Translations under genes and position numbers: made by a program
Shown here: one piece after another, positions 1 to 64,000 of the stretch
Layout of the letters: each line of letters begins with the position of its first letter
Numbering within the stretch: position 1 is the first letter of the stretch
Assembly: GCA_943787795.1 (NCBI GenBank)
Contig: CALSNU010000001.1
Coordinates: 224,001-288,000, forward strand
Source of the DNA: an uncultured bacterium
GTDB lineage: Bacteria > Planctomycetota > UBA1135 > GCA-002686595
DNA length: 64,000 nucleotides
Direction: 5' to 3'
The notes under the pieces: model-generated
Databases searched by the model: none
Told to the model about the DNA's origin: nothing
The model's input: the letters and a program-made list of their open reading frames with translations, nothing else

Positions 1-2
1 CC

Positions 3-1646
3 GCGAACCCGTCCCCGGACGGCGGCTTCGGGGACACCACCGATTCCCCGAGCAACCTCTCCACCACCGCGCTCGCGTGGATGGCGCTCGGGCCGGGCCT
101 CGGGCTGCCCGCCGACGAGGCCGTGGAGCGGGCGTGGACCCGCGCGGACGGCTGGCTCAGGGAGGCCCTGGGCGGGGCGCGCCCGGACTCCACTCGCCTC
201 GCGGCTGCGCTGGAGGAGATCTACGGCGAGGACCGCACCTTCGCCGTGCCGATCCTGGCGGCCTGCACCATCGGTGGCGCCTTCGCGGAGGACCCCGACC
301 CCTGGAGGGTGGTGCGCCCCCTGCCCTTCGAGGTCGCGGCGCTGCCCCAGGGGCTGTTCCGGTTCCTGGGTCTCCCGGTCGTGAGCTACGCGCTGCCTGC
401 GCTGATCGCCATCGGCCAGGGGATCGCCCACCACCGGCCGAGCCGCAACCCCGTCGCTCGCCTCCTGCGCCGGGCCCTGGCGCCGCGCACGCTCCGGGTG
501 CTCACGGGGATCCAGCCCGAGAACGGCGGCTTCCTCGAGGCGACGCCGCTCACGAGCTTCGTCACGCTCTCCCTGGTGGCGATCGGCGAGGTCCAACATC
601 AGGTGGTCTCCCGGGGCCTCTCGTTCCTTCGGGCGTCCGTCCGCGCGGACGGGTCCTGGCCCATTGACACCGACCTCGCCACCTGGGGGACGACCCTCTC
701 GGTGGGGGCGCTCGGCGCGGGCTTCGAGGGCGCCGAGCGCATCAAGGGGTGGCTCCTCGATCAGCAGCACACCGTGCGGCACCCGTTCACCGGCGCGGCC
801 CCGGGGGGCTGGGCCTGGACCGACCTCCCCGGCGGCGTGCCGGACGCGGACGACACGCCGGGAGCCCTGATCGCCCTCCGACTCCTCGAGGGGGACACGC
901 CCTCGCCCGGGGCGCGCGCGGCGGCCGCCGCGGGGCTCCGCTGGTTGGTCGATCTGCAGAACCGGGACGGCGGCATCCCGACCTTCTGCAGGGGGTGGGG
1001 CCGGCTCCCCTTCGACCAGAGCTGCGCGGACCTCACCGCCCATGCGCTGCGGGCGTTCGACGTGTGGGAGGGTGCACTCGGTGGGGCGGCGGCGGAGGAC
1101 CTCGGCCGCCGGATGGAGCGAGCGCGGGCCCGGGCCGTCGGGTTCCTCGTCCGGCGGCAGTCCCCCGACGGCTCGTGGACCCCGCTCTGGTTCGGCAACC
1201 AGGAGCACCCGGAGAAGCTCAACCCCCTCTACGGCACCAGCCGCGTCCTGCGCGCGGCCGGGGTTCGGGTCGCCGGAGGATCCGCCGAGGGCTGGCGGGC
1301 CGCCCTCGAGCGGGGGGCCGCGTGGCTGCGGTCCGCCCAGGGCGCCGACGGCGGCTTCGGCGGCGCCCCGGGGCTCACCCCGACCGTCGAGGAGACCGGC
1401 CTCGCGCTCGAGGCCCTGGTGGACCTCGTGGAGGCTGGCCTGGGGGAGGAGGGTGACCTCGACCGGGTCCGCCGCGCCGCCCGCTGGCTCACCGAGCGGA
1501 CCGACGGCGGCCGATCGTTCCCGCGCACGCCCATCGGGCTCTACTTCGCGCAGCTCTGGTACCACGAGGAGCTCTACCCGGTGGTCTTCACCGCCTCCGG
1601 CCTCGGCGCCGCGCGCCGGCTCCTGGGGCCGTCAGCCCGGAGTTGA
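3..1646 (+). CDS. Squalene-hopene cyclase-like class II terpene cyclase (prenyltransferase/squalene oxidase repeats), 5'-truncated by the window edge
   Basis: Frame is open from base 3 (ANPSPDGGFGDTTDSPSNLSTT). QW-type repeats QPENGGF, RADGSW, QNRDGGI, QSPDGSW, QGADGGF. Catalytic DxDD motif in GGWAWTDLPGGVPDADDT. Confidence 0.88.
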   Translation, partial: ANPSPDGGFGDTTDSPSNLSTTALAWMALGPGLGLPADEAVERAWTRADGWLREALGGARPDSTRLAAALEEIYGEDRTFAVPILAACTIGGAFAEDPDPWRVVRPLPFEVAALPQGLFRFLGLPVVSYALPALIAIGQGIAHHRPSRNPVARLLRRALAPRTLRVLTGIQPENGGFLEATPLTSFVTLSLVAIGEVQHQVVSRGLSFLRASVRADGSWPIDTDLATWGTTLSVGALGAGFEGAERIKGWLLDQQHTVRHPFTGAAPGGWAWTDLPGGVPDADDTPGALIALRLLEGDTPSPGARAAAAAGLRWLVDLQNRDGGIPTFCRGWGRLPFDQSCADLTAHALRAFDVWEGALGGAAAEDLGRRMERARARAVGFLVRRQSPDGSWTPLWFGNQEHPEKLNPLYGTSRVLRAAGVRVAGGSAEGWRAALERGAAWLRSAQGADGGFGGAPGLTPTVEETGLALEALVDLVEAGLGEEGDLDRVRRAARWLTERTDGGRSFPRTPIGLYFAQLWYHEELYPVVFTASGLGAARRLLGPSARS

Positions 1647-2364
1647 CGCGTCCGAGGGGGCCCTCCCGCCGTGACCGTGTCGTCGAGGCCCAGGGCGACG
1701 TCTATGGTCCGCCAGGTCCGCCGGCGGCCTCCGCCGCTCCGCGGATGTGAGAAGTTCTGGGCAAACACGGGGAAGAGCGCGCCGAATGCGGCGTCCCCAG
1801 AACATCCCAAACGCCCCGCGCCCTCTCGCCTCCGGTCCCATGCCTGAGTCCTCCTCCACCGCCCCGATCGAAGACGATGCCGCCCGCCTGCTGAAGGAGG
1901 TCATCCGGCGGCAGAAGTTCCTCGCCGTGCTCCATGCCCCGCTCTTCCGGGCACCAGCCCAGCGCGCCCCGGGGCTCCCGAAGCCCATGAGGCTGCTCTT
2001 CCTGTTCTTCCTGCTCCCGGGTGCTGTCGGAATCATGGTCGAGAACCTCGAGCACGCCGTGTTTCTGTTAGGCACCTTTGGCGTTCTGCTGGTCGTCGCG
2101 CTGTACCTGGATGTGCGCTGCCGTCAGGATGCTCTTGTGGCGTTGCTGGAGGACAGCGACGTGATCGGTCCTGCGAAGTCACCCGCAGAGTAGCCGTCCG
2201 TCGGGTCCGCCGCGCCGCCCGCTGGCTCACCGAGCGGACCGACGGAGGCCGGACGTTCCCGCGCTCACCCATCGGGCTCTACTTCGCCCAGCTCTGGTAC
2301 CACGAGGAGCTCTACCCGGTGGTCTTCACCGTCTCGGCGCTGGGCGCCGCGCGCCGGCTCCTGG
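1464..2364 (+). repeat. 163-bp imperfect direct repeat (1464-1626 and 2202-2364) duplicating the 3' end of the cyclase gene
   Basis: Manual alignment at offset 738 gives 11 mismatches. The second copy reads RVRRAARWLTERTDGGRTFPRSPIGLYFAQLWYHEELYPVVFTVSALGAARRLLEQPSRE* (stop 2382-2384) with no start codon. Confidence 0.95.
1840..2193 (+). CDS. Small hypothetical membrane protein (two predicted TM helices) lying between the repeat copies
   Basis: ORF 1747-2193, more likely start ATG 1840. Hydrophobic segments LLFLFFLLPGAVGIMV and AVFLLGTFGVLLVVALYL. Confidence 0.6.
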   Translation: MPESSSTAPIEDDAARLLKEVIRRQKFLAVLHAPLFRAPAQRAPGLPKPMRLLFLFFLLPGAVGIMVENLEHAVFLLGTFGVLLVVALYLDVRCRQDALVALLEDSDVIGPAKSPAE

Positions 2365-2427
2365 AGCAACCCTCCCGGGAGTGACGGCGTCGCTGGTGCC
2401 CCGCCGTTCCCGGTCGCCGCGGACGGT

Positions 2428-2826
2428 TCAGGCCGGGAACAGGCGCCCGATCACGGGGAGCTCGCGGCGATGGAGCCACGCGGTGACGGTGCCCGCGGCG
2501 AGCGTGACCAGCGCGAGGGTGAAGAGCGTCCCCCCGTCGTCCTCGACCTCCACCCCCAAGATGGTCAGGTGGCTGAGCACGGCGCCCGCCATGATCCCCA
2601 CCGTCATGGCGCCGCCGACGCCTGCGGTGCGGGGGAGGAGCAGCAGGGCCACCGCCACGAGCTCGGACGCACCCGCGAAGAGCCGGCCCGCGGGCTCCAC
2701 GCCGAGGGTCTCGAAGATGTAGACGCTCTCTGGGGCGGTGGTGAACTTGAAGTACAGGGTCTGGGCCATGATGGCGGCCGCCGTGAGGCGGGCCATCCAG
2801 TCGAGGGCGCGTAGGGGTTGGTTCAT
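2428..2826 (-). CDS. DoxX-family membrane protein
   Basis: MNQPLRALDW...QTLYFKFTTAPESVYIFETLGVEPAGR...GAVLSHLTILG, a four-TM pattern typical of DoxX-like proteins. Confidence 0.75.
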   Translation of the reverse strand: MNQPLRALDWMARLTAAAIMAQTLYFKFTTAPESVYIFETLGVEPAGRLFAGASELVAVALLLLPRTAGVGGAMTVGIMAGAVLSHLTILGVEVEDDGGTLFTLALVTLAAGTVTAWLHRRELPVIGRLFPA

Positions 2827-3053
2827 GGCAGGCCGCGGGGTGGGGAAGGGAGCGGAGGCGGATGTCCGGCATCCGCGCGGGCCAGGTGAGCCGCTCACCC
2901 CAGCACAGGGGCCGCGCTCTTTGGAGTCAACCGTCGGCGCGACTTCTGGCGCGCCGGTGCCGGCGGAGGGCCGATGGTCGACCCTCTGCGATGTCGCGCA
3001 TCCTCAGGACTCAGGTCCGGGTATTACCCTTGGGTACCCCTTACCTCCCCGCG

Positions 3054-4502
3054 ATGCCCCCCCCAGCCACCGACTCCACCCGGGCCTTTCCCCTCTGCCA
3101 GGGCTGCGGGGCCGCGCCGACCACCCGGGAGGAGGAGGCGTGCCGATTCTGTGGGACGGTGCTCTCCTGGGCGGACTTCGACCTCCTCTCGAGGAAGCGA
3201 GTCGTCCTCAGGGATGCGAGCGCTGAGGTCGTGGACGCTGCGCTCTGGAAGGTCGAGACGTCGCCGGAGTTCCTCGAGGCCACGGCGAGGGACCTCCCTG
3301 AAGGAGACGATGGTCCGATCCTTGAGCCCCTGGCCATGGTCATCGGCGTGCTCTGTGCCCTGGGCGCGACCTGGCTGTTCGGACGCAACGAGGTCCTCGG
3401 CTTGGCCGCCGGCGTCGGCTCACTGTATGTCGTCGAGGGCGCCAACGAGCGCTTACGGGGTCGGGGCAGAGGGGGACGGGGGAAGCGCCAGTGGGCCGCC
3501 GCCATCTGCGTCCTGGAGCTGGGACCCCCGGAGACCTTCTGGGGGCTGAGGCCGCGTCGCGTTCGAAGGGTCACGGCACGGCTGACCCGCCAGCGCACGC
3601 GGAGGTTCAAGGTGGGGGTGAGCGCGGACCTCCACGCTGGCGACGTGGGCCTGGCCCATACCCTCGGTCACGAGATCGTCAGCTTCGACCGCCGTATGCA
3701 CCTGTCGGAGGACGTGAGTGCCCTCGCTACCGGACCAGAGCAAGGCGGAGACCCAAGCCCGATGGCCACGGCCAGGGAGGCGGGGAGCGCCTCCGTTCTC
3801 GACGCCGAGGCTCCGGCGCATGGGTTCTCATCCGCAGCGTCCCCCTCCCGCGACTTCCCGCTCTGCGGCGACTGCGGTTCTGCCCCCTCCTCCAGGGGCG
3901 AGGAGACCTGCCGGTTCTGCGGAGCCGAGCTCTCCTGGGAGGAGTTCGATCGCCGATCCCAGCGGCAATTTGATGTTCATGAGGACCGCGACCGCCTCAT
4001 CGACCTGGCGCTCTCTCGGGCGGAGTCATCCGGGGAGCGGCAGAGGGCCAACCGTCCGCCTCGACCTCCCTCCTGGGGGGAAGTCCCGGGGCTCAAGAGG
4101 ATGGTCCTCTTGACGCTGGTCTCGTTCGGCGGCGTGGCCAGTGTCCTGCAGTACCTTCATCCGAGCCTCAACCCGCGGCTTGTGTTCGCCGCCGGGCTCC
4201 TGCTCCTGGTCTTCCTGATCTTCCGGATTCATGGGCGCGTCGGGTCCATGCCACGGGTTTGCAAGCAGGACATCTCATGCGAGGCCATCGCCGTGCTGGA
4301 GGTGGGCCCGCTGGAGACCTTCCGCGTGGGGAGAAAGCGGCGCCATGCCAGGACGATCCAGGCGCGGCTGCCGGGGGGACGGACGGCAGAATTCACCGCC
4401 GGAGCACGCGAGGACCTCGAGCCCGGCGACGTCGGCTTGGCCTATGTCGTGGGCGAGCGGATACGGCGCTTCGTCCTCACCAAGCACATCCCCCGGGAGT
4501 AG
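3054..4502 (+). CDS. Hypothetical membrane protein made of two tandem zinc-ribbon + 2TM + beta-domain modules
   Basis: FPLCQGCG...CRFCGTVLSW and FPLCGDCG...CRFCGAELSW, each followed by two hydrophobic helices and VLE(L/V)GP.ETF...DL..GDVGLA. Confidence 0.7.
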   Translation: MPPPATDSTRAFPLCQGCGAAPTTREEEACRFCGTVLSWADFDLLSRKRVVLRDASAEVVDAALWKVETSPEFLEATARDLPEGDDGPILEPLAMVIGVLCALGATWLFGRNEVLGLAAGVGSLYVVEGANERLRGRGRGGRGKRQWAAAICVLELGPPETFWGLRPRRVRRVTARLTRQRTRRFKVGVSADLHAGDVGLAHTLGHEIVSFDRRMHLSEDVSALATGPEQGGDPSPMATAREAGSASVLDAEAPAHGFSSAASPSRDFPLCGDCGSAPSSRGEETCRFCGAELSWEEFDRRSQRQFDVHEDRDRLIDLALSRAESSGERQRANRPPRPPSWGEVPGLKRMVLLTLVSFGGVASVLQYLHPSLNPRLVFAAGLLLLVFLIFRIHGRVGSMPRVCKQDISCEAIAVLEVGPLETFRVGRKRRHARTIQARLPGGRTAEFTAGAREDLEPGDVGLAYVVGERIRRFVLTKHIPRE

Positions 4503-4564
4503 CTCCTCCGCCTGGCGACAGGCCCGGGCCGTCTGCGGCTTCCGGCTGCGGCTTCCGGCTGCGG

Positions 4565-5851
4565 CTAGCGGGGCGCGGCGATGCAGTAGAGGTGCTCGTG
4601 GGTGCGGAGGTAGATCTCTCCGTCCACCACGGCGAGGGTCGAGTTGGTGCGCTCGTCGATCTCGTTCTCGGCGAGGACCTCGAGCCCCTCCTTGTCCGCC
4701 TTGAAGACCACGGTGGTGCCGGACTGGGCCAGGAGGTACATGCGATCCCCGGCGCTGACGATGGAGCCCCAGGTGCCGCCCCGCGCCACGCGCTCCTTCC
4801 AGTCCGGGAGCCCCGTCGCGGGGTCGATGCACCAGAGGATGCCCCGCATGTCCGGGATGAAGATGCGGCCGTTCATGTAGGCGCCCGAGGCGCAGTTGCT
4901 CATCTGGCCGGCGTGGCGCCAGAGCTGCCGGGACCCCGGCTCGGGGCCGGTGGCGCCGAGCTTCACGCCGAGGGTCGGGCCCTCCCAGCCACCCACGAAG
5001 ACGCAGGCGTCGCCGGCGACCACGGGGGAGGAGTAGGTGAGGTTGCCGCGGGTGCCGCGGATGCCGTCGCAGGTCCACGCGATGGAACCCGTCTCGAGGT
5101 CGTAGGCCACCACGCGGGTGGGCTGGCCGCAGACCAGCAGCGGGCGGTCCCCTTCCTCGGTGATGATCGGGGTGCACCAGGAGCCCGCGATGCGGCGGGT
5201 CTCCAGCTCCTCGGGCGTGCGAACGTCGGGCTCGTCCGTCTCCCAGAGGGTCTCGCCGGACTTCAGGTCGATGGCGGTCATGAAGGTCCGGGCGCCGGGG
5301 CCGGTGTTGAGGTAGACGACGCCCTCGCGGATGACGGGGGAGGTGCCGTAGCCCCAGATGTGCCGGAACTCGCCCAGGTCGCGGGACCAGACGGACTCGC
5401 CCTCGAGGTCGTAGCAGTGCAGGCCCGCCGTGGCGTGCCACACGACGACGCGGTCGCCGCTCACCGCGGGGGTGGTGCCGCAGTAGGGGTTGGTCTCGTG
5501 GGTGGGCATCTTCTCCTCGACCTGCACCGTGCGGGCCCAGAGGCGCTCGCCGTCCGCGCGGGAGTAGCACTCCAGGGTGCGGCCCTTGCCCTCGGTGTCC
5601 TCGGGGGTGGTGAGGAAGATGCGGTCCCCCTGGACCACCGGGCTCCCGTTGGCGGGCATGCCCAGGGCGACCTTCCACTTCACGTTGTCCTCGGCGCTCC
5701 ACGTGAGGGGCGTGTTGGAGGAGGGGATCACCCCGTCGCTGGTGGGCCCGCGCCAGGACGGCCAGTCGGAGGCCCCAGCGGAAGACACTGCGGGGGCAGC
5801 GAGGAGGGCGAGGAGGGCGAGCGTGGTGGAGGAGCGGTGCGTGGGGTTCAT
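4565..5851 (-). CDS. Exported PQQ-like (BamB-type) beta-propeller repeat protein
   Basis: Signal peptide MNPTHRSSTTLALLALLAAPAVSSAGA, then DWPSWRGP, SPVV repeats and D..tG...W blades. The ORF track extension to 7393 is a shadow of the opposite-strand gene. Confidence 0.88.
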   Translation of the reverse strand: MNPTHRSSTTLALLALLAAPAVSSAGASDWPSWRGPTSDGVIPSSNTPLTWSAEDNVKWKVALGMPANGSPVVQGDRIFLTTPEDTEGKGRTLECYSRADGERLWARTVQVEEKMPTHETNPYCGTTPAVSGDRVVVWHATAGLHCYDLEGESVWSRDLGEFRHIWGYGTSPVIREGVVYLNTGPGARTFMTAIDLKSGETLWETDEPDVRTPEELETRRIAGSWCTPIITEEGDRPLLVCGQPTRVVAYDLETGSIAWTCDGIRGTRGNLTYSSPVVAGDACVFVGGWEGPTLGVKLGATGPEPGSRQLWRHAGQMSNCASGAYMNGRIFIPDMRGILWCIDPATGLPDWKERVARGGTWGSIVSAGDRMYLLAQSGTTVVFKADKEGLEVLAENEIDERTNSTLAVVDGEIYLRTHEHLYCIAAPR

Positions 5852-5986
5852 GGCTGAGCTTGAGGATAGCCTCGCGCGAACGGGTTGGTGCTGCGTCTCT
5901 GGGTCGGCGCGGCTCGGAAGGGGGAGGACACCCAGCAAAGGAGCCCGGGAGGACCTATCCTGCGGCCCGTCCCACGGGAGCGCCCC

Positions 5987-7153
5987 TTGCCGGAAGAACG
6001 ACGCGACACCATCTACCTCGACCACGCCGCGACCACCCCCCTGGACCCGCGCGTGCTGGAGGCCATGCTCCCCTTCCTGCAGGGCTCCTTCGGGAACGCG
6101 TCGAGTCCCCACGCTGCGGGCCGCGAGGCCTCTGGGGCGGTGGAGGAGGCCCGCGGCCGCGTGGCCCTGGCCCTCGGCGCGGACCCCCGGGAGGTGGTCT
6201 TCACCAGCGGCGCCACCGAGTCGAACAACCTGGCCCTGCGCGGGGTGGCCCGGGCCCAGGCCCACGCCCGGCGTCCGCGCCGGGTGGTCACCTGCGTGAC
6301 CGAGCACCATGCGGTGCTCGACCCCCTCGCCGCGCTCGAGGCCGAGGGCTTCGAGGTGGTGCGTCTCGGCGTGGACCGCGAGGGGCACCTGGACCTCGGC
6401 CGGCTGGAAGAGGAGCTCGCGCGCGGGGTACTGCTGGTGTCCCTCATGAGCGCGAACAACGAGACCGGCGGACGGCACCCCATTGCCGAGATCGGCGCGC
6501 GCTGCAGGGAGCACGGCGCGCTGTTTCACACGGACGCCACCCAGACCTTCGGCAAGGAGCCCCTGGACGTGGACGAGGCCTCGGTGGACCTCCTCAGCCT
6601 CTCGGCCCACAAGCTCTACGGGCCCAAGGGAGTGGGGGCGCTCTACCTGCGCCGCAAGCGACCCCGCGTGCGGGTGGAGCCGCTGCTCGAGGGCGGCGGG
6701 CATGAGGGCGGGCGGCGCTCGGGGACGCTGAACGTGCCGGGTATCGTGGGGCTCGGGGCCGCGACTCGCCTGGCGGAGGCCGAGCGCGGCGCGGAGGCGG
6801 CCCGCGTGGGGGCGCTGCGCGACCGGTTCGAGGCGACGCTCCGCGACGGCGTCCCGGGCCTGAAGGTCGTTGGCGATCCCTCCGATCGCCTGGCGGGGCA
6901 CTCCAACCTGGCGTTTCCGGGCATCGACGGGGACGACCTCCTCAAGGCGATGCCGGACGTCTGCGCCTCGACCGCCGCGGCCTGCACCAGCGCGAGCCTG
7001 GAGCGCAGCCATGTGCTGCGGGCGTTGGGGCATGACCCCGAGGCCGTGGTGGGGAGCGTACGCTTCTCCCTCGGCCGGACGACGACCGAGGGCGAGGTGG
7101 AGCGAGCGGCGCGACGGATCCTCGACGGGCTTCACCGGGTGACGGGAGCCTGA
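5987..7153 (+). CDS. iscS: Cysteine desulfurase (IscS/NifS group I, PLP-dependent)
   Basis: IYLDHAATTP, FGNASS, FTSGATESNN, EHHAV, SAHKLYGPKG (PLP Lys), RSGTLNVPGIVG and catalytic Cys in STAAACTS. Start chosen at TTG 5987 after GGGAG; the ORF is open from 5885. Confidence 0.9.
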   Translation: MPEERRDTIYLDHAATTPLDPRVLEAMLPFLQGSFGNASSPHAAGREASGAVEEARGRVALALGADPREVVFTSGATESNNLALRGVARAQAHARRPRRVVTCVTEHHAVLDPLAALEAEGFEVVRLGVDREGHLDLGRLEEELARGVLLVSLMSANNETGGRHPIAEIGARCREHGALFHTDATQTFGKEPLDVDEASVDLLSLSAHKLYGPKGVGALYLRRKRPRVRVEPLLEGGGHEGGRRSGTLNVPGIVGLGAATRLAEAERGAEAARVGALRDRFEATLRDGVPGLKVVGDPSDRLAGHSNLAFPGIDGDDLLKAMPDVCASTAAACTSASLERSHVLRALGHDPEAVVGSVRFSLGRTTTEGEVERAARRILDGLHRVTGA

Positions 7154-7401
7154 GGCCACCCGGGCGCCCGGGGCAGGGGTGGGTACCGCGTTGGCTCGCC
7201 GGAGCGCTCGGCGCGCAGGGCCGCTCTCGACGGAGCGGAAGAGTCCCGACGGGAGTCGTGTGAAAGGTCCAGGCAAAGGGGGCTGGCGGACGCCTGAGGG
7301 CCCAACTCCTGGGCCCCGAGCGAGTACCATGCGGCCCCTTGATCGCGCGCCTCGCTCGACCAGCGCGGCGCGGCTGCCCTCCCCCGGACTCACAGGACCG
7401 C

Positions 7402-9648
7402 ATGACCCCCCGAACGGCCCTCCACCAGGCGACCGCGGCGCTGCTCGCGCTCGCGTCCTTATCCTCCAGCGCCTTGGCCCAGGAAGGCCCCCGCGGCTGG
7501 CTGAGCTGGCGCGGTCCCGATCAGAACGGGACCTCTACCGAGGTCGGCCTGCCCGGCGCGCCCGATCTGGAGGAGAACCTCGCCTGGACCTACGAGATGG
7601 CGGGGCGAGGCACGCCGGTCATCGCCGACGGCAAGCTCTTCGGCATGGGGTACGACGGCAAGGGGGAGACCCTCCAGGAGGTCCTGTTCTGCCTGGACGC
7701 CGCCACCGGCAAGGAGCTCTGGACCCGCCGCTTCCCGGACTTCATCAGCGACGTCATCTATACGCGCTACGCCATCGGGAGCCCGACCGTGGACCCGGAG
7801 ACGGGAAACGTCTTCGCGCTCACCGGACCGGGGCTCATCCATGGCTTCACCCCCGACGGCGAGCTGCTCTGGCAGCGGTCCATGATGGAGGACCTCGGCC
7901 GGCTGACGTTCCCCAACGGCCGCGTGGGGGCGCCGCTGATCGTGGGCGACCTCGTCATCGTCCACTTCATCTTCGCGGCATGGGGGCCGGACTTTGGACC
8001 TGCGCGGGATCGCTTCTACGCCTTCGACAAGCGCACCGGTGAGGTGGTCTGGGGCGCGACGCCGGGCGGCCCGCCGAAGGACAGCTCCTTCTCCATGCCG
8101 ATCGTAGAGCTGCGCGACGGCCGCTTCGTGTTCTACGCGGGGATGGGGGGCGGCTACACCTCATGCGTGGACGCCATGACCGGCGAGGTCATCTGGCAGT
8201 ACCCCTTCAGCATCGGCGGCATCAACTCAAGCGCCCTGATCCACGGCGACAAGCTGATCATCATCCACGGCAAGGAGAACCGCGACTCCAGCGTCATTGG
8301 CCGGATGGTCGCCCTGGATCTGACCGCGAAGCCGGGGGAGGACGGCGTGCTCCCGAAGACCGCGGAGCTCTGGCGCAACGACCTGGTGGCGTTCACCAGC
8401 TCGCCGATCCTCGTGGGGGACACGGTGTTCGCGACGACCCTGACCGGGGAGTTGAACGCGATCAACGTGAACAACGGCGAGGTCATGTGGCACGAGAAGC
8501 TGGGCGACAGCCAGCTCCACGCCTCGCCGGCCTATGGCGATAACAAGCTCTACATCCCCCTCGCGGACGGCACCTTCCACGTGCTCGCCCTCGGCGGGAG
8601 CCGGGCCGCCAAGCTCGGGGTCGCGAACCTCGGCGGCAGCTGCCTGGGCGCCCCGGCCATCGCCGGGGGCCGCGTCTACGTCCACAGCACCGAGCGCCTC
8701 CACTGCTTCACCGAGGAGCCCGCGGAGCTGCCGGCCTGGCCCGCGCAGCAGTGGGACGCGGCCGCGGCCCCCGAGCTCGGGGCGCCGACCCAGCTGCAGG
8801 TGGTCCCCTTCGACCAGACCGTGCGCGTGGGCGAGTCCATCGACCTAGAGCTCCGCTGGCTCGACGCCTCCGGGCGCGTCGTGAAGCGGGTGCCGTCCGC
8901 CGAGGCGGAGGTCACCGTGGCCGCGCGCCAGAAGGCGCCCCTCGCGGAGAAGCAGGCCGACGGCGCCTGGGTCGCGGCCAACCCCGGCGCGGGCAAGGCC
9001 ATGGTCAAGCTCGAGGGGGCGGCGGGCGCCGCCCGGGTGCGGGTCGTGCCGAGCCTCCCCTTCGCGCAGGACTTCTCGGGGTTCCAGCTGAACCAGGCCG
9101 AGGGCACCTTCGCCTTCCCTCCGGGCGAGTGGCTCGGCGGCCGCCTCAAGTGGAAGATCATCGACAAGGACGGCGAGCGCCTCCTGACCCGCAACATGGC
9201 CAACCCGCTGTTCCAGCGGACCATGACCCTGTTCGGCGCCGCCGATGACGCCAACTACACCGTCCAGGTGGACGTGATGTCCGACGGCAACCGCCGGACG
9301 CTCTCCTCGCCTGGCGTCGTGAACCAGCGCTACCAGTTCGTCCTCAAGGGCAACTACCAGGAGCTCGAGGTCAGCTCCAACATGGAGCACTTCAAGCAGA
9401 GCGCCAAGTTCCGCTGGAAGGCGGGCATCTGGTACACGCTGAAGACGCGCGTCGACCTGCAGGCCGACGGCAGCGCCCTCGTGCGCGGCAAGGTCTGGCC
9501 GCGCAGCGAGCCCGAGCCCGAGGCCTGGACCCTCGAGGCCACCGACCCCCACGGACACCGCTGCGGAGCAGCGGGCCTGTACGGCTTCACACCGCAGAGC
9601 CGCTACACCATCTACATGGACAATCTGAGCGTGACCCCCAATGACTAG
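7402..9648 (+). CDS. Large exported PQQ-like beta-propeller protein with Ig-like and C-terminal beta-sandwich domains
   Basis: Signal peptide ending ALA-Q, GWLSWRGPDQNG, repeated DAATGKELW/DKRTGEVVW/DAMTGEVIW blades, beta-rich C-terminal ~290 aa. Confidence 0.85.
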   Translation: MTPRTALHQATAALLALASLSSSALAQEGPRGWLSWRGPDQNGTSTEVGLPGAPDLEENLAWTYEMAGRGTPVIADGKLFGMGYDGKGETLQEVLFCLDAATGKELWTRRFPDFISDVIYTRYAIGSPTVDPETGNVFALTGPGLIHGFTPDGELLWQRSMMEDLGRLTFPNGRVGAPLIVGDLVIVHFIFAAWGPDFGPARDRFYAFDKRTGEVVWGATPGGPPKDSSFSMPIVELRDGRFVFYAGMGGGYTSCVDAMTGEVIWQYPFSIGGINSSALIHGDKLIIIHGKENRDSSVIGRMVALDLTAKPGEDGVLPKTAELWRNDLVAFTSSPILVGDTVFATTLTGELNAINVNNGEVMWHEKLGDSQLHASPAYGDNKLYIPLADGTFHVLALGGSRAAKLGVANLGGSCLGAPAIAGGRVYVHSTERLHCFTEEPAELPAWPAQQWDAAAAPELGAPTQLQVVPFDQTVRVGESIDLELRWLDASGRVVKRVPSAEAEVTVAARQKAPLAEKQADGAWVAANPGAGKAMVKLEGAAGAARVRVVPSLPFAQDFSGFQLNQAEGTFAFPPGEWLGGRLKWKIIDKDGERLLTRNMANPLFQRTMTLFGAADDANYTVQVDVMSDGNRRTLSSPGVVNQRYQFVLKGNYQELEVSSNMEHFKQSAKFRWKAGIWYTLKTRVDLQADGSALVRGKVWPRSEPEPEAWTLEATDPHGHRCGAAGLYGFTPQSRYTIYMDNLSVTPND

Positions 9649-11293
9649 GCACCTGTTCACCCTCGCTGGCATCGCCGGCCTCTCGCTGTCCGCCCTGGGC
9701 TCCACGGCATGTGCGATGGCAGCCCCGGCAGCCCCGGCAAGCCCGGCAAGCCCGGCAGCCCCGGCGCTCCTGGCGCCGCCGGTCACCGTGGCTCCCACCG
9801 CGACCCAGGACTGGCCCGCGTGGGGGGGCGGCGAGTCGCGGAACATGGCCTCGACGGTCACCGGCCTCCCCGGCGACTTCACCGCCGGGGACTTCAAGCC
9901 CGGCACCGATGAGGTCGACCTCTCCACGACCAAGAACGTCCAGTGGGTCGCCAAGCTCGGCTCCCAGAGCTACGGGAACCCCACGGTCTCCGGCGGGCGC
10001 ATCTTCGTCGGCACCAACAACGACTCGCCCCGCGACCCTCGCTTCAAGGGGGACCGCTCCACGGTCTATTGCCTGGACGAGAAGACAGGCGACTACATCT
10101 GGCAGCTGAACGTGCCCAAGCTCGGCACGGGCAAGGTGTCGGACTGGGAGTACCTGGGCATCTGCTGCTCGCCGACCGTCGACGGGGACGAGGTCTACAT
10201 CGTCACGAACCGCTGCGAGGTCATGTGCCTCGACGTGCACGGCATGGCCAACGGCAACCAGGGGTACCAGGACGAGGGCAAGTACATGGCCTGGCCCTCC
10301 ACGGAGCCCATGGAGGTGACCGACACGGACGCCGACATCCTGTGGGTGTTCAACATGATCGACGAGTGCGGCGTGTTCCCTCACAACATCACCACCAGCG
10401 CGGTGCTGGTGGCGGGGGAGCGCCTCTGGGTCACCTCGTCCAACGGGGTCGACTACGGCCACGTGGAGACGCCGGCGCCCAACGCGCCGAGCCTGCTCCT
10501 CCTGGACAAGCAGACCGGCGCCCTGATCGGCGAGGAGGCCTCGGGCTGCTCCTCGCGCATCTTCCACTCGAACTGGTCCTCGCCCGCGTACCTGCGCAAG
10601 GGCGAGACCGAGCTCTGCATCTTTGGCGGGCCGGACGGCTGGCTCTACGCCTTCAAGCCGGAGCCCATCGAGGGGCCGGACGGGTGGCCGATCCTGGACG
10701 AGGCCTGGCGCTTCGACGCGAACCTGCCCGAGTACCGGATGAAGGACGGCGAGCCCATCAAGTACACGGACCGGGACGGGCCCAGCGAGGTCCTCGCCAC
10801 GCCCATCGTCCACGACGGCAAGGTCTACGCGCCCATCGGCCAGGACCCCGAGCACGGCCCCGGCGTGGGCAACCTGGTGTGCCTCGACCACACGGGCAAG
10901 CAGCTTTGGAACTACTCCAAGATCAACCGCTCGCTCTCGACCCTCGCGGTCTACGACGGGATGGTCTTCGCCTCGGACTTCTCGGGCTACGTCTACTGCC
11001 TCGACGCGTTGACCGGTGAGGAGTACTGGATCTACGACACCAAGGGCCACATCTGGGCCTCGCCCTTCGTGGCGGACGGGAAGGTCTACATCGGGAACGA
11101 GGACGGCTTCCTGACGATCCTCCCCGCCCGCAAGGACGCCGACCCCAAGAAGGAGATGGTCGAGGTCGACATGGTTAGCCCGGTCTACGCCTCGGTGATC
11201 GCGGCGAACGGGGTCCTCTACGTGGGCACCCACACGCACCTCTACGCGGTGGCGGCTGGCGCCGGCGCGGCCAAGGAAGAAGAGGGGCGCTGA
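9641..11293 (+). CDS. Exported PQQ-like beta-propeller protein
   Basis: Signal peptide and Ala/Pro linker, DWPAWGG, GSQSYGNPTVSGGRIFVGTNN, DEKTGDYIW, DALTGEEYW. Overlaps the upstream stop by 8 nt. Confidence 0.85.
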   Translation: MTRHLFTLAGIAGLSLSALGSTACAMAAPAAPASPASPAAPALLAPPVTVAPTATQDWPAWGGGESRNMASTVTGLPGDFTAGDFKPGTDEVDLSTTKNVQWVAKLGSQSYGNPTVSGGRIFVGTNNDSPRDPRFKGDRSTVYCLDEKTGDYIWQLNVPKLGTGKVSDWEYLGICCSPTVDGDEVYIVTNRCEVMCLDVHGMANGNQGYQDEGKYMAWPSTEPMEVTDTDADILWVFNMIDECGVFPHNITTSAVLVAGERLWVTSSNGVDYGHVETPAPNAPSLLLLDKQTGALIGEEASGCSSRIFHSNWSSPAYLRKGETELCIFGGPDGWLYAFKPEPIEGPDGWPILDEAWRFDANLPEYRMKDGEPIKYTDRDGPSEVLATPIVHDGKVYAPIGQDPEHGPGVGNLVCLDHTGKQLWNYSKINRSLSTLAVYDGMVFASDFSGYVYCLDALTGEEYWIYDTKGHIWASPFVADGKVYIGNEDGFLTILPARKDADPKKEMVEVDMVSPVYASVIAANGVLYVGTHTHLYAVAAGAGAAKEEEGR

Positions 11294-11300
11294 GGGCCGC

Positions 11301-11555
11301 ATGTCCGGCAGCGCACGCATCGGATGGGGCCTGATGGCCGTCATCACGGTCCTCCACTTCGACTTCTGGAACTGGGAGACGACCTCGGTGGTCTTCGGGT
11401 TCATGCCCAAGGGCCTCGCCTGGCAGGCAGGCATCTCGCTCGCCGCCGCGGCGGGCTGGGCGCTGCTCATGAACGTCGCGTGGCCCTCCCGCGTCGAGGA
11501 CTGGGCGGCCCAACCGTCGTCCCTCGACGGTGAGTCCTCGGAGGACCCCTCGTGA
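11301..11555 (+). CDS. DUF3311-like small membrane protein, partner of the solute symporter
   Basis: 84 aa, two TM helices, LHFDFWNW...FGFMP.GLAW. GTGA overlap with the symporter start. Confidence 0.75.
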   Translation: MSGSARIGWGLMAVITVLHFDFWNWETTSVVFGFMPKGLAWQAGISLAAAAGWALLMNVAWPSRVEDWAAQPSSLDGESSEDPS

Positions 11556-13138
11556 TGGCCCTGCTCCTCCCCGCGGCCGAGACGGCGTCACGCACGCCGC
11601 TGCTCGTCGTTGGCTTCTACCTGCTGCTGCTGATCGGCCTTGGGGTCCTCTCCAGTCGCCTGTTCCGCGGGACGTCCGCCGACTTCTTCGTGGCGGAGCG
11701 GTCCATCGGGCCGTTCCTGCTGCTCATGAGCGTGTTCGGCACGACCATGACCGCCTTCGCCCTGGTCGGCTCCACGGGCAAGGCGTGGGAGCTCGGCAAC
11801 GGCGTGTACGGGCTGATGGCCTCGGCCTCAGGGATCGTGCACTCGGCGGTGTTCTTCCTGGTGGGGATCAAGCTGTGGGCCATCGGCAAGCGCCACGGCT
11901 TCCGCACCCAGGTGCAGTACTTCCGGGGCCGCTTCCAGTCGAACCTCCTGGGCTACCTGCTGTTTCCGATCCTGGTGGCGCTGGTCGTGCCCTACCTGTT
12001 GATCGGCCTGCTGGGCGCCGGCGCGGTCATGCGCGGCGTGACCGTGGGCATGTTCCCCGAGACCTTCGCGGGCACCACCCTGCCGAACGGCCGGGTGATG
12101 TTCGAGGGCTCGATCCCGCCCTGGATCACGGGGCTCGTGGTCTGCGCCGTGGTGCTCTTCTACATCTTCGCCGGCGGCCTGCGCTCCGCGGCCTGGGCGA
12201 ACGCCTTCCAGACCATCGTGTTCATGATCACGGGCGTGATCGCCTTCGTCTTGATCTCGAGCAAGCTCGGGGGGATGGACGCCGCGACCCAGGCGGTGAT
12301 CGATAACTCGCCCGACCACATGACCCGGGCGCGGATCGGCAAGCTGCAGTTCGTGACCTACATGTTCGTGCCGCTGTCGGTGGGCATGTTCCCGCACCTG
12401 TTCCAGCACTGGCTCACGGCCAAGAAGGCGTCGACCTTCAAGCTGACGACGGTGGCGCACCCGCTGTTCATCGGGGTGGTCTGGGTGCCCTGCATCCTGA
12501 TCGGCATCTGGGCCGCGGGCGCGGGGATCATGCCTCCGGGCGGCAACCCGAACGCCCTGCTGCCCAAGATCGTCCAGACCCTGCTCCAGGACCCCTACCT
12601 CACGGGGCTCCTCACCGCCGGCATCCTGGCCGCCATCATGTCGTCCCTGGACTCCCAGTTCGTCTGTCTGGGGACCATGTTCACCCACGACATCGTCATG
12701 CACGCTGCTGGGGAGAAGCGCTTCTCCGACCGGGCCCAGGTGATGCTGGGACGGGGGTTCATCGTCTTCGTGGTGGGGGTGACCTACCTGCTGACGTTCT
12801 TCCCGCCGCCCAAGATCTTCGATCTGGCCGTGTGGTGCTTCAGCGGCTTCGCGGCCCTGTTCCCCCTGGTCTTCGCCTCGATCTACTGGCGCAGAACGAC
12901 GCGGGCGGGGGCCATCGCCTCGGTCCTGGCCATGGTGGTGACCTGGGGCACCTTGTTCTACGAAGGGCTCATCAGGCCGACCCTGGCCGGCGAAGAGATG
13001 GAAGGCGACTTCCTGGTGGCCGGAATGATGCCGGTCACCCTGATCTTCGCCGCCTCCACAGCTGCCCTGGTCCTCGTCAGCCTCATGACGAAGCCCCCCT
13101 CCGACGAGCACGTCGAGCAGTTCATGGTGGAGTCCTGA
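11552..13138 (+). CDS. Sodium:solute symporter (SSS family)
   Basis: About 13 hydrophobic segments, DFFVAERSIG, YIFAGGLRSAAWANAFQ, GILAAIMSSLDSQ. Confidence 0.92.
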   Translation: MMALLLPAAETASRTPLLVVGFYLLLLIGLGVLSSRLFRGTSADFFVAERSIGPFLLLMSVFGTTMTAFALVGSTGKAWELGNGVYGLMASASGIVHSAVFFLVGIKLWAIGKRHGFRTQVQYFRGRFQSNLLGYLLFPILVALVVPYLLIGLLGAGAVMRGVTVGMFPETFAGTTLPNGRVMFEGSIPPWITGLVVCAVVLFYIFAGGLRSAAWANAFQTIVFMITGVIAFVLISSKLGGMDAATQAVIDNSPDHMTRARIGKLQFVTYMFVPLSVGMFPHLFQHWLTAKKASTFKLTTVAHPLFIGVVWVPCILIGIWAAGAGIMPPGGNPNALLPKIVQTLLQDPYLTGLLTAGILAAIMSSLDSQFVCLGTMFTHDIVMHAAGEKRFSDRAQVMLGRGFIVFVVGVTYLLTFFPPPKIFDLAVWCFSGFAALFPLVFASIYWRRTTRAGAIASVLAMVVTWGTLFYEGLIRPTLAGEEMEGDFLVAGMMPVTLIFAASTAALVLVSLMTKPPSDEHVEQFMVES

Positions 13139-13160
13139 TCCACCCCCTCTCTCTCCGAGC

Positions 13161-14243
13161 ATGACCGCAGTCTCCAACGACCGGATCGAGGCCGCCCAGG
13201 CGGCCCTCGATGCCCACGTCCGCGACATCATCGCGCACCACTTCTCCCCCGAGACCGGGACCCCCGTATGGCTGGACTACGCCAAGTCCGCAGGCTGGGA
13301 TCCGCGCGAGGAGGTCCGCTCCTTCGCGGACCTCATCGAGCGCTTCGATAACTTCGACGGGGAGCGGCTGCGCACCGACGCCCACGAGATGTGGATCCCC
13401 CGCGCCTTTGCGGGCCGGCCCTTCACGATCTTCGAGACCGGCGGCTCCACGGGCATGCCCAAGCAGCGCATCGGCTGGGACGACTACAAGCTCGACTACG
13501 AGGAGTTCTCCGAGCTCCTCGACGACGAGGCCTTCCCCCCCGGCGGCTACTGGTTGATGGTCGGCCCCACCGGGCCCCGGCGCCTGCGCCTCGCCATCGA
13601 GCACCTCGCCAACCACCGCGGCTCCTCGTGCTACTTCGTGGACCTCGACCCGCGCTGGGTGAAGAAGCTGATCTCCTCGGGCCAAGGGGACCAGGCCAAG
13701 GACTACATGCGCCACGTGGTCGATCAGGCCCTGAGCATCCTCAAGCACCGCAAGGTGGACGCGCTCTTCACGACGCCGCGGCTGCTCGAGGCGCTGGGCG
13801 ACGAGATCTCGATCCCCGACGCCGGCATCAAGGGCGTCTTCTGCGGCGGCACCGAGATGGACCCCCAGAACGTGCGCTTCCTCTGCGAGGAGATCCTCGA
13901 GGGGCAGGTCGGCTTCGTGCCCACCTACGGCAACACGCTCATGGGCCTCGCCTGCCACAAGAAGGGCTTCGAGCAGGAGAACTACTCGATCACCTACTAC
14001 GCGCCGCAGCCCCGCGCGGTCCTGCGCGTGACCGACCCCGAGGACTCGCGCAAGCTCGTGGACCACGGCGAGTGGGGCCGCGTGGAGCTCACGACCCTGA
14101 CCCACGAGTTCTTCCTGCCGCGCTTCCTCGAGCGCGACGCCGCCAAGCGCATCGCGCCCTGCGAGGACTTCGCCTGGGATGGCGTGGCCGAGGTGAAGCC
14201 CTACGCCAAGAACGAGGAGAAGATCGTGGAGGGCGTCTATTGA
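13161..14243 (+). CDS. EhpF/GriC-like atypical adenylating enzyme (aryl-carboxylate activating subunit)
   Basis: HFSPETGTPVW, P-loop FETGGSTGMPK, PTGP, DLDPRWVKK, FTTPRLL, GGTEM, YGNT, ERD and terminal IVEGVY match in order my recollection of the phenazine-modifying enzyme EhpF. Confidence 0.78.
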   Translation: MTAVSNDRIEAAQAALDAHVRDIIAHHFSPETGTPVWLDYAKSAGWDPREEVRSFADLIERFDNFDGERLRTDAHEMWIPRAFAGRPFTIFETGGSTGMPKQRIGWDDYKLDYEEFSELLDDEAFPPGGYWLMVGPTGPRRLRLAIEHLANHRGSSCYFVDLDPRWVKKLISSGQGDQAKDYMRHVVDQALSILKHRKVDALFTTPRLLEALGDEISIPDAGIKGVFCGGTEMDPQNVRFLCEEILEGQVGFVPTYGNTLMGLACHKKGFEQENYSITYYAPQPRAVLRVTDPEDSRKLVDHGEWGRVELTTLTHEFFLPRFLERDAAKRIAPCEDFAWDGVAEVKPYAKNEEKIVEGVY

Positions 14244-15694
14244 GCGCTGCAGCCAGTGACGTCCCGCACTTCCCGGTGCTGCGGGCGGGCAAGGAGTACT
14301 CCAGCCTCGACCGGGTCGAGCTGACCTCGCACCGCGACGGCAGCGTCGTCGCCTCCATCAGCCAGGCAAACGCCGGGCTGGTGCGGCGAGACATGCGCAA
14401 GCTCGACCAGAACACCGAGCGGCTGCGGGCCATGCCCATGGCCGAGCGGATCGAGCGCTGCCGCGAGGCGGCGCGGATCTTCCTGGAGGACGACCTGCCC
14501 ATCGGCGACGGCGTGATGCAGTCCGCCGACGACTACGTCGCGCAGCTCAGCTCCACCAGCGGCCTGCCCCACGTGATGGTGCGGGCCAACATGGAGAAGT
14601 GCGCCTTCGTCCTCGCCGAGATGACCACCATCCTGCGCGGCCTCATGCGCGGCATGGACCCCGGCGTGCTCGACCAGGGCTACGGGGACCACGACGGCGT
14701 GCCCGTGTGGTACACGCCCAGCGCCCGCGCCCTGGGCGCGGTGCTCCCGAGCAACTCGCCTGGCGTCCACTCGCTCTGGATCCCGTCCATCGCCCTCGGC
14801 GTGCCCCTGGCCCTCAAGCCGGGCCGCGAGGAGCCCTGGACGCCCATGCGCATCGCGCGGGCGATGATGGCCGCGGGCTTCCCGTCGGAGGCCTTCAGCC
14901 TCTATCCCACCGACCACGAAGGGGCCGGCACCCTGCTCGAGTGCTGCGACCGCTCCCTGCTCTTCGGCGACGCCCGCGTGGCCGAGAAGTACGCCGGCGA
15001 CCCGCGCATCGAGATCCACGGGCCCGGCCGCAGCAAGGTGCTGGTGGGGGACGACGTGGCGGACGACTGGGAGCAGTTCATGGACGTCTACGTGGACTCG
15101 GTGGCCCGCAACGGCGGCCGGAGCTGCATCAACGCCTCCGCGATCTATATCCCGCGCCACGGCGAGGCCCTCGCCGAGGCGCTCGCCGCGCGCCTCGCCC
15201 AGATCGAGCCGCGACCCCACGACGACCCGGACGCGCAGATCGCCGCCTTCGCCAACCCGGCGTTTGCCGACATGATGAGCGGCGCGATCGACGCCGGCAT
15301 CGAGAAGGGCGGCGCCCACGACGTGACCATGGCGGCGCGGGGCGGCTCGGCTCGCCGCGCGGAGCTCGGCTGCTCGGTCTACCTGCGTCCGACCGTGGTG
15401 CGCTGCGACTCGATGGAGCACCCCCTCGCGAACACCGAGTACATGTTCCCCTTCACCAGCGTGGTGGAGGTGCCCCAGGAGCGCATGCTCGAGGTCATGG
15501 GCCCGAGCCTCGTGGTCTCCGCGCTCAGCCGAGACGCTGCCTTCCTGCAGTCGCTCACCACGAGCCCGCTGATCAGCCGGCTGAACGTCGGGCCGGTCCC
15601 CACCTCCACGGTGGAGTGGGATCAACCCCACGAGGGCAACCTGTTCGAGTTCCTGCACGAGCGCCGCGCGCTCCAGCGCGCCGCCGGCTGGTAG
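14240..15694 (+). CDS. Aldehyde dehydrogenase-fold protein, GriD/EhpG-like (acyl-adenylate reductase subunit)
   Basis: TTG start overlapping the upstream TGA. LPSNSPGVH, LKPGREEP, HGPGRSK, catalytic Cys in NGGRSCINAS, EYMFPF, QPHEGNL. Confidence 0.8.
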   Translation: MSAAASDVPHFPVLRAGKEYSSLDRVELTSHRDGSVVASISQANAGLVRRDMRKLDQNTERLRAMPMAERIERCREAARIFLEDDLPIGDGVMQSADDYVAQLSSTSGLPHVMVRANMEKCAFVLAEMTTILRGLMRGMDPGVLDQGYGDHDGVPVWYTPSARALGAVLPSNSPGVHSLWIPSIALGVPLALKPGREEPWTPMRIARAMMAAGFPSEAFSLYPTDHEGAGTLLECCDRSLLFGDARVAEKYAGDPRIEIHGPGRSKVLVGDDVADDWEQFMDVYVDSVARNGGRSCINASAIYIPRHGEALAEALAARLAQIEPRPHDDPDAQIAAFANPAFADMMSGAIDAGIEKGGAHDVTMAARGGSARRAELGCSVYLRPTVVRCDSMEHPLANTEYMFPFTSVVEVPQERMLEVMGPSLVVSALSRDAAFLQSLTTSPLISRLNVGPVPTSTVEWDQPHEGNLFEFLHERRALQRAAGW

Positions 15695-15705
15695 GCAGCG
15701 GGCCC

Positions 15706-16878
15706 ATGTTCCGCGAGGACGAGCGCACACGGGTCATCGAGGCGTCCGGGGGGCTGGCCCGCCTGGGGGCGCTGGCCGCAGAGCTCGGCGGGTCGCGGGT
15801 CATGGTGGTCTCCGACCCCGGGGTCGCCGCTGCCGGGCACGCGGCGCGGGCGGCGGAGGTGCTGAGGAGCGCTGGGCTCGAGGTCGAACTCCACATCGAC
15901 GTCGCGGAGAACCCGAAGAGCAGCGACGTGGCCAAGGCGGCCGCCGTGGCGGCCGCGTTTGGTCCGGACCTCTATGTCGCGGTGGGCGGTGGGAGCGCCA
16001 TCGACACCGCCAAGGGCGCGAACTTCGTGGAGGTGTGCGGCGGCCGTATGGAGGACTACCGCGGGCATGACACCGCCACGGCCGCCCTCCGACCGCTCAT
16101 CGCGGTGCCCACGACCGCGGGGACCGGGTCCGAGGTCCAGTCGTTCGCGCTCATCGGGGACGGCGAGACGGGGGCCAAGATGGCCTGCGGCGACCCCTCC
16201 GCGGCACCACGGGCCGCGCTCCTCGACCCCGAGCTGACCCTCTCGATGCCCCGCCGAGTCACGGCCATGACGGGCCTGGACACCCTTGCTCACGCCGTGG
16301 AGAGCGCGGTCGCGCGGCCCCGTGACCCGTCCACCGACGGCCGCAGCCGGGAGTACGGCTGCTCCGCCTTCGCCCTCGTCAGCGCGGGGCTGCCCCGGGT
16401 GCTCGAGGCGCCCGGGGACCTGGACGCGCGGGCCAGCATGATGCGGGCGTCCGCGCTGGCGGGCCTCGCCATCGAGCACGCCATGCTCGGGGTCGCTCAC
16501 TCCATGGCCAACCCCCTCACCCGCCACCACGGCGTTCCCCATGGCCTGGCCGTTGGCCTGATGTTGCCCCACGTGGTGCGCTTCAACGCGGCGGATGACT
16601 CGGCCGCCGGGGACACGATCCGCGGGACCTATGCGGCCCTCGCCGCAGCGGCTGGCCTGGATGGAGCCAGCGACGCGGCCCTCGCCGGGGCCCTGGCCGA
16701 TCGGTGCGCGCGCCTCCTCGAGCTCTCCGGGCTGAGCACCGGCCTACGGCAGCTCGGGGTCACGGCCGCAGACCTCCCCGTCCTCGCGGCCGAGGCGGAC
16801 GAGCAGTGGACGGCTCGCTTCAACCCCCGCGGGGTGGACGCGGCGGCCTTCGAGGGGCTGCTGAGCGCCGCGCTCTGA
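15706..16878 (+). CDS. Iron-containing alcohol dehydrogenase
   Basis: VAVGGGSAIDTAK, PTTAGTGSE, LLDPELT, DTLAHAVE, HSMANPL...PHG (metal-binding Asp/His). Confidence 0.9.
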   Translation: MFREDERTRVIEASGGLARLGALAAELGGSRVMVVSDPGVAAAGHAARAAEVLRSAGLEVELHIDVAENPKSSDVAKAAAVAAAFGPDLYVAVGGGSAIDTAKGANFVEVCGGRMEDYRGHDTATAALRPLIAVPTTAGTGSEVQSFALIGDGETGAKMACGDPSAAPRAALLDPELTLSMPRRVTAMTGLDTLAHAVESAVARPRDPSTDGRSREYGCSAFALVSAGLPRVLEAPGDLDARASMMRASALAGLAIEHAMLGVAHSMANPLTRHHGVPHGLAVGLMLPHVVRFNAADDSAAGDTIRGTYAALAAAAGLDGASDAALAGALADRCARLLELSGLSTGLRQLGVTAADLPVLAAEADEQWTARFNPRGVDAAAFEGLLSAAL

Positions 16879-17060
16879 CGGCACCTGGGGCGCCTCCGGC
16901 GCCGGGTGGCCTGTCGCGATCTGGGGGTCTCGAGGGCCCGTAAGGTGGCGCCGTTGGGGGTCGCCGCTGATCTCGCCGGAGAGGCCGTGCGTCGCTCGCC
17001 GAATCCCGCACACTCTGGCGCTCTCCGGCGCCCCCATGGGGGGCCAGGGACGACCCCTCC

Positions 17061-19262
17061 ATGACCGACTCACGCGCGCCCAGCTACGGACGGTTCGGCA
17101 CCTTCGGTGGTGTCTTCACGCCGTGCACGCTCACGATCCTGGGCGTGATCATGTTCCTGCGCTTCGGCCAGGTCGTGGGCAACGCGGGGCTGTGGTCGGC
17201 GATCGGGATCGTGCTGCTCGCCAAGGCGATCACCACCATCACCGCCTTCTCGCTGTCGGCCATCGCCACCAACACCCAGGTGAAGAGCGGGGGGGCCTAC
17301 TACATGATCAGCCGCTCCCTGGGAGCGGAGTTCGGAGGCTCCATCGGGCTGGTGTTCTTCCTGGCCCAGGCGGCCTCGGTCGCCCTGTACGTGATCGGCT
17401 TCACCGAGGCGCTGGTCGCGACCTTTCCTGGTCTCGAAGGGAACTTCCGCTGGGCCGCGAGCGCGGTCAACCTGGTGGTCTTCGCGTGCGTGTACGTCGG
17501 GGCCGGGTGGACCATCCGGCTGCAGTACGGGATCCTGGCCGTGCTCTTCATCGCGGTGCTGTCCTTTGCCGCCGGCGCGCTGATGAGCTTCGACGTGGAG
17601 ATCCTCCGCGCGAACCTGGGGTCGGGCTACGCGGAGGGCCAGAGCGCCCTCACCATGTTCGCCCTCTTCTTCCCCGCCGCCACGGGGATCATGGCCGGCG
17701 CCAACCTGTCAGGGGACCTGAAGGATCCCGCTCGCTCCATCCCCCGCGGGACGCTGGCGTCGATCGGCTTCACGGGGCTGATCTACATCACGATGGGGGT
17801 CCTGCTGGCGGGAGCCGCTCCGCGGGCCTTCCTGCAGACGAGCAACATGGTCGTTCGCGAGACGGCGGCGGTGCCGGTGCTGATCACCGCCGGGATCTTC
17901 GCGGCCACGCTGTCCTCGGCCATCGGGTCCATGATGGGGGCCCCGCGGATCCTCCAGGCGCTGGCGCGGGACGGGATCTTCAAGCGCCTGCAGGTCTTCT
18001 CCAGCGGCGACAAGGCCACCAACGAGCCGCGGCCTGCGATCGTCCTCACGTTCGCGATCGCGCAGGTCGGCGTGATGGTCGGGACCCTCGACCTGATCGC
18101 GCCGATCATCACCATGTTCTTCATGGTGACCTACGGCTACCTGAACTTCGCCACGTTCAGGGAGTCGTACTCGCGGAACCCCTCCTATCGGCCGACGTTC
18201 CGCTACGCCCACTGGACCCTCGCCCTCGCGGGCGGCGTGGCGTGCGCGGCGGTGATGCTGCTCATCGCGCCGGGCTGGGCGATGGCCTCGGCTGCGCTGA
18301 TGTTCGCGCTGCACCGGTTCATCTCCAAGCAGAAGATCCGGACCTCCTGGGGCGACGTGCGCAGCGGCGCGGCCTACGAGCGCGCGCGCAAGGAGCTGCG
18401 CCGGCTAGAGGACGAGCACTACCACCCGAAGAACTGGCGGCCGGCGATCCTGGCCTTCAGCGGCGCGGTCGCGGGGCGGCCTCGGACGGCGGTCTTCGCC
18501 AACTGGCTCTGCGCCGGCCGGGGGATCCTGAGCATCGGCCAGGTCATCCCCGGTGACGTGGAGGACCTGGTGGAGCGTCGCCGCGGGCAGGAGAAGGCGC
18601 TCCGGAAGTTCATCCAGAAGCATCAGGTCGACGCGTTCCCGGCGGTGGTGGTGTCCAACGACCGCCAGCGAGGCATCGAGGCGCTGGTGCAGTGTCACGG
18701 GCTCGGGGGCCTCCGGCCGAACTCGGTGATGGGCGACTGGATCCGGGAGGGCGACGATGCCGAGGACTACGTCCACGCGCTGCGTCGGGTCTCCATGCTC
18801 GGTCAGAGCCTCCTGCTCTTCTCCAGCCGGGTGGACCCTGATTCGGACCCTCACGAGGTGCCCACCGGGACCGTGGACGTCTGGTGGCGAGGCAAGGAGA
18901 ACGGGTCGCTGATGGTGCTGCTCGCCCACATGCTGGTGCAGAACGCCGACTGGCGCGGCCGGCACGTGCGCCTCCTGCGGGTGGTCAACAACGAGGCGGC
19001 CCTCGAGGAGACCGAGCGGCACCTGAAGGACCTGGTGCAGCGGGCGCGGATCGAGGCCCGCGTTCAGGTCGTCGTCTCGGACTCGGCGGTGCACGCGATC
19101 CACGAGGTCTCTCGCCACGCGGCGGTGGTCTTCCTCGGGTTCAAGGTCCCGGACGAGGACAGCGGCGCGCCCGACTTCGTGGACACCAACGACGCCTTGG
19201 TGGGGGGGCTGCGGACGGTCTTCCTCGTGAACAGCGCTGGCGACGCCTCCCTGGACGTCTGA
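17061..19262 (+). CDS. Cation-chloride cotransporter (SLC12/CCC, APC superfamily) homologue
   Basis: FGTFGGVFTP, GGAYYMISRSLGAEFGGSIG, FFPAATGIMAGANLSGDLKDP, HPKNWRP, GLGGLRPN, DVWW; 12 TM segments plus a cytoplasmic C-terminal domain. Confidence 0.88.
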   Translation: MTDSRAPSYGRFGTFGGVFTPCTLTILGVIMFLRFGQVVGNAGLWSAIGIVLLAKAITTITAFSLSAIATNTQVKSGGAYYMISRSLGAEFGGSIGLVFFLAQAASVALYVIGFTEALVATFPGLEGNFRWAASAVNLVVFACVYVGAGWTIRLQYGILAVLFIAVLSFAAGALMSFDVEILRANLGSGYAEGQSALTMFALFFPAATGIMAGANLSGDLKDPARSIPRGTLASIGFTGLIYITMGVLLAGAAPRAFLQTSNMVVRETAAVPVLITAGIFAATLSSAIGSMMGAPRILQALARDGIFKRLQVFSSGDKATNEPRPAIVLTFAIAQVGVMVGTLDLIAPIITMFFMVTYGYLNFATFRESYSRNPSYRPTFRYAHWTLALAGGVACAAVMLLIAPGWAMASAALMFALHRFISKQKIRTSWGDVRSGAAYERARKELRRLEDEHYHPKNWRPAILAFSGAVAGRPRTAVFANWLCAGRGILSIGQVIPGDVEDLVERRRGQEKALRKFIQKHQVDAFPAVVVSNDRQRGIEALVQCHGLGGLRPNSVMGDWIREGDDAEDYVHALRRVSMLGQSLLLFSSRVDPDSDPHEVPTGTVDVWWRGKENGSLMVLLAHMLVQNADWRGRHVRLLRVVNNEAALEETERHLKDLVQRARIEARVQVVVSDSAVHAIHEVSRHAAVVFLGFKVPDEDSGAPDFVDTNDALVGGLRTVFLVNSAGDASLDV

Positions 19263-19310
19263 GAGTCAGTCTCTGACGGCGTGCGGGCGGCGCGGCGCTA
19301 GGATGGCGTC

Positions 19311-20543
19311 ATGCTGTCACTTCTCTTAGCGCTCGCCGTCGGGGCCCCCGACTGGCCCGACTTCCGAGGCCCCGGGCGGGACGGGCACGCGGACGGCGTG
19401 GACCTCCCCATGTCATGGAGCGAGGAGGAGCACGTGGTCTGGAAGACCGCGATCCACGGTCGGGGCTGGTCCTCACCGGTGTTGCTGGAGGGGCGCGCGT
19501 GGCTGACCACGGCGCCGTCCAAGGGCGGCGCGCTCTCCGTCATCGCCGTGGACCTTGACTCCGGAGAGGTCGTGGTGGATCGGGTGGTGTTCGAGGTCGC
19601 CGAGCCGGAGCCCCGCAACGGTCTCAACAGCTACGCCTCGCCGAGCCCGGTGGTGGCGGAAGGGCGGGTCTTCGTGCACTTCGGGACCTACGGCACCGCG
19701 TGCCTGGACGCGGAGACCGGCGAGACCGTCTGGTCGAGGACGGACCTGAAGTGCGATCACCTCGAGGGCCCCGGGTCGTCCCCGCTCTTGCAGGACGGGC
19801 GCCTCTTCCTCCACCTCGATGGCGCCGACGTCCAGTACCTCGTGGCGCTCGACCCGAAGACCGGGGAGACCCTGTGGAGAACGGAGCGGACCGCGGACCT
19901 CGAGCCCCTCGCGCCCGACTTCCGCAAGGCGTATAGCACGCCGCTGCTCACCACGATGAAGGGAGCGGAGGGGCCCCGGCCGGTGCTGATCAGCTCCGCC
20001 GCGCGGGCCACCTACGGGTATGACCCCGCCACCGGCGCCGAGCTCTGGAGGATGGATCACCCCGGCTTCTCCATGGCGTCGCGGCCGCTGCTCGTGGACG
20101 ACAAGCTCTACGTCTCCACGGGCTTCATGCGCCCCGAGCTGTGGGCCTTCAAGATCGGGGGCGCCGGCAACATCACGGACGACGCCTTCCTGTGGCGCAA
20201 CACCCGCGGCGTCCCGACCATGCCCTCCTCCGTGATCGTCGGCGGGCTCCTGTTCCAGGTCAGCGATCGCGGGATGGCGTCAGCGGTGGACCTCGAGACG
20301 GGTGAGACGCGCTGGCAAGAGCGGCTCGGTGAGAGCCACTGCGCCTCGCTGCTCGCGAGCGGCGACCGCATCTACGCCTTCGGCGTGGAGGGCAAGTCCT
20401 CCGTCTTCCGGGCCAGCGGGAGCTTCGAGAAGCTCGCGGAGGGTCAGCTCGAGGCGGGCTTCATGGCCTCGCCGGCGGTGCTCGGCGACGCGCTCATCCT
20501 GCGGACGAAGACTCACCTCTACCGGATCGAGGCGGCGCAGTGA
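19311..20543 (+). CDS. Exported PQQ-like beta-propeller protein
   Basis: Short signal peptide, DWPDFRGP, GWSSPV, NSYASPSPV, DAETGETVW. Confidence 0.88.
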   Translation: MLSLLLALAVGAPDWPDFRGPGRDGHADGVDLPMSWSEEEHVVWKTAIHGRGWSSPVLLEGRAWLTTAPSKGGALSVIAVDLDSGEVVVDRVVFEVAEPEPRNGLNSYASPSPVVAEGRVFVHFGTYGTACLDAETGETVWSRTDLKCDHLEGPGSSPLLQDGRLFLHLDGADVQYLVALDPKTGETLWRTERTADLEPLAPDFRKAYSTPLLTTMKGAEGPRPVLISSAARATYGYDPATGAELWRMDHPGFSMASRPLLVDDKLYVSTGFMRPELWAFKIGGAGNITDDAFLWRNTRGVPTMPSSVIVGGLLFQVSDRGMASAVDLETGETRWQERLGESHCASLLASGDRIYAFGVEGKSSVFRASGSFEKLAEGQLEAGFMASPAVLGDALILRTKTHLYRIEAAQ

Positions 20544-21553
20544 AGGCGCTCACCTTCCAGGGGATCAAGGACGTCGCCTGCACGGAGGCGCCTGACCCGA
20601 CCATCGAGCAGCCCACGGACGCCATCGTGCGCGTGGAGCTTTCGGCCATCTGCGGCTCGGACCTGCACGTGTACCGTGGGGCCGAGGCGGGCCTCGACCG
20701 CGGGACGGTGCTGGGGCACGAGTTCGCCGGCGAGGTCCTGGAGGTGGGCAGCGCCGTGGAGGGGATCGTCCCGGGGGACCGGGTCGTCGCGCCCTTCTCC
20801 ACCAGCTGCGGCGCCTGCCCCGCGTGCGAGCGCGGGCTCAGCTCGCGGTGCGAGTTGGGGCAGCTGTTCGGGTGGGTCGAGGGTGGCCAGGGGCTCCACG
20901 GAGGCCAGGCAGAGCTCGTGCGCGTGCCCCTCGCCGGGAGCTCCCTGGTCAAGGTGGAGGACGGCCGCGACCCGGCGGCGCTCTTCGCCGGGGACGTGAT
21001 GTCCACCGGGATGTTCCTCGCCGCGCTCGGTGGGGTCGGCCCCGGCGACCGGGTGGCCGTCATCGGCTGCGGCCCGGTGGGCCTGATGGCCGTGGTCGCC
21101 GCCCTCGACATGGGCGCCGCCGAGGTGTTCGCGCTGGACCTGCTGGAGGACCGCCTCGAGCTCGCGCGGTCGTTTGGCGCCACGCCCGTCCTGGCCTCGG
21201 ATCCGGCTCAGCTCCCGTCTGCGGTGGACGCCTCCCTCGAGGCGGTGGGGTCGCCCTCCTCCACCCGCCTGGCCTTCGATCTGCTGCGGCCCGGTGGGAC
21301 CCTCGCGGCGGCGGGCGTTCACGTGGAGCCGCAGCTCGCGTTCTCGCCCGGCGAGGCCTACGACAAGAACCTGACCTATCGCGCCGGCCGCTCTCCGGCG
21401 CGGAGCCTCCTCGAGCCGGCGCTGGAGCTGGCCACGCGCAGCGGCGTGGACCGCATCGTGTCCCACCGGATCCCGCTGGCCGAGGCCGCCCACGGCTACC
21501 GGATCTTCGACGGTCGGCTCGACGGCGCGACCAAGGTGCTCCTGGAGCCCTGA
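20540..21553 (+). CDS. Zinc-dependent medium-chain alcohol dehydrogenase
   Basis: ICGSDLH, LGHEFAG, structural Zn site CGACPAC...C, GCGPVG Rossmann motif. Confidence 0.92.
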   Translation: MKALTFQGIKDVACTEAPDPTIEQPTDAIVRVELSAICGSDLHVYRGAEAGLDRGTVLGHEFAGEVLEVGSAVEGIVPGDRVVAPFSTSCGACPACERGLSSRCELGQLFGWVEGGQGLHGGQAELVRVPLAGSSLVKVEDGRDPAALFAGDVMSTGMFLAALGGVGPGDRVAVIGCGPVGLMAVVAALDMGAAEVFALDLLEDRLELARSFGATPVLASDPAQLPSAVDASLEAVGSPSSTRLAFDLLRPGGTLAAAGVHVEPQLAFSPGEAYDKNLTYRAGRSPARSLLEPALELATRSGVDRIVSHRIPLAEAAHGYRIFDGRLDGATKVLLEP

Positions 21554-21618
21554 GTCGCCTCTCAGCAGAGTCGCCTCTCAGCAGAGTCGCCTCCCAGCAG
21601 GGCCGCCTCCCAGCAGAG
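21552..21618. repeat. 16-bp tandem repeat, 4 copies plus a partial (GAGTCGCCTCYCAGCA)
   Basis: Units start at 21552, 21568, 21584 and 21600 between convergent genes. Confidence 0.9.
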
Positions 21619-21637
21619 ACGACGTGGGGGCGAGCCG

Positions 21638-22807
21638 TCAGCGGCCGGTGAGCTCGGCGAGGACCGCCTCGAGGGCGTCGCACACCCGGCCCACGTCCTC
21701 GTCCTTCATGGCGGGGAACATGGGCAGCGACAGGGTACGGCGGTAGTACTCGGCTGCGCCCGTGAAGGGCGCCGGGTCGTAGCCGAGATCGCGGTAGTAG
21801 GGCTGGGCGGGCACGGGGATGTAGTGCACCTGGGTCCCGATGCTGCGCTCGCGCAGGCCCTGCATGACGGCGGCGCGGGTCGTCCCGAGGGCCTCGAAGT
21901 CCAGCAGGATGCCGAACAGGTGGTAGGCGCTGACGCTGCCGTCGGGGCCGGGGTCGTTGATCTCCACGGCCGCGAGCGGCGCGAGGCGCTCCTCGTACAG
22001 CCGCGCCAGGTGTCGGCGGCGGGCGACGAAGCCCTCGAGGCGGCCCATCTGCGAGGTGCCCAGGGCGCACTGGATATCGGTGATCCGGTAGTTGAAGCCG
22101 AGCTCCTGCTGCTCGTAGTACCAGGGGCCCGGCGAGGGCGCCTTGAGCTGGCCCGGCTCGCGCACCATGCCGTGGGAGATGAAGCTCCGCACCCGCGCGG
22201 CGAGCTCCGCGTCGTGGGTGACCACCGCGCCGCCCTCGCCAGTCGTGGCGTGCTTGACGGGGTGGAAGCTGAAGATCGACATGTCCGACCAGGGGCCGCC
22301 GCCGATGGGGGTGCCGCGCAGGCTCGCGCCGAGGGCGTGGGCGGCGTCGTCGATCACCGCGGCGCCGCGCTCCCGGGCGAAGGTGGAGAGCACCTCCATG
22401 TCCACGGGCCGTCCGGTGAGGTGGACCGGGATCACCGCCCGGGTGCGCGGGGTCCACGCGGCCTCAAGGTCCTCGGGCCGCATGAGGCCGCAGTCGGGGC
22501 AGACGTCGGAGAAGACCGGCCGGGCGCCCGCGTAGAGCACTGCGTTTGAGGTGGCGAGGAAGGTCACCGCGGGGACGATGACCTCGTCCTCGGGTCCAAG
22601 GTCAAGGGCATGGCAGGCCGCGTGCAGGGCGGCGGTCCCGGACGACATGGCCACGGCGTGGGGCGCTTGGACAGCGGAGGCCAGCGCGGCTTCGAACGAG
22701 CCCACCCGCGGGCCGGTGGTCAGGTAGGGGGAACGGAGCGCCTCAACAACGGCCGCGATGTCCGCGTCGTCGATGGACTGGGCGCCGTAGGGGAGGAAGT
22801 CGCTCAA
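21638..22807 (-). CDS. pseC: PseC-like NDP-4-keto-6-deoxysugar aminotransferase (DegT/DnrJ family)
   Basis: FLPYGAQSIDDADIAAV, LTTGP, DAAHALG, FSFHPVKHATTGEGG, WYYEQQELGFNYRITDIQCALG, QVHYIP. TTG start at 22807. Confidence 0.85.
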   Translation of the reverse strand: MSDFLPYGAQSIDDADIAAVVEALRSPYLTTGPRVGSFEAALASAVQAPHAVAMSSGTAALHAACHALDLGPEDEVIVPAVTFLATSNAVLYAGARPVFSDVCPDCGLMRPEDLEAAWTPRTRAVIPVHLTGRPVDMEVLSTFARERGAAVIDDAAHALGASLRGTPIGGGPWSDMSIFSFHPVKHATTGEGGAVVTHDAELAARVRSFISHGMVREPGQLKAPSPGPWYYEQQELGFNYRITDIQCALGTSQMGRLEGFVARRRHLARLYEERLAPLAAVEINDPGPDGSVSAYHLFGILLDFEALGTTRAAVMQGLRERSIGTQVHYIPVPAQPYYRDLGYDPAPFTGAAEYYRRTLSLPMFPAMKDEDVGRVCDALEAVLAELTGR

Positions 22808-23031
22808 GGTCTTGGCTCCGGAGAGAGGGCCAGAAGATAGCAGTTGTCCGGGGGCGGCGCCCGGGCTCAGACCCGACCCGCATGGCCCTTGGCCGGCTGC
22901 TTGTTGGACCGCCAGCGTCATGCGACCCGAGGACCCGGCTGTCCGGTATCCCCTGGAGCCTGAGCCATCGGGTCGCGTGGACTTGATGGGCGACGCGCGG
23001 GGCGCGGTGTCTCTGGCCCCTCGGGGCGAGC

Positions 23032-25008
23032 TCAGGGGGCCGGCGCGGGGCTCGGCTGGCCGAGTTCGCTGGCGAGTTGCTCGAGCACCGGGTGCTCGGC
23101 GCCTGCAGCGGCTGCGAGCTCGAGGGCCTCCCGGATGGTCTCGGTGTCGCCGAGTTGGGCGAGGGTCTTTACGAGCGCGGACCACGCCTCGCCGTCCCCG
23201 CGGTCCAGCGCGACAGACTGCTGCAGGGCCTCAAGGGCCCCGTCGTGCTGGTCCATGGCGGAGAGGGAGACGCCCAGGAGCAGCCATGCTTCCGCGCAGC
23301 CGGAGGCGGACTCGAGCGCGATGAGCAGCAGGCGGCTGGCCTCCATCGGGTTGCCGGCGTCGATGAGCTGAGCGGCCTTCTCGACCCCGAGATTGAGGGG
23401 GTTCTCCGGGAGGTCGGGCGCCTCGGCGAGCCAGGGGTAGGTCCGGAGGAGGAAGCGCTCTTCCACGAGACTCCGGGAGCCCTCCGCCCCCTCGGCGGGG
23501 GGGTCCTGGAGGGGCGCGTCGCCGAGGACGAACTGGCAGATCCGGTCAAGCTCGGGGTCCTTGCCCTCGGCGAGTTCGGACGTCGAGGTGAAGGTCAGCG
23601 CGCCCTTGCCGCCCGCCTGCTCCTCGACCCAGGGGAACTCCACGGCGACCTCGTTGTAGAGCTTGTTCATGAAGCGGTGGGCGAGCAGCGAGGCCCGGAA
23701 GCTCACGGGCTGCCTGACCGCTTCACGCACGGTCGGGAGATAGGCCTCGGGCGTCGGCACGAAGTGCACCATCTCGGTCAGCCCGTACCAGCCGCGGGCG
23801 ACCGCGACCACGGGCTTGCCACGAGATGCCATCTCGACGCCCAGCGTCGTGCCGTAGACGACGCCGCACGCGGCGATGTCCGCGAGCGTGTAGGAGGACA
23901 CATCGTCGGTGGGCATCACCAGCCGGCAGTTCGACGGCAGCTCCGCTGCGATGGCCCGAGCTTGCTCCATGGCCTGCTCGTTGACGCCGTAGTTGACGAG
24001 GTTGGGATGGAGCCTGATGACCCACTGGAGCTCGGGGCTCTGCCGCGCGGCTTCCAGGGTCGCGGGGATCCAGTTGAGGGAGTCGGGGAAGGCGCCCTCA
24101 CGCCGCTCGGGGAAGGTGAGCCACTCATCGTCCGAGCTCGTGAAGCAGGCCACGATCGGGCGGTCGTCGAGGGTCAGCTGACGGCGCAGGGCGTCGGCCT
24201 CCCCGGGAGGCGGGCTGAACGACCGCCAGTTGAGGTCCTTGCCGTACCGCCTGTTGTGGAACATCTGCGAGGTGGCGCGCGCCTCCTCGAGCTCGAGGGG
24301 GACGTCGTGCCAGTCGGACCAGATGCGATCGAACAGGTCCAGCTCGTGGATCATGCCCCCGGAGCGCAGGAGCGCCGTGGACTTGCGGAAGCCGCGCTCG
24401 TGCGTGACGAGCTGGAGCCCACGCTGGTGCGCGAGCTCCACGGCGACTCGGTGACTGAAGAAGCGGCCGTTGAAGGTGATGACGACCTCGGGCTGGAACT
24501 CGTCGAAGGCGCCCGAGAGGGCCTCGAAGGAGATCGCCGTTCCGACGATGCAGTCCCGTAGCACCTGCGCCACGCCGGGGTCCTCGAGGGAGATCCGCGA
24601 GAGGCGGAACTGGTTGAAGGCCGAGGACTTCGCCCACTCACCTACCGGCTGGCCGGACCAGCGGGCGTCCAGGAGCTCGTCGTCCGCGAGGCCCTTCACC
24701 CAGGTCTCGATGCGGGCGATCCGGTCCTTGGAGATCCAGGTCCCGAGCCACTGCCACTCCAGGGCGTAGCTGGCGAGGTGCGTGGACTGCAGCGCCTGGC
24801 AGTGGGAGCACGCGTTGGGGGGCCGGTGGCCGTTGGCGTCCCCCGTGGTGTTCCGACGGAAGATGTCGCACTCGCGGAAGAGGGCATCGCAGAGGGTGAA
24901 ACGAACCTCGGCGCCGCGCTCCCTGAGGGCGTGGGCGAGGGTGGCCTCCATGGCGGCGTGGTAGCCCCAGACGCTGTAGGGGCTGTGGATGAAGACGCGT
25001 TTCGACAT
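23032..25008 (-). CDS. Capsule polysaccharide biosynthesis (KpsS/KpsC-like GT-B) protein with C-terminal TPR
   Basis: FNGRF, HERGF, FTSSDDE, VIRLHPN, SSYTL...YGTTLGVEMASRGKPVV; helical TPR-like tail AEAWLLLGVSL...EAWSALVKTL. Confidence 0.65.
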   Translation of the reverse strand: MSKRVFIHSPYSVWGYHAAMEATLAHALRERGAEVRFTLCDALFRECDIFRRNTTGDANGHRPPNACSHCQALQSTHLASYALEWQWLGTWISKDRIARIETWVKGLADDELLDARWSGQPVGEWAKSSAFNQFRLSRISLEDPGVAQVLRDCIVGTAISFEALSGAFDEFQPEVVITFNGRFFSHRVAVELAHQRGLQLVTHERGFRKSTALLRSGGMIHELDLFDRIWSDWHDVPLELEEARATSQMFHNRRYGKDLNWRSFSPPPGEADALRRQLTLDDRPIVACFTSSDDEWLTFPERREGAFPDSLNWIPATLEAARQSPELQWVIRLHPNLVNYGVNEQAMEQARAIAAELPSNCRLVMPTDDVSSYTLADIAACGVVYGTTLGVEMASRGKPVVAVARGWYGLTEMVHFVPTPEAYLPTVREAVRQPVSFRASLLAHRFMNKLYNEVAVEFPWVEEQAGGKGALTFTSTSELAEGKDPELDRICQFVLGDAPLQDPPAEGAEGSRSLVEERFLLRTYPWLAEAPDLPENPLNLGVEKAAQLIDAGNPMEASRLLLIALESASGCAEAWLLLGVSLSAMDQHDGALEALQQSVALDRGDGEAWSALVKTLAQLGDTETIREALELAAAAGAEHPVLEQLASELGQPSPAPAP

Positions 25009-25229
25009 GGGGTACGGTGGAGCGAGCTTGTGGCGTGGATCCCAGCGGATGGTACGGAGGCCGGGTCGGGATCCGAAACGTGCAGCGATGGAACCAGGGG
25101 GGCGCTGAGGTCGCCGTTGGACACAACTCGGGCCCCTCCGCGTGTGACGCCGGTAAGCAACCTGGGGGCAGCGCGCGGGATTCGCTCCTGGGGAGTGGTG
25201 GGAACGCGCGCGCAGTCCAGAATGTGCGC

Positions 25230-26432
25230 ATGCTGATGGTCATGGTTCCCTGGGTCACGCTGCCCCTCGCGGGTGCGATCGGCGCCGCCGCCCCCGCTCT
25301 CGCTGGAGTGGACCCGGTCGCGGCCTCGGTGGAGGTCCCCGCCTCCGAGGAGGAGTGGCCGCTCTTTCGAGGTGACAGTCACCTGTCAGGGATCGCGTCC
25401 AGCGCGCTCCCCGCGGACCTCGAGCTCAGCTGGACCTACGATGCTGGAAAGGCGATCACGTCCTCTCCGGTGGTCGCCGGTGGCCGGGTCTTCTTCGGGG
25501 CCGACGACCATGCGGTCCACTGCGCCGACGCGAGCAGCGGAGAGCCCGTTTGGAAGTTCATGACCGAGGACCTCGTGGAGGCGCCGCCGCTGGTCCTCGA
25601 CGGGACCGTCTTCATCGGGAGTAACGACACCTTCTTCTACGCCATCGACGCCGCGACCGGCGAGCTCCGCTGGAAGGCGCCGACCATGGACAAGATCCTC
25701 GGCGGCGCCAACCACGTGTCGGTGGGGGAGCGCTCCGTGGTGGTCGTGGGGTCCTACGACAATCGCCTGTACGCCTTCGATGCGAAGACGGGTGAGCAGC
25801 TCTGGGCCTACGAGACCGACAACTACGTGAACGGCACCCCGGCCATCGACGAGGGGCGCGCGATCTTCGGCGGCTGCGACGCCATCCTGCACGTGGTGGA
25901 CGTCACGGTCGGCAAGCGGGCCGCCGCGGTCGAGCTGGGTGGCGACAGCCACATTGCGGGCTCCGCGGCCTTCCTGGGAGGACGGGCGTACTTCGGCCAC
26001 TACGGCAACCAGTTCGTGTGCGTGGACGTGGCGAAGGGCGAGGTGGTCTGGGCGTATGACTCACCGCGGCAGGCCTTCTTCTCCTCCCCGGCGATCACCG
26101 ACGACCTGGTGGTGTTCGGCGGCCGAGACCGGCATCTGCACTGCGTGCGCCGCGAGACCGGCGAGCCCGTCTGGAAGTTCCGGACCCGCCGCAAGGTGGA
26201 CGGCTCCCCGGTGGTCGCCGGCGACGCCGTGGTGTTCGGCTCCGATGATGGCCGGATGTACATGCTCGGCCTGCAGGACGGCGCCCAGCGCTGGAGCTAC
26301 GACATCGGCGAGCCTGTGCTCTCCTCGCCCGCGGTTGTGAACGGCCGGGTGTACGTGGGCGCCAACGACGGCCAGCTCTACTGCTTCGCCGCTCCTACGG
26401 CCGAGCTCAAGGACGCAGAGGTGGACCGTTGA
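25230..26432 (+). CDS. Exported PQQ-like/BamB-type beta-propeller protein
   Basis: EWPLFRGD followed by about eight regular SSPVV.GG.V..G..D blades. Start chosen at ATG 25230. Confidence 0.88.
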   Translation: MLMVMVPWVTLPLAGAIGAAAPALAGVDPVAASVEVPASEEEWPLFRGDSHLSGIASSALPADLELSWTYDAGKAITSSPVVAGGRVFFGADDHAVHCADASSGEPVWKFMTEDLVEAPPLVLDGTVFIGSNDTFFYAIDAATGELRWKAPTMDKILGGANHVSVGERSVVVVGSYDNRLYAFDAKTGEQLWAYETDNYVNGTPAIDEGRAIFGGCDAILHVVDVTVGKRAAAVELGGDSHIAGSAAFLGGRAYFGHYGNQFVCVDVAKGEVVWAYDSPRQAFFSSPAITDDLVVFGGRDRHLHCVRRETGEPVWKFRTRRKVDGSPVVAGDAVVFGSDDGRMYMLGLQDGAQRWSYDIGEPVLSSPAVVNGRVYVGANDGQLYCFAAPTAELKDAEVDR

Positions 26433-27775
26433 AGCGGCTGGACGACAACGCGAGCGGAGAGGGCGCACAGCGTGAGGCGGCGGAGAAGACCACCGTCGGC
26501 AACTACTTCATCTCCAACTACCCGCCGTATTCCTTCTGGAACGAGGAGGCGCTGGGCTCGCTGGAGGGCTGCCTGCAGTCCGCGCCGGCGGACGATCGAC
26601 CGCTCGGTCTCTACGTCCACATCCCCTTCTGCCGCAAGCGCTGCGACTTCTGCTACTTCAAGGTCTACACGGACAAGAACTCCAAGGAGGTCCGCCGGTA
26701 CCTCTCGGGGGTCGCGAGCGAGCTCGACAACTACGCGGATGTTCCGTACCTGAAGGGCCGCAGCCCGCGCTTCGTGTACTTCGGTGGGGGCACGCCCAGC
26801 TACCTCTCCACGGGCCAGCTCGAGGAGCTCTTCGGAGCCCTCCGCGAGCGGATCGACTGGTCCGACGTGGAGGAGGTGACCTTCGAGTGCGAGCCGGGGA
26901 CCCTCTCGCTGCCCAAGCTGCAGACCCTGCGCGACCTCGGGGTGACGCGCCTCTCCCTGGGCGTGGAGAACTTCAACCCGGCCATCCTCGAGCGCAATAA
27001 TCGGGCGCACCGGGCCGAGGAGATCGTGCGCACCTACGGCTTCGCCCGCGAGGTCGGGTTCCCGCAGGTGAACATCGACCTGATCGCCGGGATGATCGGC
27101 GAGACCGACGAGAACTGGGCGCACTGCATCGAGCGCACCCTGGAGCTCGGGCCCGACAGCGTGACGATCTATCAGATGGAGGTGCCCTACAACACGACCA
27201 TCTATCGCCGCATGAAGGACGACGAGACCGAGGAGGCGCCGGTGGCTGACTGGGCCACCAAGCGCCGCTGGGTCCGGGAGGCCTTCGCCGCCCTCGGCGA
27301 GGCCGGCTTCGAGCAGTCCAGCGCCTACACCGCGTACCGGGGCGGCGGGACGAGCTTCCTCTACCGGGACTCCCTCTGGCACGGCGCGGACATGCTGGGC
27401 CTCGGCGTCTCGTCCTTCTCGCACCTGGGCGGGATCCACTTCCAGAACGAGCCGTCCTTCGGCGGCTACCTCGACCGCGCGGAGCGGGGCGAGCGACCGA
27501 TCTCGCGGGCCTACGCCCTCGGGGACGACGAGCGGCTCATCCGCGAGTTCATCCTCCAGCTGAAGACCGGCACCGTCGACGCCGGCGCCTTCCGCTCCAA
27601 GTTCGAGGTGGACCCTCTGACGCGCTTCGCCGGCGCGCTGGCGGACCACGAGGCGGCTGGCATGCTGACCGTGGAGGGGGACCAGATCCGGACCACTCCC
27701 GACGGGCTCCTGGTGGTGGACACGCTCCTGCCGGCGTTCTTCCGTCCCGAGCACATCTCTGACCGCTACGTCTGA
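26429..27775 (+). CDS. HemN-like (coproporphyrinogen III oxidase family) radical SAM enzyme
   Basis: LYVHIPFCRKRCDFCYF (CxxxCxxC), YFGGGTPS, RLSLGVENF, NIDLIAG. TTGA overlap with the upstream gene. Confidence 0.9.
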   Translation: MKRLDDNASGEGAQREAAEKTTVGNYFISNYPPYSFWNEEALGSLEGCLQSAPADDRPLGLYVHIPFCRKRCDFCYFKVYTDKNSKEVRRYLSGVASELDNYADVPYLKGRSPRFVYFGGGTPSYLSTGQLEELFGALRERIDWSDVEEVTFECEPGTLSLPKLQTLRDLGVTRLSLGVENFNPAILERNNRAHRAEEIVRTYGFAREVGFPQVNIDLIAGMIGETDENWAHCIERTLELGPDSVTIYQMEVPYNTTIYRRMKDDETEEAPVADWATKRRWVREAFAALGEAGFEQSSAYTAYRGGGTSFLYRDSLWHGADMLGLGVSSFSHLGGIHFQNEPSFGGYLDRAERGERPISRAYALGDDERLIREFILQLKTGTVDAGAFRSKFEVDPLTRFAGALADHEAAGMLTVEGDQIRTTPDGLLVVDTLLPAFFRPEHISDRYV

Positions 27776-27790
27776 GCGCCCCGCGGCCCC

Positions 27791-29107
27791 GTGCGGATCC
27801 TCCAGCTGACCCCCGGCACCGGCGACTTCCTGTGCGGGAGTTGCCTGCGCGACAACTCCCTGGTCATGGGCCTGCGGGATCGCGGTCACGACGCGCTGAT
27901 CGCGCCGCTCTACCTGCCCTTCGCCATGGAGGACGGCTCGGTCGACGCCGCGCGGCCGGGGGAGATCGAGCCCACGATCCACATGGGCGGGATCAACGTC
28001 TTCCTGCAGCAGAAGCTCGGCCTCTTCCGGTGGCTGCCGCGGGTCCTGCACGACCGGCTCGACTCGCCGCGGCTGCTGCGCTGGGCGGCGGGCCACTCGA
28101 AGATGACCGAGACGCCGGGGCTCGGGGCGCTGACGCTGTCCATGCTCCGGGGCGAGGAGGGCCGCCAGCGCGCCGAGGTCGCGCGGCTGGTGGAGTGGGC
28201 GCGGGAGCTGCCCCGCCCCGACGTGCTCCTGCTCTCCAACGTGATGCTCATCGGGCTGGCCCGGGAGCTCAAGGCGGCCCTCGGCTGTCCCGTGGTCTGC
28301 ACCATGCAGGGGGAGGCGCCCTTCCTCGAGGCCCTGGACGACGGGCACCGTGAGCGCTGCTGGGCGACGCTCGCGGAGCGCGCCCGGGACGTGGACGGGT
28401 TCCTCGCCGTGAGCCAGTACACCGCTGACCTGATGTCCTCCCGCATGGAGGTGGACCCGGCGAAGGTGCAGGTGGTGTGGAACGGCGGCGACCTCGAGGG
28501 GATCGCGCCGGACCCCGGCCGCCGTGACCCCGAGCGGCCTGCGATCGGCTACCTGGCCCGCATGTGCCGCGACAAGGGCATCGAGGCCCTGGTGGAGGGC
28601 TTCCTGCACCTCAAGGAGCGTCACCCCCGGGCCCGCCTGGTGGCGGCAGGGGTGGTGCTGAACGAGGACCGCGAGCTCCTCCAGCGGCTGGAGCAGCGCG
28701 TGGCGGGGGCCGGCTGGGCGGCTGACGTGGAGCTCCTCGGCCCGGTCACCCGCGAGCAGAAGATCGATCTCCTCCAGCGGGTCGACGTCCTGAGCGTCCC
28801 TGCGGTCTACGGCGAGTCCTTTGGTCTCTACCTCCCCGAGGCCTGGGCCGCGGGACTCCCCGTGGTGCAGCCCCGCCACGGGGGCTTCACCGAGCTGGTG
28901 GAGCACACCGGCGCTGGGGTCCTCTACGAACCCGGCGACCCTGAGGCCCTCGCGGGCGCCCTCGGAGACCTGCTCGACGACCCCCTCCGGCGGTCCGCGC
29001 TCGGTGAGCAGGGCCGCGCGGCCGCAGCCGAGGACTTCACGCGCGAACGCATGGCCGAGCGCGTCGAAGCGGCGCTGGGTCAGGTGCTGGAATCAGCGGC
29101 CGGCTAG
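27791..29107 (+). CDS. Glycosyltransferase family 4 with an N-terminal CxxC motif
   Basis: GYLARMCRDKG, ESFGLYLPEAWAAGLPVV (EX7E motif), N-terminus TPGTGDFLCGSCLRDN. Confidence 0.9.
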   Translation: MRILQLTPGTGDFLCGSCLRDNSLVMGLRDRGHDALIAPLYLPFAMEDGSVDAARPGEIEPTIHMGGINVFLQQKLGLFRWLPRVLHDRLDSPRLLRWAAGHSKMTETPGLGALTLSMLRGEEGRQRAEVARLVEWARELPRPDVLLLSNVMLIGLARELKAALGCPVVCTMQGEAPFLEALDDGHRERCWATLAERARDVDGFLAVSQYTADLMSSRMEVDPAKVQVVWNGGDLEGIAPDPGRRDPERPAIGYLARMCRDKGIEALVEGFLHLKERHPRARLVAAGVVLNEDRELLQRLEQRVAGAGWAADVELLGPVTREQKIDLLQRVDVLSVPAVYGESFGLYLPEAWAAGLPVVQPRHGGFTELVEHTGAGVLYEPGDPEALAGALGDLLDDPLRRSALGEQGRAAAAEDFTRERMAERVEAALGQVLESAAG

Positions 29108-29333
29108 GACGAGCTCGGCTTGGGGGGGCGCATGACGGTCGAGGCCGTGGGGGGGCCTGGTCGAGGTCAAGCCGGCCACCGTGGTGGCCTCGAGGCGCGA
29201 TTCGGAGACGGCGCTGGCTGAAGGGCGCCGGCCCCCTTCAGCGAGTCCCGGGCCGCGGCGAGTCGAATCGGCCGAGGGACGAGGCTCCGGCGCGTCCCTG
29301 GCCCTTCATTCAGGGCCGACCGGCGGGCCGACG

Positions 29334-29828
29334 CTACCAGTAGATGGACCGGTGGTAGGTCCGTCCCGTCGCGGAGTCGTGGATGTAGGTCTGGCTGCCA
29401 CCGTTGGCTGCGGAGTACCCATAAGAAACAATGCCCTCGTGCCAGACCCAGCCGAGGGAGGCGTAGCGCTCTTCGAAGACGTCGCGGCCCAACGGCCGCC
29501 TCTCCGCGTGGGAGTCGAGCTCTTGGCCCCTGCCGTAGTGCTCGTCGAAGAAGGCGTTGAGGTCCTTCTCGTTCACCGTGAACCAAGCCTCGTGGTCGAT
29601 CGGAAAGTGCCGGTCCAGCGTGATGTCGGTCGCCGCCGGCGGGATCAGCGCCCTGCCTCGCACCGGGGAGATCCGGTCCCGGTGGTCGTAGTGGGCGTCG
29701 ATCCCGTAGTAGAGGTACAGCGCCCCTCCACAGACCATCGCGATGATCATCGCGGCGCCGAGCGCCTGGAGGAGGCACCCGAGGATCGAGGGCCTCGACG
29801 GGGGAGGGAGTTCGGGGTCTTTGGGCAT
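29334..29828 (-). CDS. Hypothetical membrane-anchored protein
   Basis: ORF with good codon pattern and one TM helix (ILGCLLQALGAAMIIAMVCGGALYLYYGI). Confidence 0.6.
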   Translation of the reverse strand: MPKDPELPPPSRPSILGCLLQALGAAMIIAMVCGGALYLYYGIDAHYDHRDRISPVRGRALIPPAATDITLDRHFPIDHEAWFTVNEKDLNAFFDEHYGRGQELDSHAERRPLGRDVFEERYASLGWVWHEGIVSYGYSAANGGSQTYIHDSATGRTYHRSIYW

Positions 29829-30154
29829 GTTCTCTGACGGGGCAATTCGGTCCTGGCTGAACCCCAGCTGGTACGACCCTGGGGGCCAAGGTAGCCACTT
29901 GGGCGCCAGAGGATCAGCGCAACCGCACCTGGCTCCGGGGTGCACGGCTGGAAGGGCCCCTAGGGGTGATCTTCAGCCCGTCGTCCAGCAGGTCGAACGC
30001 GAGCGCTCGATTGAGGCGGCCACCGATGATGGGGTGGAGCAGCCGATGGAGGCCCGACGGGCGGCGGACGTACGAGAGAGGCGAGCCAAGGGCCTGGGGA
30101 GACTGACGGGGGGTCCGCCCCTGGGTCGTTCGGGCGGCGGCATGCTCGCGCCGC

Positions 30155-31180
30155 CTAGACCACCCATTCCCCGTCTCTGTAGATCACCTCGTCGTCCAGC
30201 AGCACGCGGCTCGTCACCGCGAAGACGTCCACGTGGTGCTTGGCGGTCTTCTTGCGGATCTGGGGCTTGTTGTACATCGCGTGCTTGGAGCCGAGGGAGA
30301 CGTGCACGCCGCACATGCGCTCGAAGCTGCCGATGTCGAGCACCGTCCGCTCGTTCGTGAAGGCTCGGTTGAGGCCGAGGCCTAGCTCGCGCAGCCAGAC
30401 CTCACCGTCGTCGCGGCGGATGTTGGCGAGGACCTCATCGAACTCGTCGGTCGAGTTCCGGGTCCCCGTCACGCGCCCCTCTTCGATGACGAGGGTGATG
30501 GGGTGGGGCGGACGGTTGAGGTTGAAGGAGGTGTCGCCAAAGAACGAGATGACGAGGGAGCCGTGGACCGCCTCGAGGTCCTTGGATTCCGTGAAGACCT
30601 CGCCGATGGGGAACTGGCCGCCGGTGTTCTTCATGCCGGTGTAGTCGCCGATGTTCATCTTGGCGGACTCGAAGCCGGCGGGGAAGGTCAGGCGCTCGCC
30701 CGCGCTCTCCACGACGCCGATCCCCGCTTCATCAAGGCGGGCCTTGAGGGCATGGCCCACACCGCGGAAGTAGTCCGGGTCGTAGGCGAGGGCGTCGATG
30801 TAGGTCAGCGCCTCCTCGCCGCACATGCGGGCGAGGTGCGGGTGCTCGATCACCTTCAAGGACCGGTTGAACAGCTCGATTCGAATGCGGAAGGCGTCGA
30901 GTCGGAAGCTGGTCGACTGGATCATGACGACGAGGTCGCCGGGGCTGAGCCGCTCGAAGGCGCTCAGGATCGCCTCCCGCTTGGCCTCGTCGAACTCGAT
31001 GAACTCAGCCTCCGGGAGGCTGAGCCGGTAGGCCGCCGTGAGCCCGCGAGAGAGCTCGCTATTGCCGTCCCAGACGACCACGCTGGACGCCGGGGCATCG
31101 TGCTCGAGCGCGATGGAGACGATGTCGCGGGTGTTCCTGGCTGCAGCTCGGAGGACCGGTTCAGGGAAGGTGATGCTCAT
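30155..31180 (-). CDS. M29/aminopeptidase T-like metalloprotein
   Basis: GGQFPIGEVFT, ELGLGLN, ERMCGVHVSLG, HVDV, IYRDG pattern. Confidence 0.65.
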   Translation of the reverse strand: MSITFPEPVLRAAARNTRDIVSIALEHDAPASSVVVWDGNSELSRGLTAAYRLSLPEAEFIEFDEAKREAILSAFERLSPGDLVVMIQSTSFRLDAFRIRIELFNRSLKVIEHPHLARMCGEEALTYIDALAYDPDYFRGVGHALKARLDEAGIGVVESAGERLTFPAGFESAKMNIGDYTGMKNTGGQFPIGEVFTESKDLEAVHGSLVISFFGDTSFNLNRPPHPITLVIEEGRVTGTRNSTDEFDEVLANIRRDDGEVWLRELGLGLNRAFTNERTVLDIGSFERMCGVHVSLGSKHAMYNKPQIRKKTAKHHVDVFAVTSRVLLDDEVIYRDGEWVV

Positions 31181-31292
31181 TGGAGCGCCAGAATACTGCG
31201 ACACCGGCACGCCCACCGGCGGATAAGCGATCGAGGCTGTAGAGATCGAGTGAGGGCGAGAAGGGCGCGAGAGACGAGGGAGGCCGGCCTGG

Positions 31293-31384
31293 CGGCCAGG
31301 AGCGGGGAAGGTGCCGACCGGCCAGGAGCAGGGAGGGTGCCGACCGGCCAGGAGCAGGGAAGATGCCGAGCGGCAAGGAGCGGG
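31293..31384. repeat. 26-bp tandem repeat, about 3.5 copies (CGGCCAGGAGCRGGGARGRTGCCGAC-like)
   Basis: Units start at 31293, 31319, 31345 and 31371 (partial) in a divergent intergenic region. Confidence 0.9.
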
Positions 31385-31681
31385 GGCTCGCCTCGGCCCC
31401 AAGGGGTCTCGACGACCTCGGACAGCGACGCCCTCCGCGGGACAGGCTCGAGGTTCATCAGGGCGATCCGATGGAGCCGGGGTGTGTCCAATCTGGTGGA
31501 GGGTGGGGTGCCGTGGCGGCGGAGCCGCTTCAGACGTCGAACGCGGGTCGTAGAGGTTGTATCCACCAAGGACTGCGCGTCCCATGTGCGCCCGCGTGCG
31601 CGGCCCCGTCTTCGCGGGAGCGTCCGCCGGCTCGCTGCGACTCTCCCGGCGTGTCAGACCTCTTCAAACCAGATCCGATCC

Positions 31682-33253
31682 ATGAATCGTCTTCTCCTCG
31701 CTGCCGCCGTCCTGGCCAGCGCTTCCTCGTTGCCCTCCATCGCCGCCGCTCAAGCTGCGGTGTCCGCCTCCGCGGAGGCTGAGCAGCCCAACATTCTCGT
31801 GATCTGGGGCGATGACATCGGCCAGTCCAACATCAGCGCCTACACGCGCGGATTGATGGGCTACCGGACGCCGAACATCGACCGTATCGCCAGCGAGGGG
31901 ATGCTCTTCACCGATTACTACGGAGAGCAGTCCTGCACCGCCGGGCGCTCCTCCTTCATCATGGGCCAGAGCGTCTTCCGCACGGGGCTCTCCAAGGTCG
32001 GCCTCCCCGGCGCAAAAGAAGGCATGGCGGTGGAGGACATCACCATCGCCGGCGTCCTCAAGGATCAGGGGTACGCGACGGGGCAGTTCGGCAAGAATCA
32101 CCTCGGCGACCGCGACGAGCACCTCCCGACGAATCACGGGTTCGATGAGTTCTTCGGGAACCTGTACCACCTCAATGCGGAGGAGGAGCCCGAGCACGAG
32201 GACTACCCGAAGGACCCGGAGTTCCGAAAGAAGTACGGGCCCCGTGGGGTCATCAAGTCCGTTGCTGGAGGTCCGATCGAGGACACCGGCGCGCTGACGA
32301 AGAAGCGCATGGAGGTCATCGACGACGAGTCCAGCGCGGCCGCGATCGACTTCATCCGGCGCCAGCACGCCGAGGGCAAGCCCTGGTTCTGCTGGTGGAG
32401 CGGGACGCGAATGCACTTCCGCACCCATGTGAAGGAGGAGCTGCGCGGCATCTCAGGGCAGGACGAGTACTCCGACGGCATGGTCGAGCACGACATGCAC
32501 ATCGGCCTGTTCCTCGCGCTGCTCGACGAGTTGGGCATCGCCGACAACACGCTGGTGTTCTACTCGACCGACAATGGACCCCACATGAACACCTGGCCGG
32601 ACGCGGCCATGACGCCGTTCCGTGGCGAGAAGAACACCAACTGGGAGGGCGGTTGGCGTGTGCCTGCAGCGGTCCGTTGGCCGGGCAAGATCGCCGCAGG
32701 TTCCGTGAGCAACGGGATCGTCCATCACATGGACTGGCTCCCGACGTTCGCGGCCATGGCAGGCAAGGACGACATCAAGGAGGACCTGTTGGACGGGTAC
32801 ACCTCGGCCGCGCTGGGCCGCGACTACAAGCTGCACCTGGACGGGTACAACCTGCTCCCGCACCTGACCGGGGAGAGCGCTGAGTCTCCGCGCAAGGAGG
32901 TCTTCTACTTCTCCGATGACGGCGACCTGACCGCGCTGCGTTACTCGGACTGGAAGATGATCTTCATGGAGCAGCGCGTGGAAGGGACCCTCCAGGCCTG
33001 GGCCGAGCCGTTCGTCCCGCTGCGGGTGCCGCTGATCTTCAACCTTCGTCGGGACCCCTACGAGCGGGCCCAGAAGACCTCCAACACCTACTACGACTGG
33101 TTGATCGACCGGGTCTACCTGTTGGTCCCCGCGCAGGACTACGTCGGCAAGTTCCTGGGCACCTTCCGGGAGTATCCGCCGCGGCAGGAGGCGGCGAGCT
33201 TCTCGCTCGACAAGGTCCTGGAGACCCTCAAGGAGGGGAGCGGGTCCAAGTAG
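31682..33253 (+). CDS. Exported arylsulfatase (S1, Cys-type)
   Basis: Signal peptide, PNILVIWGDDIG, SCTAGR formylglycine motif, GKNHLG, TDNG, GEKNTNWEGG. Confidence 0.93.
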   Translation: MNRLLLAAAVLASASSLPSIAAAQAAVSASAEAEQPNILVIWGDDIGQSNISAYTRGLMGYRTPNIDRIASEGMLFTDYYGEQSCTAGRSSFIMGQSVFRTGLSKVGLPGAKEGMAVEDITIAGVLKDQGYATGQFGKNHLGDRDEHLPTNHGFDEFFGNLYHLNAEEEPEHEDYPKDPEFRKKYGPRGVIKSVAGGPIEDTGALTKKRMEVIDDESSAAAIDFIRRQHAEGKPWFCWWSGTRMHFRTHVKEELRGISGQDEYSDGMVEHDMHIGLFLALLDELGIADNTLVFYSTDNGPHMNTWPDAAMTPFRGEKNTNWEGGWRVPAAVRWPGKIAAGSVSNGIVHHMDWLPTFAAMAGKDDIKEDLLDGYTSAALGRDYKLHLDGYNLLPHLTGESAESPRKEVFYFSDDGDLTALRYSDWKMIFMEQRVEGTLQAWAEPFVPLRVPLIFNLRRDPYERAQKTSNTYYDWLIDRVYLLVPAQDYVGKFLGTFREYPPRQEAASFSLDKVLETLKEGSGSK

Positions 33254-33334
33254 GACGGGGCTGCGACGCGTCGCTCGGCCGAGCCCGAGCGCCGCGTCGC
33301 TAACTGGCCCCTGCAGCGAGCCCGAGTCTGAAGA

Positions 33335-33366
33335 AAGGGGCGCAGCCGCCAGCGGCTGCGCCCCTT
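33335..33366. terminator. Probable bidirectional intrinsic terminator
   Basis: AAGGGGCGCAGCCGC-CA-GCGGCTGCGCCCCTT perfect inverted repeat with A-rich and T-rich flanks between convergent genes. Confidence 0.8.
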
Positions 33367-33601
33367 CTGTGTGTCAGCGCCCGTGCGGCTTCGAGCTCCA
33401 CCTGCGGCGGGAGGGCGTCTATTCGCGCGGGTGGGTACGCGGGCCTCAGCCACGTCTAGGCGGTCCTCGCAGCCGGGGGCGCCGCCGTCGAGATCAAGCG
33501 TCCCGAGGTGGCGATTCAGGCCCCGGAGAGCAGCGGTCAACTCCAGCGCTTTGAACAGCTCGTACGCTTCGGTGCCTGGCGAGACGCCAGGCGCGGTCAC
33601 C

Positions 33602-34540
33602 CTACGCGCGACCCGGCCACTGCTCCCACCAGGCCCGGAAGAGGGCGTACTGCCGCTCGATGAAGTGTCTCTGGCTCGGGTTGAGCGCGTCTTCCTCGTT
33701 GAAGTGCATCGCGTAGTTCTCGTTCCCGGTCAGCACCATCAGGTGCTTGTAGTAGAGGACGAGGTCTGGCCCTTCATCGAAGGTCGACAGCACCTTGAGC
33801 GCCGCGTCGAGCTCGGCGGCGTGCCGCCGAGCAACAGGGTCCCCCTCGGCGGCGGCCTGGCACAGTTCCACGAGGCGCAGGGTCTCCCTCGGGATCGCGT
33901 TGCCGATGCCAGTGATCGCGCCCGTGGCGCCGCAGTTCACGTACCCGTGGAAGACCTGGGTGTCGACGCCGACCATCAGCGTGAGGTCTTCAGAGGAGCT
34001 CGTGATGTGCTCGGCGGCGTAGCTCAGGGACTCTGCACCGCCGAACTCCTTGAAGCCGATGAGGTTCTCGTGCCGCTCGCGCAGGTCGAAGAACAGGTCG
34101 GCGCGGGTCTCGAAGCCGTAGTAGGGGCTGTTGTAGATGACCGCCGGGAGGTCCGGCGCCGCGTCGAGGATCGCATCGAAGTGGTGCCGCTGCGCCGCCG
34201 CGGAGGTCCCGCGAGAGAGGACCCTGGGGATCACCATCAGGCCCGCGGCGCCGACCTCGGCTGCGTGGGTCGCGTGGGCGACGGCCGCCCTGGTGTTGAC
34301 GGCGCCGGTGCCCACGATCGTCGGTACGCCGGCCGCGACCAGGGCGGCGACGCCAGCCTGGCGCTCGTGATCGGTGAGGAGCGGCCAGTCGCCCATCGAG
34401 CCGCAGTAGACGACCGCGGACATGCCGGCGTCGACGAGCTCTCTGCCCTTTGCGGCGAGCGCGTCGAAGTCCGGGGATCGATCGATCCTGCACGGCGTCA
34501 TGAGGGCTGGCATGCAGCCGCTGAAGGTGGAGACGTTCAT
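33602..34540 (-). CDS. DapA-family protein, probable Delta1-pyrroline-4-hydroxy-2-carboxylate deaminase
   Basis: YCGSMGDW, VIYNSPYYG, GFKEFGG (Schiff-base Lys). Context is hydroxyproline catabolism. Confidence 0.85.
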   Translation of the reverse strand: MNVSTFSGCMPALMTPCRIDRSPDFDALAAKGRELVDAGMSAVVYCGSMGDWPLLTDHERQAGVAALVAAGVPTIVGTGAVNTRAAVAHATHAAEVGAAGLMVIPRVLSRGTSAAAQRHHFDAILDAAPDLPAVIYNSPYYGFETRADLFFDLRERHENLIGFKEFGGAESLSYAAEHITSSSEDLTLMVGVDTQVFHGYVNCGATGAITGIGNAIPRETLRLVELCQAAAEGDPVARRHAAELDAALKVLSTFDEGPDLVLYYKHLMVLTGNENYAMHFNEEDALNPSQRHFIERQYALFRAWWEQWPGRA

Positions 34541-34624
34541 GGGGTCGTTGTCGTGTGGCCGTGGCGGCCCGCTAACGGGGCGATGCCGAGTTTCGTGTCG
34601 GAGCCTCGCGGGGCTCGCTGGACG

Positions 34625-35503
34625 TCAAGTGGAGGACTGGTGTGCCGCGAGCATGGTCTCGAGGACGGGCTTCTGTGCGCGGATGTGGTGTGAGAGGGCC
34701 TCGCGCGCCTGGGCCCAGCGACGGGCCTTCACACTCTCGAGGATCTCGACGTGCTGCTTGGCCATGGCGGCCACCGCGCGGCCGCTCAGCGTCGCGTAGT
34801 CGAAGAGGGCGCTGTAGAAGTGACCGTTGGTCTCGAAGAACGACTCGATGTAGCGGTTCTGGGCGCATGCGATGAAGTACCCGTGCAGGTCGTTGTCGAT
34901 GCGCGACGCCCGCGCGACCCTGGGCGTGTTCCCGGCGAGCATCTCATCGATCCTCGAAGCGTCGATCCGCGACCGCGCCAGGTCCAGCGCCTTGAGCTCG
35001 AGGGTCTCTCTCACATCGATGTAAGCGTCCATGTCGCCCATCCGGAAGGCCGGGACCTGCCAGCCGCGGCGGGGGACGTGCTCCAGCAGGCCGCCGCCAG
35101 CCAGGCGGGTGAGGACCTCACGCACGCGGGTGCGGCCCACGCCCAGCCGTTCGGCCATCGGCTCCTCCCGGATGAAGCCCTCACGGCCGGAGGCTCCGAT
35201 GCCCACCAGCTCCTCGGCCACCCGGTGCTCCAGCGCCTCGTTGGAGACCAGCGCCTTCGGGGCCCTGACCTTGGACCCCCGCCGCGCGGGCCTCGCGCCC
35301 TTCACCAGCCGGGCCGCGAGCCGGCCGTTGGCCTGCTTGACCACGAGCTTCTTCTCGATCAGGGCGTCCACGGCCCTGCGGACCGGAGTGGCGCTGACGC
35401 CGTAGAGGCTCGCGATACCCCCGAGCGTGAGCTTCTCAGGCAGGCCTGCCCCCTCGCGTATGCGTGCTTCGAGGTCCTGTTCGATGTAGGTGGAGATCTT
35501 CAA
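34625..35503 (-). CDS. GntR/FadR-family regulator with two wHTH domains and an FCD domain
   Basis: IASLYGVSATPVRRAV and MAERLGVGRTRVREVL...PRRGW; FCD motifs DNDLH, QHVEIL, HHI. Confidence 0.85.
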   Translation of the reverse strand: MKISTYIEQDLEARIREGAGLPEKLTLGGIASLYGVSATPVRRAVDALIEKKLVVKQANGRLAARLVKGARPARRGSKVRAPKALVSNEALEHRVAEELVGIGASGREGFIREEPMAERLGVGRTRVREVLTRLAGGGLLEHVPRRGWQVPAFRMGDMDAYIDVRETLELKALDLARSRIDASRIDEMLAGNTPRVARASRIDNDLHGYFIACAQNRYIESFFETNGHFYSALFDYATLSGRAVAAMAKQHVEILESVKARRWAQAREALSHHIRAQKPVLETMLAAHQSST

Positions 35504-35551
35504 GCCAGTCGATGGCAGCCGGCGGCGGGGAGGGCGCGGGCCGGCCCCCGA

Positions 35552-37129
35552 TCAGTTGATGGACTCCTGGGTCCAACGCCCGTCGACTTGGCGCCAGGTC
35601 TCCCGGGGGTTCTCGTCGCGGAGGCCCTCGGGGAGTCGCTGGGGGCGCACCTGGTCGTAGCACTGCAGCATCGCGAAGCGCGCCATGGAGCCGGGCAAGC
35701 CCACGGCGGTGAAGCCCGGGTGGGCGGTGGCGGGGTACGGACCCCCATGGTTCATGGCCGGTGAGACGGCGACGCCCGTCGGCATCTGGTCGTTGAGGAG
35801 CCTGCCGACGCGCTGGCGCAGCGGCGGTTCGATCGATGAGTACGCGGCCTCATCGCTGCCATCCTTCGCGGAGTAGACGCAGCCCGTCAGGTTGCCTTCG
35901 AGGGCTCGGATCACGTCCACGCTCTGCGCAGTGGACTCTGTCACGACCACCAGCGTGGCGTTCCCGAAGGCCTCTGCCTGGAGGGCCTGCGGGCTGCCGA
36001 GGAACGTCGCGCCATCCGCCCGCAGCACGGTGTTCTGGTAGGAGGCGGGAGCCCCGTCCACCGCGCCGCCGCCCGTGAGCACTTCGGCGCCCGCGGATCG
36101 GAGGTCGTCGATGGCGCTCGCGAGCCCATCGCGACCACTGGACGAGAAGAGGGTTCCGTTCGGCGCGGCCCCGAATGCAGACGTGAGGGAGGTCATGAAC
36201 GCGTCGGCGTCCGCGCCAGATTCGACCAGCACGAGGCCCGGGTTGGTGCAGAACTGACCCGTCCCCATGAGGCAGCTCCCGGCGAGCTCCGCCGCGATCT
36301 CATCCCCGCGTTCGCGGAGGGCTCCAGGGAGCACCGCCACCGGGTTCACGGAGCCGAGCTCGAGATAGATCGGCGTCCCCGCTGCGTCGGCGGCCTCCTT
36401 GAGCGCGAGTCCGCCGCGCTTGGAGCCGGTGAATGCGACGGCCGCGAGGCGAGCGTCCTGGACCAGGCGCTCTCCGTCGGCGTGGTCCAGGTCGTATAGC
36501 AGCTGGACGGTCGCGGGGGGGAGGCCGGCCTCGGTGGCTGCTTGATGGGCCTCTTCTGCGAGCAGCCGCGTGGTCTCGGGGTGCAGAGGGTGGGCCTTGG
36601 CGATGACCGGGTTCCCCGCGGCGATCGCGGCGGCGAAGTCGCCCCCGGAGACGCTGCCGAAGGCGAGGGGGAAGTTGTTCGGGCCGAAGACCGCGACCGG
36701 CCCGATGCCGGCGAACTGCGTCCGGATGTTGGCGGCCGTGTCGATGACGGGGCGAGACCAGTCACCGGAGCGCGCAGCGGCAGCCGCTTGCCGCAGTTGT
36801 CCGGTCGTGCGCGGGAGCTCGCCGGCCGAGAGGCGGGGCGCGAGGGGCAAGGCGGTCTCGGCATGCGCCGCGGCGCAGATCTCGTCGGAGCGGCGCTCGA
36901 TCCGGTCGGCGTAGCCCTCCAGGAACGTGGCGATGGCGTCCGGGGTCACCGAGCGGAGGGCCTCGAACGCCCCGGCTGCCGCCTCGAGCGCTTCGTGGCA
37001 ATCGCTCCACTTGCTGGTCGGAAACTTCGGGGCCAGCGCCTCCCCGGTGAGGGGGCTCTGGGCCTGGAACGTGCGGCTTGCGTCTGCGTGACGCCAGTCG
37101 CCTGCGATGAGGACCTGCTGGGTCGTCAT
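35552..37129 (-). CDS. NADP-dependent aldehyde dehydrogenase, probable 2-oxoglutarate semialdehyde dehydrogenase
   Basis: FGPNNFPLAF..SGGDFAAA, KAHPLHP, FTGS, ELGSVNP, GQFCTNPG, MNHGGPYPAT. Confidence 0.88.
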   Translation of the reverse strand: MTTQQVLIAGDWRHADASRTFQAQSPLTGEALAPKFPTSKWSDCHEALEAAAGAFEALRSVTPDAIATFLEGYADRIERRSDEICAAAHAETALPLAPRLSAGELPRTTGQLRQAAAAARSGDWSRPVIDTAANIRTQFAGIGPVAVFGPNNFPLAFGSVSGGDFAAAIAAGNPVIAKAHPLHPETTRLLAEEAHQAATEAGLPPATVQLLYDLDHADGERLVQDARLAAVAFTGSKRGGLALKEAADAAGTPIYLELGSVNPVAVLPGALRERGDEIAAELAGSCLMGTGQFCTNPGLVLVESGADADAFMTSLTSAFGAAPNGTLFSSSGRDGLASAIDDLRSAGAEVLTGGGAVDGAPASYQNTVLRADGATFLGSPQALQAEAFGNATLVVVTESTAQSVDVIRALEGNLTGCVYSAKDGSDEAAYSSIEPPLRQRVGRLLNDQMPTGVAVSPAMNHGGPYPATAHPGFTAVGLPGSMARFAMLQCYDQVRPQRLPEGLRDENPRETWRQVDGRWTQESIN

Positions 37130-37205
37130 GGACTTGTTGGGGGAGGTGCCTTTGGGTCGCCCGCGAGGGGTGTAAATCGAGCTCGCCGGTGGGTGAGCGC
37201 GAACT

Positions 37206-37225
37206 TGTTTTTGTACACAAAAACA
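37206..37225. promoter_or_regulatory. Palindromic operator, probable GntR binding site
   Basis: TGTTTTTGT-AC-ACAAAAACA, a perfect 9-bp inverted repeat and AT-rich island in the divergent intergenic region. Confidence 0.75.
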
Positions 37226-37382
37226 CGCACGCGCGGCCATGGGAACCCATTTGCTTGCGAGACTCTTGGCGAGTCATAGGCTCGACGCGCCTCTCCCCGT
37301 GCGCCGGCGACCCGGCGTGGCCGCCACTGCGTACGGATGACCGCGCCTCCGCCGGGCGCTCAGATCGCCTCACATGCTGCCC

Positions 37383-38411
37383 ATGCACACCATCGACGTC
37401 ATCGACTCCCACACCGGGGGAGAGCCCACGCGCCTGATCGTATCGGGCGGGCCGGAGCTGGGCCGAGGGCCCCTCCGCGAGCGGGTGGCCAGGTTCCGCG
37501 CAGATTTCGATCACATCCGGAGGGCTGTGACGCTCGAGCCGCGAGGGTCAGACGTGCTGGTGGGAGGGTTGATCTGCGAGCCGCACGACGAGACGTGCTC
37601 CTTTGGGGTCATCTTCTTCAACAACGTCGACTACCTCGGGATGTGCGGTCACGGGACGATTGGCCTGATCAACAGCCTCCAGCACCTCGGGCGGATCGAG
37701 CCTGGCGTTCATTCAATCGATACCCCCGTGGGTAAGGTGACGGCAGACCTCGCGCCAAGCGGCGTCGTGAGCGTGAAGAACGTCAAGAGCTACCGGCTCG
37801 CCGCCGGCGTCGAGGTCGACGTCCCCGGACTCGGCACGTTCGCTGGAGATGTGGCCTATGGGGGCAACTGGTTCTATCTCGTCAGGTCCTACCCCGACGG
37901 ATTGAGCGTGCCGGAGCTCGAGGTGGAGCACCACGCGCGCTGGACCGAGCTGGGGATGCGCCTCAGGGCCTCGCTTGCCTCCAGCGGAATCACCGGAGAG
38001 GGCGACGCCGAGATCGATCACGTGGAGTTCTTCGGCGCGCCAGCGGACCCGCAGCACGACTCCCGCAACTTCGTCCTCTGCCCCGGCGGCGCGTTCGATC
38101 GGTCGCCCTGCGGCACGGGGACAAGCGCCAAGCTCGCGTGCCTGGCCGCGGACGGCGTGCTGGGACCGGGGGAGTCCTGGGCGCAGGAGAGCATCATCGG
38201 TAGCGTCTTCACGGGCAGCTATCAGGAGGGCCCTGAGCCCGGGGTGATCTTCCCGACGGTCTCCGGCATGGCCTTCGTCAGCGCGCAGGCGAGCCTGATC
38301 ATCGACCCGCGCGACCCGCTCCGGCATGGCTTCGCCGTCTCCTCCGCCGTCTCCTCCGCCGTCTCCTCCGCTGGCCCTTCTATTGGCCCTTCCACTGGAG
38401 CCCCCGAATGA
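37383..38411 (+). CDS. 4-hydroxyproline 2-epimerase (proline racemase family)
   Basis: DSHTGGEPTR, EPRG, both catalytic Cys in GMCGHGTIG and DRSPCGTGTSA. Alternative start 37374. Confidence 0.9.
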   Translation: MHTIDVIDSHTGGEPTRLIVSGGPELGRGPLRERVARFRADFDHIRRAVTLEPRGSDVLVGGLICEPHDETCSFGVIFFNNVDYLGMCGHGTIGLINSLQHLGRIEPGVHSIDTPVGKVTADLAPSGVVSVKNVKSYRLAAGVEVDVPGLGTFAGDVAYGGNWFYLVRSYPDGLSVPELEVEHHARWTELGMRLRASLASSGITGEGDAEIDHVEFFGAPADPQHDSRNFVLCPGGAFDRSPCGTGTSAKLACLAADGVLGPGESWAQESIIGSVFTGSYQEGPEPGVIFPTVSGMAFVSAQASLIIDPRDPLRHGFAVSSAVSSAVSSAGPSIGPSTGAPE

Positions 38412-39727
38412 GCGTGTCCTCCGCCGGCATCACAGGGAAAGAGGGCGACGGCCTGGCCTCCGGGGACGGAGCTTCCGGCGACTCGGTCCTCGTCATTGGC
38501 GGTGGCGTGATCGGTGGAATGTGCGCTTGGTACCTCCACAAGGCGGGCTATCGGGTGACCGTGATGGATCAGGGCCAGTTCGGAGCCGCGTGTTCCCACG
38601 GGAACTGCGGCTATGTCTGTCCGAGCCATGTCCTGCCGCTCTGCCAGCCGGGCGCCATCGCCAAGACGATGAAGGCGATGCTGCGGCGAAACTCGCCCTT
38701 CGCCATCAAGCCTCGGGCAAGCCGGGCGTGGATCGCGTGGTTCTGGAACTTCATGCGAGCCTGCGAGGGGGGCCGGATGATGAAGACGGCGGCGGGTAAT
38801 CACGCGCTCCTGCAGTCCTCTCTCGAGCTCTACCGCGACCTGGTCAAGGAGGAAGAGATCGACTGCGACTGGCAGGAGCGCGGCCTGCTCTTTGTCCATG
38901 ACAACGTGGCCGACTTCGAGGCCTACGCGGAGACCGATGAGCTGCTCCGCGAGCACTTCGGCCAGGGGGCGACGCCCTACGCGGGGGATGACGTGCTGAG
39001 CCTCGAGCCGGCGCTCAAGCCAGGCCTCGGCGGAGCCTGGCACTACGAAGGGGACTGCCACCTGCGACCGGACATGCTGATGGCGGGTCTCCGCCGTCGC
39101 CTCGAGGCGGGGGGCGTTCAGTTCATCGAGGGCCAGGCGATGGAGGGCTTCCGCCGCGAAGGGTCGACGGTGCGCGCCGTGGTCTCGGGGGGCGAATCGA
39201 TCGAGGCCAGCCGGTTCATCGTCGCCACCGGAGCGATGACCCCGATGCTGAATGACCACCTCGGGTTCAAGATCCCGATCGAGCCGGGCAAGGGATACTC
39301 GATCACCTCGGCCCGTACGGACCACATGCCGGTTCATCCGATCATCTTCGAGGATTCCCACGTGGCGGTGACGCCGATGAGCACAGGCTTCCGTGTCGGG
39401 TCGACGATGGAGTTTGTTGGCTACAACACCTCGATCCATCCCCGTCGGCTGGGGCTCCTCACGGCGGCCGCGAAGAAGTACCTGCGGGGCTCGGTGCCCG
39501 ACGAGGTGGAGGAGACGTGGTACGGGTGGCGCCCCATGGTCTGGGACGGGCGTCCGATCATCGACAGGGCGCCGGTTCATGACAATGTCTGGATCGCCGC
39601 CGGTCACAGCATGCTCGGCCTGAGCATGGCCACAGGGACCGGCCGTCTGATCTCCGAGTTGGTGTCCGGCGACCATCCCCACGTGGATCCCGAGCCCTAT
39701 CGGGCCAGTCGGTTCATGTCATCGTGA
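38408..39727 (+). CDS. FAD-dependent D-amino acid dehydrogenase, probable D-hydroxyproline dehydrogenase
   Basis: VIGGGVIG, CSHGNCG, PGKGYS, WYGWRP, AAGHSMLG. ATGA overlap with the epimerase. Confidence 0.88.
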   Translation: MSVSSAGITGKEGDGLASGDGASGDSVLVIGGGVIGGMCAWYLHKAGYRVTVMDQGQFGAACSHGNCGYVCPSHVLPLCQPGAIAKTMKAMLRRNSPFAIKPRASRAWIAWFWNFMRACEGGRMMKTAAGNHALLQSSLELYRDLVKEEEIDCDWQERGLLFVHDNVADFEAYAETDELLREHFGQGATPYAGDDVLSLEPALKPGLGGAWHYEGDCHLRPDMLMAGLRRRLEAGGVQFIEGQAMEGFRREGSTVRAVVSGGESIEASRFIVATGAMTPMLNDHLGFKIPIEPGKGYSITSARTDHMPVHPIIFEDSHVAVTPMSTGFRVGSTMEFVGYNTSIHPRRLGLLTAAAKKYLRGSVPDEVEETWYGWRPMVWDGRPIIDRAPVHDNVWIAAGHSMLGLSMATGTGRLISELVSGDHPHVDPEPYRASRFMSS

Positions 39728-39806
39728 TGGACACCGGGCCCGCTCTGGGCGGGCTCCAGGGGGGCGAGGTCGTGGGTGACTCATGGAGACACGCCCTGCG
39801 TGGTCC

Positions 39807-40493
39807 TCAGCCGAGCAGGGTGAAGTGCCAGACCCGTCCGGGGCGGAGCCTCAGTCGGATGACCTGGCGTTCCTGGTCTTCGGCGCCGACCTCCAGTTCC
39901 AGCACGCACTCCCCGGCGCTCTCCAACTCGGCATGGGTCACCTCGAAGAAGAGCACGAGGGGCTCGTGAGCGGAGACGTTCAGCGTCGACCCTGGAGCGG
40001 GCAGTGGAGTTCCGAGATCACCCTCTTGGCCGTGGACGGACCAGGCCACCGGCGAGAGCGGCGCCTCGATGCCTCCGGGCAGGATTCGGACCGCTCGTGG
40101 GTCGATCGAGTGGGTCGCGGTGGGCAGTTCGGCGCCCCAGGTCGACTCGCCTTCGTAGGCCACTCGGAGGGCGAGCGAGACCCGGGTGTCCTCCTCGTCG
40201 GGGCCTATGCCGAAGGTGGGCAGGACCGGCAGCAGGACGCCGAGCGCCCAGATGGAGGTGCTCCGGTCGCGGATAGAGAGGTGCAGGCCCTCGGGGGAGA
40301 GGGGCACGGTCGCGACCTTGCCAGCCCCGCTCAGGATCACGTTCATCCCCGCGAACCGTCCGGCATGGTCGGAGACCGTCACCTCCACCCCTGCTGGTCG
40401 TTCAAGCTCCACGGGCGCCCAGCGCTTCGAGGAGGAGACGAGGGCGCAGCTGGAGAAGAAGAGGGGAGCGAGTAGGGGCAGGGCGCGCTTCAT
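39807..40493 (-). CDS. Hypothetical lipoprotein
   Basis: MKRALPLLAPLFFSSC lipobox-like N-terminus; 228-aa ORF. Confidence 0.6.
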   Translation of the reverse strand: MKRALPLLAPLFFSSCALVSSSKRWAPVELERPAGVEVTVSDHAGRFAGMNVILSGAGKVATVPLSPEGLHLSIRDRSTSIWALGVLLPVLPTFGIGPDEEDTRVSLALRVAYEGESTWGAELPTATHSIDPRAVRILPGGIEAPLSPVAWSVHGQEGDLGTPLPAPGSTLNVSAHEPLVLFFEVTHAELESAGECVLELEVGAEDQERQVIRLRLRPGRVWHFTLLG

Positions 40494-41207
40494 GGTCGAT
40501 CATCCCGGATGAGAGACGCTGCAAGGGAGAGGCCACCGTCGATGGCACTCATCTCGCCTGACGTCGTTCCTGGTCAAGAGGGTGCACTTCTCCGGCGACG
40601 GACAAGGGTCGAACTGAAGTCCAAGCGACGAGACGGAGTCCGCCGTCCTTGTGAACTCCCTTCACCGCAAGCGTGTCCGCCCGCCATGGTCGCGATGGCG
40701 AGTCGGCTGATCCGTGCTGCCAGGCATGACGGTCCCAGTCGAGCTTGTTCGCGTCGGTGTCCTTCGCGGCGTTGAGGTCCTGGCCACCCGGCTGATGCCG
40801 GCCGATGGGCACGCCTACGACCCGAGGCTCCTTCGACCCCGCAATGACGTCAACCTGATCCTTCACCGTATTCGCCGGGTTGTCTGGATCAACGGCCGGG
40901 TCATCTGGATCGACGGCAGGGCAGCTGGGGATACGCCAGACGGGCCCCCTTGCTTCAAGAGACGCAGCCAGAGTGGTCGTTGCCGCGATGCAGCTCCCGG
41001 AGTCTCCCCAAGGTCGAACATCGTCCAAGGATGATCTCAGGGACGGGTCTCGAAACGGTACTCGAGGCCTGCAGGCAGGGTCGGCTGCTCCGTGGCGATC
41101 CAGCGACCTTCCTGGGCGGGGCGTTCAACTCAAGATCCGTGAGTCCAGAGTCGAGGGTGAAATACCAGGTAGATCCCCGTAAGGCACGAGGGGTTCGCTC
41201 CATCCCC

Positions 41208-43055
41208 ATGTCGCCGACTCAACCTCTCCTCGACCTCTCACTTGGCGCGCTCACGCTCGGTGACTTCGCCTGGCCGATCGCGTTCGCGGCCTTTGGGGCA
41301 GCGATGTTCTCCATGTGTACCTATCGGCGCAATTGCGTCCGAGGGAAGGCCATCGAGGCCCTGGAGCAAGCGCAAGCCACCATGGTCGCTATCGAGAATG
41401 GCGTCGATGCGGACCGGCACCCGAAGCAGGGGGACGGACCTTTCGAAGATCAGCTCCACACGATCCGCTCGATCGGTCGTCGTCTCGCGGCCCGTACTCG
41501 GCACCTGAGCGCGATCATCGAGGCTGAGCCAGAGTGCGTGAAGATCGTCAACGCTGCGGGACTCCTGGTACAGATGAACCCTGCTGGGCTGCGAATGATC
41601 GCGGCAGACAACATGGAGCAGGTCCAGGGCCTCCTGGTCGAGGACCTTCTCCTGGAGGAGCACCGCTCGGCGTTTCGTGAAATGCACGCCAGCGTCCTCG
41701 AGGGAAACTCCGCCTCGCTCACCTTCCAAATCGAAGGGCTTGATGGTCAGCGTCACTGGATGGAGACCTGCGCAGTCCCCCTCGCGGATAGCGAAGGCGA
41801 GATCGTTCAACTCGCTGTGACCCGCGAGGTCACCGAGCGCAAGCGACAGGAGGACGAGACCAGCGAGGCCCGAGAGCGCGCCGAGGCTGCCAACAAGGCG
41901 AAGTCGGACTTCCTCGCCAACATGAGCCATGAGCTCCGCACCCCATTGACCGCGATCCTTGGCTACTCCGACCTCCTCGGTGGAGAAGAGGACATCAGCG
42001 AGGACCACTCGATCGCCCTCCGTGCCATCAACGGGAGCGCCGAGCATCTGCTCGCCTTGATCAGCGACGTCCTCGACGTCTCGAAGATCGAGGCCGGGCA
42101 CCTGGAGGTGGAATCCGTCACCTTCGACCTCGCAGGAGTCATCAAGCGGACCGTGCAGGCGCTGCACCAACAGGCGGTCGAGGCGGGGATCACGCTCGAT
42201 GTCGAATGGGCACCTGACGTTCCCCACGCGATCCAGTCGGACCCCGTCAGGATCCGGCAGATCCTCAATAACCTCCTCTCCAACGCCCTGAAGTTCACCT
42301 TGGACGGGGGCATCAAGGTCCGAGTCAGCGCCGGAGCGAGGTCCGCTCCGGAGGGCCGCTTCCTGCTCCAGATCGCGGTCACAGATACCGGCCTCGGGAT
42401 GGAGGCGTTGGCGATCGAGCGACTCTTCGAGCCGTTCCAGCAGGCGGACAGCTCCACCACCCGCCGCTTCGGCGGGACGGGCTTGGGGCTCGGCATCTCC
42501 CGCCACCTGGCCCGGGTCATGGGCGGTGAGCTCACCGCAGAGAGTCAGATCGGGTCGGGCAGCACCTTCACTCTGGAGGTGCCGGTCACGCCGGCCATAG
42601 ACTCCGAGGTCAAGCCCTTGCGGGACGTCGATCACTCCCGCTTCGAAGGGCGGGTCCTCATCGTCGAGGACAACCTGGTGAACCGGAGAGTCCTCAGAAA
42701 GCTGCTTGAGCGCAGGGGCCTCGATGTGGAGACGGCCGTCGACGGGAGCGAAGGCCTGCAGCGAGCGCAGCAGTCTGTCGGAACGAGCAAGCCATTCCAG
42801 CTGGTCTTCATGGACATGCACATGCCGGTCCTGGACGGGTACACCACAACCCGGATGCTGAAGGACACGGAGTTCCAGGCCCCGATCGTGGCGCTCACCG
42901 CCTCCGCCATGGCCGATGACCGTCGCCGCTGCCTCGACGCAGGATGCGACGACTACCTCCCCAAGCCGGTGGACAAGTCGGCCCTGACTCAACTCCTCTC
43001 GAGGTACCTGGATCCAGGCTCCCCCTCGCGGTCCGGGGGCGAGGCCCCAGGCTGA
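41208..43055 (+). CDS. Hybrid sensor histidine kinase (TM-PAS-HisKA-HATPase-REC)
   Basis: PAS (EAEPECVKIV..MNPAG), FLANMSHELRTPL, NLLSNALKFT, GGTGLGL, FMDMHMP, DDYLPKP. Confidence 0.93.
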   Translation: MSPTQPLLDLSLGALTLGDFAWPIAFAAFGAAMFSMCTYRRNCVRGKAIEALEQAQATMVAIENGVDADRHPKQGDGPFEDQLHTIRSIGRRLAARTRHLSAIIEAEPECVKIVNAAGLLVQMNPAGLRMIAADNMEQVQGLLVEDLLLEEHRSAFREMHASVLEGNSASLTFQIEGLDGQRHWMETCAVPLADSEGEIVQLAVTREVTERKRQEDETSEARERAEAANKAKSDFLANMSHELRTPLTAILGYSDLLGGEEDISEDHSIALRAINGSAEHLLALISDVLDVSKIEAGHLEVESVTFDLAGVIKRTVQALHQQAVEAGITLDVEWAPDVPHAIQSDPVRIRQILNNLLSNALKFTLDGGIKVRVSAGARSAPEGRFLLQIAVTDTGLGMEALAIERLFEPFQQADSSTTRRFGGTGLGLGISRHLARVMGGELTAESQIGSGSTFTLEVPVTPAIDSEVKPLRDVDHSRFEGRVLIVEDNLVNRRVLRKLLERRGLDVETAVDGSEGLQRAQQSVGTSKPFQLVFMDMHMPVLDGYTTTRMLKDTEFQAPIVALTASAMADDRRRCLDAGCDDYLPKPVDKSALTQLLSRYLDPGSPSRSGGEAPG

Positions 43056-43079
43056 GGTCGGGGCGCCTCGATCGAACCG

Positions 43080-43640
43080 GCCTCGAGGGTGACGGTGAAC
43101 AGGCCGGCCGCGGCGAGGATCTTGAAGGTCTCCCCCCCAGAGATCCTTGGCGGCAGAGCTGGAGGCGGCGCTCTCGATGGCGGCGCGGACGCCGGCCAGG
43201 TCGCAAGCCGTGAGCCCGAGCCAGCGCAGCCTGCGCGCGCTCAAGAGCTGCGGGAGGCGCCAGAGCACACGCCCGGCGGCGACGGCGGCGTAGGCCATCA
43301 CCGCGACGTCGCTTCAGTTCCGCACCCCTGGCAGGGCCGGAGTCGGCACCCCCTCCGACCGGAACTCGTGACTCTGGAAGCGCTCGTCGATCCCGGAGAC
43401 CAGGAGCTCGGTCGACGCGACGAGCCAAGACCTCCGCGGGGCGGAGCCGGGGCCGGTCAGGAAGGCGAGACCGAACAGCGCGGAGGCGCAGACGAGCCAC
43501 ACGCTGCCGGCCAGGTCGATGGGTCCGCCTTCGCGGAACAAGTGGTTCGGCCGCTCGGGAGGGCCGAGCGCCATCCAGACATCGCTCCACGCTAGGGTCA
43601 CGCCGTACGCGACCGCGATCGGGGCGCTGAGGCCCTCGGG
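43080..43640 (-). pseudogene. Degraded multi-TM membrane protein gene (boundaries approximate)
   Basis: Hydrophobic frame ...GIDERFQSHE...VRN*SDVAVMAYAAV has an in-frame TGA at 43314-43316 and a frameshift in the C7 run at 43132-43138 that restores ETFKILAAAGLF. No clear start. Confidence 0.5.
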
Positions 43641-43815
43641 TGGCGAGTTGGTCCGGCTCCCCTCATGCTGCGGAGCGAGTTCCTCGACCCATGGGGACCA
43701 AGATGATCCACCCGCATCGCGACGCGGGGTCTCCCCCTTGTTCAGGGCGTATCCGAACCCATGTCGGCCCTGGTCGGCCCCGTCGGCGATGCCCTCGTCT
43801 AGCGGCTCAGCGCGC

Positions 43816-43910
43816 GAGGCCGGGGCAACGGAGAGGCCGGGGCAACACGGAGAGGCCGGAGCAACACGGAGAGGCCGGGGCAACACGGAGAGGCCGGGGC
43901 AACGGAGAGG
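43816..43910. repeat. 17/19-bp tandem repeat, 5 copies (GAGGCCGGGGCAAC[AC]GGA)
   Basis: Units at 43816 (17 bp), 43833, 43852, 43871 (19 bp each) and 43890 (17 bp). Confidence 0.92.
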
Positions 43911-44097
43911 ACGGGAGCCGCGGAGTGCCGCCCATGGAGGCCCCCGCGGAGACGGTCTTGTGCATGGCGCGCGTCCCTGCCGTAGCTGGCGGAGGCGGCC
44001 CAGGCGCCGCTGCGATCGCCTCGAGCTCCACTTCGGGCCCCACTGAGTGCCCTCGGACCGTTCGGTTCCGTGCGTCCCTTCCCCGTATCCTTGGCCC

Positions 44098-46284
44098 ATG
44101 CCGCTCTCGTCCACGAGCTCCCTGCTGCTCGCAGGGGCCGCCCCCCTTGCTGGCGCTGTCCTCCTCGCCGCAGCGGGGCTCGCCCAGGGAACGAGCGAGC
44201 AACGCCCGCCGTTCACGGACTATTGCGAGCGACTGGAGCAGGAGATCCAGGGGCGCAAGCACGGGTTCCTGGCCGGGGACCTCACCTGCTACGTGGGTGG
44301 GTTCCACGCGAGCTGGGCTCCGGTCGAGGACGAGACGATCGGGTTGACCCACCCGTTCCACCACGACCTCAGGAGCCGAGGCGTCGGTCGACTCGCAAGC
44401 GAGCTCGAGGGCGGACAGCACACCGGCACCGGAAACGACGAGCTGGGCTGGGAGTTCTACAAGGACACCCGCGTCCTCTTCGGCAGCGTCATCGTCGACG
44501 GGCGCGTGATCGAGCACCCCGCGCCCACGAGCATGCGCTGGCGACCCGATCAGCTCATCTGCACCTATGAGCTGGACGGCGTCACGATCCAGGAGAGGAA
44601 GTTCATCGACGGCAACGACGCCGCGGCGAGCCACATCATCGCCTCGCGCCCCGTGACCCTCCGCTTCACGGGACACAGCTTCTGCCATCGCGAGAGCGTC
44701 TCCTCCAGCGCCGAGCTCCGCTACTCAGCGGCTGCCAACGCCCTCCTGATCAAGGAGGGGGGGACCGTGCGCTCCAGGCCCGACCCGGGCGGCGAGCGAA
44801 GGGTGGGGCCGCATGTGTACTCGGGGATGACGACCGTCCTGAGCGCCTCCCGTGACTTCGCTCAGAGCCACACCGCGGAGCGAGACGAGGCGGGGGTCTG
44901 GCGCTACTCGCTGTCCGTCCCCTGCGACGCGAGCGGCACTGTGGTCTCGTGGGCCATGCACGACGACCCGGCGGTCGCCACGGGCGCGGCGCGCGCCGTA
45001 CTCGAAGACGTCGAGGCGCGGCGCTCGAGCAAGACCGCCGAGATGAACCGCCTCTTCAACGATGAGGTCCCCTGGTTCCGCTGCCCGGATGAGCGCGTGG
45101 TGGACATCTACTACTACCTCTGGTCGCTCTACCTGATGTACATGATCGAGGTGGGCCGCGGCTGGGAGATGGAGGCCCACACTCAGACGGCGGTCAACAA
45201 CTTCCTCGGCATGCACCGCTACGACGCCGCCTTCCAGATCAAGGTCGGCGCCTGGACGAGCGACAAGCGACGCCTCGCCTATGGCAACGTCCTCACGTGG
45301 AAGCACCTGACCGAGGGTGGCCACTACCTCGAGCTTCCGGATGGCCTCCGGCTCCTGCCCGATACCAAGGGCGTGTGCTGGCACAGCGGCGTCTACGGCC
45401 CGGAGGCCTCGGAACACGTGCTCGGAGCCTGGCAGCTCTACGAGCACACCGGCGACCTGGACTTCCTCAAGGCGTGCTACGAGGGCCACTTCGCCGAGCT
45501 CTTCTGGAACCGCATCCCTAGCGTCGCCATGAACGAGTTCGAGGTGGCTCAGACGCTGGAGGAGATGGCCTCGCGCACAGGCCACGAAGTCGACGTGGAG
45601 CACTGGGCGAGGCTGGTCCGCCGCGACCCCACACACATCCGCGAGCAATTCGATCAGCGGTGGGGTGCGAACGGGGTCGAGGACTACTTCGCGGCGCCCG
45701 AGGGTGCGCCGCTGACGACGAACGGGTTCTGGGCGATGCGGTCTCCGTGGTTCCCTGAGGAGTACGCGCGCCCCATGGTGGAGGCATGGGCCCTGGATCG
45801 CGAGCGGGGCTTCAACGGAGCCTTCTTCCCGCTGGCCATGGCGCGCCAGTCCATGGAGCGCTTCGCCAGCGACGTCGACCGCTCCTTCGGGTACACCCCC
45901 GACACGGCCTACTTCACCCTCGACGGCATGTTCCGCCAGCGGCTCGGCGCCACGGCCGCCGCGCTCACGTTGGATCACCTCCTCCACTACAACTTCCACG
46001 AGGAGTGGGGCATCCCGGTGGCCCCGGAGGCCTACCGGCGCGACGGCACGCCCTTCGGCGATCAGTACTCCAACTTCAACGCCGGCAAGCTCCTGCTGAT
46101 CCTCGAGGGTCTCGCCGGCCTCGATTACTCGATCCCCGAAGATCGACTGACCGTCCGCCCGGCGCTCCCCGAGGCGTGGGATTGGATGGAGCTTCGCCTC
46201 CCCATCGCAGGCCAATGGACACGGGTCCGGGTCACGCCTGAGGGCGTTCAGGTGACCGGTTGCCCGCTCCAGGTCGAGCGCTGA
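44098..46284 (+). CDS. Exported six-hairpin glycosidase-like protein (trehalase/GH63-like)
   Basis: Signal peptide, beta-rich N-terminal part, IYYYLW, YEHTGDLDFLK, APEAY, LEGLAGL..RPALPEAW C-terminus typical of (alpha/alpha)6 glycosidases. Confidence 0.6.
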   Translation: MPLSSTSSLLLAGAAPLAGAVLLAAAGLAQGTSEQRPPFTDYCERLEQEIQGRKHGFLAGDLTCYVGGFHASWAPVEDETIGLTHPFHHDLRSRGVGRLASELEGGQHTGTGNDELGWEFYKDTRVLFGSVIVDGRVIEHPAPTSMRWRPDQLICTYELDGVTIQERKFIDGNDAAASHIIASRPVTLRFTGHSFCHRESVSSSAELRYSAAANALLIKEGGTVRSRPDPGGERRVGPHVYSGMTTVLSASRDFAQSHTAERDEAGVWRYSLSVPCDASGTVVSWAMHDDPAVATGAARAVLEDVEARRSSKTAEMNRLFNDEVPWFRCPDERVVDIYYYLWSLYLMYMIEVGRGWEMEAHTQTAVNNFLGMHRYDAAFQIKVGAWTSDKRRLAYGNVLTWKHLTEGGHYLELPDGLRLLPDTKGVCWHSGVYGPEASEHVLGAWQLYEHTGDLDFLKACYEGHFAELFWNRIPSVAMNEFEVAQTLEEMASRTGHEVDVEHWARLVRRDPTHIREQFDQRWGANGVEDYFAAPEGAPLTTNGFWAMRSPWFPEEYARPMVEAWALDRERGFNGAFFPLAMARQSMERFASDVDRSFGYTPDTAYFTLDGMFRQRLGATAAALTLDHLLHYNFHEEWGIPVAPEAYRRDGTPFGDQYSNFNAGKLLLILEGLAGLDYSIPEDRLTVRPALPEAWDWMELRLPIAGQWTRVRVTPEGVQVTGCPLQVER

Positions 46285-46428
46285 CGGCGCCTCGAGCGCC
46301 GAGGGGCACCGGAGCGATCGAGCGTTGACCCTCGAGTGAAGACTGGGCTGAGGCCGGCACTCGAGCGGAGGGCGACACGGGGCTGGCCGCTCAGGACCTG
46401 CGTCAGGAAGCGCCGGGGCTGCCGCGGC

Positions 46429-49316
46429 TCAGCGGTAGCCGAGCTCCCGGAGGCGGTCGGCTTCCTCGGGGGTGTTCATGACGGGGAGGGCCTCGGAGGC
46501 CCCGGCCTCGAGCCACATCCAGGCCTGACCGCGGCCGGGCCAACCCACGTCCTCGGCGCGGCGCTCGGGGAGCTCGCCGCGGTCAAAGTCGGCAGGGAGG
46601 CGGCGGGGGTCGGCACCGGGGGCGAGGGTGAGGCCGCCGAGGGGCTCGCCGTCCAGCGTGGCCTCCACCCGCAGGTCGCTGCCGCGGCACCAGCAGCGCA
46701 GCTCAAGCCGGTCGTTCTCGAGCACCGTATCGAGGGCCAGGTAGCTGCGGTCCAGGTCCATCTCGAAGGCGTCGGGCGGCAGCGCGGGGCGGGTGATGAA
46801 GTTGGCGTCGAAGAGGTCGTCGGTGGACACGCGCAGCTGGAGGCGCTGGCCCTTGGTCGCCGCGCACGCGCAGGTGGAAGCGGCCGGCGGAGAGGTGGGC
46901 GAGGCGGAACTCGCGCAGGGCCTCGCGGGCCCGGGCGACCACCTCGGGGTGCTGGTCCTTCACGTCCACCGACTCGGCGGGGTCGGCGACGAAGTCGTAG
47001 AGGGCCTCGGTCTGGTAGAGCGGGTCCCAGAGGTACTTGAAGGGCCCCTCGACCCAGGCCTTCTGGGCGCTGGAGTCGTAGGTGGGGTACTCGATGAAGG
47101 TGGCGTCCACCGCCGGTGCGTCCGGCGCCAGTCGATCCACACCCTGGGCGTCCTCGGGGGCGGGGATCCCCAGCTGGCCGAGGAGGGTGGGCATGAGGTC
47201 GACGGTGGAGACCGGACGCTGGATCACCTGGCCCGCGGGCCCGCCGGGCACGCGCAGGAGCATGGGCACGTGGACCTGGTCGTCGAAGAGGGTGTAGCCG
47301 TGGTGGTAGTGGTCGTGGTCGCCGAGCCCCTCGCCGTGGTCGGCGACGAAGGCGACGATGGTGCGGTCCCACTGGCCCGAGGCGCGCAGGGCCTCGAGAA
47401 CGACGCCGATGCCCGCGTCCATCTCGGCGATCTCCGCGTCGTAGTAGTCGCCCACGTAGCGGGCGTCCGCCTCGGTCAGGTCGGGGGCGGGGGGCGGCCC
47501 TTCGTGGGCGTACCAGCGCCGGCCGGGCCGCGGATCCAGGACCTGGAACGGGCACCGTCGGGCCGCCGCGGCCGCCCTCAGCGAAGCGCCCGTCGTAGTC
47601 CGCGTCCGTGAAGCGCTCCCGCGTCTCCGCCGGCGTCGTGTACGGCAGGTGCGGGTCCATGATGTGCCAGAACATCAGCCAGGGGGTCGTGCGGTGGCCG
47701 TCGATGAACTCCGCCACCCTGGGCGCGTCCTTCTCCACGGACTCCATGGCCCACTGGGCCCGGTAGCGGTCGAAGCCCTGGTCCAGGCCGTAGCGCGGCG
47801 AGATGAGCCCGTTGGCCACGATCCCCGCGGTCTCGTACCCGTTCCGCGCGAGCACCTCGGCCACCGAGACGGTGGTGGGGTCGATGGCCTCCCACTCATC
47901 GTGCCCGCCGCGGCCGGCGCCGTGGGCCGAGGGGTAGAGGGAGGTGAGCATCGAGGAGAAGCTCGGCAGGGTCCACGGCGCCGGGGAGCGCGCCATGTCG
48001 AAGCGCACGCCTTCGTCGGCGAGCGCCTTCAGGTTCGGGGTCGTGTCGCGCTCGTAGCCGAAGGCGGACATGTGGTCCGCGCGCAGGGTGTCGACGCCGA
48101 TGAGCAGGATGTTCGGCGCGGTGGGGGGCTCGTCCCGGGGCTCGATGCGGGGTGTGCCCACCAGCAGCGCGTCGAGGGGGTCGGGCTGGTCGTCCACGTC
48201 GCTGACCCGGAAGGCCAGGGTCCCGGCCCTGCCGGCCGCGGCGCTCAGGTCGAAGGTGACCTCGCGCCAGGCCCGCTGACCGCGGTCGTTCTTCGCGTCG
48301 ACGGTGACGCTCCCGAGCTCGAGCGCCCCCTCGGCGTCGGTGAACCACGCGCTCATGGTCGCTCCGTCGCCGGACTCGCGGGAGGTCTCGGGGAGCGCGG
48401 CGACGCCGAAGCGTAGCTGCGGCGCCGATTCAGAAGGCGGGACCTCGAGGTCGAAGGCCAGCTCGCCGCCGGCCCGGACCAGCACGCTGTCCCGGACCTC
48501 GGACTGCAGGCTCACCCGCAGCCGCCAGGGCGTCTGGGACTCCTGGCCGTCCCGCGGCTTGTAGCGCCCGGTGAGGTAGTCGAGGTACGCGGGCTCCTCC
48601 AGGGGCGTGATGGAGACGGTGACGTCGTCGATCAGGGTCACGGCCTCGTCCGAGCCGCCGGTCCGGTGGAGGAAGTGGAGCTCCAGGGTGGAGGCCGTCT
48701 GAGCTCGTGATGGCCTCGCTGCGCACGCGGTCCCAACCCGACGCGTCCACGCGTCGCGACACCCGATCTAGGCTGCGGCGGCGGATCCGGCGGCCCTCGG
48801 CGTTGCGCTCCACGCTCGGGTCGGGGACCGCCTCGCCGCGGTGCTCGTAGAGACGCAGGGACTCCCGGCCGCTGCGCTCGTCCAGCACCGGCGGAGCCCT
48901 CGACGCGGAGGCGCCCCTCGACCACGACCCGGTTCCGCCCGCTGACGGGGAGGCTCATCACCGCCCGGCTGTAGTCCTCCGCCACGCCGGGGCCGAGCTG
49001 GAGCGCGGCCCCCTCGCGTCCCGCCCTCGTCGATCATCGTCGCGCCCTCTGCCTGCCATTCCAGCGTGCGCTGGCGGGGCTCGGCGAACCAGACCCGCGC
49101 GGGCCGGGCGCCCTCCGAGAAGTCGTAGGCGATCGTCTCGCTCTCCACCGCGGCCGCGTCGGACGCTGGCCCCGTGAGCCGGGCCTCGTCCATTCCGTCG
49201 AACAGACGGATCCGGGTGGCGGGGGTGGCGGGGGCTGCGTCGGCGCCAGGGGCCGCAGCCTCCTGGTCCGTGCCGCAGGCGGCGAGGAGGCAGAGCGGAG
49301 CGATGCGTCGGAGCAT
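46429..49316 (-). pseudogene. Sulfatase-like lipoprotein interrupted by five frameshifts (pseudogene or assembly errors)
   Basis: Lipobox LLAAC, PNILLIGVDTLRADH, PWTLPS, MDPHLPY, YDAEI, ADHGEGL and terminal LRELGY are spread over six frame segments. Shifts near 49021, 48893, 48700, 47551 and 46851. Confidence 0.82.
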
Positions 49317-49540
49317 CGACTCAGCCTAGCCGCAGCGGGACCCATGGGGGCGCGAACTCTCGTCCGCCCATGACGCCGCGTGCGACCTCGCTGTCGACGC
49401 CCAGGAGGTCGGCGCTTGGCCACCGAATCCGAATCGAGCTCTGGACCGGCCGTGGCAGGCCGCGGCAACCCTTGGGGCCCTCTCGGGAGCCTGAGGTCGG
49501 TCGGCATGTGAAGATCCATGCCCGGAGCTAGAGTAGGAAG

Positions 49541-50692
49541 ATGCTCAAGCAGCTCCGCGCAACCATGTCTGTTCGGTGGGGGGCGGGGATCTCGATCAGC
49601 GCGCTGGCCGCGCTGTTCATGGCCTCTGGCTCCGCGGCGCCGCCAACGATCCAGGACGAACGGGCTCTCGGTGCGAGCGCCAGCTACCAGGGCGCGCAGG
49701 CTTCGGATGCGTTCAGTGCGATCCACCACGTCGGCAACGACCGGATCATCGCCGGCAAGCGCTCCTCGGGCCCGAGCAATCGATTCCTCCTCAGCGTCGA
49801 TGATGGGGCGACGTGGACACCGATCGCCTGCCCCGGCTCTTCGGGCGCACACACGTACTTCTTCGGGCAGAACAACGGGACGCTGCTCGCGGGAACGGGT
49901 GACGCCGGCGACGCCTGCATCATGCGGAGCACGGACAAGGGCAGCAGCTGGGGCGTCGCGCTGAGTGTGGCGCAGCTGGGGACGCTGATCGGGAGCAGCA
50001 GCCCGAAGGCCATCTTCGGGACCGTCCACCTGGGCGCTGGTCGCTGGCTCGCGAACGTCAAGGCGTTCGACACGACGATCAAGGTGATCGAGTCGAACGA
50101 TGACGGCGTCACCTGGACCGTCCCCGCGGCCCAGCCGGGCCAGGGCGCGACCGCCTGGGCGCGGCAGATGGTCCAGACCGGCGACGGCGTGTTGCTCTGG
50201 CCGTCCTGCAACACCGACCAGATGTACCTGTCGCATGACCTCGGGCAGAGCTGGAACCCGGTCACCGTGCCGGGAGCCGCGCTCTTCCAGCCGCTCTGCG
50301 ATGCGGGCTACGGCGCCTACCTTTGCGGCGACCTGACGACCGCGCCGAACGGGGTCATCCGGCTGCATCGGAGCCATGACCGGGGCCGGACCTGGAGCGC
50401 CGTCGCGGCGGTCAACCTCCAGCGGCCAACGATGACGTATTGGCGAGACATCACGGGCAAGGACGGCATCCTGTATGCCTCCGCTTGTTGCGTCGAAGGC
50501 ACGAGCAACGAGCGCAAGATGCTGCTGTACAGGTCATCGAACTACGGCAAGACCTGGGCCTCGCTCGGCAACCCGTTCTTCGGGCCATTCGGCGCCATGC
50601 AGGCGATCTACCAGATGTGCGTCACGGACCGCGGCGAGGTGTTCGCGGCCTGCCAGCCGGACAGCACCATTCTCCGCTGGCCCCTTCGCTGA
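49541..50692 (+). CDS. Exported BNR/Asp-box repeat (sialidase-fold) beta-propeller protein
   Basis: Six Asp-boxes: SVDDGATW, STDKGSSW, SNDDGVTW, SHDLGQSW, SHDRGRTW, SSNYGKTW. Confidence 0.8.
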   Translation: MLKQLRATMSVRWGAGISISALAALFMASGSAAPPTIQDERALGASASYQGAQASDAFSAIHHVGNDRIIAGKRSSGPSNRFLLSVDDGATWTPIACPGSSGAHTYFFGQNNGTLLAGTGDAGDACIMRSTDKGSSWGVALSVAQLGTLIGSSSPKAIFGTVHLGAGRWLANVKAFDTTIKVIESNDDGVTWTVPAAQPGQGATAWARQMVQTGDGVLLWPSCNTDQMYLSHDLGQSWNPVTVPGAALFQPLCDAGYGAYLCGDLTTAPNGVIRLHRSHDRGRTWSAVAAVNLQRPTMTYWRDITGKDGILYASACCVEGTSNERKMLLYRSSNYGKTWASLGNPFFGPFGAMQAIYQMCVTDRGEVFAACQPDSTILRWPLR

Positions 50693-50719
50693 GACGCAGG
50701 AGCCGCGCTCGAACGCGGG

Positions 50720-51142
50720 CTACTCGCCCGGGACCGCCGCCCGGACCAGCCCGGTGAACTCCTCGTCCTCGCCGCTGTAGAAGGCCCAGCCCTCGTGGGC
50801 GTCGACGTCGAGCAGGCCGGAGCGCATACGCGCGACCCGCTGCACCTCGTCTCCCTTGCGGAGCTCGATGCGGTGCTGGGAGACCGGGGGGGCGAACTTG
50901 ATCTGGCGGACGCCGCGAGCGGGGAGCTCAGGGACGGCCTCGAGGGCCGCGACCCACAGCTCGACGGTCTCGGCATCGGTGATCTCGACGGTCTGTGCGT
51001 CGTCGGCGTCCAGTGGTCCCGAGGGGCTGTAGGTGACGACGATCGAGTCGATGCCGAGCTCTGGGCCCGTGTAGGCCGTACAGCAGGCCGGCAGGTGCAG
51101 GAGGACGGCGAGCAGGGCGAGGTGGCGGATCAGGTGGGGCAT
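50720..51142 (-). CDS. Hypothetical lipoprotein
   Basis: MPHLIRHLALLAVLLHLPAC lipobox; good codon pattern. Confidence 0.65.
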   Translation of the reverse strand: MPHLIRHLALLAVLLHLPACCTAYTGPELGIDSIVVTYSPSGPLDADDAQTVEITDAETVELWVAALEAVPELPARGVRQIKFAPPVSQHRIELRKGDEVQRVARMRSGLLDVDAHEGWAFYSGEDEEFTGLVRAAVPGE

Positions 51143-51324
51143 CAGGGTTCTCTTGCTTGGTGCGGGCCGTCAGGACGTCGCGTCGGAGTCCGAGCTTGGG
51201 CGATCTTCAGGAATCTCTGCTCGGAGAGCGCCCGGGCTGCGCTCGAGGCCGCTCCCGAGAGACCTGGAGCTTACAGCATCAGCCGTGATCGACGCGCTCG
51301 TCCACGCGGCGCCGGCCATGGCGC

Positions 51325-52593
51325 TCAGCGGACGAGCAGGTCGGCCCAGTCGAGCCACAGCGTCCAGTCCTCGGGCAGCACGCTGTGGACGCCCTCTCGC
51401 ACGTGATACGCCGGCAGGGTCCCGACAAGGTCGCCCGTCTCGGGGAAGCCCTCGGTCTGGAAGTCGCCCACGCCGAAGAGCTCCCACGCGGGCGCGGCGG
51501 CCTCGACGGCTTGATACTCACCGAGGGGGTCCGCCCACTTGTCCTTGATGGCGGAGCAGACCAGGAGCGGTCGCGGGGCGATGAGCGCGAGGAGGAAGTG
51601 CTGGTCGAGGGGGAGGTGATCCTCACGATCCGCGAAGGACCAGAAGTCCTCTGTAAACCAGTAGCCGAGCACCCTCACGATCCGCTCGACGGTCTCACCG
51701 CGAGCGGGCCGTGAGAGGGCGGCGCCGCCGCAGCCCGAGTGGTTCGAGATGACGCCGGCGAAGCGCTCGTCATAGGCGCCGGCCACCAGGGCGGTCTTGC
51801 CGTTCCGGGAGTGGCCGTGCACTACGACCCGGTCCCCGTCGATCCTCGGGTTCTCGTCGAGGTGGTCGAGGGCGCGCGAGAGGCCCCAGGCCCAGGCGCG
51901 GAGGGTGCCCCAGCTGTTGGGGCCCTGGACCCCCGGCGCGGACTTGGCGCGGGGGCCGCGGATCCCGGCCTCCGTCGTCCAGGTGTCCGGGTCGATGTCG
52001 CCGTGGTAGATGGTCGCCATGGCCCAGCCCCTGGCGATGGCCTGGTCGTAGGCCCAGCGTTCGGCCTTCATGCCGCGCTGCGCATCGTTCGCCCTGCCGT
52101 CCTCGCCGCCGCGGCTGCCGGGCATCCACGACTCGCTGAGCAAGACCCGCGGGTCGTGGGTCGTGGCGTGGTTGCCAGAGAAGTTCAGCCCGAGGAAGCA
52201 GGGCGCGTCCTCCACGCCGACAGGCGAGACGATGAGGACGTCCATCGAGACGCCCTCGCCGAGGTGCAGGCGGACCTGCTCTCGCCAGGCCAAGCCATCC
52301 AGGGCGGAACCTTCCTCTAGGAGAACGGCGCGCACCTCTGGCGGCGCCCCGGGCGCGGTCCCGTAGACGTAGTGCTCGACCGTCCGGGCGATCTCGGGGC
52401 GGCGGGCTTCGAGCCAGTCGCGCTCGGTCTCGACTCGCTCTCCGGTGGAGAGGGTCAAGAGCTCGGGGAGGCCCGCCGTGGCCGGGAGGTCCATGGGGTC
52501 GGCGTAGGGCGTCTCCTGGTCGAGCTCCGGGAGCTTGAGGGGGGCGCTGCAAGCGAAGAGCACGCTCGCCCCCGCGAGCCATCGGGCCCTCAC
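51325..52593 (-). CDS. CE15 glucuronoyl esterase-like alpha/beta hydrolase (lipoprotein)
   Basis: AWAWGLSRALD, nucleophile motif GHSRNGK, SGCGGAAL, DQHFLLALIAPRP, DKWADP. GTG start overlaps the upstream stop. Confidence 0.82.
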   Translation of the reverse strand: MRARWLAGASVLFACSAPLKLPELDQETPYADPMDLPATAGLPELLTLSTGERVETERDWLEARRPEIARTVEHYVYGTAPGAPPEVRAVLLEEGSALDGLAWREQVRLHLGEGVSMDVLIVSPVGVEDAPCFLGLNFSGNHATTHDPRVLLSESWMPGSRGGEDGRANDAQRGMKAERWAYDQAIARGWAMATIYHGDIDPDTWTTEAGIRGPRAKSAPGVQGPNSWGTLRAWAWGLSRALDHLDENPRIDGDRVVVHGHSRNGKTALVAGAYDERFAGVISNHSGCGGAALSRPARGETVERIVRVLGYWFTEDFWSFADREDHLPLDQHFLLALIAPRPLLVCSAIKDKWADPLGEYQAVEAAAPAWELFGVGDFQTEGFPETGDLVGTLPAYHVREGVHSVLPEDWTLWLDWADLLVR

Positions 52594-53582
52594 GAGGTCG
52601 CCCCGTCCGCGGGGTAGCGCAGTCCCCACTGGCCCCGGAGCTCGTCCAGGGTGCGCGCGATCTCGAGGGTCTCCTCCAGGGGGACCTCGGCGCACTCGAG
52701 CGCGCCGGCGGCCAGGGCCTCACCCACGGCCATCGCCTCGTGGGTGTAGCCGTTCCCAAGGTAGGGGTGGCGCTCCAGCTCGCCGTTGACGATCAGCTCC
52801 TGGGCCTGCCAAAAGTCGGGGACCTCGATGGAGCCCTCGGTGCCCGAGATCGTCACCCGGTGGGGCGTCTCGGTCCTGGTGGCCGACGACATGCGGGCCA
52901 GGGCGCCGGAGCCGTAGCGGAAGAGGTACGCCGACTGCTCGTCCACGCCGGTCTCCCCGATGTGGGCGGAGGAGTGGACCTCCAGTGGGGCGCTGCCGAA
53001 GACCATGCGCGCGTAGGCGACGCAGTAGATGCCGACGTCCAGCAGCGCGCCCCCGCCGAGCGCAGGGTCGAAGAGCCGGCCCTTGGGGTCGAGCTCCGTG
53101 CGGAAGCCGAAGTCGCCGTCGAGCTGGCGGGGTTCCCCGATGGCTCCGCTGGCGATGAGCGCCTGGACGCGCCGGGTCGCGGGGAGGAAGCGGGTCCACA
53201 TGGCCTCGCAGAGGAAGGTCCCCGCGCTGCGGGCCGCGGCGACCATCTCCTCGCCCTCCCGCGCGTTCATGGCGAAGGGCTTCTCGCAGAGGACCGCCTT
53301 CCCTCCGGCGATGCAGGCGAGCGTGTTCTCCCGGTGGAGGACGTGGGGGGTGGCGATGTAGGTCGCATCGACGTCCGGATCTCCAGCGAGCTCGTCGTAG
53401 GTGGCGTGCGCCCGGGCCGCGCCGTGCTCCCCGGCGAAGGCCTCGGCGGTCTGGCTTGACCGACTCCCGACGGCGACCAGCTCCCCGTTGTCCGCGGCGC
53501 GGAGCCCGAGCGCGAACTTCGCGGCGATGGTGCCCGTCCCCAGAATTCCCCAGCGCGTCTTCTCCAAAGCTCTCATCTCCAT
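52590..53582 (-). CDS. Gfo/Idh/MocA oxidoreductase
   Basis: WGILGTGTIA, YIATPH, LCEKP, EAMWTRF, GGGALLDVGIY. Confidence 0.92.
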   Translation of the reverse strand: MEMRALEKTRWGILGTGTIAAKFALGLRAADNGELVAVGSRSSQTAEAFAGEHGAARAHATYDELAGDPDVDATYIATPHVLHRENTLACIAGGKAVLCEKPFAMNAREGEEMVAAARSAGTFLCEAMWTRFLPATRRVQALIASGAIGEPRQLDGDFGFRTELDPKGRLFDPALGGGALLDVGIYCVAYARMVFGSAPLEVHSSAHIGETGVDEQSAYLFRYGSGALARMSSATRTETPHRVTISGTEGSIEVPDFWQAQELIVNGELERHPYLGNGYTHEAMAVGEALAAGALECAEVPLEETLEIARTLDELRGQWGLRYPADGATS

Positions 53583-53705
53583 CCTCTGTTCATTCCTGTC
53601 CCTTGACCCGCGCCGATGATGCCTTGCCGGCGGACGTGAGGTCCAAGCCGCCAGGTCGATTCGCACGGCGTGGCGTGCGCCGAGCCGTGGCCGGCCCGTT
53701 CTGCC

Positions 53706-55148
53706 TCAGCCGAGCACTCCGCGGACCACGTCGCCCTCGACGTCGGTGAGGCGGTAGCGGCGGCCCTGGAAGCGGTAGGTGAGGCGCTCGTGGTCGATGC
53801 CGAGCAGGTGGAGGATGGTGGCCTGCAGGTCGTGGACGCTGACGCGGTCACGGGCGGCGCTGAAGCCGAACTCGTCGGTGGCGCCCCAGGTGGTGCCGGG
53901 CTTGATGCCGCCCCCGGCCATCCAGACCGTGAAGCCGTAGGGGTGGTGATCGCGGCCCTGGTTGGGGGCGCCGAGGATGCCCTGGCAGAAGGGCGTGCGC
54001 CCGAACTCGCCGCCCCAGACCACGAGGGTGTCCTCCAGGAGGCCGCGCTGCGCGAGGTCCTCCACCAGCGCCGCCGAGGGGGCGTCGGTGTCGGTGCACT
54101 GGATCTCGAGCTGGGTGTTGAGGTTGCGGTGCTGGTCCCAGCCGGCGTGCATGACCTGGACGAAGCGCGTGCCGCGCTCCACGAGGCGCCGGGCCATGAG
54201 GCAGTTGTAGGCGAAGGACCCCTTGCGCCGGACGTCGGGTCCGTAGGACTCCAGCACGTGCTCCGGCTCGGTGGAGAGGTCGGTGAGCTCCGGCACCGAG
54301 GTCTGCATGCGGTACGCCATCTCGTACTGGGCGATGCGGGTGCGGATCTCGGGGTCGCCCACCTCCTGGGCCCGCTTCTCGTTGAGGGCCGCGAGGTCGT
54401 CGAGCATGCGGCGGCGCAGGCCGCGGTCGATGCCCTTGGGATCCTTCAGGTACAGGACCGGGTCGCCGGTGCCCCGGAACTTCACGCCCTGGTGGACCGT
54501 GGGGAGGAAGCCGCTGCCCCAGTAGAAGTCGTAGAAGATCTGGCCGCAGGAGGCCTCCTTGTCCCGGGAGGTCATGGCCACAAACGCCGGCACATCGTCG
54601 GACATGCGCCCGAGCCCGTAGGAGAGCCACGCGCCCATGGTCGGCCGGCCCGCCTGCTCCGCGCCGGTCATGAAGTAGGTGATGGCCGGGGCGTGGTTCA
54701 CCTGGGTGGTGTGCATCGACTTCACGAAGCACAGCCGGTCCGCGATGGCCGCGGTACGCGGCAGGAAGCTCGAGACCGTGGCGCCGCTCTCCCCGTGGCG
54801 GGCGAAGTCGGGGAGCTCCCCGAGCATGGCCCGGGAGGTCTGCCCGTCGAGCATGGTGCTGAAGCGCTTGCCCCCGGCCACGGAGTCGGGGATCGGCTCC
54901 CCGTGGCGCTGGCGCAGGATCGGCTTCCAGTCGAACAGGTCCACGTGGGACGGGGCGCCGTTCTGGAACAGGTAGATCACCCGCTTCGCCTTGGGCGCGA
55001 AGTGGGGCAGGGCAGGGAGCGCCTCCTGGGCCGAGGCCTCGCGGCCCAGCAGCCCGCCGAGGGCGAGGCCGCCCAGCCCGAGGGAGGCGTCCCTCAGGAG
55101 GGCGCGGCGGGTGAGGTCCGCGCGCAGCTCGACGTCGGGGTCGTTCAT
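53706..55148 (-). CDS. DUF1501 domain protein (Tat-type signal)
   Basis: LTRRALL, AKRVIYLFQNGAPSHVDLFD, GWDQH, WGGEFGRTP, GRDHHP. Confidence 0.92.
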   Translation of the reverse strand: MNDPDVELRADLTRRALLRDASLGLGGLALGGLLGREASAQEALPALPHFAPKAKRVIYLFQNGAPSHVDLFDWKPILRQRHGEPIPDSVAGGKRFSTMLDGQTSRAMLGELPDFARHGESGATVSSFLPRTAAIADRLCFVKSMHTTQVNHAPAITYFMTGAEQAGRPTMGAWLSYGLGRMSDDVPAFVAMTSRDKEASCGQIFYDFYWGSGFLPTVHQGVKFRGTGDPVLYLKDPKGIDRGLRRRMLDDLAALNEKRAQEVGDPEIRTRIAQYEMAYRMQTSVPELTDLSTEPEHVLESYGPDVRRKGSFAYNCLMARRLVERGTRFVQVMHAGWDQHRNLNTQLEIQCTDTDAPSAALVEDLAQRGLLEDTLVVWGGEFGRTPFCQGILGAPNQGRDHHPYGFTVWMAGGGIKPGTTWGATDEFGFSAARDRVSVHDLQATILHLLGIDHERLTYRFQGRRYRLTDVEGDVVRGVLG

Positions 55149-58100
55149 GGCCGGCAGAGGACCTCGTCCAGGTTGAGGATGATGGAGCACACGACCGTCA
55201 TGGCCGCGTGCACGTCGACGGCCAGGCCCTCGGCGGCGGGCGCTGCGCCGGCGGCCACCAGCTCGGCGGCGTCGCCAAGGTGAAAGGCGAAGTGGACCTG
55301 CTCCGCGCGGAAGCGCTCGAGCAGCACCCCGAGCTCGGCGGCGTCCGGCTCTCGCGCGGTGGCGGCGCGGAAGGCCCGGCGGACCGAGGCGCGGGCCTCC
55401 TCGTCGCTGATGGACGTGTCGCCCCCGTGGGCGAGCTCGCCGGGGGGCGCGGTGGGCACCGGCGCGAGGACCCGAGCGGCGAAGCAGCGCGCGGCCTCCA
55501 CGTACCCCGTCTCGTTCAGGGTGGTGAGGGCGTGTAGCGGCGTGTTGGTCACCGAGCGGCCCACCTCGCAGACCTGCCGCTTGGAGGTGTCGAAGAAGAA
55601 CGTGGGGCGCACGATCCGGCGCCAGAACACGTAGAGGCTCCGGCGATAGAGGGCGGACCCCGTGTCCTGCTGGTAGCGGATGGTGCCGAAGGTGGCCTCG
55701 GCCCACACGCCGTCCGGCTGGTAGGGCCGCACGGGCGCGCCGCCGAGCTCGGGCTCGAGCAGCCCGGCGAGGGCGAGGGCCTGGTCGCGGAGCATCCACG
55801 AGGGCAGGCGCGTGCGGGAGGCGCGCGCGAGCCGCTCGTTGTGGGGGTCGTCCTGGAAGCCGGTGCCCGCGGCGCTGGCGGAGCGGCGGTAGGCGCTGCT
55901 GGTGACGATGAGGCGGTGCAGCTGCTTCACGTCCCAGCCGCTGCGCACGAACTCGGTGGCGAGCCAGTCGAGGAGCTCGGGGTGGGTGGGCGCGGCGCTC
56001 TGGCGCCCGAAGTCCCCGGGGCTCGCCACGAGCCCGCGCCCCATGAGGGTCTGCCAGGCGCGGTTCACGGCGACGCGGGCGGTGAGGGGGTTCGCCGGGT
56101 CGACGATCCAGCGGGCGAGGCCGAGGCGGTCCCGCGGCGCGCTGGAGGGGAAGGGCGGCAGGAAGGCGGGCGTGTCCGGGACCACGTCCTCCATGGGCTC
56201 GAGGTAGCTCCCGCGGCGCAGCACGCGAGTGGTGCGCCGGCGATCCTCGGGCAGGTGGTCCATGACCATCACCGGCAGGGCCGCGCCGCGCAGCCCGGCG
56301 GCCTCCGCCTCGAGGGCGTCGAGACGCTCGGATCGTGTGGACCAGTCCGGATCGTGCTCCGCGCGGAAGCGGGTGCGGATCTGGGTGGGCGATGCGGCGA
56401 AGAGGCCGAGGTCGAGCCCCTCCACCTCTTCCCCGACGAGCTTGAAGTAGATGCCGCTCCGGCCGCCCGTGTTGACGATCTTGATCAGCAGGTCGTTCGG
56501 GCCCTGGGCGAGATCGATCACGACCCGCTCCTGATCGGGCTCCGCGCCGCGGGCCACGTTCTTCGCGAGGACCTCGGCGCCGTTGACCCACACCTTGATG
56601 GCGTCGTCGGAGCCCAGGGAGAGCTCCGCGCGCCGGGCGGAGGGGGCCGCGATCTCCCGGCGGAAGTACATGGCCGCCACCTGCGGCGTGGACTCGTGCA
56701 CCTCGCCGTCCACCAGCTCGGGCGCGTCCGTGTACTGCGCCGCCTCGGCGTCCGCGGGGGCGCCGGGCTCCGGTGCGAACGGGCGATCGAAGAGGGTGCC
56801 CGGGCCGCCGGCGCCGGGGAGGTCGGCGCCGGGGAGGTAGGGGCCGGAGGTGCGCCACACGCCGAGGTCCGAAGGGCGGGCCAGCGCGGGCTCGCGCTCC
56901 ATGCGTGCCTGCCACGCTGCGACCCAGCGGGCCTCGGCCGCGTCCAGCTCGGCGTCGGGCGCGAGGCGCGCGGCCTCGAGCTCGGCGGTCTCCGCTGCGA
57001 TGGCGTCGAGGCGGGCGCGGCCCTCCGCGTCGATGTAGGCGAGGGTCGGCGCCGCGCGGCCCCCCTGGATCCGACCGGACTCGGAGGTCTGGTTGAAGAA
57101 GTCGTAGAGCTGGAAGTACTCGCGCTGGGAGATCGGGTCGTAGCGGTGGTCGTGGCAGCGGGCGCAGCCGACGGTGAGCCCGAGCCAGGTGGTGGCGGTG
57201 GTCTCCACCCGGTCGAACACGTTCTCCGTGCGCGTCTCCTCCGCGATCCGGCCGCCCTCGCCGTTGTACATGTGGTTGCGGTTGAACGCGGAGGCGAGCA
57301 CCTCTTCGGGCGTCGCGTCCGGGAGCAGGTCGCCGGCCAGCAGCTCGACCGTGAGCCGGTCGAAGGGGACGTTGCGGTTGAGGGCGTCCACCAGCCAGTC
57401 GCGCCAGGGCCACATGGAGCGGGTGGGGTCCGCCTGGTAGCCGTCGGTGTCGGAGTAGCGCGCGGCGTCCAGCCACTCCCAGGCCATGCGCTCCCCGTAG
57501 GCGGGGCTCGCCAGCAGGCGATCCACCGCCCGCTCGAACCGGTCGTCCCAGGGGGACTCTAGGTAGGCCTCGAGGGCCTCGGGGGTGGGGGGGAGGCCCG
57601 TGAGGTCCAGGGTCACCCGCCGCAGGAGGGCGCCGGGGGCCGCCTCGGGGGCCGGAGCGATGCCGTCGCGCTCGAGCGCCGCCAGGACGAAGCGGTCGAT
57701 GGCGCCGCGGGAGCCTGTGCCGGGAGAATCAGCGCCGGGGGGGAGGAGGGGGGGCGTCGGGCGCGCGGGCGGCACGAAGGCCCAGTGCTCGTCCCAGCGG
57801 GCGCCCTCCTGGATCCAGCGCTCGAGCAGCTGGACCTCCTCCTCGCTCAGGGCGTAGTTGGAGTCCGGGGGCGGCATCTGCTCCTCGGGGAACTCCGAGC
57901 GGATGCGGGCGGCCAGCTCGCTCGCCTCCAGGTCCCCGGGGACCAGCGCGGGGAAGCCGTCCCGGTCGGCGAAGGCGTGCTCCTTCAGGTCCAGGCGGAG
58001 GCCAGCCTGGCGCCCCGCCCCGTCCGGACCGTGGCACGCGTAGCAGCGGTCCGAGAGGATCGGCAGCACGTCCCGGGCGAAGTCCACGGGCGCGGGGTCT

Positions 58101-58162
58101 TCGTCCACACCAGCCCCTGCCAAGGGGAGGAGCAGAGAGAGGAAGACGAGCGCCGGAGGCAT
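55145..58162 (-). CDS. Planctomycete cytochrome c (PSCyt1) / DUF1549 / DUF1553 protein
   Basis: CYACH and CARCH heme motifs, LLRRVTLDLTGLPPT, WLDAARY, NPLTARVAVNR, HPELLDWLA, YRRSLY. Confidence 0.92.
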   Translation of the reverse strand: MPPALVFLSLLLPLAGAGVDEDPAPVDFARDVLPILSDRCYACHGPDGAGRQAGLRLDLKEHAFADRDGFPALVPGDLEASELAARIRSEFPEEQMPPPDSNYALSEEEVQLLERWIQEGARWDEHWAFVPPARPTPPLLPPGADSPGTGSRGAIDRFVLAALERDGIAPAPEAAPGALLRRVTLDLTGLPPTPEALEAYLESPWDDRFERAVDRLLASPAYGERMAWEWLDAARYSDTDGYQADPTRSMWPWRDWLVDALNRNVPFDRLTVELLAGDLLPDATPEEVLASAFNRNHMYNGEGGRIAEETRTENVFDRVETTATTWLGLTVGCARCHDHRYDPISQREYFQLYDFFNQTSESGRIQGGRAAPTLAYIDAEGRARLDAIAAETAELEAARLAPDAELDAAEARWVAAWQARMEREPALARPSDLGVWRTSGPYLPGADLPGAGGPGTLFDRPFAPEPGAPADAEAAQYTDAPELVDGEVHESTPQVAAMYFRREIAAPSARRAELSLGSDDAIKVWVNGAEVLAKNVARGAEPDQERVVIDLAQGPNDLLIKIVNTGGRSGIYFKLVGEEVEGLDLGLFAASPTQIRTRFRAEHDPDWSTRSERLDALEAEAAGLRGAALPVMVMDHLPEDRRRTTRVLRRGSYLEPMEDVVPDTPAFLPPFPSSAPRDRLGLARWIVDPANPLTARVAVNRAWQTLMGRGLVASPGDFGRQSAAPTHPELLDWLATEFVRSGWDVKQLHRLIVTSSAYRRSASAAGTGFQDDPHNERLARASRTRLPSWMLRDQALALAGLLEPELGGAPVRPYQPDGVWAEATFGTIRYQQDTGSALYRRSLYVFWRRIVRPTFFFDTSKRQVCEVGRSVTNTPLHALTTLNETGYVEAARCFAARVLAPVPTAPPGELAHGGDTSISDEEARASVRRAFRAATAREPDAAELGVLLERFRAEQVHFAFHLGDAAELVAAGAAPAAEGLAVDVHAAMTVVCSIILNLDEVLCRP

Positions 58163-58235
58163 ACACCCATGCTACCGGGCGGCTCCCCGTTCGGGCGCAG
58201 CTGCCGGGTTCGCGCTCGATCCGATACCCTCGGTC

Positions 58236-59923
58236 ATGCTCCGCGCCGCCCTCCTGCTGTCCGCGTCCGTCGCCCTCGCCGCTGCTCCTGTCCACGGGCC
58301 CGCCGCGAACGGGCCGGGTGAAGGGGCCCCCGCCGCTCAACGTGCTCTGGCTCTCGGTGGAGGACATGAGCCCGTGGATCGGCGCCTACGGGGACCGCAC
58401 CGTGCCGACGCCGAACCTCGACGCCTTCGCCGCCGAGGCCCTGCGCTACGACAACGCCTTCGCCGACACCCCCGGTGTGCGCACCGGCCCGCACCGCGCT
58501 CATCACGGGGATGTACCCCACGCGCATCGGTGCCATGCACATGCGGGTGCGCTCCCGCAGCAAGTCCGCGGGGGACGAGGCCTACGGCGACCTGCCCCTC
58601 TACGAGGCCGTGCCGCCGCCCTTCGTGCGCTGCTTCCCCGAGCAGCTGCGCCTCGCCGGCTACCACACCACCAACAGCTCCAAGACGGACTACCAGTTCG
58701 TGGCACCGCCGGCGGTGTGGAATGCCTCGTCGCGCAAGGCGAGCTACGCGGGCCGGCCCGCGGATGCCCCCTTCTTCGCGGTCTTCAACCACACGGGTAC
58801 CCACGAGAGCCAGGCCTTCCCCGAGGCCCGCCAGCGTCCGAGCGCGGTGGCCCTCGAGGACGTGCCGATCCCGCCGATCTACCCGGATACGCCGACGGTG
58901 CGCGACGCCATGAAGCGCACCTACGACAACATCGCCGCCATGGACGCGTGGTTCGGCAAGCAGCTCAAGAGGCTCGAGAGCGCCGGGCTCGCGGACTCCA
59001 CCGTGGTGTTCTTCTTCTCCGACCACGGGGTGGGGCTGCCCCGGGGCAAGCGCTCGGTCTACGGGACGGGGACCCGCGTGCCGCTCCTGGTGCGCTTCCC
59101 GGAGGGGCGCTGGCCCGAGGGGCTCGCCCCCGGCACGGCCACCGATCGCCTGGTGAGCTTCATCGACTTCGGGCCGACGGTCCTGAGCCTCGCGGGCGTC
59201 GAGCCGGACCAGCGCCTGGACGGCCGCGCCTTCCTGGGCGAGTTCGAGGCGCCGCCGCGGGAGCACGTCTTCCTGCACGCGGACCGCTTCGACGCGGCGC
59301 GGGACCGGACCCGCGCGGTCACCGACGGGCGTCGGCTGGTGGTGTGGAACCTCATGCCCGAGGTGCCGCACCTGATCGCCAACGCCTACCGCGAGCGCAT
59401 CCCCATGACCCGGGACCTCTATGACCTGCGGGATGGTGGCTCCCGCGCCTCCACCCGCACCCCCGCCCAGTGGCAGACGGGCTCGAGCCGCCGCCCGGAG
59501 GTGGAGTGGTACGACCGGGCGGACGACCCCTGGGAGGTGCGCGACCTGCACGGCGTCCCCCTGTCCGCGGAGGGACGCGGGGCCTTCGAGGCCCTCGAGG
59601 TCGCCATGGAGGCATGGATGAAGAGCACGGATGACCTCGGCCTGATCGAGCCCGAGACGCGGATGGTCCATGAGCGCCTCTGGGGCGGCGAGACCCAGCC
59701 GGTCACCGCCTCTCCCGACCCCATGCCCCTCTCCACCGGCGGGCTTATCGGGTTCGACTGCCCGACGGAGGGCGCCTCCATCGCCTTCCGCTTCGGCGAC
59801 TCAAAGGGGTGGACGCCCTTCGGCGGCGAGCCCGTCGAGATCCCGCCCGGCGCGACCCGGGTGCAGGCGGTGGCCCACCGCATCGGCTTCAAGCGCTCCG
59901 ACGTGGTGACGCGCGAGCTTTAA
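58236..59923 (+). pseudogene. Exported Cys-type sulfatase with two apparent +1 frameshifts (pseudogene or assembly errors)
   Basis: Signal peptide in frame 58236, NVLWLSVEDMSP...TPNLD in frame 58318, VCAPARTALITG, SDHG and RGKR in frame 58475. Shifts near 58310 and in the C run near 58470. Confidence 0.82.
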
Positions 59924-60111
59924 GCCACGCCAGTTCTTCTATCGAACCTTGGTCCGAGTCCGTCATCGGCTTCCGGACAGTCGGGCGCGGATCCGCAGCG
60001 TCGAGGGACGGCTCGAACCCGACAGGGCGGCACGGATCGAGGGTGATAAGCGATCCAAGCTCCGACTTGGCGGAGCATGGGATCCTGCGGGAGACTCGAA
60101 GGCCCGTGCGA

Positions 60112-60137
60112 CGGGCGGCCCAGGGAAGGGCCGCCCG
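60112..60137. terminator. GC-rich hairpin, possible terminator between convergent genes
   Basis: CGGGCGGCCC-AGGGAA-GGGCCGCCCG followed by CTTCT. Confidence 0.45.
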
Positions 60138-60219
60138 CTTCTACCGAGAATGGCGATCGCGCTGGGCTGTGGAAGACCGAACTTCGCACTCCGCAGAGGA
60201 GCCCCGCACCTGATGCCCG

Positions 60220-61680
60220 TCAGTCCACCCGCTTCACGTCGGGCATCTTCCAGCTCCTGTCGAAGTACGACTCGAGCGGGCCGTAGAGGCGGAGGTAGAC
60301 GAAGAAGCCCTTCTCAGGATTCGACTCGATCCAGTTGTTCTCGTAGCCCGCGGGCGGGCTGCCGCCGATGATGACCTTCGTGCTCCCGTCAGGCTCGACC
60401 TTCAGCCCGCTCTGAACCGAGCTGATGTCGGACTTCCCCTGATCGTTCTGGATCAGGGTTCGGGTGTCGTTGTCATAGACCGTGATGGACCAGAACTGCT
60501 TGGCCGGCGAGTCCTTCGGAACGACCACCTCGTACTGGTGTCGGCCGTCGAGCCACTCACCCTCAGCATCCTGATACGCGCCGAGGTACTGTGAGCCAGC
60601 GCCCACGTTCTTCAGCACCATCGCCTTCGACGTCGTGATCGCCTCGTAGGCGTAGGCCCCGATCTCCATCGTCTCGTAGTAGCCCGGCGCGACATGGTCC
60701 AGATGGTTCATGTTCAGCACATACAGCCAGCTCCGGTCGGGCCAGTGCTTCTCCTTGACGGCATCCCGGCTGAAGCTGTTCACCATCGCGGCGGCGTTGC
60801 CGATCTCAGCGGCCTCGATGAGGAGTCGGGTCTGGCGCTCATCGGGCTCGAAGGGCTGCCCCTTCTCCATCCCGAGGCGCCGCATCTGGGTCAGGATGAA
60901 CCGGTTCCGGTCGACGACCGGCTCGTTCTGCAGCACCCGGTTCAGATCCTGCCAGTACTCCATGCCCCGCGACTGATCCCCCATCCACGTGGGCGACGAG
61001 GTCGCGTCGATGAACTTCTGGCCCCCGGGCTTCGCGCCGACGGCGTGGATCTGGTGCCCGTTCAAGACCGCCTTGTAGGCATCCCCCTCGAGGCCGATGA
61101 TCCGGCTGCCGATGAAGACGAGGTTGCTGCTGGACGACACGACGAAGTCGGCGTCGTGCTCCTCGGGGATCACGGACTCAGGGCCGACCATCAGGTAACG
61201 ACCGCCCTTTCCCTGGTCGGGCCCGACGACGCCGAGGTCCGCCTGCGGCGCCTGATAGATGTCGATGATCATGCCGCCGATCGGTCCCGCCGGCATGTCG
61301 AGGTAGTAGTTGCCCTCCGACAGATCGAGGAAGGTGAGCACGTAGGGCGTGGTCGTGTTGGCGGTCAGGATCGGGATCTTCTGATCGCGCTCCTCGTAGA
61401 TCAGCCAATCCCCGTACTCCGCCTCCTTCAGGAAGCCCGCACGCCACCGCTCGAGGCCGACGATCGGCAGCGCGTACTCGTGGGCCGAGATGGCCTGCGC
61501 GCGCAGCTGCTCGTCGCGAACAGGTTCCACGAGCGCCTGCTCGAGGTAGCCGTTGTCTTCGAACTTGATGGCGAGACTCTTGGGCGTCCCGGACGGGGCG
61601 CCGTTCAGCGACGCACAAGAAGCGCCCAGGGCGGCGGCCAGCAAGGCCAGCGGAAGGGGGAGGGTGTTGAGTGACGGCAT
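60220..61680 (-). CDS. DUF1254/DUF1214 lipoprotein
   Basis: LGASC lipobox, LTANTTTPY, GPDQGKGGRYL, GSQYL, FWSITVYD, RLYGP. Confidence 0.88.
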   Translation of the reverse strand: MPSLNTLPLPLALLAAALGASCASLNGAPSGTPKSLAIKFEDNGYLEQALVEPVRDEQLRAQAISAHEYALPIVGLERWRAGFLKEAEYGDWLIYEERDQKIPILTANTTTPYVLTFLDLSEGNYYLDMPAGPIGGMIIDIYQAPQADLGVVGPDQGKGGRYLMVGPESVIPEEHDADFVVSSSSNLVFIGSRIIGLEGDAYKAVLNGHQIHAVGAKPGGQKFIDATSSPTWMGDQSRGMEYWQDLNRVLQNEPVVDRNRFILTQMRRLGMEKGQPFEPDERQTRLLIEAAEIGNAAAMVNSFSRDAVKEKHWPDRSWLYVLNMNHLDHVAPGYYETMEIGAYAYEAITTSKAMVLKNVGAGSQYLGAYQDAEGEWLDGRHQYEVVVPKDSPAKQFWSITVYDNDTRTLIQNDQGKSDISSVQSGLKVEPDGSTKVIIGGSPPAGYENNWIESNPEKGFFVYLRLYGPLESYFDRSWKMPDVKRVD

Positions 61681-62032
61681 GGATGTTCCTTCTGTTGGGG
61701 TGGGGAGCCGCGCGCTCTGCTCATCGGCTGAGCACTTCACGGATCCGCTCCACCGGCTGGATTGAGGGCGAAGAGTATGAGGGATTGAGCGCGGGCCGAC
61801 AATGCAGACTCACGTCCAGCGGATGAGCGGTCCGAGCTGCCCGCTGCTGACGGACGGGGCGGGGCAGGGGGGCCTTGGGAACGATGGGGGACGGATGGCG
61901 CGAGTGGGCTGGGGCGGTGAGGAGCGAGCCCTGAGCCCATCAAGACGCCGCTCGCTCGTGGCCGTGGCTGTCCCAAGGCCCGAGCTCCCTTATGCGCTGG
62001 AGCCCAGGACGTGAACGTGGTGTGATCGCGCC

Positions 62033-63436
62033 ATGCTGATCTGCACCGCCATGCTGAGCCTCGCCGGCGCGCTTCAGGGAGGCGCCGCTCCTGACGTTCA
62101 AGCGTCCCTCGGGCCGGTGACGGGCCACCGCTTCCTCACCCTCGCCACGGTCGTGCGGGTCGACCAGATCGAGGTCACCCGCGACCTCTCCCACGGGCCG
62201 GACGAGTCGGCCATCCACGGGCCGGAGGAGGCGCGGGTCTTCCGGGAGGCCATTGCGGAGAGCTGGCCCGGCGGGCGCATCACCTGGGCCTTCAGCTGGA
62301 AGGCCCTGCACGACGAGCGGCCGCGCTACCGCGAGCTGCGGCGGGTGGTGGTGGACTACCACGAGCGCCTGGGCGATGAGGTCACCTTCATCCCCGGCGC
62401 TTACTTCGTGAACATGTACAACACCCGCGCCCAGGCGAACCGGGACCTGCACGAGGGCCTGGGGAAGGTCTCGGAGATGGTGGGGGATGGCTACCGGCCG
62501 AAGGCGGTGATCGCGGGGTTCCTCGCGGCCGAGAACCAGCGCTTCCTGGCGGAGGAGGAGGGTATCCACGTGTGCCAGGGCACGATCTGGAGCCAGTACG
62601 CGGTGGACAACGGGGACGGCGAGGGGTCGATCGCCTACCCCTACTACCCCTCGCGCGAGCACTTCTGCAAGCCGGCGCGCACGGAGGAGAGTCGCATCGA
62701 CTGCGTGAACCTCGACGGCTGGACCATCGACCTGCTCTGCGCTCGCATCCCCGGCTCGAGGACGGTGAACGGTGAGTGGCACCGCAGCCGCATGGGCGTC
62801 GGCCCGATCGAGACGGTGCTCTGGCTCGGCACCCGCCAGGGGACGGAGCAGATGCTCCACACCACCGCCGCCCACTTCGATCGCGGGTTCGAGCTGAACG
62901 GCTTCGGCTGGATCACCTGCACCTGGGAGCTCGGGTTGGTGGAGGGCCGGAAGATCTACGGCTACCAGGGCCGCAACGGCATGGAGGGGCTGCGCATCTG
63001 GCTGAGCGAGACCCGCAGGCGCTGGCCCGGGGCGCAGCTCGTCACCCACGGCGAGTTCGGGCTGCGGTGGCGCGAGGAGTTCAAGAGCAACGCCGAGCTG
63101 GACTACCGCTTCGAGCAGGAGGGATCAGGCATCCGCGGGTCGGTGGCAGGGGAGGAGGTGCGCTGGTTCATGAACCGCGACTTCCGCCTCGGCCTCCAGC
63201 GCAAGGACGGCGGCCCCGAGGAGATCATGGACTTCACCCGCTACGACCTCCCGGCCAAGGAGCCCGCCGACCCCACTCCCGGCGAGCCCACGCGCAACTG
63301 GAGCCTGATGAACCGGCTCAACCAAAAGGGCGTGCGCCCCCAGGACCGGCCGATCGCGCCGTCCGCGCTCACCGCGGAGGAGCGGCGGCTCATCGACGGT
63401 CACTACCCCGAGCTCTTCAAGGGCTCGGGGGAGTGA
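62033..63436 (+). CDS. DUF3863-like exported protein
   Basis: QIEVTRD, ITWAFSW, WSQYAVDNGDGEGSIAYPYYPSREHFCKPA, RWFMNRDFRL, recalled as DUF3863/DUF3864-type. Confidence 0.65.
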   Translation: MLICTAMLSLAGALQGGAAPDVQASLGPVTGHRFLTLATVVRVDQIEVTRDLSHGPDESAIHGPEEARVFREAIAESWPGGRITWAFSWKALHDERPRYRELRRVVVDYHERLGDEVTFIPGAYFVNMYNTRAQANRDLHEGLGKVSEMVGDGYRPKAVIAGFLAAENQRFLAEEEGIHVCQGTIWSQYAVDNGDGEGSIAYPYYPSREHFCKPARTEESRIDCVNLDGWTIDLLCARIPGSRTVNGEWHRSRMGVGPIETVLWLGTRQGTEQMLHTTAAHFDRGFELNGFGWITCTWELGLVEGRKIYGYQGRNGMEGLRIWLSETRRRWPGAQLVTHGEFGLRWREEFKSNAELDYRFEQEGSGIRGSVAGEEVRWFMNRDFRLGLQRKDGGPEEIMDFTRYDLPAKEPADPTPGEPTRNWSLMNRLNQKGVRPQDRPIAPSALTAEERRLIDGHYPELFKGSGE

Positions 63437-63472
63437 ACGGCAGCGGCGTCGGCCGCCCTGGTCGGCGGGGCC

Positions 63473-64000
63473 TCAGCCGTCGGTCGGCTTCACGGACGGG
63501 ATCAGGCGGTAGCCCTCGTCCCGCACTCGCTTGGACGGCTTGTAGTGCCGGACGATCAGGTTGAAGGAGCCGGTCGGGTTGTCCGTCGGGATGTTGTTGA
63601 CCGCGTCGGCGCCGCACCCGAAGCGGATCGTGAAGGTGCCGTCGGCGTTCGGCGTGGCGGTGTTGGAATTCAGGCTGGCCAAGTCGCCGAACATGAAGCC
63701 CTTCTTGTCGTAGACGGTGAACGACCAGAAGGCGTCGTTGCCCGGGTCCTCGAAGGTGGCCTCGAAGCCCTCGCCGGTGGGGTAGTCGCCGGACATCTCG
63801 TAGATGTTGTCGACCCACTGCGCGCCGCCCCAGCCGCCAGCGGCGCCCGTCTGGTACTTCTCGTCGGTGTAGAGGGCGTTGGAGTCGTCGCGGGGGTCGG
63901 TGAACATGCCCCGGGTGGCGGTCACGCCCTCACGCTTCGCGATGGCGGGGAGCATCGCCTTGAGCTCGGTCTCGACCCGGTCGAAGGACTCGCGATGGAC
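63473..64000 (-). CDS. DUF1214-domain protein, 5' part outside the window
   Basis: AAGGWGG, AFWSFTVYDKKGF, NADGTFTIRFG, VRHYKP; the frame stays open to the window edge. Confidence 0.8.
   Translation of the reverse strand, partial: VHRESFDRVETELKAMLPAIAKREGVTATRGMFTDPRDDSNALYTDEKYQTGAAGGWGGAQWVDNIYEMSGDYPTGEGFEATFEDPGNDAFWSFTVYDKKGFMFGDLASLNSNTATPNADGTFTIRFGCGADAVNNIPTDNPTGSFNLIVRHYKPSKRVRDEGYRLIPSVKPTDG

What the first reader, a model, noticed from the sequence alone, without database searches (positions are those of the whole stretch)
7402..16878. Candidate undescribed pathway: exported propellers + symporter + EhpF/GriC-GriD-type carboxylate reductase + Fe-ADH in one operon
Seen: seven co-directional genes with overlapping or 7-22 bp junctions (9641/9648, 11552/11555, 14240/14243). 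Known: GriC/GriD of Streptomyces griseus grixazone synthesis form a two-component aryl-carboxylate reductase, and EhpF is the related adenylating enzyme of Pantoea phenazine (griseoluteate) modification. Here no phenazine core genes or 3-amino-4-hydroxybenzoate synthase genes are in the window; instead there is an importer and periplasmic propellers. Inference: an external (hetero)aromatic acid is captured, imported and reduced acid -> aldehyde -> alcohol for a product not yet described in this lineage.
Basis: partly seen in the sequence, partly recalled or inferred. Interest (0 to 1): 0.85.

Follow-up and report, generated by a model that had tools for sequence, protein, structure and literature searches.

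The report
Aryl-acid reductase arm serving propeller proteins
These seven tightly packed genes are one arm of a much larger, uncharacterised gene system of planctomycete-type bacteria that likely reduces a small aromatic acid to an alcohol, decorates it and exports it, and the system's exporter is found in the same genomes as a large family of secreted propeller proteins that the product may serve as a cofactor or ligand.

Summary
The seven genes and junctions are real. 13161-14243 is an EhpF homolog (E 9e-40); 14240-15694 is its EhpG/GriD-type partner (catalytic Cys kept, hydrolytic Glu replaced by His), so acid-to-aldehyde-to-alcohol reduction is likely, though untested. The operon is not self-contained. 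In 151 sampled genomes of the phylum the close EhpF class (30) coincides exactly with a HemN-like radical SAM enzyme, even when megabases apart. 21 of the 30 also carry a chorismate-lyase-like gene and a CoA ligase, pointing to a home-made 4-hydroxybenzoate-type substrate; this genome lacks both, so import may hold here only. The scan noted this operon six times on other DNA. New here: the linked FtsX-type ABC permease occurs in 42 of 43 genomes with an expanded exported W-x-x-W/F-R-G propeller family and in 0 of 108 others. 12 of the 13 such genomes without the EhpF arm carry a flavin/Fe-S redox module instead (1 of 13 EhpF genomes tested has it). An optional terpene module (SHC-like cyclase of unknown function) is confined to the same genomes. 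Best reading: a biosynthesis-and-export system whose product serves the propellers. Product unknown; no description found in the papers searched.

The parts
7402..9648 (+). Propeller A: exported BamB/PQQ-like beta-propeller with a C-terminal extra domain (748 aa); module-specific ortholog
   Evidence: Pfam PQQ_2; hydrophobic N-terminal stretch in 49 of 50 orthologs (heuristic); upstream of EhpF-like in 59 of 59 loci
9641..11293 (+). Propeller B: exported BamB-like beta-propeller (550 aa) with many invariant Asp/Glu/His/Asn residues; predicted periplasmic enzyme or maturase
   Evidence: model pLDDT 78.8, best Foldseek matches BamB E 2e-21, 17-18% identity; found in all 30 EhpF genomes plus 3 others of 151
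11301..11555 (+). DUF3311-like small membrane protein, symporter partner (84 aa)
   Evidence: PF11755 E 1e-6, 29.2 bits against a cut-off of 30
11555..13138 (+). Sodium:solute symporter; accessory, not universal
   Evidence: PF00474; ortholog in 27 of 30 EhpF genomes; 0 of 49 Poribacteria-titled loci
13161..14243 (+). EhpF/GriC-type truncated adenylating enzyme (360 aa), ending in GVY like EhpF
   Evidence: PDB 3l2k/3hgu EhpF E 9e-40 over residues 18-360; own clade 100/99 in a 46-row tree; single copy in the genome
14240..15694 (+). EhpG/GriD-type ALDH-fold acyl reductase (484 aa): Asn172 and Cys296 kept, general-base Glu replaced (IHGPGRSK)
   Evidence: Alignment with partners of EhpF homologs; HGPGxSK in 76 of 77 orthologs; only genome hit of Pantoea EhpG, E 1e-30
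15706..16878 (+). Iron-containing alcohol dehydrogenase; predicted aldehyde-to-alcohol step
   Evidence: PF00465 + PF25137; within 8+ kb downstream in 37 of 60 loci
25230..26432 (+). Propeller C (ACSF4-type propeller), part of the shared core; start codon uncertain
   Evidence: PF13570 228.9 bits, above cut-off; also in genomes lacking the EhpF arm
26429..27775 (+). HemN-like (class C) radical SAM enzyme; constant partner of the EhpF-like gene in the sample
   Evidence: PDB HemN E 1e-43, NocN E 2e-32; same 30 of 151 genomes as the EhpF class
27791..29107 (+). GT4 glycosyltransferase with a conserved N-terminal CxxCxRD motif; shared core
   Evidence: (19 of 21 orthologs)
1..1646 (+). 3' part of an SHC-like terpene cyclase (starts upstream of the window); end of the optional terpene module
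   Evidence: 33 of 151 genomes, all among the 43 propeller-rich ones
5885..7153 (+). IscS-like cysteine desulfurase, next to the terpene module in several relatives; start uncertain
   Evidence: L018; L127, L130, L134
4565..5851 (-). Generic exported W-x-x-W/F-R-G propeller (expanded family)
19311..20543 (+). Generic exported W-x-x-W/F-R-G propeller (expanded family); query for the family survey

Best explanation
The seven genes are the likely aromatic-acid-reducing arm of a larger biosynthesis-and-export system whose product is predicted to be delivered to the periplasm for use by this lineage's many secreted propeller proteins. Steps, all inferred unless marked: (1) a 4-hydroxybenzoate-type acid is made from chorismate (lyase + CoA ligase, 21 of 30 carriers) or, in genomes like this one, a precursor comes in through the symporter; (2) the EhpF-like enzyme adenylates the carboxylate, the partner takes the acyl group on Cys296 and reduces it with NAD(P)H to the aldehyde, and the Fe-ADH gives the benzyl-type alcohol (family membership and motifs shown; activity not); (3) the HemN-like radical SAM enzyme and the flavin enzyme tailor the ring, optionally joined by a cyclised polyprenyl part from the terpene module; (4) the GT4 glycosylates it and the FtsX-type ABC exporter moves it out, with propellers A, B and C as dedicated periplasmic maturation or handling proteins; (5) the generic propellers use it as cofactor, ligand or covalent modification. 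Shown: co-inheritance of the parts. Not shown: substrate, product, order of steps, direction, binding.
For: EhpF match E 9e-40; partner motifs shared with EhpG-type proteins. GriC adenylates and GriD reduces an aryl acid (PMC10179220, passages); the ehp pathway turns phenazine dicarboxylate into a hydroxymethyl compound (PMC3175449, passages). EhpF class and radical SAM enzyme in the identical 30 of 151 genomes, unlinked in G035, G055, G072, G120, G134, G148. The flavin enzyme's 30 best-scoring genomes are the same 30. Chorismate-lyase-like gene (DUF98 fold, Foldseek E 8e-8) and PaaK-like ligase in the identical 21 genomes, all within the 30. FtsX permease in 42 of 43 propeller-rich genomes and 0 of 108 others, with mixed presence inside nine families. 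12 of 13 propeller-rich genomes without the EhpF arm carry a NuoEF-like/polyferredoxin/RnfB-like module beside the same core, against 1 of 13 EhpF genomes tested; both alternatives look reductive. SHC-like cyclase in 33 genomes, all propeller-rich, and physically joined to the EhpF arm in L008, L018 and G000, G058, G094, G112, G148.
Against: No activity, substrate or product is shown. 40 non-redundant generic propellers show no invariant catalytic or metal-binding set, and propeller B's best structural matches are BamB, a scaffold. Partly circular: the modules carry their own propellers, so some hit is guaranteed; the match counts (6-21 with at most 12 candidates scored) are a proxy, not copy numbers, and G039 has 15 weak matches without the system. 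Kin are not independent, and score cut-offs were chosen after seeing the data; the gaps are narrow for the flavin enzyme (1e-66 against 2e-63) and PaaK (1e-102 against 1e-97, plus one contig-cut gene in G141). This genome keeps the thioesterase and flavin enzyme but no lyase or PaaK ortholog was found (85% complete), which the simple CoA route does not explain. The lyase fold is shared with GntR/UTRA effector domains. 7 of 30 carriers lack the SHC-like gene. A record titled Sedimentisphaerales (L025; anaerobic by recall) has the flavin enzyme, which argues against O2-dependent halogenation.
Confidence: 0.42

Rival explanations
1. The system makes an envelope lipid: a glycosylated, prenylated or cyclised aromatic-terpenoid (meroterpenoid-like) membrane component. 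The FtsX-type ABC moves it toward the outer membrane; the propellers are carriers or scaffolds, and their expansion is a side effect.
For: Polyprenyl synthase, prenyltransferase-beta and SHC-like genes in 23 of 30 carriers and often adjacent. GT4 and a LolE/FtsX-type permease. PMC7306690 (passages and supplement) predicts a non-squalene polycyclic product for this cyclase. BamB-like fold.
Against: 6 of 30 carriers lack both the SHC-like and the DUF116-polyprenyl gene, one a single-contig genome (G121); G008, G014, G145 have the core with neither. Does not explain why dozens of scattered propellers track the permease.
Confidence: 0.25
2. It is an ordinary secondary-metabolite cluster that releases a halogenated or methylated, glycosylated benzyl-type antibiotic or signal; the propeller link is incidental.
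For: All characterised EhpF/GriC relatives lie in antibiotic or pigment clusters. The flavin enzyme resembles carrier-dependent halogenases (E 1e-49) and keeps the Lys (13 of 14) and WxWxIP (14 of 14) motifs. A planctomycete makes a dibrominated anisic acid from a lyase-halogenase pair (bioRxiv 10.1101/723874, passages).
Against: About 50-70% identity across three phyla, parts kept together even when dispersed, and an alternative Fe-S module on the same core are unlike a specialised metabolite cluster. BaaB is described as Bmp5-like, a different flavoprotein from the best hits.
Confidence: 0.1
3. The acid reduced is not a benzoate but another heteroaromatic or aliphatic acid (a LuxE/LuxC-like acyl reduction), and the lyase-like and PaaK-like genes supply a separate branch.
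For: The window's class is its own clade apart from the phenazine and PABA types. A second planctomycete EhpF-like clade sits with fatty-acyl-reductase, SCP2 and MMPL genes. 9 of 30 carriers lack the lyase.
Against: Lyase and PaaK occur only in EhpF carriers (21 of 21) and inside the operon in L093-L096 and L114-L116.
Confidence: 0.1
4. It is catabolic: propellers release or bind an external aromatic compound, the symporter imports it, and the enzymes oxidise or detoxify it for growth.
For: Symporter in 27 of 30 carriers; a symporter-EhpF-like-ALDH trio beside catabolic genes on a Halalkalicoccus plasmid.
Against: Constant radical SAM partner, GT4, exporter-type ABC and chorismate lyase point to synthesis; loss of the hydrolytic Glu argues against ordinary aldehyde oxidation; no ring-cleavage genes recur among the neighbours.
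Confidence: 0.08

Closest known systems
EhpF/EhpG of the D-alanylgriseoluteic acid pathway, Pantoea agglomerans (PDB 3l2k, 3hgu; plasmid locus L121)
   Same: 29% identity over the whole EhpF, same GVY end, adjacent ALDH-fold partner with Cys and xGPGRSK and PHxG motifs.
   Different: No phenazine core in the genome; separate clade; Fe-ADH instead of an SDR; radical SAM, GT4, ABC and propeller partners.
GriC/GriD carboxylic acid reductase of grixazone synthesis, Streptomyces griseus
   Same: Two-protein adenylate-then-reduce logic (PMC10179220, passages); proteins labelled arylcarboxylate reductase match at 31-34%.
   Different: GriC/GriD sequences themselves were not available for comparison; no 3,4-AHBA context seen; much larger system.
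SHC-like cyclase clade of unknown function in PVC bacteria (PMC7306690; PMC12414744)
   Same: Window 1-1646 is a divergent SHC-domain gene with a polyprenyl synthase nearby, as those papers describe; placement in that clade was not tested by a tree.
   Different: In the passages seen, the papers note only the polyprenyl synthase neighbour, not the link to the reductase arm, the ABC core or the propellers.
baaAB locus proposed for 3,5-dibromo-p-anisic acid, Planctomycetales strain 10988 (bioRxiv 10.1101/723874)
   Same: Adjacent chorismate-lyase-like and flavin halogenase-like genes in a planctomycete.
   Different: BaaB is described as Bmp5-like; no reductase, radical SAM, GT4 or export genes described in the passages seen.
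Redox-cofactor maturation systems with dependent enzyme families (PQQ, mycofactocin; recalled, no call)
   Same: A single-copy biosynthetic block with radical SAM, glycosyltransferase and transporter that tracks a scattered, expanded protein family.
   Different: No precursor peptide or pqqC found (whose controls were all silent, so uninformative); the propellers lack the quinoprotein vicinal-disulfide and heme motifs, apart from one CC in propeller B that is not invariant.

Membership tests
EhpF/GriC-EhpG/GriD two-component carboxylate reductase | Truncated ANL adenylating enzyme homologous to EhpF over its full length | tested here: met
   E 9e-40, residues 18-360 against 22-366
EhpF/GriC-EhpG/GriD two-component carboxylate reductase | Adjacent ALDH-fold partner with catalytic Cys and no general-base Glu | tested here: met
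   Cys296, Asn172, IHGPGRSK; sole genome hit of EhpG
EhpF/GriC-EhpG/GriD two-component carboxylate reductase | ATP- and NAD(P)H-dependent reduction of an aryl carboxylate | not testable with these tools
   Needs an enzyme assay
EhpF/GriC-EhpG/GriD two-component carboxylate reductase | Direct sequence comparison with S. griseus GriC/GriD | not tested
   No tool returned those sequences; only proteins labelled arylcarboxylate reductase
Phenazine-modifying (ehp-type) cluster | phzA/B, D, E, F, G core genes | tested here: not met
   No PhzA/B, D, G hit; PhzE and PhzF queries give only weak hits elsewhere; genome 85% complete
Phenylacetate-CoA ligase PaaK | Full ANL with C-terminal domain, PaaK as best match | tested here: not met
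   Only weak AMP-binding (21.7 bits, under cut-off) and no C-terminal domain; best PDB match is EhpF
Hydrolytic (oxidative) aldehyde dehydrogenase | General-base Glu in the LELGGK motif | tested here: not met
   His in 76 of 77 orthologs; all NCBIfam ALDH scores far under cut-off
PQQ-dependent quinoprotein dehydrogenase (propellers) | Conserved vicinal disulfide, Ca ligands and catalytic Asp; family score over cut-off | tested here: not met
   TIGR03075 29-43 bits (82 for propeller C) against 480; no invariant set in generic members
BamB | Single-copy lipoprotein scoring over the TIGR03300 cut-off | tested here: not met
   57-59 bits against 285; at least 13 paralogs with signal-peptide-like N-termini; fold similar
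Chorismate pyruvate-lyase (relatives' gene; not found in this genome) | DUF98/UbiC fold and lyase activity | tested here: inconclusive
   Fold met: 2nwi E 8e-8, UbiC E 4e-4, but GntR/UTRA domains also match; Atlas clusters 11-19% Chor_lyase/Rv2949c, recognition value under the tool's threshold; activity untested
Flavin-dependent halogenase (upstream of the window) | GxGxxG, catalytic Lys, WxWxIP | tested here: met
   the same fold group includes hydroxylases and reductases, so activity is open
Cofactor-biosynthesis system for a dependent protein family | Product bound by the dependent proteins and needed for their function | not testable with these tools
   Only co-occurrence tested

The most novel reading that the evidence does not exclude
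Planctomycetes, Poribacteria and some Verrucomicrobia make a so far unknown non-PQQ cofactor (a reduced, methylated, glycosylated hydroxybenzyl unit, in most lineages with a cyclised polyprenyl anchor made by the orphan SHC-like cyclase). It is exported by a dedicated FtsX-type ABC transporter and loaded onto the tens of BamB-annotated propellers in each genome, making them a new class of periplasmic enzymes; an ATP-driven GriC/D-type arm and a flavin/Fe-S arm are interchangeable routes to the same reduction.
Probability: 0.25. Interest if true: 0.93.

Novelty: categorically new. Interest (0 to 1): 0.76.

Why it matters
The reductase pair alone is a new member of a known kind. The system around it matched nothing in the searches run. 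It links three open questions: what the many 'BamB/PQQ-like' propellers of these bacteria do, what the SHC-like cyclase of unknown function makes (PMC12414744 and PMC7306690 call its substrate unknown and relevant to biomarker and cyclase-evolution questions), and what a 17- to 30-gene conserved block does in about 28% (42-43 of 151) of sampled genomes of the phylum. The co-inheritance gives direct tests: three purified enzymes, two knockouts and native MS of a propeller.

Tried and rejected
CC-1065/yatakemycin likeness (recalled lead from the HemN-like enzyme): passages read (PMC9570651, PMC8626424) gave no link; dropped. Expression: four RNA-library assemblies of one marine study cover window 1-20000 about evenly, both strands and gaps alike, so they may hold DNA; no conclusion on transcription. 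Promoter/terminator scan: nothing above shuffles. pqqC search of the genome found nothing, but no control rang. Salvage-versus-synthesis complementarity: no genome lacks both routes, but P is about 0.33. Search for a shared active site in generic propellers: none found. Planctopirus limnophila TraDIS paper (PMC10632474; passages and supplement searches): COG0635, 1012, 1454, 0644 and 1541 do not occur in supplementary file 1, while Plim_0306 (COG1657) is in its essential-gene figure; I could not map orthologs or confirm that this species has the system, and the main gene table was too large to read. The EhpF structure paper was not held. In the phylum of the Verrucomicrobiales record L022 only 3 of 151 genomes had the EhpF class, fewer than earlier scan notes suggest. 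Literature searches listed no paper on this operon; only open-licence papers and preprints are searched.
Full report
Observation. The gaps are -8, +7, -1, +22, -4 and +11 bp. The window is G000:C1:224001-288000 of a 4.7-Mb, 85%-complete genome; the nearest named loci (93-99% identical protein) include records titled Planctomycetota. Among the best 80 of 207 related loci, both propellers precede the adenylating gene in 59 of 59 loci with at least 8 kb upstream and the ALDH-like gene follows in 55 of 60 with at least 8 kb downstream; the symporter appears in 15 of 59 and in 0 of 49 Poribacteria-titled loci. Many of these loci are close kin.

The reductase pair. The only significant PDB matches of 13161-14243 are EhpF (E 9e-40, full length). 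The family is large: all 8000 scored candidates passed and 1302 cluster representatives match. In a 46-row tree the window's class is one side of a branch with 100/99 support, apart from six plasmid homologs (phenazine, PABA, PKS and archaeal contexts) and a second planctomycete clade; long branches make deeper joins unsure. The partner keeps Asn172 and Cys296 but has IHGPGRSK where hydrolytic ALDHs have LELGGK, like the partners of other EhpF homologs; 76 of 77 orthologs have HGPGxSK, and Pantoea EhpG hits only this gene in the genome. GriC forms an acyl-AMP and GriD reduces it (PMC10179220, passages), and the ehp pathway ends in a hydroxymethyl phenazine (PMC3175449, passages). Reduction of an acid to aldehyde and alcohol is therefore likely but is inference. 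No PhzA/B, D or G homolog was found.

The operon is one arm of something larger. In relatives a longer run recurs: propellers A and B, DUF3311, symporter, EhpF-like, ALDH-like, Fe-ADH, propeller C, HemN-like radical SAM, chorismate-lyase-like, flavin halogenase-like, GT4, 4HBT thioesterase, a membrane protein, PaaK-like ligase, ABC ATPase and an 1100-aa FtsX-type permease (L093-L096, L114-L116). In this genome propeller C, the radical SAM gene and GT4 lie at window 25230-29107, the flavin enzyme 11 kb upstream of the window and the thioesterase-to-permease block 3-8 kb downstream of it. In one even sample of 151 genomes of the phylum, the close EhpF class (E under 1e-100; next hits 1e-50) is in 30; 14 more have only the distant class. 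The radical SAM ortholog is in the same 30 and none of the other 121, also where the two genes are megabases apart. Propeller B is in the 30 plus 3, the symporter ortholog in 27 of the 30, and the 30 best-scoring genomes for the flavin enzyme are the same 30, with 9 others just below. The ALDH-like gene was found in 5 of 5 further carriers tested, unlinked in at least G035, G120 and G089.

Substrate. The 195-aa gene of relatives folds like DUF98/UbiC chorismate lyases (model pLDDT 86; 2nwi E 8e-8, UbiC E 4e-4, GntR effector domains also match). It is in 21 of the 30 carriers, with one weak outside hit (E 7e-4). The PaaK-like ortholog is in the same 21 (20 at E under 1e-100, one cut by a contig end; 18 other genomes have weaker PaaK-type hits). 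That points to 4-hydroxybenzoate chemistry made in the cell. The nine carriers without both genes, this genome among them, all have the symporter, and the three without the symporter have both genes, but this pattern has P about 0.33 by chance.

The core and the propeller family. This genome has 13 propellers with a W-x-x-W/F-R-G start and signal-peptide-like N-termini on three contigs. A generic member used as query gives best E at or under 1.3e-11 in 43 of the 151 genomes and 1.5e-6 or worse, or nothing, in 108. The FtsX-type permease is in 42 of those 43 (not found in G094, 90% complete) and 0 of the 108. Presence is mixed within nine families (f1, f2, f5, f12, f13, f21, f30, f40, f55), for example G000 against four same-family genomes lacking everything. 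All 30 EhpF carriers and all 33 SHC-like carriers are among the 43; the DUF116-polyprenyl synthase is in 33 of the 43 and one outsider.

An alternative arm. Of the 13 propeller-rich genomes without the EhpF class, 12 carry markers of a different block, beside core genes (propeller C, GT4, ABC or permease) or terpene genes where the locus was read: two other propellers, an NHL protein, an RnfB-like ferredoxin, a membrane polyferredoxin, a NuoEF-like flavoprotein and a 2Fe-2S protein (G006, G007, G077; G008, G014, G145; G040, G091, G110, G123; G060, G138; not found in G011). Among 13 of the 30 EhpF carriers tested, one (G104) had the marker (G016 and G058 were tested with the second marker only). 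Two near-exclusive arms on one core, one an ATP/NAD(P)H carboxylate reductase and one a flavin/Fe-S electron chain, suggest that a reduction is the step each supplies. That is inference.

The terpene module. The SHC-like gene ending at window 1646 follows GcvH-like, CobW-like, ferredoxin, radical SAM, DUF116-polyprenyl synthase and prenyltransferase genes. It is in 23 of 30 EhpF carriers and 10 of the 13 others, and is physically next to parts of the EhpF arm in several lineages. PMC12414744 (passages) calls the SHC-like clade of PVC bacteria uncharacterised; PMC7306690 (passages and supplement search) notes the nearby polyprenyl synthase and predicts a non-squalene product.

The propellers of the finding. 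A, B and C have hydrophobic N-terminal stretches in 49 of 50, 16 of 17 and 39 of 41 orthologs by a simple heuristic. B is a BamB-like propeller (Atlas gives only PQQ_2 clusters) but with many invariant Asp, Glu, His and Asn residues, which suggests catalysis or metal binding. The generic family conserves mainly structural residues. None meets BamB or quinoprotein cut-offs. Whether A and B bind each other is open.

Verdict. Most likely (0.42) the operon reduces a hydroxybenzoate-type acid as part of a pathway whose tailored, glycosylated product is exported for use by the propeller family; an envelope lipid (0.25) is the main rival. The specific new-cofactor reading has about 0.25. The scan noted this operon on six other genomes; its word searches for the propeller-permease-terpene link returned nothing. 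Ten paper searches (listings, with passages read) showed no description of the operon, but subscription journals are largely not covered and one supplementary table could not be read.

Noticed in passing
L097:15515-19998, L098:2-5888, L103:6445-11372, L104:6911-13127, L110:824-14438: A second planctomycete EhpF-like clade (14 of 151 genomes, 6 of 8 in family f29; 100/100 support) lacks an ALDH partner nearby and sits with MMPL, U32 peptidase-like, class III aminotransferase, SCP2 and fatty-acyl-reductase-like genes; may be a separate lipid pathway.
   Followed up: partly
L124:8514-12572 (NC_014299.1): Symporter, EhpF-like and ALDH-like genes in the same order on a Halalkalicoccus plasmid, without propellers.
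   Followed up: no
L122:8938-18065 (NZ_CP108024.1): EhpF-like gene directly before a type I PKS with no ALDH partner, perhaps a starter-loading enzyme.
   Followed up: no
window 27791-27860: The GT4 has a conserved N-terminal CxxCxRD motif (19 of 21 orthologs) that may bind a metal.
   Followed up: partly
L101:4302-7112 (G000:C1:214302-217112): GcvH-like protein with a Lys at the lipoyl position, CobW-like GTPase, small Cys-rich protein and ferredoxin travel with the SHC-like module; a carrier protein of unknown cargo.
   Followed up: partly
window 17061-25008: Cation-chloride cotransporter, Zn-ADH, PseC-like aminotransferase and a TPR protein separate the two halves of the system only in the closest relatives; likely insertions.
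   Followed up: partly
L026-L080: In Poribacteria-titled loci the module genes keep their order but are interleaved with many unrelated, variable genes.
   Followed up: no
window 2862-4502: Protein with two similar Cys-rich (CxxC...CxxC) membrane-associated halves, an internal duplication.
   Followed up: no
window 33602-39727: Five-gene set resembling hydroxyproline catabolism (DapA-like, GntR, ALDH, proline racemase, D-amino acid dehydrogenase); labels recalled from sequence, not tested.
   Followed up: no
L095:11534-13501: In G010 the chorismate-lyase-like and flavin halogenase-like genes are fused in one ORF.
   Followed up: partly
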